Source: Kudoa neothunni (Eukaryota; Animalia; Cnidaria). From it: DNA of 64,000 nucleotides. Positions 1-64,000 of the stretch are shown in pieces. Under the pieces are notes generated by a model. The model saw only the letters and a program-made list of their open reading frames with translations, did not search any database and was not told the DNA's origin. A program made the translations under genes and the position numbers. Where the stretch lies: contig OZ199839.1 of assembly GCA_964304625.1 (NCBI GenBank), positions 1,800,093 to 1,864,092 of the forward strand, read 5' to 3'. Positions within the stretch are counted from its first letter, which is position 1. Every line of letters begins with the position of its first letter.

Positions 1-660
1 ATCAACAATCAGACCATATAATAGATCAAAGTTCAACATTTCTTGTTATAATGGATTGTAGTGTTTATTGATCTCTTTGAGTGGTTGTCTCCATAAAGAT
101 TTCCCAGCTTCATCAATACTGCCAACTATCCAGTTATCCTGGTTGGCTAGAATTCGTCCTACGTTGTATTTTCTTTTGCAGATTAGGCTTTCGTCTATTT
201 GGAATATCATGTATGACGCGTCAATTTTTGTTGAAGTATTGAGACAATAATTCGAGTAGATGTCTCGTATGAAATTTTTCTAATCTACGACTGTTCTTTC
301 TGAAATATTTATTTCATTCATCAAAAACTCCTGATTGGTCAATTCCTTTGAGTAATAATAGATAAGCTTCAATATTTTAACGAAGCTCAAATGACTCTGC
401 TCGAAAAAGAGCCTTTTCTGATGGAATATCTTGTCGAGCAATATATACATTGAAAAACATACCCATCTGCTGAATGGGTTCATTTTACAATTGAAGTTGG
501 TTGGCCACAGCACTTTTTATTGCTATTAAGTAACCCAATGTATATTAAAAAATCGATACAATATTTTTGATCTAGCTCAAGTCTGTCAATATATTTAACA
601 TCAACTATTTCCATTCGTACAGATGTTGTTTCAGTTAGAGTAACAATGACGTCCATGATG
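1..660 (-). pseudogene. Merlin (ISXO2/IS1595-like) DDE transposase remnant, truncated by window start
   Basis: Minus-strand frames give 'ISERTVVD*KNFIRDIY', 'FQIDESLICKRKYNVGRILANQDNWIVGSID'; closely resembles the 25641-26399 ORF; stops and frameshifts present. Confidence 0.8.
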
Positions 661-683
661 CCGCTTTAAATTAAGATCTAAAC

Positions 684-3600
684 TAGTGGTTCCCAACCTT
701 TCATACCTCATCGAACCCATAAAGATCTTACGAAATCCCTATCGAACCCCTCCGTGTTATGGATGGCATGTTTTTTCCGTCATCTTATAAAGTCATCAGT
801 CCATTTAGTTTAAAAGTGATAAATCCATTTTTATGTTCTATTTATCTAAAGTTTCAAAAATGTATTGTTTATAGGTGATGAGACAACTTTTTTACATGTA
901 TATGAGCAAGCGTGTATCAAAGATTATTTATAAATTACGTTTGTTTAAGAAAACTTTCCTTTTAATTTCCCGACAATTTTTTTTATTAATATAAAAAAGA
1001 TAAACTCTGGATCGAATCAAAGTGATAAGTTTTAAAATATTTATCACAGAATAAAAAATTTGATTAAACGGTAGTTTTATTCCAGATGGACAGAATCGTT
1101 TTCCCATATCTAAAATTCAAATTATGAAAAAAATTGATTCATGAATCGATATTAAGGCAGATGTTTATACTATTGCAAGTCGTTCACCAAGTGTCGTGAT
1201 TTTCTGTGTTAAAAATTTCTTGCCAAAGTTTCGTTAAACGAAAGATCAGAAAAGATTAATGTCTATATTTATTTATTAGACACAATTATTTACCATTTTT
1301 TTAATAGAACTAATGTATGTATATCAGAATATCTAATTTAAATATAAAATTCCATAGTGAAATTTGATTTGAAATTACAATTTTTGTTTAATTAAATAAT
1401 CAAAGTTTTGCCTTTTTATGTTTGTTAACAATTTTAAATCTGTGCAACCCCTATAAAACAAAATATAATATTAAAATTTGGAAAGTTACCTATGATTTTC
1501 TCATTACAGCAAATAAAAACTAATGTGTAATTCGCTTCTGTTTTTCATTAATTATTTTTGAAATTCTAGGTTCAATTTTCGCTAACGCTATTCCCATGCC
1601 ATCACCACATTCAAGCCTGTTTCGTTTCTTTGGTTTAATATCCAATAAAGCCGAGAATGATTGTTCACACAGATATGTTGACACAAATGGAATGATTAGG
1701 TTAAGGCAGTATTTGCAATCAATGGGTAATTTGTTGTTTTGTTACACCAAAAATTGGATAATGTTGAAGTACTGAATAATTGTTGTTGCAGTTTGTTTTG
1801 TTGTAAACTAATCAATCCATCCAAATATATATCATTCACATCAGCTGATGATACTGAAAGTAGAAATGGTTGTCTTACCCATGTTGGATATGATATGCCC
1901 TTCGGAAAATGTCTTTCATGTTATCGAGTAAAGAAACATCTGCGAGCCCATCGATATCTTCAAAATTACTTATGCAATCATCCAACGAAGGAAAATTTGC
2001 AAAGCTCCCATTTTGTACCCTGCGTATCCATAGAATTAATTTTTTAAGAAATTCTAGAATCTCGTCTTCAGCTTCGATTATATTTATTCCGCCTCCTTGC
2101 ATTTGAAGATTGAGTTCGTTCAGGGTATAAAAGATATTAGTCATATAAGCCAATGTAACAACAAATTTTGCATCGGAAAAATGATGGGCATGTTGATGCT
2201 TTCGTTCCTTTAGAAATATAGCAAGTTCTTCGCGTAATGCGAAAAAGCGATTTAATACCTTTCGTTTAGACAACCATCGAGCATTCGAATGGTATAAAAG
2301 TGTTTCGGAATCCGAGCCCAACTCATTTCATAAATCCTTAAAAATTTGATGATTTAATGCACTTTTTCGCACGTAATTCACACATTCAACAACAATATTC
2401 AATACAAATTAGAGTTTCGGAGGAAAGGTTTTCATGGCCAACGCATGTCTACGAAGAATACAGTGTGTTATAATTATATGCAGAGCATCAGCTTTCATTA
2501 ACGACGCAAAACCAGAGTTTTTTCCACGTGTGACAGGAGCACCATCGGTACATATAGCAGACACCATATCCCATGTAAGTTGATGTTCTTAGGAAAAGTC
2601 ACCCACCATTTTTTTTATATTAGATACTCTTGTCGTCTTCTTGAGAGGTTTACAGAATAAGATATCTTCTTCGCAAAGGAAAATCTGTCTGTATATGCGC
2701 AAAGCGACAATTTTTAAAATGAAATATAATTTAATTTTAAAAGGAAAACTATTCGAAGTTCCAAGAATATGTTTTAACAATAAGATTTAGAAAATCCACT
2801 CCTTTAAATGAATTGTAATTTTCACATATTGCTTTGATAAACTTTTAGCTCTTCACAAAAAGAAGGCAACTCTGGATGACACTGTTCAAAGCGGTTTTTG
2901 AAATGGCGATTAAAACTTCCACGGAATTCGATGTAAGTGGAATGTTTTTGAAAATTCTATCATATGCATTCCAGCACTCAATTGGATATTTGGAGCTATT
3001 CAAGAAATTTTTTTCAAAATATTTAAAAAATTCAGACAAATTTAGTTCGGTGCAAGTAGATGATTTTTTAAGGATTTTTTTGTATTTAATATGGATAAAA
3101 TCCGCGGGGACAAAAGCCAACGAAGAAACAGTTTTCATAAATAATTTGAATTCATGATTGTGAAGAAATTCTTCGGAGATACCAAGCTTTTGAATTTTCC
3201 TCCAAAGACATTACATTGCCCTAGATGAAATAAACAAAAATAAACTTGACACTTTGTTGCTTTTTTAAAATCGATGACCACATAATCTGGAAGTTTCTGT
3301 TCGCATTTTTCATAAAGAGTACTAAAGGCACGCATGTAATCGTTTTCCTTGTTACTTTTCATTAGAATAAATGCTAATGAAAGGGTTTTAGAGTTAATTT
3401 ATCCGTGAATTGCGTCGAGTTGCAAAAATTCATTTGGGCAAGCTATAAACGTTCCAACGGAAATCAAGAATCTTGAATTTTTCAAGTGACCAAATTTCGT
3501 TCAGTTGCAAAAATGACGATTCTATCGCTTTCATTAACTCCAGAGTCGTATAAACAAAAGGACTCATTTCGAAGTGTACAAAAGTTCAGTTCTTGAAGGT

Positions 3601-4250
3601 TTTTGGTTTTGTCCACAACTATGGAGTTCCTCTTTCTGATGTTTCGAATATTTTTAAAAGTATGGCTTTTATTAAGTATTGGAAGATCACACAATTTTGA
3701 GGTACAAATTGCAAGAGTAAACTTGTTGCGTAGTATACGAAGTATTCATGGAAATATCTTGAATCTTCGACGACAAAAATATTTTTGATATGTCATTTTC
3801 AGACAATGTTTGATTATGATCATCAGTTGATAAAATAATTTCCACCGGATCCGAAAGATTCGTTCCGATTTTCGCAGGGCAAGTTCTCTGTTGGCATCTA
3901 CAAGAAGCAAACATTTCTCCAACATGGTGTTTAGTGTAAAAATAGTTTTTATAAAAAATCAAATCCGTATTGGAGCATGTTTTAATAATTTGACAATTTG
4001 GACTAACCATTATAAATCAGATTAACTCGAGCGGTATATTAACGCGCACGCGGGGGCAGATTTTTTCCATGTCTTCTTCTTTTATGGAGTTTTGGTAGAA
4101 ATATCTCACAAATACAGAAAGCTGGCACATATCAACAATATCCGTAGTTTCGGCAGCCTTACCTATAAGGATATTTGCCATTTTAATCGCAGCTGGCTTA
4201 ACTAATGATTCGCCAATTGTATGAGGCTTGCTTAGTTTTCCAATCTGTTG
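684..4250 (-). mobile_element. hAT/Buster (ZBED5/ZBED8-like) transposon, decayed, interrupted by a MULE and missing its 5' end
   Basis: TIR TAGTGGTTCCCAACCTTT at 684, preceded by nnnTAnnn site ATCTAAAC. Minus-strand fragments: 'KPHTIGESLVKPAA' (~4150-4247), 'ICTDGAP', 'HSNARWLSK', 'LNELNLQMQG', 'PFVSTYLCEQSFS' (hATC). Second TIR not found. Confidence 0.85.
2673..4068 (-). mobile_element. FLYWCH-type MULE transposon (degenerate) nested in the Buster element
   Basis: FLYWCH-like 'SCRCQQRTCPAKI...HN', 'SDRIVIFATE', 'CLFHLGQC', 'LAFVP', 'PLTSNSVE'. Flanked by ATATCTTCTTC (2662-2672) and ATGTCTTCTTC (4069-4079), which split the host 'EED' codons. Degenerate GGAAAA(A)ATCTG TIR. Confidence 0.75.
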
Positions 4251-4314
4251 AAGATTAATCTAATCCTACTTCCACAATAATTTACAACATTATATTTACG
4301 TAGTTAGTCGTTTA

Positions 4315-6418
4315 TAAGGTTTAAGATCGGTTCGGTTTTTGTAAGAACCGAACCGATTTAAAAAATTTTTGTTAAGTATTTATCATATTCTCAATCAACA
4401 TAGAAAACTTTTTTATGTATTAAATGAGCATAAGATTTTCGTGGAATTGAACGTGTTTTAACGATGATAAAATTGGTCAAAAATGGTGAGCGCTATTTGG
4501 AATTTTTTGTCAAACTAGCCGATGAAAAGGAAAAATGCAAAAAGTGCAATGCTGTACTTGTTTGCAAAAAAGACTCAACGAGCACGCTTCATTCACATGC
4601 CAAGACCCGTGGGATTGATTCAAAATCAAAGTTGTTTAACATCATTAATATTTTTAAATAAAAATTAGAATCGTTCAAACGCAACCCATAATTAACAATT
4701 TTGTCAACAAAGGTCTCTGGGAATCAAATCTTGACTCAGATATCGCGAGGCTGATCCCTGTCGACAATATTCCAATTTGGAAAATTGCCAGCAGTATAAC
4801 TTTAAGAAAACTGCTCAAAAAGGCACATGGAAAAGAAATTCCAGTGTCCTACGACGCAATTTTTAATTCATTAATCATTGTGGGAAACTCAAGACCTGCA
4901 CTCTGTTGTGACGAGTGGACATCAAGGTCAAATAAACGTCTCCTTAATATCCAAGCCTATTTCGAGGTGGAAAAAATCTCTCTTGATGTAACAAGAGTAA
5001 TAGAAGAGATGCACAGGAGTAGAATTGGCTTCATTAATAAATAAACAATTGTTAAAATTTGGAGTCAATTCATTATTTATGTGCACTGATGGAGCTTCAA
5101 ACAAGGCGAAATGTACGTATGAGTTGGGGTTTCAGTAGATAAAGTGCATGCTTCACGGCCTAAATTTGGGTAGTCGTGTTGTCAGGTGACAATCCTAGAA
5201 TAACTTAACTTATAACTGTTAAAGGCACCATGTACAAAGAAACCTATAGTTTTCAGACAGAAAATACAGGAATGATAACGGATGAGCAGGAGTTTGTTCT
5301 TATGTCCAATGTTTTTGATGTTGTTTCTCGAGTCAGGTCAATTATCATTTTTTTTAAGATTTAGATTGGCTACCGACACATTAAGGAAGCCGTGTGAGTA
5401 AAAAAGAATACAATATTTATCTCTAAACATTGATTGTGTCACACGTTGGTCCAGCTTATATCAAATGTTGATAAAGTTTGTTCAAATGTACCGGGAAATA
5501 GAGCGTACTTATTCTATTCTGGAAAAGAATTATCAGTAGACAAGGACGAAATAATTTTTATCAATGTAATTACTTACATAATATTTTTATGAATGATTTA
5601 CAATAAAGGAGCTAACATCATCCCTTGAAATTGCACATCGAGCTGTTATCAAATTGTCTGAGTCGGTTATTAATTTGGCGCAATAAATGAACTCATACAT
5701 GTTGAGGGATCAATTACATCGAAATTAAAAGAAAACGTCATCAAGCGCTGCAAAGAAAGACGAACAATTTGGTCGGACATCTTTTTGAATCTAAGTTTTG
5801 ATTCAAAAATCTGTGACAAAAGCTTTTTCTACAAAAGACCGTCACATTTTGAGCTAGAGGAAGCGATAAACTTTGTTGAGCCAGTTGATCAATTTAAAAG
5901 TGAAGCCCCTGAGTTAAATTTGGACTTAGAAGATTTGATAAATTACGTTTCCGAGCCCAAGCGCTTAAAACTTACCGACTCATATGAAATCCTCAATCTT
6001 ACATGTCATGGCGTGATGACGGATCGCTTAGAAAGAGTTCGAAAAGCCCTTTCTAGCATAAGACCCACGAGCATTGATTCCGAAAGATGTTTTCCTTGTG
6101 TAATCACATCATCATCATCATCATCCCATTCCGAACAAGATTGAGCGATTCAAAACCCGACATTATCGTGTTTATTTATGAAACCCGGAATAATTAATTT
6201 CTGTTTGATTCTAATGATATTTGTTACGATGCATTATGTAGAATTCTAACATAAATAGACTATAACCACTATTAAAAGGAAGGATCCATCATATTTTAAG
6301 AATTAAACTTTTTAAAAAGAGGATACAAAATTAATTAAACTGTACGATAATTTTAAACCTTTTTTGAAAGGTACGTTTAAAAATGAATAGTTTATATTTA
6401 TATTTTTTTATAAATCAT
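4315..6418 (+). pseudogene. Ac-type hAT transposon (BED finger + DDE + hATC), decayed; left arm of giant palindrome
   Basis: Terminus TAAGGTTTAAGATCGGTTCGG with AACCG repeats; BED-like 'CKKCNAVLVCKKDSTSTLHSH'; 'CDEWTS', 'TDGASN', 'TRWSSLYQML', 'PTSIDSERCF'; many stops and frameshifts. Confidence 0.8.
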
Positions 6419-9400
6419 GGCAGTGGCTATTCGCACGGTAATCGATATCTCCATAACCGCTTCTCAGTTTATAATCACATTTCGCAAACTTATTTATTGA
6501 TTTTGTTCCTACGAAATTTTATATAAAAACATAAAACATATGTTTATCATCATGATAATCCCATTAAATAGAATGGAACTTTTAAAATAACAAATTATAA
6601 GTTATTATTAACGTATATAATCAGTTTAAAAAAATTATAACCAGTATTAATATATAATACATAAAAAATGGACGACCGCAATTATTCATTGATTGGGCGC
6701 GCAGGCAATGACCACCTTGTTTTACACATTTGTTTGCGCTGTTTCTAACATGGGAATTTTTGTCACAATGAAAAAAATAAAAATATTTAACTTCCACAAA
6801 AGTATAATAAATGGATAAAATGATAAATTTTTGTTATGGCTTACTTGGAAACATTCGATTATTGTTTTCTTTTTTTTGGTAGGCCTATGGCTGTTAATCT
6901 TTGGCCCCTACGTCATCCTACTGATTTTACTTGATTGGGAAGAATAAGACCCATTAGATATTATCGCGATTTGAATATGTAACAAGTTACGATTAATATC
7001 GTTGTATGTTGATACGTGCGCTATATCAGAAATATTATGTAAATTGGCATTACAATCATCTTCCAATATTTCATTTCTTGTTTTTTTATCGAATGACTTA
7101 TCAATTATTATCGTTCGGTCTGTAATTTCTGTTAATAATAATAATAATAAACAACGATAATTTGAACGGTTGTTCTACCACGAGGAAATTCTTAAACAAA
7201 TATTACCTGAAAAATTGTCACCCTTTTTTGTTGCAGGAATCTTCGACTTCACTTACTTCTGTAATAAATTGAAACAATCACAAACTAAAATATCACTATT
7301 TTCTTTGTCGGAATTTTTGATAATTTAACTTATGACAAATAAAAATAATAATTATTAGCAAAAGTACTTTTTCCAATGATGTCGTCCAACTTATTTGTGT
7401 CGTGCTCTCTCATGACACTTTCAAGGGATTTAATAGCATAAATGCACCTGTGAAAATAGTCGCCACAAAATTCAGCCGAAGTTGATGCCAACTTGTTTGT
7501 AAAAATTGCTGCATGTTTCAATCTTTGAGAGTAGGAATTGAGGTTTGGATTTTTTTGGCATTTTAATGAAATATTTTGTGAACTTTGGAGATGGGGAATA
7601 AGATAAGAAATTATGTATATGTTCCCTTGTCCATCGAGAGTGACATAACGAAGGTTCAAACAATTCTAAAGATAAGTCATTCCGTATTTTCAGTATATGT
7701 CGACATGGAAGTTAATAAATCCGGTAAAACTTGCATGAACAGCAGTGTATGGAATTATCTGACAATTTATTTAAATTTTCCACTGTCGTTGCAGATAATA
7801 ATTCTTCATAGACTAATTTGGCCGCAAATGGTGTTAGAAGATCTGAGTATCTATTTCCCTCCTGACATTTTGTATTACTTTGAGAATTATTAAGTAATGC
7901 TCGAACTGTGTTGCAATTTCTTTCTATTCTCATTGAACGAAGAAGATCAAAAAAGTGTTCTATAAATTGGGGGTAACGTCGAAAAATTTCTAATAACGGT
8001 TTTAAGTTTCCCGTCTATAGACTCAAGACGGTTATTCGTAGTGTTATCATAATAATGTCTAGCATTACTTAGTCCAATAATCCACTCATCCGATATTTTT
8101 CCCCAGTTTTTTGCGAAATATTTTGTGATTTCAGGAATTCCAAAATTATTAAATTCATTGCGTAGGGTATCGAAAACCATTCTATCATCCACGTAAATCA
8201 TTTTTTCTACTAAACGTAAAATTCTTTCTTTTTCATTCCTTTTAATGTTGTATTTAGATAATAATATTTCCTTTTGAAATGTTTGCAATACATGAAATTT
8301 GCAAAGCAATAAATTGGCGTTAATAAAATATTTCTTAGGGCATTTGCGTAATTTTAGATCCTTGTCTGTAATGATAGTCGTAACATTTGATTTAATCCAA
8401 GAAGCTAGTTGAGTTAATTCGTTTAAATACCATAGAATGGTTTCTTCGGCTTCATCAAACAGAATTCCAGCACTTGTAATGTGCGTAAATCCCAATGAGT
8501 CTTCTGCTACGGTCAAATAAAACGGAGCTCTAAAATATTTTATGAAATTAACCAGAAAGTCGTGCTATATTGATTGCATAACAATAATAATAATTATACC
8601 TTGAGTCCAAAAGCTTATACGTCGCATCTTTCATTAAAAGTTCTGGAAAGAATTTTAGCACTCTTTTCATGTATTCGTCAACAAATAATACGCCACAAAC
8701 TTCATTTTCTTTATTGGAAAGGACCCTTACATCACACTTGTACTCAATCGTAAGCATGTTATAAACCGACAAAAAACTATCATCTTTTGTGGAAATTTTC
8801 TTTAAATTATGTAATGATTTCAAAGTAACAACTTTCCCAGTTTCCTTGTTAATATGTGACTGGATCAATTTCTTGTTTGGCCCCAACTGCAATTAAACCG
8901 GCTAAGGTGGGGTCCGACCTGTCTATTTTCCTTTGAGGTGGTAAGTATTGAAAGACGATAGAATCACAGTTGTGATTATGATTTTTGTTGATCGATTTTA
9001 TCTCAAGAAATTCACCATCATCGCTCGCTCTTAGAGATATATAGAAAGGGCATCCAATTTTAAGTGAAGGTTTATTTCTTTTTCCAATTCCGTGATTTTC
9101 ATGTTTCTTCGCAAAAAAACAAACGTATTTTATTTCATAATAAACTATTAAAGGGTTAAGGTACCTATTCATTCGTTTCTGTGCATTTTCTATAGATTTT
9201 GAGTTGTATATTTTAAGATTACAGCATTTATTCTGTTCATAAGCATAAATTGTATCGCGTAGTGAATCAAATGTGGGAAACTTCTTTCCTATCCCAAAGT
9301 AAATTTGTTCGTTATTGCATCGACTTGTTTGCTCCATAATTATGATTTTAAAATTGCGCGATCATATGAATTCATACGTCGTATAAGTATCACTGCGTTA

Positions 9401-9982
9401 AAATAACATTGAAATCATTTAATATTAAAACTAGTGTAGAACGGTTACAAATATCTTGGTATCAAGATCTTATTCCATGAAACATCCTAAATTTTTTTAT
9501 TACTTTCTTATGCTGGCAGTTCATTATCCAATAATTATCAAAAAACCTACATAACATCATGTATTACAAATATACAAAAAATAGAGGTTAAATTTTTAAT
9601 ATTCGTACGTAACATAAAAATTATAAATAGGTTTATGTATTTTTGATGTAAACATCTCAATTAATTATTCGCGAGTCTTGACACGTGATGTAGTTTTTCC
9701 GCGCCCAATCAATGAATAATTGCGGTCGTCCATTTTTTATGTATTATATATTAATACTGGTTATAATTTTTTTAAACTGATTATATACGTTAATAATAAC
9801 TTATAATTTGTTATTTTAAAAGTTCCATTCTATTTAATGGGATTATCATGATGATAAACATATGTTTTATGTTTTTATATAAAATTTCGTAGGAACAAAA
9901 TCAATAAATAAGTTTGCGAAATGTGATTATAAACTGAGAAGCGGTTATGGAGATATCGATTACCGTGCGAATAGCCACTGCC
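6419..9982 (-). mobile_element. MULE (FAR1/ZSWIM3-like, SWIM finger) transposon with 283-bp TIRs, degenerate
   Basis: TIRs begin GGCAGTGGCTATTC, as in the sister element at 52367. FAR1-like 'GCPFYI...HNH', 'KDATYKL', 'ITDKD', 'LCKFHVLQ', 'NTTNNRLES', SWIM 'CCSCKF', C-terminal 'GR-RG..T.IGLPKKK'. Confidence 0.85.
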
Positions 9983-12086
9983 ATGATTTATAAAAAAATA
10001 TAAATATAAACTATTCATTTTTAAACGTACCTTTCAAAAAAGGTTTAAAATTATCGTACAGTTTAATTAATTTTGTATCCTCTTTTTAAAAAGTTTAATT
10101 CTTAAAATATGATGGATCCTTCCTTTTAATAGTGGTTATAGTCTATTTATGTTAGAATTCTACATAATGCATCGTAACAAATATCATTAGAATCAAACAG
10201 AAATTAATTATTCCGGGTTTCATAAATAAACACGATAATGTCGGGTTTTGAATCGCTCAATCTTGTTCGGAATGGGATGATGATGATGATGATGTGATTA
10301 CACAAGGAAAACATCTTTCGGAATCAATGCTCGTGGGTCTTATGCTAGAAAGGGCTTTTCGAACTCTTTCTAAGCGATCCGTCATCACGCCATGACATGT
10401 AAGATTGAGGATTTCATATGAGTCGGTAAGTTTTAAGCGCTTGGGCTCGGAAACGTAATTTATCAAATCTTCTAAGTCCAAATTTAACTCAGGGGCTTCA
10501 CTTTTAAATTGATCAACTGGCTCAACAAAGTTTATCGCTTCCTCTAGCTCAAAATGTGACGGTCTTTTGTAGAAAAAGCTTTTGTCACAGATTTTTGAAT
10601 CAAAACTTAGATTCAAAAAGATGTCCGACCAAATTGTTCGTCTTTCTTTGCAGCGCTTGATGACGTTTTCTTTTAATTTCGATGTAATTGATCCCTCAAC
10701 ATGTATGAGTTCATTTATTGCGCCAAATTAATAACCGACTCAGACAATTTGATAACAGCTCGATGTGCAATTTCAAGGGATGATGTTAGCTCCTTTATTG
10801 TAAATCATTCATAAAAATATTATGTAAGTAATTACATTGATAAAAATTATTTCGTCCTTGTCTACTGATAATTCTTTTCCAGAATAGAATAAGTACGCTC
10901 TATTTCCCGGTACATTTGAACAAACTTTATCAACATTTGATATAAGCTGGACCAACGTGTGACACAATCAATGTTTAGAGATAAATATTGTATTCTTTTT
11001 TACTCACACGGCTTCCTTAATGTGTCGGTAGCCAATCTAAATCTTAAAAAAAATGATAATTGACCTGACTCGAGAAACAACATCAAAAACATTGGACATA
11101 AGAACAAACTCCTGCTCATCCGTTATCATTCCTGTATTTTCTGTCTGAAAACTATAGGTTTCTTTGTACATGGTGCCTTTAACAGTTATAAGTTAAGTTA
11201 TTCTAGGATTGTCACCTGACAACACGACTACCCAAATTTAGGCCGTGAAGCATGCACTTTATCTACTGAAACCCCAACTCATACGTACATTTCGCCTTGT
11301 TTGAAGCTCCATCAGTGCACATAAATAATGAATTGACTCCAAATTTTAACAATTGTTTATTTATTAATGAAGCCAATTCTACTCCTGTGCATCTCTTCTA
11401 TTACTCTTGTTACATCAAGAGAGATTTTTTCCACCTCGAAATAGGCTTGGATATTAAGGAGACGTTTATTTGACCTTGATGTCCACTCGTCACAACAGAG
11501 TGCAGGTCTTGAGTTTCCCACAATGATTAATGAATTAAAAATTGCGTCGTAGGACACTGGAATTTCTTTTCCATGTGCCTTTTTGAGCAGTTTTCTTAAA
11601 GTTATACTGCTGGCAATTTTCCAAATTGGAATATTGTCGACAGGGATCAGCCTCGCGATATCTGAGTCAAGATTTGATTCCCAGAGACCTTTGTTGACAA
11701 AATTGTTAATTATGGGTTGCGTTTGAACGATTCTAATTTTTATTTAAAAATATTAATGATGTTAAACAACTTTGATTTTGAATCAATCCCACGGGTCTTG
11801 GCATGTGAATGAAGCGTGCTCGTTGAGTCTTTTTTGCAAACAAGTACAGCATTGCACTTTTTGCATTTTTCCTTTTCATCGGCTAGTTTGACAAAAAATT
11901 CCAAATAGCGCTCACCATTTTTGACCAATTTTATCATCGTTAAAACACGTTCAATTCCACGAAAATCTTATGCTCATTTAATACATAAAAAAGTTTTCTA
12001 TGTTGATTGAGAATATGATAAATACTTAACAAAAATTTTTTAAATCGGTTCGGTTCTTACAAAAACCGAACCGTTCTTAAATCTTA
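9983..12086 (-). pseudogene. Inverted copy of the 4315-6418 hAT pseudogene; right arm of giant palindrome
   Basis: ORFs 10257-10616, 11357-11557 and 11740-11937 translate identically to 5785-6144, 4844-5044 and 4464-4661; mirrored coordinates sum to 16401. Confidence 0.95.
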
Positions 12087-12361
12087 CTTCTTTCAGCTTA
12101 AACAGAATTTATACACGCACTAGCTTTAATGATAATAATTATACTGAACCATTTACTAATACTACATCTAATGTTAATGTTACCTTAAATTCACAACAGT
12201 CTGCAACTTCAGTTTGCGAGTCTTACCCTAATAGCTCCAACTATGTGACATTGAAATCCCCTGAACGAGATCAACAAAAGGTCTCGGATTTTTTTATCCA
12301 AATCAAACCGACTAATTTTGATAAAAATGTTAAAAATTTTGACAGCTGCGAATCTGGCTCT

Positions 12362-13414
12362 GGGTTAATTTACAGTTCAGTGAAATTCATTGTCGTTTAT
12401 CGTCATCAATCGGAATTTATAGCGCGGTGGGAGTTTACTTCAGAAAATATCGATGATTAATTGTTGGCACATCATTTTGAAATAAAGAATGACACAGAAA
12501 AAAACAAATATCATTCTTACAAAAACTTAAACTTATACCTAAAGAGAGAATGTGAGATAATTGTGACGTGTTAATGTTGCAAAAAAAAGATTCTATTATT
12601 GATAAGTATTTGTTCAAATGTCTAATATGTAAAAAAAACTTCAATTAGAAGAGGGGCATTTTTGAGGGTTCCAAACCAACGCTATGGCAAATCTTTGCAT
12701 TGATGTATATAGAAGTCAATGATATCCACATGTCGTATCCACAGCTGTCGAAACAACTGCAAATAGGTTCCGACAGTATAATTTGTGACTGGAGGAATTT
12801 TATCAGGGAAGTTTGTGTCGATTACCTTGATTTACATAATGAAAGAATCGGAGTACATGCATTGATAGTACAAATTGATGAATCACAGATTTGCAAACGT
12901 AAGTATCACGAAGGAAGAGTTTTGATAAATCAAATCACATGGATCGTTGGTGGTATAGACTCGTATGGTAATATATTTCAAGTGCTAGCTAACCACCATT
13001 CGAAATCAACCTACACTCGAATATATAAAAATTGAAAATGTTCATCCTGGGTCAATACTTTGGACAGATTGCTGGGTTGGTTACAACAAGTTGGGTGAAA
13101 TTTACCATAGCCATGAGGCAGTAAATCATTCGGTTGAATTTAAGACACAGGATGGTATGCATACCAACCGTATCGAAGCAATCTGGGATGCATTACAAAA
13201 ATATCGACATATAACTCATAAAAAGTCGGAATTAATTGGTCCCTATTTCACAGAGTACCATTTTAAGCAAAAATTCCCCACAAATACATTTTCGATGTAC
13301 ATAAAAATAATTTATGAAATATATTTACATTAAAATACGTTTATCTTTTAAACTTGTTTTTTCGCGTGGGCAGCCGAATATATCCGATGAATTCGATTGA
13401 ACTGTAAATTAGCC
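12362..13414 (+). mobile_element. Merlin transposon, degenerate
   Basis: TIR GG(G)T/CTAATTTACAGTTCA; 8-bp TSD CTGGCTCT / CAGGCTCT; 'VQIDESQICKRKYHEGR', 'WTDCW', 'VNHS...HTNRIEAIW'. Confidence 0.85.
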
Positions 13415-15816
13415 CAGGCTCTTAGTATACGCGTAATGGGGGCAAGCGTAAGGAACCGCTGAACGAACTCTCCATCTTATACCATCCCGATGATAACTTC
13501 CCATATCTCAATAGACCCATAATAAATATCACCTCCCAAGATGTGAATGACCTTGTTGCCCAGCAGAAAACTAAGTCATTTCAGTCGAAACAACCCTTGG
13601 TATATGAAAAAGTTTCTTTCTCATCGGCAACGAATGAAAGATCAACAACCCTGAACTCTGATACCGAAATAATCGTCCTATCAGATGCCGAAAGCAACGT
13701 CCACACTTCAATAAAATTGAACAACATTCATAATGATGATGAACAACTACAAGATGACCTCACACTAGATGAAGTGTTTGGAAGACCTTCTACTAATCAG
13801 GACGTGAGAGCTCTTGTAAAAGCTCTGGAAGCATATAAACATAACCAATATCATGAACAGCGCGATATTATCAGGAGTCCTAAGAAAACCGCTCTTCCAC
13901 AACTACCAAGTTAGTTCTTTCCCAATTCAAATATCCCGATGGAACCTGCAACATCAACCCTACTTCCGAATATTCCCAATCGTTACTAACGAACCCTCAA
14001 TCCTAAACAAATTATTGTGACCCTAGCTTAGATGATTCTACCTTAATTAATTGGATTATTGGAAAAGAAAAAGTCAAACACCATATTCTAGCTTTAAGGA
14101 GAAAAAGGCTAAAGAAAACTCCCAAAAACACTGCCCCATCCTTCAACAATAACACTGAATTCTCCGCTACATCCCCACATTTCTCGTCAGCCCAAAATGC
14201 CGATGCGTCGTCAAAATCACAATCAAAAACAAAAAATATATTTTCTCAAAAGTTCTCTGCTTCACCACCGCATCAACCTAATCGAAAGTCGAGAAATAAT
14301 CTCCTTTCCTCTCGAGAACTCAACAGAATTGAAGAATACGATGATTATCTCTATCAACAGAATGAAATCGACTTTGAAAAACCCGACCATGATAATATAT
14401 CTTCAAATCACCACATTGACAAAGAATTGCTTTTCCTAGAGAAACAAAACCTCAAAAGCAAGAGAGCAGAACGACTGAGGGAGATTAAAGAGGACATAGA
14501 ATCCTTCACACGTAGAATGAAGCATTACCTAACCACTATGAAAGATTACTACTCTGACTTCATGCGTCTATCAACCGAACACGCCAAATCATTTGATTAT
14601 TTCTACAAATCAAAACCAAACAAGTCGATAAAACTTCCTCAAAAGGATAACTCCCAACCTTAGTGTTCCGTCACTAACTCCCATTGTGACAAAACGGATT
14701 TAAGACCATTCCGAGAAATTGATATTGCGAATCCCCAACATATCTGAACTTCATTGAATAATGGTCTAACTGACAAATCTCCTCTGAAAGTCTACTCTTT
14801 GACAGTGCCATATCTCAATACCACTACGCAGTTGAAGAATAATACCAACTCTTCTCAGTCATCAGCACAGTTTGCGAAACCTCAATTGATACATTCAACT
14901 ACTTCGTCCCAACCTCTTATATGCGTCGATAATCAACCATCTAATATTCCTAATTCCTCCCATTCTTCTTCTTCTTCCTCCTCCTCCCCCTCAAAATCCC
15001 AAAACTCCGACAACTCTAGTTTTATTTCCCCAGCCAACCTAAAGACTCTGTGGACAGCACAGATGATCGTTCTATGGAAGATCCTAACGCTGCTATATCG
15101 ATTACAAAGAGTGAATGGAATAGCTTTAACACTAAACGTCTTCGTTCTTTATTCAAACTCAACACTAAATGATGCGCGAGAGAAACCACTCAAACTAAAC
15201 CAATTTGGTGTCAACTGTCGGTACATGAAGTGGTGGAAGCCTTTACTTTTCCAACTCCAACCGTCCCAGAAGATCAGCAGGATCGCTTCAAATGCGACTA
15301 CGGCAATGAATGCGTCCTCAACCTCTTAGCCAATCTATACCCCGACTAACTACCCATCCCGCCCCTACTCATAAAGATACATATGATGTTTCCACTGATG
15401 GTTTCCATACAGATGAAGATGAATTCACTAACTTCTCTCCAGAAGATAACTCTCTCCCTAACTCGAATACTATCTACCCTTCTGATCTCGATGATTTCTT
15501 CCAGTTCACAGTCTCGGATGTTTTTTATGCCATTTAGAAGGCAAAAATTGACTCGAGCACCGGCTCTGCTCTGATGACATAATGATGAAGTTTTGGAAGT
15601 CTATATCAAATGCAGAAATCATAGTCACACCACTTTTCAACCGCATCCTGAGATCGAGGAAAGTTCCTAAAGACTGGCTTGCCTCCAGAATGATGTTAAT
15701 TTCCAAGATGGACGAACCCAATCCTCATTACCCAAACGATTACCGGCCGATATGTATCACCCAAACTATATACCGAATCTTCATGTCGGCACTCCGTGCA
15801 CGACTCAGACCTAATA

Positions 15817-17130
15817 CAATATTTCACGATCAAGATGCAAGCATGTCCAATCAAGATGCAAACATGTTCAATCTAGATGCAAGTATGTCCAATCAAGATG
15901 CAAAAATAGTAAACCAACAAATTTTATAGTTAAATAATAGTTTCTGCATTAATTGTTAATGGGGTTCTTAAGCAGGGATACTGAAAAGTAAGGTTTTGAA
16001 TGGCTCCCATAGCTTTGACAGTTGGTTTCGGTTATTTGGGTCGGACTATTTTCCGAACATTCAATCAGCTCGTCATATGTTTTTGGTGCCATCCTTTCAA
16101 CAATTGATTTCAATTGCCCAAAAACTTCTTCAATTGGGTTAAGGAAGGGTGAGTACGTCGGTAGTAGTAATAGCTCGTGAGGACTGTTTTCTATCAAATT
16201 ACGAACACACCCAGTCTTATGGAAAGCTACGTTATCCATAACCAAAATAGCTTTATCGATGGAACTGGCCTCCAAATTTTCAAAACGATCTTCTAAAAAT
16301 GACGAAAACACAGACTGGTTCACGCCCCCCTTGTGAATTTTAAAATTCCAAATTTGTTTGTCACTCATCGCCGCTATTAATGATATGTTTTGAGATCTGA
16401 TGTATTTGACCTTTAAATTTGCTCTCGTCCCAGAAAGAGATCTACCTTGGGGACGACGGGTTGATAGGGAAAATCCCGATTCATCGATATACAACATTTC
16501 CGAATACCTAGGTTCCAATCTTATGAATTCGTTTACATAACTAAGAAATGTTAGATAAAATATATAGATCAATACGTCACTCGAATCGTAATGAAATCGT
16601 CCTAGTAGAATTCCTATCTATAGGCACCAACGATATTTTTTTAAGGTATAATGAAACTCTTTCAGACCTCTATTAATAGTTTGACGAGAAACGCGAATAG
16701 AAAATTTTTGAAAGAGCTTCTCTGGTAACTGATTGAATGTCAGCGTACAGTTATCATTTACCTCTGTAAGTAAAAATTGTTTGTGCACTTCACTCAACAT
16801 TGAGCGGCGATCTCCTTCAGTTTCCAACCTTTGGAACGAGCCGGTGTCATTGAATCTCTTCACTATTCTACTTACTGTAGATTCGGGAATGTTTAATGAC
16901 TCTGAAATTTGACGATTCGTCTTTCCAATCTTAATTATTTTAATAATCATTTAAAATTTGTGCTCACTTCGACATGGTGAGCAATTTTAGCCCTATCTTT
17001 GGCACTAACAATCTCGTATTTTCTCTTAATAGAATTATTATTTTTAATTTGCTCAGGTATGCTTTTATGGTCTTAACTGGAGAAAACGTGAAAATGCGCG
17101 TGCAATTTGCATCTTGATCGTGCAATACTG
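15817..17130 (-). mobile_element. IS630/Tc1-like DD34E transposon
   Basis: TIR CA(A/G)TATT(T/G)CACGATCAAGATGCAA with TA TSD; HTH ORF 16618-16950; DDE ORF 'YIDESGF','MDNVAFH','SPFLNPIEE' with 34 residues between D and E. Confidence 0.9.
15829..15905. repeat. Subterminal 21-bp tandem repeat (~3.5 copies) containing the TIR core ATCAAGATGCAA
   Basis: CAAGATGCAAGCATGTCCAAT / CAAGATGCAAACATGTTCAAT / CTAGATGCAAGTATGTCCAAT / CAAGATGCAA. Confidence 0.85.
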
Positions 17131-17297
17131 TACATCCCTCTCAAAAAATCAAAGAGATTTCCTCGAGGGCGAAGGATGTGTAGAGCATAACTTCGCACTA
17201 CAAAAAATTCTCAACGATCACAGAAATAACTATAATCCACCATACCTCAACGGGGTTGACCTGAAAAAGAAGTTTGATTCTGTTCCCCATTGATTTA

Positions 17298-18750
17298 TAG
17301 GGTTTCTCATTTATACTCGGCACTTTTTCATTCAATCTCAGCAGTTTGCATTTAATCTCGGCATGTTTGCAACTGATCTCAGCACCTCAACAGTAGTATT
17401 CAAATTTTTTAATATCTCGCATTAGCTGAAAAAGTTCTTTTTGTTAAATTATTTTTATATTATTAAGAGATTGAATTCACTAGATGAACCCTAATAACAG
17501 AGATCGTATCGTTGAATCTGAGAGCTCCATATCCGATGATAGCGAAATTTCTAATCTACCAACACACAAAGAAAAAAAGAAAGCTGCGAAAAACTCTCTT
17601 CTGACTTAAGAGGACAAATGTTTAATTTCTGTTTAAGTGGAAGAAGTGATACTTACATTGCTTCCGAAATGCATCTACCAAGATCCACCGTGTGGTCTAT
17701 ATTATCAAAGTTTCGCAAAACCGGAACACTAGATGCAAAATCTAGAGGCGGGAAAAGGCCTTCACTCCTCTCTCCTGATCAGAAGGAAAATATTATCAGG
17801 TGGGTGGACGAAAACTCTCAAATTACTTTGGAAGAATTTAAACAAAAAGTTAATGACGAGTTTGGAATAACAGTGTCCCTAAGCACGATAGACTGAGTTA
17901 TCGGCAAATTTCATTACATTTTAAAATCCCTTGTAAGGGTCCCCGAGAGAAGAAATTGTGAGACGACGCTTCAAAAGAGAGTTGAATATGCTGAGATGTT
18001 CGGCGACTTAGAAATCAATGTACCACATGAAAGTATTCTATTTCTCGACGAAGTCGGGTTTTCAATGGTCACAAGACCTAAATGAGGTCACTCTTTGAGA
18101 GGAACTTCTGCATATTGGTTTGTTTCTTCAGCAATAATCAGAAACAATTCTATAGTTGCTGCAATCAACAAAAAAGGTATCATATATAGTAAGATACACG
18201 AGCGAGCGGTTTCAGGTGAGGATTTTAACATTTGTCTACAGGAACTAACATCCAGTTGTGTATCAAGTGGTATTGATAATCCTGTTTTCGTTATAGACAA
18301 TGCGAAAATACATCATTATACGGGATTAAAAGAATTAATCCTTCAACAATAATTCACGATAAGATATATACCTCCGTATAGTCCATTTCTGAATCCAATA
18401 GAGAATGTATTCTCTGTTTGGAAAAATCTAGTTATCCGCAGGCGATGTCAAAATGAAAACGAGTTGAAGAATGCGATAAAAGTGTGTTTCCAAGAAATCA
18501 TATCCCAACATTGTGACAGTTTCTATCGCAAAATGTTGGGTTACGTCACCAGGTCTTCTAGAGGTGAAGTTATTCTAGAATAATAATTTTATTGAGGTTA
18601 TTGGAATAAATATACTACATCTTTTCTTCTCCGGTTCATGATTTCTACACATTCACACAAATTCATAGACTAAACGCGAATACGCTTAATTTAAATTGCA
18701 AAGGTGCCGAGATTGACTGCAAAAATGCCGAGTATAAATGAGAGACCTTA
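17298..18750 (+). mobile_element. IS630/Tc1-like transposon, degenerate
   Basis: TIR TA(G/A)GGT(T/C)TCTCATTTATACTCGGCA with TA TSD; HTH 17618-17896; 'FLDEVGF','IDNAKIHH','PPYSPFLNPIENVF'. Confidence 0.9.
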
Positions 18751-21251
18751 TATTCTAAACCTACTTGAATTATTCCACATACTTATTGAAATCATCCACC
18801 TGATTCAATACCTCTATTCAAATGCATTCAATACCCACACGGATCAACACCTGCATGACGCTCCACATTACATGAACGGGAGAGGTGTTCTGCAAGGCTG
18901 TCCCCTATCCCCGTTATTATTCAACTTAGTAATGAATGCTTTCCTATCAGCTACAGATCAATTTTATTTTGGTTATACCATGAAAAATGAGCAGAACATT
19001 GCCACTCCAGCATATGTCGATGACCTTGTTTTGATCTCAGATTCTAAGACAAAAGCAGAAAATCTCCTAGGAAGCCTCCTAGAATTTCTGAAACAATTAG
19101 ATATGAAAGTAAACGTCTACAAATGCAAATCATTCCATTCAATCTTCAGAGATAAACAATGCATCACTAACCATCCAGATTTCCATTCTTCTTTCACCAT
19201 GAATGATGAGCCGATACCTTTCCTTAAAGCGCGAGAATTCTACAAATATCTTGGGACAAATAAGAACTTCGTAACATTCCAAGACCTGCGTATTCTAATC
19301 ACAAAATTCAAATCCTACCTAGGAAAACTCACATCTTATCTATTCCCCTACATGAAATTCCACGTACTGGAGGTCTATCTCTTGCCCATGCTAGATTTCA
19401 AATTTAAAACGACTCAGCTGTGAATCGAAGAACTGAAACATCCAGAATGGTTTGTAAAATCGCACGTAAGAAATTGGTATCATCTACCCGTCTCAACAAG
19501 CTCCTCCTCCTTCCACGTTCCTAATAAACTAGGTGGTCTTGGAATTAGAAACCTGATTTCCGACTACTGAGCTCTTCGCCTTTCATCTGCGATTTCACTA
19601 ATTCAAAGTAATGATGATCGTGTCGCCCGCTTGCTTGTGAAGGATTGAGAGCTATCATTGAAATGTGAACGCCAAGTGAATCGGAGCTACCGTACCCAGT
19701 TGACTTCTTAAACAATGGTGAAAAACTGGCCACGAAAACAAAAAACGTAAGGTCCATGTTCACATGTCTCCGAGGTCAATGCGAATACCTAAAAACAAAA
19801 TTTCAAACACCCCCAGATGAACCCTACAAATTGATATAGATGCTCATTCCCTGAAGAAACCGCCACCAACCTTCAGCCCGTTGACTGCACCCAAACGTAT
19901 CAAACTTCTGCGATGGCATCAGCAGGCTCGCGCGTTTGAAGAATTTCAGCGACTGCCTAATCAAGGTCGCACTAGCATCGCTTATTCATTGGACAGGTGT
20001 TCTAACGCATGGATTCAAAATGGCAAAATTAAAGGCACGTACCTCCCAATTTTGTCTTCATGCTCGTCAAAATCTCCTCCCAACCATGGATAACCTCCAA
20101 AAACTCACCTAGTTGCTTCTAGAAACTGCCGCCATTGCTCTGCCCATACGATTCCATCTGCCATGTGCTAAATGTCTGTCCACATAACTCATCCGAAATT
20201 AGAATAAGGTACAACAACATCCTACGGTTAATCGTTGAGAAAATCAAGTTAAATCGACATCAAACCCCCTTCGTAGATTCTACTTTCATTGAGGGATACA
20301 ACAGACGACCAGATTTGGTTCTCCTAAATGAATGAAACTCCAAAGTTGTCATCATATACTTAACAATTTCCTATGAGGCATCCATCCAACGCCTTGAACA
20401 GGTAAGAGAAGCTAATGTGGAAAAATACGCCGAAGAAACCACCTTCCTACAATACTTGGGATTTACTGAAAAAAAACAAATGTTTGGTGTTTGGATCATT
20501 GGGCCCACATTTACCTTCCAATGCCGAAATATATAAAATCCTAGGAATTCTCAGAAGGCAAACTAAAGGCTTAAAAAAGTTAATCCCCACTAAAATACTT
20601 AAAGACAGCCATGCTGTCTACAAGCACCGCCTGTTGAAAAAGTAAGGCTATTTATATATTTAGATAGATCCACAAACTTCTAATTATATAGCAAAATTTT
20701 CGTTACGTAACAGTTATTTGAATAAGGTTGTAATGTCCGTGTGTGTGTACACACAAATCTTGTTGAGAACAAATAATAACGTTTATTTGTTTATTTATTT
20801 TGTCGCTGCATGAGCAGCGGAGAGATTTTTGGATCAATCGAATTGGAGGTTTTTCTCAGCGCATATAAATTCAATATAATAAGAGAGAAAATCCCAGCAT
20901 GGCAGCGAAAACAAGTTGTATGGATGATTTAACGGGAAAGAAGGCAGAAATTTTGAAATTTCTGAGCAAAAAGTATATGTCCAGAGTGAAGAGACTGACA
21001 CACGAAATGACATGCGAAAAACCTGACGAGTTAAAATTAGAAATTGTCACCAAATATTTTAGAGAAGCGATGAACGAAATAATCCAAGTGGTCGTGGAAC
21101 AAGCTAGCCTAACAAATGATGAGTCTGAAGCAATTCTATACTAATCAAGCGAAATGTTGATCGAACTGGACAAACAAATTCAAATGCCCACTAAGACTGA
21201 AAATGAACTACAAATACACAAATCGATGGTGTTGAGCGAAGGTAAAATAAA

Positions 21252-24200
21252 GGTAATGTTGTACTTACCGGCTACCAAAATTCGGTATGATGTGATTTTT
21301 TCGCAGATATAATTCGTTCACTCTAAAAAGTTGCAGCGTATAAAAATAACTCAATTTTTTTTGTCTCTAATGTTTCTTAAATTCGTTGTCATAATCCATT
21401 AACTGAGCATAAAATAACACGTGATGCCAAATAAAAATATCCTCCAACTATATGTTTTCTCACGTTTTATCGCGATACATAGCTCATAATAATATAATTA
21501 TGCATATATGCGATTTAAGCTTGTATTTTATCATTTAAGCTTAAGGGTGCACGTTTTCAGAAAATAAGGCGACAATGGTTGATATTAAATCAGACGATGA
21601 ATTTCTTGGTTTCGAAAAAAATCGTCCATGGCCTTCCAAAACAATGTAGAAACTGTAGAGGTTGCGATACAATGTATACCTCTACAAGAAAGAGAAAGGA
21701 AACTACCCAATTAATTTCTTCATTAAATAATGATGAAAACATACTTATATACGTATGTAGAAAGTAATTGAGATTCATTAAATGGTTTTCATTAAATAAG
21801 ACAGATGTAAGACAAAACTATGTCCAAACAAAAAACCTTTTTTACCGGAAATTATGAAGGAACAGAACAAAAATTATCTACCAAGAATATCTTAAAGAGC
21901 TTGTACTATTGGTCTTTAGATAATACTATTGAATCAATCTCACCAATAGTTTCTGTCTCCAAAAAGTCGATTATAAATTTATTTATTAAAATTCGAACCA
22001 TTTGTACAAACCACTTCTTCAATCAGAAAAAATTCGGCAGTGAAGGATACGTTATTGAAATTGCTGAAAGTCTATTACATAGCAAAAGGAAAAATAACTG
22101 GGCCGTTAATTGAAAGGAGATTCTTGGAAACATTCTTCTACATAGGAAATTTTCATCTCTGAGAATGAAGTGACCGTAATAAGAAAAAAAATTTAATTAA
22201 TTTGTTATGTCTTCTAGACGGATGGAAGTGGAAGTGAGTATTCCCTGATTGTGGAGAATTGTCCGACAAATATATGTGTATATGTTATTTAACTATTCGA
22301 TAGTAGATTTTATAAATTAACTCTATGTTCGAATTCTGAAAAATATGGGAATAGGGTGGACGGTCCCTGGATTTTCGGTCTTTGTTTGTGCTCACTTGAT
22401 CCTGATGGGAAAAAGACTCTAAAAGAGGCAAGGTATTTCAGTGTTCAAAGAAGAAATCATGCAACTCTGATATCAATAATTGAGAACGAGGTCCTTAAGG
22501 GGTCAACTGTTTACAGTGAAGAATGATCTGCTTACAATAAACTATCAGAACGAGGCTACAGTCACATTCGAATCAACCATTCCCAAAGTTATTGTATTAA
22601 TGGAGCACATTCGAATACTATCGAATCTTGTTGGGGTCGGCTCAAACTTAAGATCCTTAAAATTAAGAGAGGTGTGAGTCGACTAAATTTCGATAGTTAC
22701 CTACATGAAGAATGGTTCCGATCTATTATGGGTGGGAAACTCAATTTATTTAACAACTATTTGAATATTATTAATAAATATTACCCAACTGAATAAACCG
22801 GCAGATTTTTTTTGCAATAAAAGCATAATAAATGTCTAAAGTTGATTGGAATAATTTTCTCAATCTAGCATCATAAATACATGGGAATATTAATGATTTT
22901 ATATGTGACGTATAAAATCAACTTTACCAAATAAGACTTTTACAAATGAATATACTGTTATAATGAAAGTGTTAAAATATAATTATAAAAGAATAAACAA
23001 CATTCGAATCATTTAACTTTTAAAATATTGTAATCCTTTATATATATAAAAGAGGACTGTCGGTATGTTTGTTTGTTTGTGTATGCCCCTAAGTACGCAT
23101 GTGCGGATAATTTTTTCCTTATAGAGAGCCATATATAAAATTTTTATAAATTTACGATATTTAAAAAAAGCGTTTAATTGTTTTCGGACTACGAAAGTTT
23201 CCAAAAAGTATTTATGAAATAGTGATTTTGTCGATTTAAAGTTTGTTTTTCGGATTAAATGAGTTCAAGTATGGGATTAGCGCTTGCTTATGTCATGGTT
23301 ATGGTCGGTTGAAGTTAACTATCTCCTTTATATGCTCCATCATATGTTCATTAATTGCTTCTATCTATCTTTATATATAAGGTTGGCGTTTCTATTTGGG
23401 TGTCTGTTTAAACACTCCTTATTTGCGGAGTTTTAACGTATATGACTTGATAAGTATATTTTATAAGTTCTATTAATGGTTTTCAATGTGGTAAAAAATC
23501 TATATATGTTTTATAAATAACGAATTCGTGGAGAACGTTAAAGTTACGTTGATTGAAGCGTTATAATGGAAATACTGCGTTCATAGGTTTCATTAAATTG
23601 TTCGCTAAGTTTTACTTTACGTGATTAAGTTCAATGCGGATGGTTGTACTTTTATTTCACCAAATTATTTAAATTGTTTATGTTGAAATCGACGCAATTT
23701 GTGGCTGTTTATGATAAAAGCGCATGTATGTTTATGCCGAGCTAAACGATGCTAATTTTAGCAATATGGATTAATTTTCATAAGTTTTCTTCTATCTTCT
23801 TTTATCTCTTAAAAAGTTAGTGGTGCATCCAGTTACCGGGCCAGGCCAGAATTCGACTTTTAAAAATCCTCCGGGCCAAAAAATAACGTTTTAGATAACA
23901 CTTTAACGGGATTTAAATAATTCGGAATGAAAAAAAATTCAACGTTGACCTTAACTTGTTTAGCGTTGATGCCGAGCCACGAAATTTTTAAATGGACGCA
24001 GGGATTAATACTTTACTTTACAGAAATTATCATAATTTAAATTGCATAATCCAAATCGTTATAGTAAGTTGCTTAAAATTTTTAGTTATTTTGTTTCTAT
24101 GGGTTAATTCGAGATTACAATATATTTTTTGAATGCTATTAAAAAATGCCTCTAGGCGAAATCTTCCCCAAGCAACGCCGGGCAGTTCCAGCTAGTAGAA

Positions 24201-24871
24201 TATGTAATTCTATAAGCCTTATATTAACTGATTTAGTTACGCCTAAGGTATATTTTTGAACGTTTTGTGAAAAAGATATATTATTGTTAAAATGATTTTT
24301 AACTTTATGCATAAACAAGAAACATTTTGAGTAGATAGGAAAAGAAATTGCCACCAGATTTAAAAATTATTAGTTAAAATAAAATGTTTAGCTCATTTCG
24401 TAAAATGTAAAATATTAACTACTGTTTGGTGCAAAATTGTCTATAAAAAAATTTTAAACTAAAAAAACCAAAATTCTTTTGTAACATTATTTATAAACTT
24501 TTATTTCTCCATTTTAAATCTGTGTATTGTGCAAATTTCCAAAATAAAATGATTCAATTTTTAATTGATTAAAAATCGGCAAATAAGTAGTTTTCATATA
24601 TTTTAAAAATCATTTTTCAATAATTAAATAGGATAACTTCACAAAACATTAATTTAAATTGGATAAAACAGGAAAACAATACCTAATGTAGTATCAAAAC
24701 GGAGATTAACACAACATACAAAGGATTATGTCACGAATTTAGGAAACATTAGAAACAACAAAAATTGATTTATTTTTATATGCTGAAACTTTTTAGAGTA
24801 AATGAATTATATCTACGAAAAAAATCACGACATCATCCCGATTTTTGGTAGCCGGTAAGTACAACATTACC
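21252..24871 (+). mobile_element. Merlin transposon with ~148-bp TIRs, inserted in BEL gag
   Basis: TIR GGTAATGTTGTACTTACCGGCTACCAAAA at both ends; perfect 8-bp TSD AAAATAAA; 'VIEIAESLLHSKRK', 'YGNRVDGPWIFG', 'INHS', 'HSNTIESCWGRLK'. Removing it restores the gag frame EGKINMPKL. Confidence 0.9.
23034..24195 (+). mobile_element. Non-autonomous Helitron(s) nested in the Merlin
   Basis: 5'-type ends A|TCCTTTATATATATAAAAG...GTTTGTTTGT (23034) and A|TCTTTATATATAAGG (23368); 3'-type end CCAAGCAACGCCGGGCAGTTCCAGCTAG|T (24195). Confidence 0.6.
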
Positions 24872-25407
24872 AAAATAAATATGCCCAAATTGAAAATAGA
24901 ATCGTATGATGGAAACTCAATTGGTTGGAGTGAATTTTGGGATTCATTCAAATTACGATACACATGAATGAAGGGATCCCAGAAGTTCCAAAATTAACAT
25001 ATTTGAAGACAATGTTAATCGGAGATGCAAAAACGGCTTTGGAAGGAATTCCTACTATCTCCAACAATTACGATGTTGCTAATGATATTTCGGATGAGAG
25101 ATTCAATTCTCCTTAAACTGTCAAAAATATGCTGTACAATCTGCTAAATCACATCCCACTGCGGAAGAATCAATAATGGGATTAAGTAGAATATTCCAAG
25201 AAATCAACAAAATAATACGTCAGTTAGAAGCTTTGGGAGAAGATATCACTCACAAAAATATACAAACGACAATAACATCAAAATTATCTTCAAACTTAAG
25301 AGTTCAAATTCTTGAAATGGATCCTCAAAGGATTTGGGACACACATTATTTTGAAATACACCGACGAAAAATGAAAACACATGTAACAAATGAACAAGGA
25401 CTCACTG

Positions 25408-26476
25408 GGATAAAGTTGAGTTTAGCGCCAATGCGCGCGAATTATCTTCGTTGCTATATTCGGATTAATATTTGGCACGCCGCAAAATGAATGTCGTTGT
25501 TCCTCAGCCAGAAATTAGTACCATCAACTTAGAAGACATTAATATATTTTTTATTGATTTGTTGGACTTAATTTGTTCTGTGTCAAATTTATGATGCATT
25601 CTGGCTTAATTGCTAAGAACGTGAACTGTTTGGCGACTCCTTGTCGTTAACAAAAAAAGTAAATTTTATAGACGGTTATATCTTTCATTGTAACAAATGT
25701 CGAGAATATGTTTCGATTAGAAGAGGTTCGTTTTTTGAAAGAAGCTATATAGGTTTCCGTCACATATTGAAGTTGCTGTACTATTATTCGAATGATATTT
25801 ACAATCAAGATTTTGTAATCCAAGAAATGAAGGTGACGTCGAAAACAGTAGTTGATTGGAAGAATTTCATCCGCGATATATATTGTAATTATTATATCAA
25901 CAATTCTATCAAAATTGGAGCGACAAGAATGATTGTCCATGTTGATGAAAACCTAATCTGCAAACGCAAATACAATGTAGGCAGAATTTTGGTTAATCAG
26001 GAGCAATGGATTGTGGGAGGATTCCACGAAATTGACAACATTCTTATGGAGATATCGACCGTAAGAAACCAACAAACTTTGGAGATGATTATTTCGAGAA
26101 ATGTCGAAGTTGGCTCCATTATATGGTTTGACTGTTGGGGTGGATATAGAAATCTAGATTCTATAGGCCACTTTCATAAAGTTGTTAACCATAAAAACGA
26201 ATTAGTTTCATCCAGCGAGGTTCACATATACAGAATCGAAAGCACTTGGGATGCAGTTAAGAGAAAATTAAATCCCAACCGTAACGAAAAGCCTCATCTA
26301 ATTAAAGGTTATTTGGCCGAGTACGTATTCAAAAAAAATTTAACGAAATATATTTGGCGAAACAATAAATCAAATAATGTTGATGTACACACCGTCTAAC
26401 AAAGTTTGTGTTTTTAATACGTTCGGGATATTTCGGAGGCCGTGCGTGCGCAGTCGCATTAATCCCCACTTTGGCC
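25408..26476 (+). mobile_element. Merlin transposon with largely open transposase ORF (25641-26399)
   Basis: 'HVDENLICKRKYNVGR','WIVGG','WFDCWGGY','VNHK...HIYRIESTW','YLAEY'; degenerate GG..AAAGT TIRs; boundaries approximate. Confidence 0.8.
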
Positions 26477-26861
26477 AACAAATGAACTGACTATATTGTA
26501 ATAAGAATCATTACTTGGACAAGTGTGATGTATATCTGACATATGTTACAAGACGGGAGAAATTAAAAAACAGATGTTTTAATTACCTTCGCCCCGATCA
26601 TAATGTTTACGAGTACAAACGTATAAAACCTTGTTTTCATCGTAAAAAGATCAAAAGCCATCATTCCTCAACTGGTCCGACAAAGTTTCCAAATAATAAA
26701 CCAAAAACGACTTCAACAGTATTATCCCACAACGAAAAAACAAGACTACAGAGAATTAAAATAAATACACAAAATCCGGCTTGATATAAACAAAAATACA
26801 AACATTAATGTTATTTTTGATAAAGGTACCGGATGTGAAAGCTTATTTGTTACAGAGTCGA

Positions 26862-27330
26862 GGACAGATAGCACGTCGGTGTGACACTCGGACTCAGAAC
26901 CTTGAGGTAATGGGTTCGAATCCGCCGGTGGTCAGACTACTGCTTCCATGTCGGTGGGTCTCTATCCCATATTTGGGAATTGTGGTTAAAGTGTACGATC
27001 GCTGTGGAGTGGGGTGCATGAGCAGCTAAATTATTCGCGTGAAGTAGGGTGAGCGTGAATAGAAGTTTGAATCTCCGAAACCCATCGAAAGGCAAGTAAT
27101 TTTCAGTCCTCACAGAGCCAACGTCCTTAAAGGGATAGGGTTTGGGTGGTGGTCGTCCTGAGACGAGGATGTTTAGTGGGTTAAAGTTCCACGCTACCGC
27201 ATAAAGATAAGCGATGGGGTTTCATGTTACGTCCTGCGGTGCCTAAATCGTTAATGGAAGAGGTCTGACTTACCAGAATTCCACGACCTAATAAGTTGCG
27301 CCAGGGGTTTTACCTTGTGAACAAAAAAAA
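26862..27330 (+). mobile_element. tRNA-derived SINE (~470 bp)
   Basis: A-box TAGCACGTCGG (26869) and B-box GGTTCGAATCC (26913-26923) at tRNA spacing; GC-richer body; tail CCAGGGGTTTTACCTT followed by A8. Confidence 0.7.
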
Positions 27331-28429
27331 TCGAAACAATTCCAAAGATCAATTAAATAGTTCCCGTCTTAGAAAACAATTCGACAAATGTCTGGAAAAT
27401 CACAAGGATTGAAAATTTAATTCATAACAGTGACAATCAAGTTATTGGAGCAAAATTAAGATAACCAAATAATAAAATAATCCCAAGATCCATGAAACAC
27501 ATTGCCGGATTCGAATTGCTACGTCCGGAATGTTGAGAACAATTAATAACATTTATTTGTTCATATACTTGTTTGTTTGTTCATTTGTTTTGCCGCTGCG
27601 TGAGCAGCGGAAAGATTTTGAATCAATTGAATTGGAGATTTTTCTCAGCGCATAAAAATTCAATACAATAGGAAAAAAATCCTAACACTTCTCTTTATAC
27701 AGAGACTTTATTTAGTATTTGAGATTATTTTTGTACAAAAAGATACGAAATTAACCACAATAATACAACAGGATTGTCGGCTTTCTTATAAAGTGGTGAA
27801 TTTGTAGTGTAAACATTTTGTATACAGATTAGCGCTGATGATAATGAGATTACTTTATCATGTGATTTACTAAGGGTTTCAATGATATGCATAGATAACT
27901 CTAATTTTCTGTATGTGTCAATTCACTAAATCTTTGAAATTTTACTCTTTTTTACACTTAAACTAAGTTAACAAGTTCTACAACATTCGTTCATGCGTAG
28001 GCGGGGACTCGGTGTAAACGAAGATTTGTTGTTTGAACGGGAGGTTAATACATGTGAATAAATTATTTACTTTGCACGTTTAATTAAAGATAAAAAGTTT
28101 TAAATTATTTTCAATGAGTATAAATTGATGTTAACACGTTATAATAAATACAAGTATTAACAAATTTTTAGATTAGTTCATCGACGGGTTAGTTAAATTG
28201 ATTAATACGCCACATGAGTTGTAAGAACTTATGATTTCTTAATAAAAATAAAGTCCAATAAAGATGAAAGTGAAGGTGAGGGGGATATTACTGTTTATAT
28301 CGAATAACAGTCGGTGAAAGGTCGATAAGATAATTATAATTGACTTTGAACTTAGAATGACCTTCGCCTGTTCACGGCTTTTATCAGGGTGGCCGGACAA
28401 GGAAACCCAACCGAAGCGAGGATTTTGCG

Positions 28430-28431
<2 letters not shown>

Positions 28432-28463
<32 letters not shown>

Positions 28464-28601
28464 TAGAGCAATTCGAATACCAATTAAACAATGAAGATAT
28501 ATATATGAATAGGACAATTCGAATACCAATTAAACATTGAAGATAAATATATGAATAGGACAATTCGAATACCAATTAAACATTGAAGATATATATATAT
28601 T
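28432..28601. repeat. (TA)n microsatellite plus three copies of a 46-bp minisatellite
   Basis: Units GAATAG(AG/GA)CAATTCGAATACCAATTAAACA(A/T)TGAAGAT(AT)n start at 28461, 28507 and 28553. Confidence 0.9.
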
Positions 28602-28783
28602 CTATGAATCGAACCTTTCGTATGCCAACTATCAGTTGAATGTATACTAAACTCTTTAATGCTACACGTAAATACATAAAACGAACGTTGTGGATTATAT
28701 ATAAATTGACAAATTTCCGTAAGTAATAATCATAATCACCTCCATCATATTAAATTAAGACATAGGTAGAAGATCACATAAAC

Positions 28784-31700
28784 ATGATATCAAAAATCCC
28801 TTTATTCCTATCTCTCGGTATTCAGTTACATTATTATTATATAACTATGAGCTTATTTGAATATAGCAATATTTGCAATCTCACAAAATTCATGTGATTA
28901 TAGATCCCGTCTTCGGGATTTTAAGAAGAAACTTCCCCCCAAACTTAAACAGATTCATCGAAAAGTACCAGATATCTTCGCTTCATATATTGAACCACCT
29001 TACTGGAGACCAGGAGGAACAACAGGATTTCGAGCATATTGTCAACAATATTGGGACACACAAATTAAATTTAAGTCCAATTATAATGATTTTTTGTCAA
29101 AACTGAGGACAATGAGAAGTTATATATCGACATATGATTCGGATTACAAACTATACACTGAGCAACTAAGACAAAAGTTACATTCAGTTAGACAACTTGA
29201 AAAGTCACAACTCTTTCAAGAAAAAATGGAAAAAGAGAAGACGACAATCACTGCGGAGGAACACAAAAATGACATTATAAGCATTCTGATTGGAAAATTG
29301 AGTAGCTATAAAGAGTCACTCAGAGATACTGTAAAATGCCACAATGATTTCGAGAAATATATCGAGAAGGTAACTAATTTGATAAAGATAGTACAAGTAG
29401 ATGAAAAATATTTGAAAACTCTCAACGGAGCATGTAGCCCTTATGTAAACAAAGTAGTGACAATGAATGAGGTGACTGATGTAAACGTTTGTGCAAAGTC
29501 GGGGCCAGGAGAATTAGATTTAAACGGTCATTCCTACGCCGTAGCATCCCTCAAAAGATTTCCAACGAATTATCAAACGTACGATACGTTTAATGTAACA
29601 AGATTTAACTGCACTCTTGATTCATTGGTCCTTGATGTATCCAAACTAAATGGAAAAATTGACGAAATTTTGCAAAAAATTAACAATATTATAAGTCAAC
29701 ATGTTAAAGACTATAGCATTCAGGTCAAAACTATTTATCAAAACCTAAACACTAACGATTCGTCGTCTAATATCCAGGAAATACAAAATGCTCTGAAGAA
29801 CCAAATCAATGATCTGAATAGAAAATCACTTACGACTATGGATCGATTGACGCTTCAAATGATAAATAATCAGATTTCGGGTGCTCAACGTGTTCTCGAC
29901 GATTATCATGGTCATATTTCAAGTGATGTTACAGATGATCTTAAAGTGAAGATTGATCGATTAAGTGAGTATAAAACTAGATATAATGCTATCAACAATA
30001 AAATAATAAATAATGAGCAACAGAAAAAAGAAATCCTTCGTAAAATTAATGAGAAAATGAGTAGTGTAACAACCTCTAGCGTTCCTACTCCAAATGTGGT
30101 AAATATCGAGTCTGAAATCGCTGCAATCGACGTCATCATTGGAAAAAGTATAACACATGAAACCATATTTACAATAACCGGAGAAATTGCTAAATATAAG
30201 AATAAAGCTGAAACTATGAAAGCTGATTCTCGTTCGTCAACATCTGCAGGAAAACTTGTAACAGCAAATGAACAGCAAGAAATTTCTAGTGATATAACCC
30301 GTTTAGATGGTGAAATTAAAATCAATAAGAAAGAATTCGATAAACTGTTAAATGAATTCAATCAAGCAAAGGGTGATATTGATCAAATAATCAAGGACCA
30401 AGTACCAGCAGCAATTAAAACTGCTAATCAACATTATTTGACCGAATCATTACGTTTTGATGACCCCACCAAAAAATTAGAGGAGGCATTAAAATTACTT
30501 GAAGATATTCAAAGTAAAATGCCAAAAATTGAGTCTTCATCTAAATTAATCAATACCGAAGTTAACTCAATCAAAATTGAAATTGATAATTATGCGACTC
30601 AAATAGATGTAGTAAAGTCGGCTTGTGATGTTTCTGTTACATCAACTGAGTCCCATCCGTCAAAAATGTTGCGATCAGTCGCTGTCAGTAATCTTGCACC
30701 TGTGTTAAAATCCTATGAAACTATTCATCAAGAAGTGGCCAATGATAGGTCTACCATTGATCGTTTGGCTACAGGTGCATCTAAGATTATGACAGATTCT
30801 GGTTCTATTAGTTCTACTGTTATTACATTAAAATCTTCTGTTGAGAAAGCTTTACAAAAGGTCGATATAATTAAGAATGCAATAGATACTTTACGTCAGA
30901 GTATCTCAGAAAATCCAACACTATTTAAGCAACGAGTAACTGATCAAATTAGACAATTAGATTTGAATGTAAACGGTGATGATTTGCTCACTCAATCAAA
31001 AATCGCTGATTCAACATTTACTTCTATTCAAACACTTGAAACTAACACATTAAAAAATGTTGATATATTGAAAACTAACTCGAGAAATTTCTTCGATGGA
31101 ATCAAAAGTTTGGAAGAATCAATGAATACTGCTTTTGCCACTATAAATAAGAAACGAAATGAACTGACAGATCTAATTACCAAAGCTACACAAACTTATT
31201 TGGATACTACAAAACTTAAGGACCACGCCGCAAATAAACATGATGAATTTACACATGAAAGAAGAACTAAAAGAAGTGAAACCCGTCAGGTTGCTAGATC
31301 CAATAAGGCTGTTTATGAGAGTGAAAAGGAAAAAGTGCTATCTGAACAAGAGATATCTAAAAACTTATTTGAGTCTACTAATAGATTCTACAAACAAAAA
31401 TATAACGTTGACGTGAAGAGTTTTGATATAAAATATAAGGAGATTAATGATAAATACGTCGATCTTTTGAATAGCATGAATTCGGAAAACGAATCCTTTG
31501 AACAACGTAAAACAAAAATGCTTCAAGAACTTCACAATTTTAAAAGTCAAGAATCAAACGAATACAAAACTAGGGTTGCTTCCTTGAATGGTTTTTTGAA
31601 TTCTATTAAAACTAACTTTAATGCTATTGAAACAAATAACGATAGCAATAGTTACGACAATTTGGTTGCAACTTGTAAATATGTCTTGGCATCTTACTCG

Positions 31701-34700
31701 GAGACGAAACACAGTAATGACGCTTATGACAAACATGTAGACACTACTATCTCAACTATTGCTAACATGAAGATTTCTCAAGCTAATTATGATCAATTTT
31801 CTCAAAAACTCTCTCTAATTGCTAGTGAAGCTAAAAAAATGATGAAAGAATATGAAGAGGCTTTACATGCTGAATATATTAAGATAAATAAAGTGGATTT
31901 TGGTGATTCTGAAAACCAAGAGTATTTTGATTCGTTTGAGATAAATTATAATTTGGTCCAAAACATGGTATTGACTAAAGTGGATACTTTTGATACCACT
32001 CAATATATTAAGTTAGCTAAAGAAATTAAAACTGAAACTGAGAAGCTGAATGGGCTTCAGCCAAAATATAACAAATTAAATGTGGATTCAATTGTTACTA
32101 AATTCCATCACAGTATGAAAAGCTCCATTGATCGTCTAAGACCTTATGAAACCCAGATTTTGGGAGATGTACAACAGGCTACCAATGTATATGAAAAGTT
32201 GGTAGAGCTTAAAACTAATTTCGAACAAGCTAAACAATCATTCGAATTATCATTCACCAAAATTAGAGATTTAAAGGATCAATACCATTCTATGGTTCAA
32301 CAACTTTTAAGTTTATCCAAAGATAAAACTTTAAATGAAACCAAACTAAAAGAAGAGATGCAAACATTACAAAGTAAAAAAACAAATTTTTTGAATGATG
32401 TTAAGCAGAAGACGTTGGCCTCAAAAAAATTTTTTAAAGATCTACAACAGAATAAAGCGGAATATGGTCGATTATTATCATCCTTAACGTCTACAATTAG
32501 TTCTATGAAATCATTAAAAGATCAGTCCAACCCAGAGTTGACTAGTTTGAAGTCTCTAAATGTGAAATTAACAACAAAACTTGTGTCAGCTTCGAAAGCA
32601 GTTAATACCAAGGAACATATTGTCGCAACTTTGACACCAGTCATTGAAAAACTCAATTCTTTCATTACGAATTATCCTAATACCTTAAATTCACAACAAG
32701 CCGCATCATTCGGAACTATTAATACCGTCATTGGATTATTTACTAATGTAAAATCCTCCATATCAAACGATAAAGTCAAGTTTGAGGAAAAAATATCTGA
32801 ATTATCTAGATTTTATGAGATAAATCGTGAAAGATTTCATAGTGATATGCGAGGAATAATAACGTACCAAAGTCAACGACTATTTACCAGTGAACAATAT
32901 TGCGATACATATATTGAGTTTTTGAACGAACTTAAAACTCGAATTTCAGAAAACTCAGCACAGTTGACAAGTGACCTTAATAGTGAATCAGTAGAAATAT
33001 CATCTGACTTAACTAAAGCTTTATCTAATCTGAATTGTTGTGTAATGGTACTAAATGGCCAAGAATGTGTTAATGCTATTGAAAAAGATTTTGATCAATG
33101 TATGAAATACATTGAAATGTTTGATACTGATCGTAAGGTAAAAGCAGTTAACGATTTTAACAATAAAATGACACGATCATTGGATGCAATCAGAGTTCAA
33201 AATGAAAACGAACAGCTTGGATTGGATAGATTGAAATCATTGCAATCAGATTCGAAAATAATAGACGAAAAAACAAATTTACTGGAAGAGTTGTTTAAAG
33301 AAGAATATAAGAGATCAAAAATATCGGAAGTAAGACGACAATTGTCTTTTATCAATGCAGATGTTGAAGACAATGATGATTCTGTAACCTCAAAGATAAA
33401 TTCGATTTCACAAGACAGAAACATAATTTATAACAAACTAAATGAATACGAAAAGATAATTGGTATTCATAAAAGCAAATACACAGATGCGAAAAACAAA
33501 TTCTCTGAGTCCTCATCCAAAGCTGATAGCTTAACAAAATCAATCAAAAATGAGGCTAAGAACACTTTTGTCATTCAACAGTTAAACCAAAACCCTTCTG
33601 TTGCCGCCCAAATTACTGGTTATGGTAATGAGTTAAATGTTGATGCAGAATTTGTATCAAAATCGGAAAATAAAATCAGTAGCTTCAAAGATGAAAATCA
33701 AAGTCTCACCACTATGTCTGAATCCAATTTTAACACGTACCAAAAGCTTAAGAAGGACATAGAAATTCTTCAAAGTCAACTTGACAGTCTAGAAAGCAAT
33801 AGAGAATTGATTGATAAACAAGCTGTTCTTCAAAAAACAGAGGAAATTAGAAACAGCCTCATTGAAAAATCCGCCGAAATTAAATCAATCAGAAATAATA
33901 TTTCCGGTGATGAACAAAAAATAGAAGAATTTAATAACAAAGTTAACGATAACTATGATGATTCTTTCTCCCGTACACGTGAATGGAACAATAAAATTGT
34001 TCAAAATATTTCACAAACAAAATTAATGTTAAAAGAACTTAAATCAATTAAGAGATTTTCCATGTCAATAAACAAAGGTTTAGAATCTCTAACATCAATG
34101 AAAACAAATCTTGAAAGTTACCAAAGTAATTTGGATACCAAAAAAGATCAATTTACTCGTGATATCAAGCATAAAAAAAATAAGTTAACTGAAACCATTA
34201 ATATTAAAAAGGGTTCTTTGAATTCCAATAAAGAGAATGAACATAGAAACATTGCTAGATATATGGAATCATATCAAAAATTAAAGAAACAAGCAAATAA
34301 CGAGGATACCGATGTTTCAACTGATATTGAATTAAAATATAATAAATACGTAGATTTAAAAAATAAAATACAAAATGACTACGAAAATAAAAAAGAATCT
34401 ATTGATACTTATGAGAAAAATGGTTTAACTCATTATCAAACCCAAGAGAGTTCTTTAACTGAAAAATATTCTAATCTTGAGACAACTTCAGAGAGTTTCA
34501 TTAGAGAAATTGATAACCTAATTTCAGAAATTACTCAACTCCGCCTGGAAAACCAATCAGATTTGATCCAAAACAAATATAATAACTTAAAGTTTTTAAT
34601 TGATAATTTCTTTTCCGTAAATCGGGAGGTTTCATTTACTGTTGATGAATACGACGGGGAAATTGAGACAAATATTGAAAATTTTTCGATTGGAACTGAA

Positions 34701-35039
34701 GGTATTGATCAAGAAATTGAAACAAATGTTAAAACCATGAAAGAAATACTGGAAAATGCTTCTAAACAACAACATGAACAAACGGAAAATAAAGATGACT
34801 CTGAGGAGCCTGCTTTGAGTGATAATGTGGATCCACTTGAATCTGATAGTGGATCCGAAAGACAAATGGCTACAGGAAACAATAAAAGCATCGAAGTCAA
34901 AGACTACTTCCGAATGATTTTGATAATCGCTTCGATATTAACTATCTCACTGGTTATCATGGGTGCCATTATTTATCATAAAAATATAAAGAAGAAAGAA
35001 ATATACAAAAAATGCGAAAATATTTACATCAAAGCATAG
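28784..35039 (+). CDS. Giant type-I membrane protein: signal peptide, ~2,000-aa mostly coiled-coil ectodomain, single TM, short tail; exons 28784-28817 and 28867-35039
   Basis: Uninterrupted 6.2-kb ORF. A 49-nt GT..AG intron (28818-28866) joins ATG 28784 in frame to give MISKIPLFLSLAIFAISQNSC. C-terminal hydrophobic 'MILIIASILTISLVIMGAIIY' is followed by the basic 'HKNIKKK'. Confidence 0.88.
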
Positions 35040-35700
35040 TTGTCAAGCTATTTATTAACTTATTAGATTATAGATGATATTATTTGAGTCGTTATAACTT
35101 TAATAGTTCATTTATTTTACGTTTTACAATACTTTATATTATTTCTCAGTCAAAATGTAAAATTAAACAAAATCCATAGATATTTCTTCATTAAATAAAT
35201 GTTAGCTTTTTATATAACGAGAGAAGTTGTATGTTTAGCTCATTTGGTTCCTAATCTTGTTTGCACGTCAACGATTAAAATCATGAAAATAAAGTGGGTT
35301 AAAATAAAAATTTAAAATATATATGGGATGTACCCATTTATGTTATTCGGAATTGTTCACAGTTTTTATCACAGATAACTGTGTCCTTGTAGCTAATACT
35401 GAATAAATTAATTTTGAATATTTATACTCAAAACACTTGAGTTATTGTGTTTGGACAACAACTAAGTGTGTGCAAATATTATATATTAGATAGATTTTAG
35501 TTAAAAATCTACACTATATAAAGGGATAATAAAATCCTAATTATTATTAATTCAAATAACTTACCCATAAAGAAAGGCTTACGTGTATTTATGGGTAAAA
35601 ATAGATTAAAGTAATAAATTTTTGGCCATACAAAATTAAAGAAACTTTAAAAAATATAACTTCTTTTTAAAATTTAAAAACAAATGATTAAACTTTAATA

Positions 35701-36996
35701 TATGGGCTGATCAAAAAGTATCGAGACTCTTTAAATATCTCCTCATACGACCAAGATATATTTTTTTAAAAATAGCATGTTATAAAAAAAATATATTCTC
35801 ATATTTTTGCAACAATAATTTAACGAATGGATAATAAAATAAAATATGGCAGCTAGTTGTTTTAGTCGCGAAATCGGCCGACGTCGCTCGCGAGAATGTC
35901 AGAAAACCGCGAGCAGAGAATTTGTATTAAATTCTGTGTAAAACTAGGGACAAACAGTACCAAGACTTATGAAATGATTCAAAAAGCATTTTTAGACAAT
36001 TCCATGAGTAGAAGTAGAGTGTTTGAGTGGCATAAACGATTTAAAAAAGGTAGAAATTCGATTGATAGTTTGGATCGTTCTGGTCGACCTTCAACTAGCA
36101 GAAATCATGAAAAGATTAATGATGTTAAGGATATGATCGATTCCGAACGAAGACTTACCATTAGAGAAATTTGTAATGATCTTGGATTATCTTTTGGATC
36201 ATGTCAAGCTTATTTTGACTAATGATCTTTGTATGAGAAGAGTTGCCGCCAAATTTGTCCCGCGAGTGCTCACGTCCGAGCAAAAAGAATTGCGGCTTAT
36301 TACTTCAAAAGATTTACTTCAACGCTCATCAAAAGACGATGAATTCATGAATTTTATTGTAACAGGTGATGAAACATGGGTTTATGGTTATGATCCCGAA
36401 ACAAAAGTTCAATCTTCCATTTGGAAAACACCGTCGACGCCCAGACCAAAGAAGGCCCGCCATATTCGGAGTAAAATTAAAGTGTTACTCACAGTATTTT
36501 TTGATATCCAGGGGATAATTTATTATGAATACGCACCTGCAGCTTGTACAGTTACAAGTGAGTATTACCTCAGAGTATTGCGGAATTTACGGGATGCTAT
36601 TCGTCGTAAACGACCCCATATGCATTCTTCGGTACGTTGGATACTACATCACGATAATGCCCCCTCACACAAGTCTTTAAAAATTCAAAATTTTTTAATC
36701 AAGATGAATGTTCCTCAGTTACAACATCCTCCATGCGACTTTTTTCTATTCCCAAAAATTAAATTCCAACTTAAAGGAAGGAGATTCTATTCAGGAAATA
36801 AAACAGAATGCGACGGAGCAGCTTAAGGCGCTGAATAAAAATGATTTTTTAGAATGCTTCCTTCAGTGGAAGCAACGCTGGAAAAAATGTATTGATGCAG
36901 ATGGAGAGTATTTCGAAGGAGATTAAAAAAAATTCATTATATATTTGTATATATTTTTTGATTCAAAAAGTCTCGATACTTTTTGATCACCCCATG
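35701..36996 (+). mobile_element. mariner (DD34D-type) transposon, full length but frameshifted
   Basis: 28-bp TIR (T/C)ATGGG(C/G)TGATCAAAAAGTATCGAGACT with TA TSD; 'RSGRPST','TGDETWVYGYDPETK','HHDNAP','CDFFLF'; YSPDLAP motif deleted. Confidence 0.93.
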
Positions 36997-37731
36997 TATA
37001 TCACATTGAGAATGAAAAAAACAAAAATAAGATTACTCGTTTTCGACTAAAAAACACCCCAGCTTTGGGCATTTGCTGAAATAATATTCTACAACGTTAA
37101 AAATTATAATTTACATTAGAATATCAAATATTAACAAAATTTCATCGAATTTTTGTGAAAATTCTGTGAATAATTTAGATTATTGGCACATAAACTCTGT
37201 CCCGAGATGAAATCTAATTAAGTTCAAATTCATAAAACACCCTCAAATGGACGATAAAATATTTGATTGTTAATCTTCCAAAAGTTTATTTAGATATTGA
37301 ATACATCGAGATCATTTAACGAGGCCACTAATAAAAATTGTGTTTTTTGTTAAATACGAACCGTTACAAATGAGAGAGAAACAACAAAATTTCTAAAATA
37401 TGCAAGACGACCTATTTGCTATTAGTCGCTTCAGAGTTTGGGATGGAAAAATTGTTTTTAGGCAGAAGTTCATATTTCAATTTTAATTATTCTTTCACGT
37501 GTGTGTGGAGTGAAGAAAATTATACAGCAAGTGGACGAATTTATTCTTCAAAAACTCGTATGATCATGTTAACTCGGTGTTTTTAAGTTTGGTTAAAATA
37601 ATATTACCTGCGTACATTTTATACACGATGCGAAAAAAAAGATTTACGCTGTGTAAAAATTGAACATTTTCGAAAAGTTTCTGAGTAAAATAAATAAAAG
37701 TAAATGTAATTTGACACCGAGGTAGACATCT

Positions 37732-40400
37732 TGTGACGTCAGCATACATAACGAGTAGTTTCGGATACCCTTCCTATTATCGTCCATTAATACTGACTCT
37801 TTGATCGTGTCACAATGGTGTTAAAGGTAGGACCCACAACATCTATGACGATAAATTTCAATGAGAACGTCGAACAACAACTAGAAGAGCTCCAGTTAAA
37901 GCAGTTGCAAAGGTTGGGATGAGAAACAGCTTTACGCTTAAACACTCCTGGCAATTCCTCGTCATATGCGTGAATATTTCAAACCAAACCAACTAAATGA
38001 AAGCGGGGTTCTAACATCGACTCAGATGGTTACCCTTCTTAACGAGAACATATTGCAATATTCCAGAAGTCTCTAGACTAAGGAGTCGTTTTCCATGATT
38101 TCTCGCAAGCCTCTATAAAACTGAGGGAAACAGTCCAAGATTACTATCAAAGGATCTTTGTAACGCAGTAAGGAACACAATGGCAAAACAACCGATAACC
38201 GCGCGTATACTAATACAAAGGTAATTAGGGTAAAACTCAGTAGGTATACGCATTGTCACGTCACAATCTTCTCATTTTTTAAAATGTCACGACCACAGGT
38301 AACGGCAGAGGATGTTTAATTCTTCCTAAAACAAAAAATTATGGACACTGCCTGAACATTTGTAAGTACACGTAAATTATTTAAGAATGTGAATATGTTC
38401 CAAATCATGGAGAAACCCCAATTACTGTTGGATTATTGGCACTCTGGCGTAAAAGCGACAAATAGTAGCAATGATGTGTCTCCTATATTATCGAATGAGA
38501 GACGAAAAGATAAAAAACCAAAAAGTAAGGCTGGATATCGCCCCAAACGAGGATCATGTTCTAAATGCGGCGGAGAAAATCATTTGGCTAACGAATGCTT
38601 GGTAAAAGCTGTATGTCGAAAATGTGGGAAATCTGGTCATATTAATAGAATTTGTTACAAATATAACTACGTTAACGACATATCATTTAATCTGAATGAT
38701 GATTATTCTGTATTTTTTGGAGGCACGCGTGAGTGTGACATGGGCGTACTGTTACGGCATTGCTAGATACGGGGACTTGCTGTACGTTTGTTAGAGACGA
38801 CTTAGTTGGCCCCAAGTACGTTAAACCCTCGTCGAAATGTTTTATGGCAGCGAATGGATTTAAACTCAAAAGCACCGGATTGGCCAATATGTACATAAAA
38901 ACGAAAGTTGGAGAATCAAAGTCAAAACACATTTAACGGAACAAATTGCATACAACGCAATCATTTGTAGAGACGTCCTCGTGAAACACATTGACTTGGT
39001 TTGGAAAGGCAGTATGGAAAAGTCACTGAACACCATAAACTGTCACCAAAATAATTTCGATAACCTTGTAAAACAATTCGAACCTTTATTTGCCACATCT
39101 GCAGATTTGCGAATCGCAAAAGATTTTGAGTATCAGATGTCTACAACAACGCAAACCCAATTACGTCACGGGCATAAGCAGTCTCCATTCATTTGCAAGA
39201 AACAGCTACAAAACAATTAGAAGAGCAATTAAAAGCTGGCATAATATGACCGTCAACTAGTCCCTGTAGATCTTCTGTTACTTTTGCTAAAAAGAAGGAT
39301 GGGTCTTTTCGATTTTGTATTGACTTCAGCAAAATCAATGATATCACTATCAAGGATGAATATCCGCTTCCTCTAATTGATGAGTGACTTAATAAATTGA
39401 GTGGTGCAAAAATATTTTCAACACTGGATTCACAATGCGGTTACTGGCAGATTCCAGTGTCAGAAGATACACCCAAAACTGCGTTTACGTTTGGACATGG
39501 ACTATACGAATACAATTGTATACCATTTGGGTTAGCAAACACACCAGCAACTTTCCAAAGAATGATGGATAATACACTGGGGGATTTGGAATACGTTCTG
39601 ATGTACATGGACGATATAATTGTCTTTTCATCTGATTACGACAAACACATCAAACACCTTCGAAATGTCTTCTCGCGCCCCCAACGACAAAATCTGAGGA
39701 TAAATAGAAAAAAGTGTGTATTTTTTCGTGACAAAATCCAATATCTAGGATTTATAGTATCACACGTGGGCATTACTCCGAATCCAGAAAAAGTGGGGCC
39801 AGTAACCAATTGGAAAATACCTACATCCGTCCGGGAGTTAAGATCGTTTCTGGGCACATGCAACTTCCTCCACAGATTCACAAATCATATGACAGAGATA
39901 GCATCACCTCTGTACAAATTGACAACAAGTGAAAAGTCGTTTGTGTGGTCACCTGAAGCCCAGCGTAGTTCCAACACACCAAAAGAAAAAATCAAACAAA
40001 ATCCTACACTTTGTTTTCCTGACGTCGAACTTCCTTTTACCATGGAATGTGACGCTTCCAACAGAGGAGTTGGAGTTGTTTTATACCAAGTAAAGAATGG
40101 GGACAGAAACATTATTGCATATACCAGCAAAAAATTAAATCATGCTGAACTTAATTATTGCACAATGGACAAATAATTTTTGGTTATTATCGTTGACGTT
40201 AGGAAATTTCGCCGTTATCTATTAGGGAAAACGTTCACTATACTGACAGACCATAACCCCTTAACCAACATAAGGAGGATGAAAGATGCTAGAGGAAGAA
40301 GTAGATGGCTCATGGAAATGGAGGAACACGACTCTCATTCGGTACATCGTGGGAAAGTTAAACATAGTTGTTGATTCGCTGTCCAGGAGTGTTGTTTGTA
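37732..40400 (+). mobile_element. Ty3/Gypsy LTR retrotransposon, decayed and 3'-truncated
   Basis: 83-bp TGTGAC...GTCACA LTR (37732-37814) followed by a TGGTGT PBS-like site; two CCHC knuckles; protease LLDTG; RT 'YMDDII'; RNase H 'CDASNRGVG','TDHNPL'; no integrase or 3' LTR seen. Confidence 0.85.
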
Positions 40401-40402
40401 TA

Positions 40403-41360
40403 TAGGGTTTTTCGAGCTTTGTCGCCAATTTGTCAAGCAATAAGGTCAGTTTATCAAGCTTTAACGACGCTGTTAAATTATATTACTAAATTAACCATAT
40501 ATAAGTAACTTTCGTTCTATATTCATGCAAAAAATAAGTAATTCCAAATATAAGAATAATTATTTTATATTTTTTTATTCGAGAATTATTTCTCTGTTTA
40601 AGCAGAGAGAGACATAGCGGAACATTTTTCGAAAATACCCCTTGCAGTCCTCTGGTGTAACTGAATTGAATCCGTCGTTAATAAGGTTCATCAAGTCGTC
40701 CTCATTCCTTGTCTGACCTCGTATGACGATATGTTTCCGCCTGCTAAAGGTGTTTTCGATCGAGTTGAGGAATGGGAAGTATGGAGGCAGGTAAAGTATG
40801 TTTAACCCCATCGACTGAATGTAGTCTTTCACACCGTCATAATGGCGTATTCGCGCATTATCTAAAATAAAGTAACGATTTTCAATTTGCATAGAATTTC
40901 ATGTTAATGTGAGTTCATGTAGATAGTTCTTGAAATCTTCTCCGTTAACTGGTTGGTTATTTATCTTGTGGAAGACCATATCGTATTTTTTCATTTAGGC
41001 TATTACGGAGATGTTTCTACTCCTAACGCTGTCAACAGGAACATAAGCCGACGTCCTAATCAATGACCGACCTAGCTTTGTCCTACTGGAAACATTAAAC
41101 CGCACCTCATAGATAAAAATGAAGTTTTTGTCCTCAGTTTCAAGGAGATTAGAATTAAAACTTTGTACGTGCGCTAAATGCTGTTCCAATGTATTAGCAC
41201 ATTTCCTTCTCTCAGGGACCAAAGTAACGGATTTAAATGAGTAATGAAACTCGTTCAAACATCGATTAATTGTGCTGATACTTAATGAGACGTCACATTC
41301 GTCGATCAACTTAAGGCGAACAGCTTTGAGTGTAATACAATAAGAAACCAATTCCACGTA
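40403..41360 (-). mobile_element. IS630/Tc1-like transposon, 5'-truncated, related to 17298-18750
   Basis: TA|TAGGGTTT terminus; 'LDNARIRH','LPPYFPFLNSIENTF','VPERRKC'. Confidence 0.8.
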
Positions 41361-41839
41361 ATCCCCTCAGACCAAAAAAAAAGTGCGTCAGCCCGGTCAC
41401 GTCCAATTTTACGCACTTGCGTGCGCGATTATTTCTGAGCAAATAGCATTTGATAGTGTTTAAATCGCGTTTATAAAGGCTAGTTAACTATATATTAATT
41501 TTTAAACGATAACTAAAACTCGAGATCGTGTTAACAGCACGAAAATATTTTTTTCCAATCTACGAAATACTCTTCTTGTTGTTATCGGTAGAATAAAGCA
41601 GCAGTTTCGTCTACATTGTAAATAAAATTTTCAGAGTATCTTTCAAAAATGTTCTAATTTGATTGGTCTATTATGATGTAGTTTCTGGTGTAGTATCAAC
41701 ATATTAGCTAAAAAAATTTGGTTTTTTAATGTTGAACCTTTTTTTAAAACAACGAAACCCTCGACGAATTGCACACGAAGGTAAGTAAACCTTTTTCTTT
41801 GGCTAATTGATTTCTCTTGATGATTATCGTGACGACGCT

Positions 41840-42250
41840 TACTACAATCTTTCTGCTTCGTGTCCACCCCATCCAATCATACACATCTTCATTAACAGAA
41901 TTAAATTGTCCTGCATGTAAATAATTTCTATTTTTGGAACGACTGCACAGCACAATCTCTGGTTCACAGTGCGAATTCGCGGGCAATTTTTACAGAAGAT
42001 AAACATCATTCTCAGGACCGAACGCATCCACACCATCCCCTAATATTTATCTTCTAATAGACTTGATTTACTCGCGAATCTGACTCATCGAGCTGGCGAA
42101 CATACGCTGAAACCTTGACTTAAACCCGACCCTCTTAAGCATCGTCACTTTGGATATAAACTTTCCCGCCTTCAACCGCTTTGTCAATCACCGCCTTGCG
42201 GCATAGAGGACAAAACTTTAACTTAAGTACATTAAATTCTTTTCTTTAAA
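41840..42250 (-). pseudogene. Highly decayed Tc1/Tc3-like transposase fragment
   Basis: 'MVW(D)AFG' across a frameshift and 'IIYMQDN' resemble Tc1 'MVWG.F' and 'FQQDNA'. Confidence 0.35.
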
Positions 42251-42769
42251 CTTTGATTTGTTTAAAACCAATGTTTAAATTATGTTCTTCAGAACAACTT
42301 ATTGACAAAATTATTTTGCTTTTATACGAAAATAAATATTACAGAAGTTAATTGATCTTTTCAATTTACGCATTGGAAAGTAAAATTAGTCCCCTTTAAT
42401 TAAATCTTATTTACATCAATATTTACTATAATTGTCGATTTACTGCTCTCAATAAATATATCAGAGAACTAAATTCAGTTTTTAATTGGATCAATAAGGA
42501 ATAGACAATTTCTATTTAATGGTGCGCCTGAGATACGTAACCATTTTACTCAAATAATATGTTTATTGTTTTTGTCAAAGGAATGTAATCAAATGATTGA
42601 ACCTGAATTATCGAAAACGTTTGAATAAGATAACAATTATAAATTTTTTAGTGAAATTTGAAAAGTCTAAGCATCCAATTGCAATAAATTTATACACCAA
42701 GCATTTAACGAAAATAATCAAAGGAGAAAAATTCTAATTCGTTTAAGTTGTTTTAATATTTCTAAGAAT

Positions 42770-43790
42770 TCATCCTCCCTCTCAAACAAATATTTCTTCC
42801 TGAAAATATATTCGTCAAAGTAACTAAAATATATTGGATAATTCTTTAAACAAAATTATTTTACCTCTGATAAAGATATTCTCTTGTCCCATTTTTGAGT
42901 AATGAAATCTTTAACTGATGCCAGTAGCACTCAATAGTATTGGTATGAGAGCCATCAGGTGCCACGTAAGTTTCACTATGATTCACTATCCTATGTTCGT
43001 ACCCAAGAGACGGTAATATCTTGTAGACTTTAGCAGCGTCAGTTATGATAGTTGTCCCTAATATATAAGATTTAATATTGAATTATATCCCCACTAACCT
43101 GGCAAAATATATTTTTTGATTAATGGAACCAAAACTTTGATTTCTTTGTCGAACGGGCACAAAAAACATATTGTCGGAATCTCTTTCAATTCCTCCAAAA
43201 ACCCATTGACCCATTACTCCACGGCCTCTGTTATATTTGCGCTTTCCAATTTGCTCTCGTCAATTCCTACAATTTTCCCGTGGCCTAAACTTCATCTTAT
43301 ATACAAAGTATAGTTAGATATTACCGCTAATTGGTTTGGAATCCATAAGCAAAATTTCGGGGCAAATAAAACGAAATTCCTTTTTCCAATCAATAATCGT
43401 ATGATCAGAATATATTTCCAGGTCATTTTTTTATGAAATTATAAGGGCATTTATTCACCCAATAATAAATGAGAAAGAGTATTTTCTGTGTATAAATATA
43501 ATAATGTAACCATAATGACTTACTTTTATCTTCAAATTAGAAAAGGAGAAAATTGAATGGTTTCTTATGGAGATGGCTTTACGGCAGTATTTGTTTATGC
43601 ATCGCCATATACATTTGTCATTCTTAAATGATGCATCTTTTTGTAGGCTTACCTTGCCGATTTTTCATGTGTCACATGCACCTTCAAACTTATTAAGAAA
43701 TCCTTTTTCGAATACAAAATCCATCATTTTCTGTTTATTCGAGCATAATTTCGAAATTCTATTAGTGTTAAACTTCTTAACCATCTCGAA
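42770..43790 (-). pseudogene. Merlin transposase remnant
   Basis: Minus strand, across frameshifts: 'GKIVGIDESK-GKRKYNRGR..GQWVFGGIER', 'GTTIITDAAKVY', 'VNHSETYVAPDGSHTNTIE'. Confidence 0.75.
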
Positions 43791-43877
43791 TTTGTAACCA
43801 CGTGAAAACCGATGTAGCGGATGACGATCAAACCCGTGATCCTCAAGCTAAAAGTGGCGGGGCCTTACCACTTAGAC

Positions 43878-45296
43878 CAGGGTTTCCCTATAGGGGGTGC
43901 ATGAAGCAATCATTGGGGGTGCGGGATTACCCTATGATGAATTAAGAATTTAAGCCTGACTATATGAATGAAAGAAAAATTTGAGTCCAGAAATTCAGTT
44001 TGGAGCTACCGTATTTAATTAAATATCATATAACGGGATATTTTGTTAATGAAATAATCTAATAATAACAGATTTTATATAATGCACTTTCTATTAAAAT
44101 CATTCTATCTTTTAAATAATATAAATTTATAATTCAAAAATCGCTATTTATTTACCAAAAATTTATTAATAATTAATAAAATACTGTCTACTTGTATCTT
44201 GGGAGTATGAAGACGTTAACAGATTTTAACTTAATGCTGTGTATTTAATGAGCGAATTAACATCGCCCACGCGTCATCATGGTTGCTTCCCAAAAGGTTA
44301 GAAAATGGAATGAGGATTATACTCGGTATGGCTTCACAAGAGTTACCATTGTAGGCAAGATATCATGAATAATACCATGTATCACATAAATAAATTGAGA
44401 TTATCCTTTGATGGTTATTATTCTCTCGACCAGTTACAAGATTCTGATATTTGGATTGTTGATCCATTTTCATTTAATGTTAATACTATGAATAATGATG
44501 ATAATGATACTGAGTAATTAATAGATTTTCAAGAAAACTACACAATGAAGTTGAGTTACAATGAAAATCCACTTGAGAAACTTTTGGTGCAATACCCAAT
44601 GCAGTTACTCGTCCCTTGCAAAATGAGCATTGAAAATTCTTATCCCATTTGCAACGACCTGGTTGTGCGAGTCAGGATTTTCACCTTTGTTGTGTGTAAA
44701 AAATAAATATAGAAATTTACTGAATCCAGAAAATGATTTACGCATCGCATTGACAAATGTGGAACCGCGATTTGAATTATTAGTGGAAGAACGCCAAGGG
44801 AGGGAAAGCCGATAAATCAAAATTAAACTCAATAGTTTTTAAATGTGTTATCATTTTTTTGAATCTTGGTCTCTTATATGCTTATTAAAGTGACTGAATT
44901 TGATATCAAACTTATATATATATATCAACTAGATATCTGTCCATACGCGATATTTTATTAATTGTTTTATAAAATAAGTTTTTGTTAATAATGTTATAAA
45001 ATAAATATGCTATAAGTTTTGACTTTCTTTTTAAAATGTATGATTATCATAGGAATGCTTTTTTTAATTTTATTCATAAAGTACTAGTGATTAATCGACT
45101 AAACTCACGAAAATTATTTTAATATATTGCTTTAAAAATTAAAAAATTAAAATGCATTATTTGGAATATAAACTTAGAGTAAAAAAAGGAAACACAAATT
45201 TACCATTAATATTTTTATAAATATTAACATAGTGGTGCGAGAGTAAACTTGATAATCATTTGGGGGTGCGGGGAAAAAAATAAAAGGGAAACGCTG
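43878..45296 (+). mobile_element. Internally deleted hAT/Buster element
   Basis: TIR CAG(G/C)GTTTCCCT at both ends with GGGGTGC subterminal motifs; hATC fragment 'PFATTWLCESGFS...KNKYRNLL'. Flanks ACTTAGAC / CTCTAGGG both have a central TA but do not match. Confidence 0.75.
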
Positions 45297-45442
45297 CTCT
45301 AGGGTATTAATTTGATTTCAATAATATAGTGAGTCTCAAGTATGCAGTCACCGTGTGGCCACAAATGTGTACACGAAATGTTTACTTAAGTTCAACCTCA
45401 GTATTGTTCACTGCTATAATATTTATATCTATTTATTTTAAA

Positions 45443-48400
45443 CTAGCCGTAATACCAGGCTGGGCTCGTGGTGTTGGGAATATCTAATTCAGCAAAAAAA
45501 ATTGAAATAAACATGTTTTAAATTATATTTTTTAATATAATAAAAATTTTATTATGTTAATAGCACAAATATCTGTCGAACATTTACTGCGAGAAATAAA
45601 CAGCCATAAATGAAACATAACAAAATTTTACTTAATAATGTATGTAGTTATTATATTTAAGAAGAAATAGAAAAAACCCAATATAAATAAATTTAAAAAA
45701 AATTAATAATAACAAATGAACTTCATTTCGTTTAAATCTCATCATCATTATTTGATTATTACATGGTTTTAAGAAACGAAGAAAATCCAAAAGAAATCGA
45801 CGTAAACGTGAGGCATTACAACGGACTACAACTATACGGTCGACGCATAAAGGGATATAAAATCCGAAATTGAATTCTCATTTGAATTCTTTGATAGGCC
45901 TGTTTAGTTGAATCGTACCTATAACAATGTGGTAGATTAAATTTTTAACATGAAATCTTATAAACACTCACCAAAGAAATTTCGTCACATGCAAAATTTT
46001 GAAAAATGCCGCCAACAAAATTCAAAATACTTCCACAAGAATATTCAAAGATATAAAAACACAATACAAAGCCATTTTTAAAACTAACGCGTTCATTTAA
46101 TCAGGATTTGTGGTTACTTTAAGATTTAGGGTCAAATTGGCCATGGAATTGGATCGTAGTAGCTTTAAGACGATGGCGAACCGACATTTTACAAAATGCA
46201 TTTCTTGGAAGATTTACATATGCAAGCTTAGAATTGATCAGCAACACGTTTCCAGAATAGGTACGTATTTTTCTAACACCCAAGATATGTTTAACAGGCA
46301 AAATAGCTACATCCACAGTTTTAAGTATGTCTTAGAAACATACCCGTCCTCTGATTTTAATATAATTATAAACACTGACAAGCGTCAACAGGGAGAAAAT
46401 GGGAGAAAATACAACTCCCCAACTTGCAATGAGGTGGACATCGCAATGTCGGATGAGCAGCATTGTAGGAGGGATATTGTTTTGAGGAATAAGGATAACA
46501 GACTATAAAGAACAAGCGAAACACACAGATCGTATGATGCATTGCAATATCCACTAACTAATGTCTATGGTCAAGGTGGTTACCATTTTCGTATTCCACA
46601 GATTGACACAAACAAAAGTGTTTCATGTAAGGATATTTATTCTTTTCATTGTATTGTAAGGGAAAATAGTTTTAATATGCTTCATCAGTTTTGGACATTA
46701 ATTATTCCAACAATATGCTGTAGATATGTTTGCGAAGATGGAATCAGAGACACTGTTTTATTAGAGCCAAACAAAATGAACTTCGTGTTGAATCTTACAT
46801 CAATTTCATTGATAGCGTTCGTAGCGACGGCGAAATAAATGGGGGGGGGGGGGGGGGGGGCGGTTGTATATTTTGCCGTCGACTTTTGTAGGTTCACCTC
46901 GCTATATGAACGTGAAGATGCAGGATGCCATGATCTACGTTCGATGTTTTGGAGGACCAGACCCATTTATAACATTCGCATGTAATCCATTTTGAAGAGA
47001 AATTAATGAAGAGTTATTTCCTGGCCAAGCATTTAAAGACATACCAGACATCGTGGCCAGAGTATTCAACTTGAAAAAGTTTTGATGAATTTAATTCATA
47101 AATTGAAGATTAATGATGAGGTCATTGTTATATATATACAATTGAGTGGCGGAAATGTGGGCCGCCACACGCTCATATATTGGTCTGGATGAAACAGGAA
47201 CTGCGTTCCAATGATATCAACCAATTCATATCGAGCGAATTACCAGACCCAGGTGTAGATCCAGTATTGTTCCAGATTGTAAGAACAACCATGGTCCATG
47301 GTCCCTATGCTGCGTTAAATCTAGAAATCCCGTGCATGAATGATCAGAGAAAATGCACCAAAAACTATTCCAAACAGACTCTGATGGGTATCCTGTTTAC
47401 AGAAGAAGACGACCGGAATATGGGGGTTTTCGGGCGTCAATCCATCTGAACAACAGTGGGGAAGTCGTCATAGATAATAGATGGATTATTCCCTATTGTC
47501 CTTTGTTGAAGAAGGTTGTCAATGCCCATATTAATGTAGAGCATTGCCATTCAGTTAATTCCATTAAATACATATGCAAGTATGTAAACAAAGTTTCTGA
47601 TTCCGCCATGTTTGTTGTTAATCAAAGAGATCGTTTGGATAAAGTTTCAAATTACCAGGCTGGTCGCTACATAACCAGTAGCGAAGGATTTTGGAGATTC
47701 TTCGGATTCAATATTCATAGTCATTTTCCAACCATAGAGCGTTTAAGCGTCCATTTGGAGAACGGTCAACGGATTTATTTCACCGACGAAACTTTGTTGA
47801 ATCGGTTACAAAATCCAAGGGGCACGACATTAAACGCTTTTTTCAAGCTTTGCCGGAATGACGAATTCGCTCAAAGTCTTCTCTACCATCAGGTCCCATA
47901 TTATTACAGATAGAACGATAATAGTTGGCGTCGGAGAAAAAGAGGGTGCCCAGTTGAAGGCCATCTAGGCATAAGATTCGACTCTACAATAGGAAGAGTT
48001 TACAGTGTGAATCCTGCACATCGAGAATGTTTTATTTGAGAATGTTGCTCCATTGTGTAAGGGGACCTAAAAGTTTTGACGATATTAAGAAGGTTGACAG
48101 TCAGATATACCTAACATACCTGAAGCGTGCATTAAAAGTGGTTTGGTAGAGGGTGGCAACCACTGGGAATGTACATTAAGGGAGGCTGCTCTTACAGACA
48201 GTCCACGTCAATTACGAAGATTATTCGCACTGTTGATCAGAAATTGCGAAATGCGTCAGCCTCACAAACTGTGGTTACTTTTTAGGGAAGATATGTCGGA
48301 AGATTACCGGTATCAACTGCAATAAACCAGTTTAATGTCAAACGTGGTTTTCAATTCTAACATTTATAACATGCCCCTACTTGACATAGAGGACACTTTA

Positions 48401-51313
48401 ATTCAAATGGGTGGAAGAATGTTAAATTCATACGGATATCCTCCTTTGGACAAAATTTGGCGCCTTTCTTCCAAATGAAGTCCAGAGATAATTTGCCTAC
48501 AACATTGAAGAATTAACCGAGTTTGTAGAAATAAACAAGCCGAAACTGACGCCTGACCAAAGAATTGCATTCGGAACAGTGTTGGGAAGCATTTTTAACA
48601 ATATAGGTAATTGTAACGTTTTTTTTCTTGATGCACCGGGTGGTACAGTTAAGACATTTGTGACAAATCTTTTATTGGCCGAATTAAGAAAAGGTTCTAA
48701 AATTGTACTCGCTGTTGCATCCTAGGACATTGTAGCCACATTATTACCAAGGGGTTGGACCGCCCATAGTACATTTAAGTTGCCAATTGCCATTTAAGGT
48801 GATGGAACCGACGTATATGCAATCAGCAAAGGACAGGTTTGTCCCGATTGTTGACCAGATGCACGACCATCATATGGGATGAGTACACAATGACAAACAT
48901 AGTGGTTTTTGAAGCTGTAGATAGAACGATAAAGGATTTAACAGACAAAAACATTCCATTTGGTCGAATCGCAATGGTTTTGATAGGCGATTTTCGTCAA
49001 ACTCTACCCGTAATGCCCAGATATGCAAGATATGACCAAATTCAATATTTTCTAAAGTTCTCTTCCTTATGGGCGAATGTTAAAACCTTCCATCTTACCA
49101 CCATGAGAGTGTAACTCAGCAACGATGAAGGAACCAATCAATTCGCTTCAGAAATACTATGGATAGGTGATAATCAACTTACCATTAGGCCCCATAAATA
49201 TATTCCTCTATGTTCCGTGGCAAATTTGGTTTCTTTCATGGATGAATTGATAGACCATGTTTTTCCAGAAATACAAAAAAACTTTTACGACTCAAATTGG
49301 CTGTCAGAACGAATTATCTTAATCCCCACAAACCAATCCGTAAACAAAATCAATGATATATTGATCCATCTTATTCCAGGTGACTCTACAGAGTATGAAT
49401 CATATGGCACCGTTGTGGACAAAAATCAATGTGTCAATTTCCCTGTTGAATCCCTCAACAGTCTAGATTTTAGAGCTATCGAGGGTTCTTTCGCACAAGA
49501 TTCTCCTAAAGGTAGGCACTCCAATTATACTGCTAAGAAATTTGGATTCACCAAGGTTGTGTAACGGCACTCGATTGATGGTAAAATCGTTAATGTCTTA
49601 TCTTATTGAGGCCACTATTGTTACAGGTTGTGCCAGAGGGGAAGGTGTAAATATTCTGATAATTCCGATTATTCCTTCAGACACTATCTTTAATTTTAGA
49701 AGACTGTTATTTCTCACCAAACCATGCTTTGCGATGCCTATAAATAAGGCCCACGGGCAAACTTTTAAAGTTGCTAGTATAAATTTGGAGGAACCGTGTT
49801 TTTCTCATGGGCAGTTGTATGTCGTCCTCTCCAGGGTAGTTCCAAACACAATTTATACGCTTTTTCTCCAAATGGTCTGACCAAAAATATAGTTTATAAG
49901 GAGTTACTACAGTAACTGACTATGCTATTATTTTCTTATCTTTATGGATCTTACCCGTCAATTTAAGTTCAGTGTTTATATAAATTTCATTCAAATTTAT
50001 TTATATGAAACAATGTCTCTTTGATTCTATTTTTGGGAATATCTCTATAATGTTATGTGGAACATTATTCCAATTCTTTGCAGCATGTTCAAACATTATT
50101 CCATTACCATTAGGCGATAAGAGTAGAAACTTTACATGAAACACTTTTGTTTGTCAATTTTTGGATTGCGAAACTGATAAAAATATTCATCCCCGACATT
50201 TATTTTTGGATGTTGCAGTAGGTTATGCGATTTATGTGCTTCGATTACTGTTTGAGGTGTGTTGTGTTTATTTTACAAATAATGTCTAATACTTCATGCT
50301 GCTGATCTAACTTTATGGGGGACAATTGATCGTAACTTGGAGTGTTAAATCAACCTCTATTTTCTTCTTAAGAATGTCGTCAGTATCTTTTATTGTAATA
50401 GGATCAGAAGTTGGGTGGATTTCCAAAACAAACATAAAATGGTAGGTATAGTTTTTTGGCTGTTAAGCATATCTTGGGTGTTAGAAAAATACGTACCTGT
50501 TCTGGAAACGTGTTGCTGATCAATTCTAAGCTTGCATATGTAAATCTTCCAAGAAATGCATTTTGTAAAATGTCGGTTCGCCATCGTCTTAAAGCTACTA
50601 CGATCCAATTCCATGGCCAATTTGACCCTAAATCTTAAAGTAACCACAAATCCTGATTAAATGAACGCGTTAGTTTTAAAAATGGCTTTGTATTGTGTTT
50701 TTATATCTTTGAATATTCTTGTGGAAGTATTTTGAATTTTGTTGGCGGCATTTTTCAAAATTTTGCATGTGACGAAATTTCTTTGGTGAGTGTTTATAAG
50801 ATTTCATGTTAAAAATTTAATCTACCACATTGTTATAGGTACGATTCAACTAAACAGGCCTATCAAAGAATTCAAATGAGAATTCAATTTCGGATTTTAT
50901 ATCCCTTTATGCGTCGACCGTATAGTTGTAGTCCGTTGTAATGCCTCACGTTTACGTCGATTTCTTTTGGATTTTCTTCGTTTCTTAAAACCATGTAATA
51001 ATCAAATAATGATGATGAGATTTAAACGAAATGAAGTTCATTTGTTATTATTAATTTTTTTTAAATTTATTTATATTGGGTTTTTTCTATTTCTTCTTAA
51101 ATATAATAACTACATACATTATTAAGTAAAATTTTGTTATGTTTCATTTATGGCTGTTTATTTCTCGCAGTAAATGTTCGACAGATATTTGTGCTATTAA
51201 CATAATAAAATTTTTATTATATTAAAAAATATAATTTAAAACATGTTTATTTCAATTTTTTTGCTGAATTAGATATTCCCAACACCACGAGCCCAGCCTG
51301 GTATTACTCCTAG
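45443..51313 (+). mobile_element. Helitron with decayed RepHel (~45900-49915) and long terminal inverted arms
   Basis: 'ETHRSYDALQYPL', HUH 'IEWRKCGPPHAHIL', 'KYICKYVNK', Pif1 'DAPGGTVKT','IWDEYTM','GDFRQTLPV','LCNGTRL','FSHGQLYV', end 'KNIVYKELLQ*'; bounded by A|CTAG ... CTAG|T. Confidence 0.88.
45449..51307. repeat. Inverted repeat: near-identical arms 45449-~46296 / ~50461-51307, continuing inward as diverged arms ~46300-46790 / ~49980-50460
   Basis: ORFs 46110(+) and 50647(-) share their first ~60 aa. One 1-nt homopolymer indel seen in the outer arm. Inner arms still align by eye, e.g. ACAAACAAAAGTGTTTCATGTAA in both. Confidence 0.92.
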
Positions 51314-52244
51314 TACATTAATAAAGATAAAAAGTCGCTCTTTTGTTTAATCCAACTTGGTTAGCTGGTTAAGCTTTTCTTGTAGCTATAACTCAGCATT
51401 AAAATGATTTAAAATTAAAATCACAACGAAAAAAGTCAGCCGATGTGTCATCTCGAAAACCATATCTCGTCATTTAGGAAAAAACTAAAACTTTTTAGGA
51501 ACCGAGTAGTGTTGCGAAACTCTGTACATCATCTCGAATTTTAGTGTCATAGTGAAGAATAAAGACACAAACACTTACAATTTTATCGACAAAAATGACA
51601 CTTTTATTCACTGTTTTAACTCATTTTTCAGAGACATTGATTAGCCAAGTCATGATTGTTAATAAAACTTTTTGCTCATACATCCACCGTTACAGTAGCG
51701 GGTTTGCCAACAGACAAGCTCGAACGTATCGATTTCCAATCATCTGAAGAAATGCGTGTCAATAACCGTGAAAATGGATTTCTGGATTTTTACAAATCAT
51801 TAGCTAACACGTTTCAAAGTGGTTAGGAAAATACACTTCTTCCATAAGGACGTTTAGCTGCACGTATCGTTGTGAACAAGCATCTTACGGAGGAAACTTA
51901 ACAATATTGATATACATAGTCAACTAACACAGATGACAATTAGAAGCAATTTTGCGGTCGTTGACTTCAAATGATGATCACGACATTGCTAAACTTGGCC
52001 ATGAATTGCAATAGCACCCATCGCATTAATGCATTAATTTTCAGAATTTTTACTCAATTTGAAACATTTACTAAATTTATTATATTATGAATTATTTTTC
52101 AGGTTTTCTTTGGCGTTTCTGAAGTCGAGTATCTATCCAAAATGTGATCTATAACCTGAGCTTTAACTTATCTGGCCAGTAACAATTTCCGGAGATATAA
52201 ATTTGGCCGTCGGGGAAAAAAGTTTGTGTGCCATTGATTTAAAA

Positions 52245-55200
52245 CAGGGGTCGGCAACCCGAATGGGTTGGCGGGCCATAATATATATAAATCATTTAGC
52301 TGTATTGAATTTTTTACAATGCAATTGGATACTGGCTAAAGACATTCGCATTGCGATATTTAAAATGGAAGTGGCTATTCTTACGACGACGATTATCTTT
52401 TTTCTTACTAAAGATATTTTGAATCTGAATTTAAAAACATGTTGTTACATTTTTTTCCTACAAAAATTTAAGTTTTTATAAATTATTATTGCAATAAAAT
52501 TAATACATACATTTTGACCTTATTTCGCCATTACAAGTACTAAAAGTGATTAAAACCAGATCTTCATTAACATTTACGACATTTAAAGCATTTTTGAATC
52601 GAAAAATCACGAAAATTGTGCTAATATAACATCATTTGCAATGGAGACCATTAGCCCACGTGTCAATGTTACGGTTTGGTACGGATTAATTGTTTGAAAT
52701 GGTATCATTTTATAAGATATTTACAGAAAAATAAAACTAATATTAATCAAATTTAGAAATTTTTTCAAGCCAAATAGACGGAACTCAAACAATCATACGT
52801 CATCACTTCATAATTCAAGTTATTTAACATTAAAATATAAATCGAAATACATAATTAGCAACCAATATTTGGGAAATGTCATAATTAATTAACTTTTATT
52901 ATCAACTATCTATTGAAATTTTATTTTTGTTTTTTCTTCGGAAGTCCAATAGTAGTTAATCTGCTACCCCTGGGCCTTCCGACAGACTTGACTTTGGATG
53001 GAATGGGTATATCTAAAAATTTTTTATAATTAATAAAAAATTAGTTACTTTTATATGTATCATTAGTTTTTTCCTGATTCATACTTTTACTAGCAAAGCT
53101 TTCAGCTAAATACATTACCATCAGTTAGTACTATGGTTAGTTTACCGTATTTTTCATCCGTATATTCATCATCTTAGTTTAAATTATATTAATAAAATAT
53201 TTTCATTTACTAAATACTTGTGTAAGACAATTCACTCTCAGGATTGGAGGATATGATTTCAATGAAAGCGTTATCTTCTCTCAAATTTATTTTCACTAAT
53301 ATACTTTACACATTTGCAACAAATAGTAAATAACTTAGTTCATTTATAGTAGACATCATTTTCGTATCATGATTTTTAATGACACATTCAAGTCTTCTAA
53401 AACTCAATGGAAGCTTGAAAATAATCTCCGCAAAACTCTGCAGATGTAGTCGCCAACTTTTTTGTAAGCACTGAAGACAGTCTTAATCTTTGAGAAAAGG
53501 TTTGGATAGTGTCTTTAGGTTTGATTTTTACAACTCCCTCATCATGAAAATCTTTACAATTGTTAACATTTAGAACATTAAGAAATTATTCGCATACTCC
53601 CTAGTCCAACGAGAATGGCACAATGATTCATCAAACAAGTTGATTAAGTTGAGTAAACGTTTTTGTAGAATATGACGACAAGGAAGCTTGAATGCTTTAT
53701 GCATTGAACAATTACAAGAGTTATAACTGGAATTTTCTTCTAAAGTGGCGTCCTTTATTTTTGATAATTCTTCCTGGATTATACTTGAAGAATAGGGCGT
53801 GAGATAATTATGATATTTTATGAAAGTCTCATTATCGTTGGAAGAATCGTATGGTTTTATTAGTTCCATAGCAATGGTGCTTTGCCGCTCAATCCCTTGC
53901 GATTTCAAAAATCTGAAGAAATTGTCGAAAAAATCACTCAAAGTTGAAAACTTTTTCACTACAGTTTTTAGTTTTGCATTAATGGATTCAATTCTGTTAT
54001 TCGTTGTATTATTATAGTAATGCTCAGCCATACTTAATCCAATTATCCATTCCTGGTAAATGGGTAGCCAATTCTTTTTGAAATAATCATTAAGTTCCTC
54101 AACTCCGAGGTCAAAAAGTTCACAACATAGGCGGTCAAAATTGTCCATGTTCTAGACATAAGTCATTTTTTCTAATATTTGAAGAATAAGTGTTTTTGTT
54201 TCTGTTGTTATACCATACTTTCCGACTTTTATTTCCCGCTGGAACGCTTGTAATACATGGAATTTACATAGTATCAACTTTGTAGAAGGAAATACGAAAC
54301 TTAAACATTTTCGTAACAAATGGTCTTTGTCAGTTATTATTGACATCGTTTTGGATTGTAACCACGGTGCAACATCTAACAATTCGTTCAGAAACCATGT
54401 TATGGCTTCTGCTGTCCCCTCATATAAAATACAGGCACAAGTGATATGGGTTAAACCAAAAGAGTCTTGAGATGCAGTTAAATAAAGAGGAGCTCTACAA
54501 ATACAATCGTCATTTGTTATAAAATAGCGTTTCGTACCTTGAATCCAACAGCTTTAAGTGGCATCTATGAATAATAGCTCAGGAAAACATTCAAGAACAT
54601 GGAGCATTTCGTTATCCACGAAGAAAATTCCATTGACAGAATTTTCATTAGCAAGAATTTTAACTCAGCAATTATAATCATTTTTCAATATCGTAATAAC
54701 GGAATCATTATTTTTCGGTTCGACGATAGAAACAGTCCGTACATTATGGATAGATTTTAATGTAATTTCCTCGCCGGTTTCTTCGCTTAACTTAAACTGA
54801 ATTAACCTTTTATTTGCTCCTAATGATATTAACTCCGATATCATTGGATCATCAAGGTTAATTCTTCTTTGTGGAGGAAGGTTTTCGAACATTCTTTGAT
54901 CGCAGGAATGGTTATGGATTAAATTTAGCGATTTCACCTCCAAAAAGTTACCGTCCACAGTGTTCCGGAGCGAGATACTAAATGGGCATTTCTTCTTAAA
55001 TGATAATTTGTTTCTATCTCCACTGCTTTTGCGTTTGTAAGGAACACCAAAGAAACACACGTAATTAATGTCATAATAAACCAACTGAAAATTTATGGAT
55101 CTGTTTACTCTTCGTTGTGCATTTGAAATTTTTCTCGAATGTCTAATTTTTAAATTGTAAAAATGTTTTTCTTCGTATTCTTTCACTTTAATTTGTAACT

Positions 55201-58200
55201 TTTCATATGAATCAAATTTCATTCCAATAAAGAAGTCAGCAGACTGTTCACAATCCATGATTTCCATAATACTGCGCAACATAACGTTTTTATTTTAACA
55301 TGTTTGGGGATATTAACAGACTCGGAAACAAATTGTTAATATATGTAATGAATTACTAGTAAATATTATATTTTTTGAGATAATTAATATTATCAGGTTT
55401 TATCATTTTGTTAAAATTATGCCGTGTAATTATGTGGTGTAGGAAATAATCATTTTATCTAATTTTTAAGACAATAATACTAATAAAATTTATTTAATGT
55501 AATTACTATGAAATACAATTAACCTCAATATCTTTCCAGATACTTAACCTGAAAAATATATATCATTTTGGACGAAATAATAGGCAGTTATTATGTCGCT
55601 ATACTCACCAAGATACATGAAGTACGTTTTAAACAAATAGAACAAATTAGATTATTAATTTTAAAAATAAGCTTTTAAAATTGCATTTTGGATCTAAATG
55701 TAATTAAAATATGATGTAGTTCGTGACGCAATAATCGAATGAGGTCTTAACATTGACACGTGGGCCAATGGCCTCCATTGCAAATGAAGTTACATTAGCA
55801 CAATTTTCATGATTTTTCGATTCAAAAATGCTTTAAATGTCGTAAATGTTAATGAAAATCTGGTTTTAATCATTTTTAGTACTTGTAATGGCGAAATAAG
55901 GTCAAAATGTATGTATTAATTTTATTGCAATAATAATTTATAAAAACTTAAATTTTTGTAGGAAAAAAATGTAACAACATGTTTTTAAATTTAGATTTAA
56001 AATATCTTTAGTAAGAAAAAAGATAATCGTCGTCGTAAGAATAGCCAGTGCCATTTAAAATTATATCGTTTCAGTGCGACGCGAGAAAAACAAACTAATT
56101 TTCTAAATTTATTCGTAAAATTGATATATAATAATTAATGAGAAATTTGTTTTCTTCGCTACTTCAGAGATAGAAATATCCAGCTTCGTTGTGGAGAGCA
56201 ACAAGATGTTATCGAGATGGTCATCACGTAACCTACTCCGCAACGTACTTTTGGTATATTTTAATTTCGAGTTTTCCAATAAATTTTTGATTTTCCAGTC
56301 GGCAATAGACAGTTTCTGTAAAAGTTTATAGTAGACACTCCCAAAAATTTCGACTCCAGATCATTATCTGATTGCAGGTCAATTATTTCTAATTGATACC
56401 TTTCATCTATTTCTTCTACGTCGATTCCATATGGGATACTGAAAAGTTCAAAATTATGTTTGCAATTTCGAAAGTCGTGAAATCGAGAAGAAAATTCATT
56501 CCTTAAACCAGTAACATCGGCTGAAAACAAATCATCTTGTATATCGTTTTTATGATTTTGTAAGTTAGGAAAATGAGAACAATTACCCCTTGGAAGCTGT
56601 TTTTCCAAAGTTGAAGTTTTCTTTCAATGGAGGTGACTTGATAAAACATGTCGACACAAGTTTGTTTTTTCCATGGAGCTCTAGATTTAAGTTATTAACG
56701 TGATTGGAAATATCAGTCAAAAATGCCAATTTAGCAAGCCACTGTGGATCTCGAAAACAAGAGTTGTCTTGATTTTTAGCTGCTAGAAAATCGGAAATCT
56801 CATTTCTTAAAACATACACTCTGTAACATGTTTCCGCAACTCGGCCATCTAATATTAGAAAAGTATGTCATATCACCGTATTCAGTTTCCAAGTCGTTCA
56901 AAAATTCTTTAAATTGACGATGATACAGGTCTTTGGATAAAATAAAATTTACAGATTCTATAACAGACGTCATAACTTTTTCAAAAGGTAATGACTTGGC
57001 GCATAGTGTGTCTTGGTGAAGAATACAATATAGTTTAATAAGACCTCTATTATTACCTACATAATTATCCAGCAAAACAACAAAACCATTTTTTTCATCT
57101 ACCATTTCTGGTGCTCCATCCGTTGTAACCCCAATTAATTTTGACGTGTTAAGGTTAATTTCATGATATAATGGAATATATTTTTTCCTGTTGTAATGCT
57201 TTTCATTGGAATTAGTTTCGAAAATTCTTCAACAATTTCCAATTGTGATGTTACACCCCTCATAAAAACTGCAAGTTATGCGGTATCCGTCATACCGGTA
57301 GTTTCGTCGATGGCAATGAAAAAATATTCAAGGCGTTCGAAAGCATTTATTAGGTTAGTTCTTACAGTTCCTGCTATATCCTCGATACGTCTCGCAACAG
57401 TTCTTCCTGATAGACTGATTTCGGCAAACAATTTTTTTTCTTAGGGCATACTATTTTAGAAACTCTTAATAGCATTGTTTTGAAAAATTCTCCATCAGTA
57501 AAAGGCTTCATCCTTTTCGCAATCAAATTTAATATTTCATAACTAGCCAAAGTAATTTTACAATTATTTTCAACTTGATTTGCAAAAAATGATGATTGTT
57601 TTGTCAAGTTTTTTTCATACGCTCTATTTCTTTTTACCTTTCTAGTTCTGTAAATTCGTCGTAACGATTGTGATGAGTTTCGTAGAGTCTTTTAACATTA
57701 GTAATTTTTTTAACTGCGACACTTCCATGGCAAATTAAACACAGACATCTATCAAAATGCTCAACAAAAAAGTATTTTATTGTCCAATCTTCTTTGAAAG
57801 TTCTTTTTTTAGAAACAACTTTTCTTGTTCTGCCTCCCATTTCAACGAATTTAACACGCGAGGGAGATTAACAAGTTCAAGCACGTGTATCATTAAATTT
57901 TGACATATTCAATAACAGCACAACAATAGGTGTCCATAATATCCTACTTGCTTTTAATTTTTATTTTGTATCTTATCATCGAGTGAATAATCGTTGAAAC
58001 GTCGCTGTTATAAATTTGGAAAATTCATACGCTGCAGCCAAGTACAAATATAGCTAGTACTCGACGTTTTTTACGTAGAAATGACTAATTTTATATAATT
58101 CCTTATTTCAAAGTTGACTTCATTTCTGTTTAACTTAATATTTTCTATGATTAAACGATGAGTCGAAATTGCAAAAATCAATAATTAAATCTTCCCTTCC

Positions 58201-58464
58201 TCCACAACAGGACTAGCACCATAAAATTAATAATACTACTAAAAAAACTGATGTTGTTAAAAATATTATAACTTTTATTTTGTTTTGTAGACATTCTATT
58301 TAAAAAAGAGGATAATATATAATTAGCTTCGTTTAATTTGCTATTAAACATCTTTATGCGATGAAATGATCGATTATAAAAATTGAAGAAATTATACAAT
58401 CTCTATCGGTCAAACAAAATTTTTATCACTGAAAGCCTCGCAGGCCGGTCGTTGCCGATCCTTG
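52245..58464 (-). mobile_element. hAT/Buster (GTF2IRD2/EPM2AIP1/SPIN-like) transposon, decayed, with nested MULE
   Basis: TIR CAGGGGTCGGCAAC / GTTGCCGATCCTTG; TSD ATTTAAAA / ATTTAAAC; 'RTFKEDWTIKYFF..CLIC','KPFTDGEF','AIDETT','TTDGAPEM','CILHQDTLC','LAFLTDI'. Confidence 0.9.
52367..56052 (-). mobile_element. MULE (FAR1/ZSWIM3-like) with 305-bp TIRs and perfect 9-bp TSD
   Basis: TIRs 52367-52671 and 55748-56052 with scattered mismatches; TSD ATTTAAAAT on both sides; 'ITDKD','LCKFHVLQ','NTTNNRIES', SWIM 'CNCSMHKAFKLPCRH'; paralogue of 6419-9982. Confidence 0.93.
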
Positions 58465-59739
58465 ATTTAAACTATGGGCCATAGAGCTCTTTAAGTTAGG
58501 CACTACTTTATTTATGTGCATATGCCACAAAATTGCCTAAAACATTTATATTGTGTAATTCTTGGGACCGAGAAAAAATTACGCAGTATCGGATCCCGAC
58601 TATAAATTGAATATTCAAGTACTAATTTTTTATGATTAAAAGTGTAATTAGTTATCGTCCGAATTAATTACATTTAAATGGAAAATGTATTGTAAGCATT
58701 GATATTATGTCATGGCGAGTTATATTCAAACAAAATTTGGTATTTCACATTTAAGTTTATTGAATTTACGCGAATACATGCTACAACATTCGTTCATATT
58801 CTTTATAAATAGAGAGAAGTTACTAATAAAAAAATATTGCGTGTTCGTTGAATTGAATTGAATATTACGGTAGAATTGACAAGTACTAGTAAACGTGTCT
58901 TTTTATTGATGATATTTATGAACTCAAAAAGTTAAATTAATGAAACTAACCAATATTAAATACTATAAATATAAAAATATTATAAAAAAAATCAGATGTA
59001 AGTAACTTGTGTCATTAATTAAAAAGAATGAGTGATGTATCGATGCAGGACTAACATGACGATTTAATAACACTTGCCTAAAGAGTGATATTAAAAATCG
59101 AAAATTCTTGGTAAACTTAGTTCTAAATAGTATTTATCAATTAATAAATTAAAATTAATTCGGAAAAAATGTCAATAATTATACGATTTATACGTATAAT
59201 ACTGGATATTAATATTAATGAAGAATAGTTGAGATTATTAACGATTAATTCGATTAAACATTTACAATATTTACGTGGGTCACCTGATATTTCAAAAAAT
59301 TTGGGCCACAGCTAAAAAGGTTGGGAAACATTGCGTTAAAGATTAATTTTGTTAAACAAGTTGACTTCCTAATGTTTAATCTATAAAGTAGTGATTTTTG
59401 TCATTACAATAATGGTAAATGAGACCTAGGATTTCTATAAAAACCTCCAAGATATCTTTCTGTAATGCCCCTTGAGGATTAAACCCAGCCAAATAGAAAG
59501 AGAACAAGATTAAGTTTGAAGCTTATTTAGATAATAATTAATAAGTCTCCAAATAAAATCACTAATTAAACAAATCACAATAAACTTATTTAACAGTATA
59601 TAGCTACATTTAGATGTGAAAAAAATTTTTGGGAGATAAGATAGCTGTTCACCAACTATCAATTATTCACATAGTGGTGGGTGAAAGTGGATGATAATAA
59701 TTCCGAGAATGTGTACCATCTTTCTCAAAACAGCGTTCA

Positions 59740-62700
59740 TCATACGCCAGCGTTAATAAAGGTTGATAGTCTAGTGGTGAGACTACGAAGTTTTCGGAGA
59801 CAATCATCACGCTTTCTTGGGTCAACTATGCGGGAAGAAAGTTGTTTTTGAACAATTGCTCCCAGCTCACAGAAGTAATTGACTTTGATTTTTCTAGAGC
59901 GGAAATTAAATACAGCCAACAACTACTACAATAGACTACAATTTCGTATTACTGCCACGAGTATCGGTTCTAGTAATCATAGCGAGAGACCTTTGAAATT
60001 CTTCGCAACTGAACACAAATTCCATAAAGCTGAGAGCACATAACACTGGATAGGAGATGTTGTTCTGTTTATGGTAAGATAAATCCTATTATGAAAATAT
60101 TTAGAAAAAAATATCATCTATTTAATAAAGGCCAGTCGTGAAATAACTGAGGAGGTATTACATTTACAGGGTCGCATAACAACTTAATATAGAATTCGAT
60201 GATTTTGAACATTTCCATTTGGATTGCTAGCATTAGTTGATAACACCAGTTGTATTCAAGCGCATACTGGCAGGAGTAAATATGAACAATTCTGAATATG
60301 TCGTCTAAAATGAACGAACCGATTGAATTGCATATTATTAGCGCGAATACACTTACAAAGAGGAAAAAAGAGTGGACTTTCAACGCGAAAACATTTAAAA
60401 ATATCTTTCAACGAGTTCTTTACAATATTACCGCGTGATGAGTTGTCAAAATCGAATGAAGCTTTGAGTTCGGACGGTACCTTTTTGTTAGTGAGGCTTG
60501 GCGCGTCAGGTCTCAGAACAAGGTAAAATTCTTTAAAAAAAGAATTTTGGTCATCACTATCAATACTGAATTTAATTACCTCTTTCAATTACTGATTTCC
60601 ACAATTGGATCAAATAGTCATCTTGAGTAGATACGCCCAGCTGGATGAGTGACATCAATTTCGAGCAATGCAGTCCATACGGCTCCACAATTTTATTGAT
60701 CAACTCCAAATAACCGAATACCGAATGTGAAAGTGTTTTCAGAAGTTGATTCGAAGCTGATGTAGGTATAAACAGATTTATTCGTTTCACCTCATCATAC
60801 ACAAACAATTGCATTTTTGCTGCCTAAAAAAATGTAAATTATGAATGTTTGAGAAATAAGACAGTCAAATACACACCCAAGAAATTTGTATATAAAAATA
60901 CATAAATTGGGAATAAAATAATATTGGAAATCATTTAATATAACAAGGCAGCGATAAAATCGGACATTTTTATTTTTTTATAATAAATACGCGAGTTTTT
61001 ACTATCACACAGAATTCTCAGAAAAGCACATAAAGTTAAGTCATCGATGCGGAACAATTTAATAAAACGTTTATTTGTATTTAATATACATATGATTGTT
61101 TTACAACATAAAATAACTAACCAAACTAAAAATAATTAAGTTTAATTAAAATAGAAATAATGGGTTATGACAATACAGCAGAATTGTTAGCATGGCGCAA
61201 TTAAAATATTCGAATATTATTTCCATAATCCCCTGTTACGCTAACAAATACTATATTCATAACTATTTAATATTATTACCATTAAAAGTAAGAAAATTTT
61301 ATGAAAACGCATGGGCTAATAAAGATGAAACAATATATTACACACTCTAAATTTTAGAAAAAAGATATGGCCTTATAAATTATTTAAGCTACAAGAAAGC
61401 GAAAGTAATTTGGGTCATAATTGGTTAACTTATTCATAAAATAAAATATCTAAGTTATTTTATTGTTACTCTGGAATTGAGCTATATTTACTAAAATTGC
61501 GATCATAACGTACATAATTGAAGACTTAACACGGCTTAATGATAAGGTCTGCATGAGAGAAGGGGGAAGAATTTGTAAAACTTAAAGTTTTAAATTATGA
61601 AAATTCGACATTCAATCAGAAGAAAATTTCTCCTTTTTTAAAATGAATTTGAATATTCAAAATCGTGCATAATGTAAAAAATCTAATTATATTTTATCGG
61701 CTCATTATTTGCTTAATAAATAACATGATATTGTCAAAATATCATAGATATACACAAAAAGAAGCATATTCGATAAAAAATTCATTTAAGTCTATGCGTG
61801 CGAAAATCATCCTTATTGAGATTCCTCACAATGTTGTTGCGTATAAACTCTTTCCTCCTAAAAATGATCTAACGTCAAAATTTGGCTCTAGTACATTATT
61901 ACTTTATCGTTCATAACACTGATAGATAATAAAAGATAATGGCAATAATAAATTAGATAGAATCAAGGTTATTTTATGTGAATTATTGCTGTTATTCAAA
62001 AATGTAAAATTACAATATTCACAAATCCTCACATTTCTGCATCAATTTATTTGAAAAAATTCAAAAAAAATGTCCTGCAACACAAATAGGAATTTATCGT
62101 GATCAGGTTTATTCTATTGAGGAGACTAAATAATTATGCACAGGATAATTACTTAATCAGAAATAAAAATAAACTAAAAACTGATGAGTTTCGAATATAT
62201 TTAATTATTTCAGATTTAAAAGGTGTGGCGCTAGTAAGGAATAATTAAATATTGCTGATTTTAAAAATTAAAGTGCGTACTTTGCTTAAAAATCAAAAAT
62301 CGTCGGGATTAAAAAACATGAACAAACAAATAATTAGGATTAAACTCTTCATCAAGAACAGTCAGAGCTTTTACAAAAACTGTTTTCATCGACACACAAA
62401 ATTAATCTTATATTGAACAGACGCAAGGCGCTATCCATATTTTTCTTCATAATCAATAATTACAAGTTAACTTTTTAAATAAGGGGTCTCCAAAGTGATC
62501 GATAATTACGTTAGGGGTCGAATGTGGATCGATAAGTGTTATAAAGATCCAATGGATTTTATGGGCTTTTAAAGTAATGCTTCCCATCTTCCTACTCCAT
62601 ACCACATTATTTAATTGTATTAATTGATACTATCCCATGACATTTGTTTTTTATTTTTAAGTTAAAATCAAACGCCACCTTTCTTAATTATGTAATTCAA

Positions 62701-64000
62701 TGTTTTTCAGTTAAGTAGAGATACTTCGTAGCTCATACAAACTAGTGAATACACTAGCTTTATTCTTCTTAAATATTAATGACCAACAGTACTCATTGTT
62801 ATTAACAATTTACAAAACAATAACGATAGTTTATACTAAGTTTATAATCGACTAAGAAGGATAAGTCTAATTTTTAAAATTGATTTGAATCTTAATTACA
62901 AAAGCTACGGAAATAAATACAATAAATTGAAAATGTCGTTAGAATCCTTGCGGACACTTCAAAAACTCTTCACGTGCCCTCAAGCTAAGGAACATAATCT
63001 TGGTGTAAAGATTAAGATATTCTTATTAACTTTTCTATATATGTGTAAATTAATCTTAAAATCTGCAGTTGTATTTATAAACGTGCAAAAGTATGTAACT
63101 ATAATCATATACAACGATCTAATTTGGTAGGTCAATTGAATATGACGAAAAATAGGTTCATTGTGGTAAATTCTCCAATATAGTTGATTTTTGTCATGAC
63201 TTGATTATACATATCAGCGTATGTCTCCAAATTCCAAAAAATTTTGTAATATATTTTGATGTTACATCGTTAATAAAAGCTTTTTGGGGGGTTAATATAA
63301 TTTAGCATTTTATTATATGTTGGAAATAGAATATTAATGGGATATATTACACATATTTTTAATTGTTCAAGTCAAAAAAATGAATGTACTCTAATATTTT
63401 TAATAAAATCTCTGAAAGGGGTCGACGAAAAAAAAAGTTCGGAGACCCCTGCTTTAAATTAATTATAATCAACATTACATCCAAAAAATTGAATCATCAA
63501 GTATTAAGTAACATTACTTTTTACTAATGTCAATTGATTGAAAAATGATTATTAAGTAAATCTGAGAGATTAATTCCAATCGCCACACATACCAGTTATG
63601 AATAAATCATATCAAAATCAACACGAGATTATTATTATTATTACGGAAAAAATAATATTATATCAAATAATTGAATCAGCGCATAATTAAGTGTTAATTC
63701 GGTGAATGATGATAGTCTGGTGAATAATTACTTTGATTAAAGTTTCACATTCGACCAAAAAATGTGATGCTCGTTCCGATTTTTCATTCGTCGATGACAT
63801 AAAAATTGAATGATCAGCAACATTATTCTTGAGGTAAATCATAGCCCGGCCGAGATAGTCGAGTCGGTCTTGAATAGTGATGTTAAAAGTGTTGTAGTTG
63901 GTCGGTTGGTTTATTATAGACATATCACAATTAGTCCTTATTTTCTCGTGAGTGTATAACGAGTTGGAATTTTTGCTCCAACTGTTGATATGAGATATCA
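59740..64000 (-). CDS. NUP155: Nucleoporin NUP155/Nup170-like gene, 3' exons (continues beyond window)
   Basis: Exons approx. 64000-63732, 60823-60580, 60530-60357, 60304-60168, 60085-~59940, ~59895-59740 with GT-AG introns (last junction uncertain). Peptides 'ITIQDRLDYLGRAM','FLVECETLIK|AAKMQL','EPYGLHCSKL...LWKSVIER','LFFPL','NYFCEL','LRSLTTRL*' are colinear with the animal NUP155 C-terminus as I recall it (ISLQQRLEYIARA, FLHELEEKMEVARIQL, DPFKLAECKL..LWQDIIEK, RFFPL). Confidence 0.75.
62481..63451. mobile_element. Non-autonomous hAT/Buster element inside the 2.9-kb NUP155-like intron
   Basis: TIR (A/C)AGGGGTCTCC(A/G)AA at both ends; TSD TTTTAAAT / CTTTAAAT. Confidence 0.75.

Follow-up and report, generated by a model that had tools for sequence, protein, structure and literature searches.

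The Helitron copy found in Kudoa neothunni with CTAG termini facing outward at both ends of long inverted arms is most likely a one-off genomic scar left by known processes, and not a symmetric type of transposon. We consider it reasonably probable that it is a dead single chimera, in which two old neighbouring copies of an HLE1 family, here called A and B, were fused by a deletion and the arms were then homogenised by gene conversion. On the sequence comparisons presented here, the most likely source of the left arm is a second copy that was fused in by deletion. The element spans 45443-51313, and all position numbers are those of the window, that is, the whole stretch of 64,000 nt that was analysed. 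The K. neothunni assembly comprises 40.2 Mb in three chromosomes, with a scaffold N50 of 12.0 Mb, and was obtained with hifiasm-meta from HiFi reads at about 7-fold k-mer coverage (PMC12239612). In the literature searched, we found no report of double-CTAG Helitrons or of Kudoa palindromes, which is a weak negative.

Both termini of the element read outward ...GGTATTAC-nn-CTAG, followed by T, with GG as the variable pair on the left (45443) and TC on the right (51313). Most 3′ ends of the family read GGCTAG followed by T, the TC of the right end being private to it, and the exact terminal motif of this copy occurs in the genome only at its own two ends. The initial annotation had described double outward CTAG ends and a two-tier identity profile, and both are present in the assembly. 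Its long inverted arms are also there, although each measures ~1.32 kb and not the ~1.35 kb given. The outer tract (45449-46289 against 50468-51307), described as ~850 bp of essentially identical sequence, covers 841 alignment columns with 2 differences, namely an indel in an A-run at 45494 and a substitution at 46258. Next to it, the 22-nt inner edge of the left arm (46290-46311) has 4 differences from the right arm, and the inner arms continue to 46761 and 50005, over ~450 nt, at about 65% identity (61 to 69 matches per 100 columns), in agreement with the two-thirds estimated by eye. Since the edges differ at 6 of 28 positions and the tract at 2 of 841, the step in identity is far beyond chance (Fisher p=2e-8). 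The right arm begins ~90 nt after the RepHel stop codon, somewhat further than the ~70 bp annotated. The RepHel remnant between the arms shows a Rep region and the PIF1 helicase motifs DEYTM, GDFRQ, NKAHGQ, and SHGQLY; its translations were never read through a stop, and the pieces were searched separately. The Rep-region motifs were identified by eye from fragments, and the short pieces gave no Pfam Rep match.

Table 1. Features of the double-ended Helitron copy and its surroundings, in window positions.
Positions	Strand	Feature	Basis
37181..37731	+	Probable left part of the hAT-like host found at 51314..52236; degenerate TIR at 37181 after ATTTAGAT	
37733..40296	+	Fragment of an LTR retroelement inserted in the hAT-like host	
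45297..45442	+	Left flank, inside a TIR element of ~1.8 kb (left part at 40399-41337); last ~340 nt and right TIR missing	
45443..45448	-	3′ terminus of copy B, GG-CTAG (family-consensus form), then T on the minus strand; unconverted outer edge	Family end comparison
45449..46289	-	Left homogenised tract: family 3′ region, arm of copy B; 2 differences from 50468-51307	Arm alignment
46281..46311	+	Fusion patch; diagnostic sites switch from 3′-region type to native type between 46301 and 46310	Consensus comparison
46312..49915	+	RepHel remnant of copy A, N-terminally truncated, with many frameshifts and stops; stop codon 49913-49915	PF05970, E=6.5e-23
50005..50650	-	RepHel N-terminal coding region copied in antisense orientation; ancient and decayed	72% to native consensus
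50446..50467	+	Inner edge of copy A, left unconverted; 4 differences relative to the left arm	Arm alignment
50468..51307	+	Right homogenised tract; 0/19 subfamily minor alleles	Allele comparison
51308..51313	+	3′ terminus of copy A, TC-CTAG, then T	Present with its flank in public contigs
51314..52236	+	Right flank: L048 1501-2404, the 3′ part of an old hAT-like element, with a TIR at its end and then ATTTAAAA	

The rest of the family was searched for in the whole genome (40.26 Mb, in three large contigs and a small one). The outer arm has about 20 long matches there, mostly at 83 to 89% identity, and wherever a copy is long enough to be tested, this sequence proves to be the normal 3′ region and adjoins the end of the helicase. 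In searches with the RepHel core, all other copies begin to match at 46294 or later, which is the edge of the arm. The RepHel N-terminus is held at 16 other loci, from roughly seven to nine independent insertions, and at none of these 16 is there a left CTAG arm upstream of it; what they have in common there is another, native 5′ region, which measures about 1.3 kb in the complete ones. The right arm had been annotated as an inverted copy of the 5′ side of the element, but the polarity is the reverse: the left arm is 3′-end sequence that replaces the native 5′ region, and the right arm is the ordinary 3′ region of the family. For instance, positions 46000-46289 are 96% identical to the consensus of the inverted segment of the family and 69% identical to the native N-terminus consensus.

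The native 5′ region starts as A|TCTAT in two independent insertions (L035/L036 and L027) and with the variant TG in L026, while the start in L022/L023 is ambiguous. At the 3′ end, CTAG followed by T is found in 8 of the other copies shown and is decayed or shifted in the rest, and a CCCG...CGGG motif lies ~12 nt from the 3′ end in the majority of copies; the 3′ ends of these decayed copies did not fold better than shuffled sequences (z 0.25 to -0.48). There are also short non-autonomous derivatives in which the native 5′ end is joined to the 3′ end. As far as these ends and the coding remnants identify it, the family is of the HLE1 type (canonical Helitron) as defined in PMC11417382.

One of the explanations offered in the initial annotation was a lineage of symmetric long-TIR Helitrons, transposed as a unit and with arms homogenised in replication. 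This is highly improbable. What speaks for it is the symmetric look of one copy, with an A on its left and a T on its right, but that arrangement is absent from all the comparable loci, the terminal motif is confined to this copy, and a genome-wide search with the ends returned no further double-CTAG copies, only members with a native 5′ end and no left arm, which refutes the proposal on its author's own terms. Furthermore, the flanks come from different host elements, and the terminal branch of the copy in the tree is about 0.07, like those of other old copies. The copy has two RTS and a broken RepHel, and lacks both an LTS and a single A|T target site. Given that the LTS is essential for the transposition of Helraiser (PMC4778049), such a copy, with right ends on both sides, should be an immobile dead end.

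The inner tier of the arms has a different history from the outer one. An antisense segment of the RepHel N-terminal region is carried by all the copies with an intact 3′ region, and, consensus to consensus, it is 72% identical to the native sequence, with 33% of first, 22% of second, and 30% of third codon positions mismatched; the native frame is open, while the antisense copy is decayed. No closer donor was found among the other Helitron families searched: identity to its own family is 67% per copy and 72% by consensus, and to the related family L040 it is 59%. To judge from these identities, the segment is an ancient capture, either self-derived or sister-derived. The view that simple assembly collapse cannot explain the diverged inner arm holds. 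The alternative proposed alongside it, an old inverted duplication that was recently converted, holds in part: recent conversion fits the outer tract, and the inverted segment is indeed old, but it is a family-wide 3′ trait and not specific to this copy.

The A and the T that border the element had been taken as one A-T insertion site, but they belong to the interiors of two different host elements, and a search for the corresponding empty site, TTTTAA|TACATT, joining the two flanks found none; neither was an empty site recovered for any single copy of the family. Intact relatives of the right-flank element continue leftward with hAT-like transposase sequence. Far to the left, 37456-37731 matches positions 6-293 of L048 in the same strand and order, and about 1.2 kb of the hAT-like host is missing between 37731 and 51314. 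The two halves, collinear across the locus, are probably one copy, based on this collinearity and on the degenerate TIR, with a possible TSD. The LTR-retroelement fragment nested in this host has no second LTR in the window. The missing parts are therefore the end of the TIR element, the second LTR, 1.2 kb of the hAT-like host, and the 5′ end of the Helitron, and one deletion would account for all four losses because the antisense segment of copy B reads as a direct repeat of the N-terminus of copy A. Elsewhere in the window there is a second near-perfect palindrome, in which 4315-6701 pairs with 9700-12086 and the only 2 differences fall within the outer 13 nt. A MULE TIR and a 2.1-kb stretch of another element make up this palindrome, which ends at the terminus of the latter.

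The order of events that we favour starts from a trait that the family already has: shortly before its 3′ end, the RepHel N-terminal region is present as an ancient copy in antisense orientation. From the anatomy of the flanks, we infer that copy A, on the plus strand, and copy B, on the minus strand, were placed head to head within a cluster of nested transposons, and the antisense segment of B would thereby have been a direct repeat of the N-terminus of A. A homeology-guided deletion, through single-strand annealing or ectopic recombination, may then have taken out the body of B, the 5′ end of A, and the intervening DNA, with the crossover at 46281-46311. In the left arm, the diagnostic sites are of the 3′-region type up to 46301 and of the native type from 46310, and between them lies a patch that ranks second in similarity among the 30-nt windows when the two consensuses are compared (26/30); such a patch at the switch point is a prediction of homeology-guided recombination. 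The remaining 3′ regions would have formed an inverted repeat with its halves about 4.1 kb apart and about 87% alike, and recent gene conversion, probably of B into A, would have homogenised 841 nt of it, stopping at mismatch clusters on both edges. Given that the arms differ at 2 of 841 columns while family copies differ from one another by 11 to 17%, the tract was made identical recently relative to the decay of the family.

The direction of the conversion is a more tentative matter. In the inner segment that borders the tract, the right arm carries 6 of 13 subfamily alleles, and inside the tract it has 0 of 19 (p=0.002), which suggests that B overwrote A in the right tract, but the subfamily group was chosen after the fact, and the direction is tentative for that reason. 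At both edges, the left arm agrees with the majority of the family at sites where the right arm is privately changed, with a family-majority or native base at each of the 4 differing sites of the left inner edge (46290-46311), so plain copying of the right arm would not give the left arm. Against deletion followed by conversion, it must be said that 841 nt converted across about 13% divergence is a large event in a genome with MutS-family genes. Loss of mismatch repair was considered as a cause and rejected, as putative MutS-family matches were found at four loci, one of them in a 588-codon open frame. Trees built by segment did not settle the origin of the left arm.

A one-step repair could have produced a similar structure, although we consider it unlikely. 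In such an event, a break or gap to the left of the N-terminus of A would have been filled by copying the right arm of A through a foldback template switch primed at the patch, and synthesis would have been finished on the 3′ terminus of a nearby short copy, with deletion of the intervening DNA and transfer from A to the left. A single event would then cover both the deletion and the 99.8% identity, position 46258 has the native allele, T, the genome does contain short non-autonomous copies that retain no more than the terminal ~70 nt, and a comparable TIR extension is known in Galileo (PMC3573991). However, positions 46290-46306 of the left arm have three 3′-type diagnostic bases and 0 of 4 private changes of A, which would call for several switches, and a one-step repair gives no reason to expect the subfamily signal of the right arm to change at the tract edge. 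A simple inversion leaving a reciprocal product was rejected: the native 5′ matches beside the patch always run into RepHel, and the reciprocal product was not found.

Deletion and conversion also have to be weighed against an assembly artefact, or a mixing of haplotypes at low coverage, in which case the left arm would be absent as assembled or present on one haplotype only. We rate this as slightly less likely than the one-step repair. The assembly was made at about 7-fold k-mer coverage, and residual haplotypes were purged from it (PMC12239612), and the second palindrome in the window also has its mismatches at the edges. We compared four public runs from one sample, which may be the assembly's own source and are available as contigs only, with the library type not on record; the stretch used for contigs and depth left out the right outer arm. 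The right end of the element is supported by these data, since the X1 and X2 contigs run unbroken from 835 to 1021 nt of foreign flank into the arm, in two runs, with the two changed letters and the shorter A-run that identify the right end. In contrast, none of the contig pieces listed bridges 45442/45443 or contains the left form of the patch, all the depth at 45494 corresponds to the right-arm allele, and the depth of the arm is 1.14 to 1.24 times the single-copy level, in an AT-richer stretch, and not 2 times. These observations favour an artefact and count against deletion and conversion.

Nevertheless, HiFi reads should cover 5.9 kb, and a short-read polishing step is not described in PMC12239612. 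The left edges bear consensus bases that are missing from the right arm, and the halves of the host elements are collinear over the locus. Furthermore, contig building loses short, low-depth links beside high-copy repeats, and a further 855 pieces lie outside those listed, so the missing left-junction piece is a caution and not a refutation.

Comparison with known elements places the family close to HLE1 (Helitron1, for example, Helraiser/Helibat1), with which it shares a 5′ TC, a 3′ CTAG followed by T, a sub-terminal palindrome-like motif, a RepHel with a PIF1 helicase, and small non-autonomous derivatives (PMC11417382, PMC4778049). It departs from HLE1 in the ~650-nt antisense RepHel segment of its 3′ region, and the double-ended copy does so in having two RTS ends and no LTS. 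HLE2 elements (Helitron2/Helentron, HLE2-reverse) are also rolling-circle elements with inverted repeats at their ends, but their TIRs are 11 to 18 nt long and they insert at T|T (PMC11417382), while the arms described here are 1.3 kb long, CTAG-ended, and present in one copy only, and the starts of the Kudoa family follow A. A parallel for the process is Galileo/Foldback in Drosophila mojavensis, in which ectopic recombination and conversion extend or exchange the long inverted repeats and chimeric copies arise (PMC3573991). Nonetheless, Galileo transposes by cut-and-paste and its TIRs are functional features of the family, whereas the symmetry of the Kudoa copy would be accidental and non-functional. 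Conversion also keeps inverted arms near-identical in the human Y palindrome P6 and in mammalian X palindromes (PMC3723533, PMC8600007). Those palindromes are large and gene-bearing, in contrast to the Kudoa tract, which has less than 1 kb per arm, lies in dead transposon DNA, and was apparently converted from about 87% identity.

The significance of this copy for transposon biology is small, as it would be a dead one-off chimera, and it serves rather as a warning that long terminal inverted arms on a single Helitron copy define no new class. Its value is that it cleanly marks a recent conversion, over a long tract, between diverged inverted repeats of a myxozoan genome. It is possible, if doubtful, that long conversion tracts routinely overwrite neighbouring inverted repeats in this myxozoan genome, even at about 13% divergence, so that transposon piles and pairs of genes become near-perfect palindromes, and that the antisense segment of this Helitron family makes the family a recurrent source of double-ended foldbacks of this sort. 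The question of interest is whether near-perfect palindromes in the K. neothunni genome are real and frequent. The role of recombination in this species has been stated to be unclear (PMC12239612), and, if the palindromes of the genome are real, the question of that role would become testable.

At least seven transposons are deeply nested within one old hAT-like element in the region of the window that holds the probably chimeric Helitron copy, and two of them are listed in the table. The neighboring MULE-like element has many copies elsewhere in the genome, with TIR pairs spaced about 3.5 kb apart. We also found an intact ORF, surrounded by dead transposons, that encodes a coiled-coil-like product with a hydrophobic stretch at its C-terminal side.

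Features of the window and example loci of further Helitron families
Feature	Position	Description
Second palindrome	4315-12086	arms of 2387 nt each
Intact ORF	28857-35039	2060 codons
Transposon nest	37181-52236	
~600-nt repeat	41333-41938	in nest; at least 25 copies
1.43-kb element	43873-45302	in nest; 91-98% to its other copies
G run, about 21 nt	about 46841-46861	in RepHel remnant
MULE-like element	52358-56061	TIRs 314 nt, 96% alike
Further Helitron families	C3:2555963, C3:5809539, C1:13658455, C2:9493996, plus others	

The second, near-perfect palindrome has the same pattern as the arms of the Helitron copy at 45443-51313. Its arms differ at 2 positions, both confined to the outer 13 nt, and each joins a 284-nt MULE TIR to 2.1 kb from a different element, at whose terminus the arms stop.

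Several further Helitron families are present in the K. neothunni assembly, with Rep-region protein identities of 50-63%, and some have open frames of 250-480 codons. As for the studied family, six loci (L025, L028-L032) repeat a single copy with its flanks near several chromosome ends on C1, C2, and C3 (92-99%), which is a subtelomeric segmental duplication; the CTAG end is gone from these copies. Two 3′ regions of the family on C3, L037:5417-6304 and L038:2965-5091 (at about 10.809-10.817 Mb), lie tail-to-tail, about 4.7 kb apart and 90% alike. They are sisters in the arm tree (support 100/99), and the pair may stem from a local duplication or conversion event of older date.
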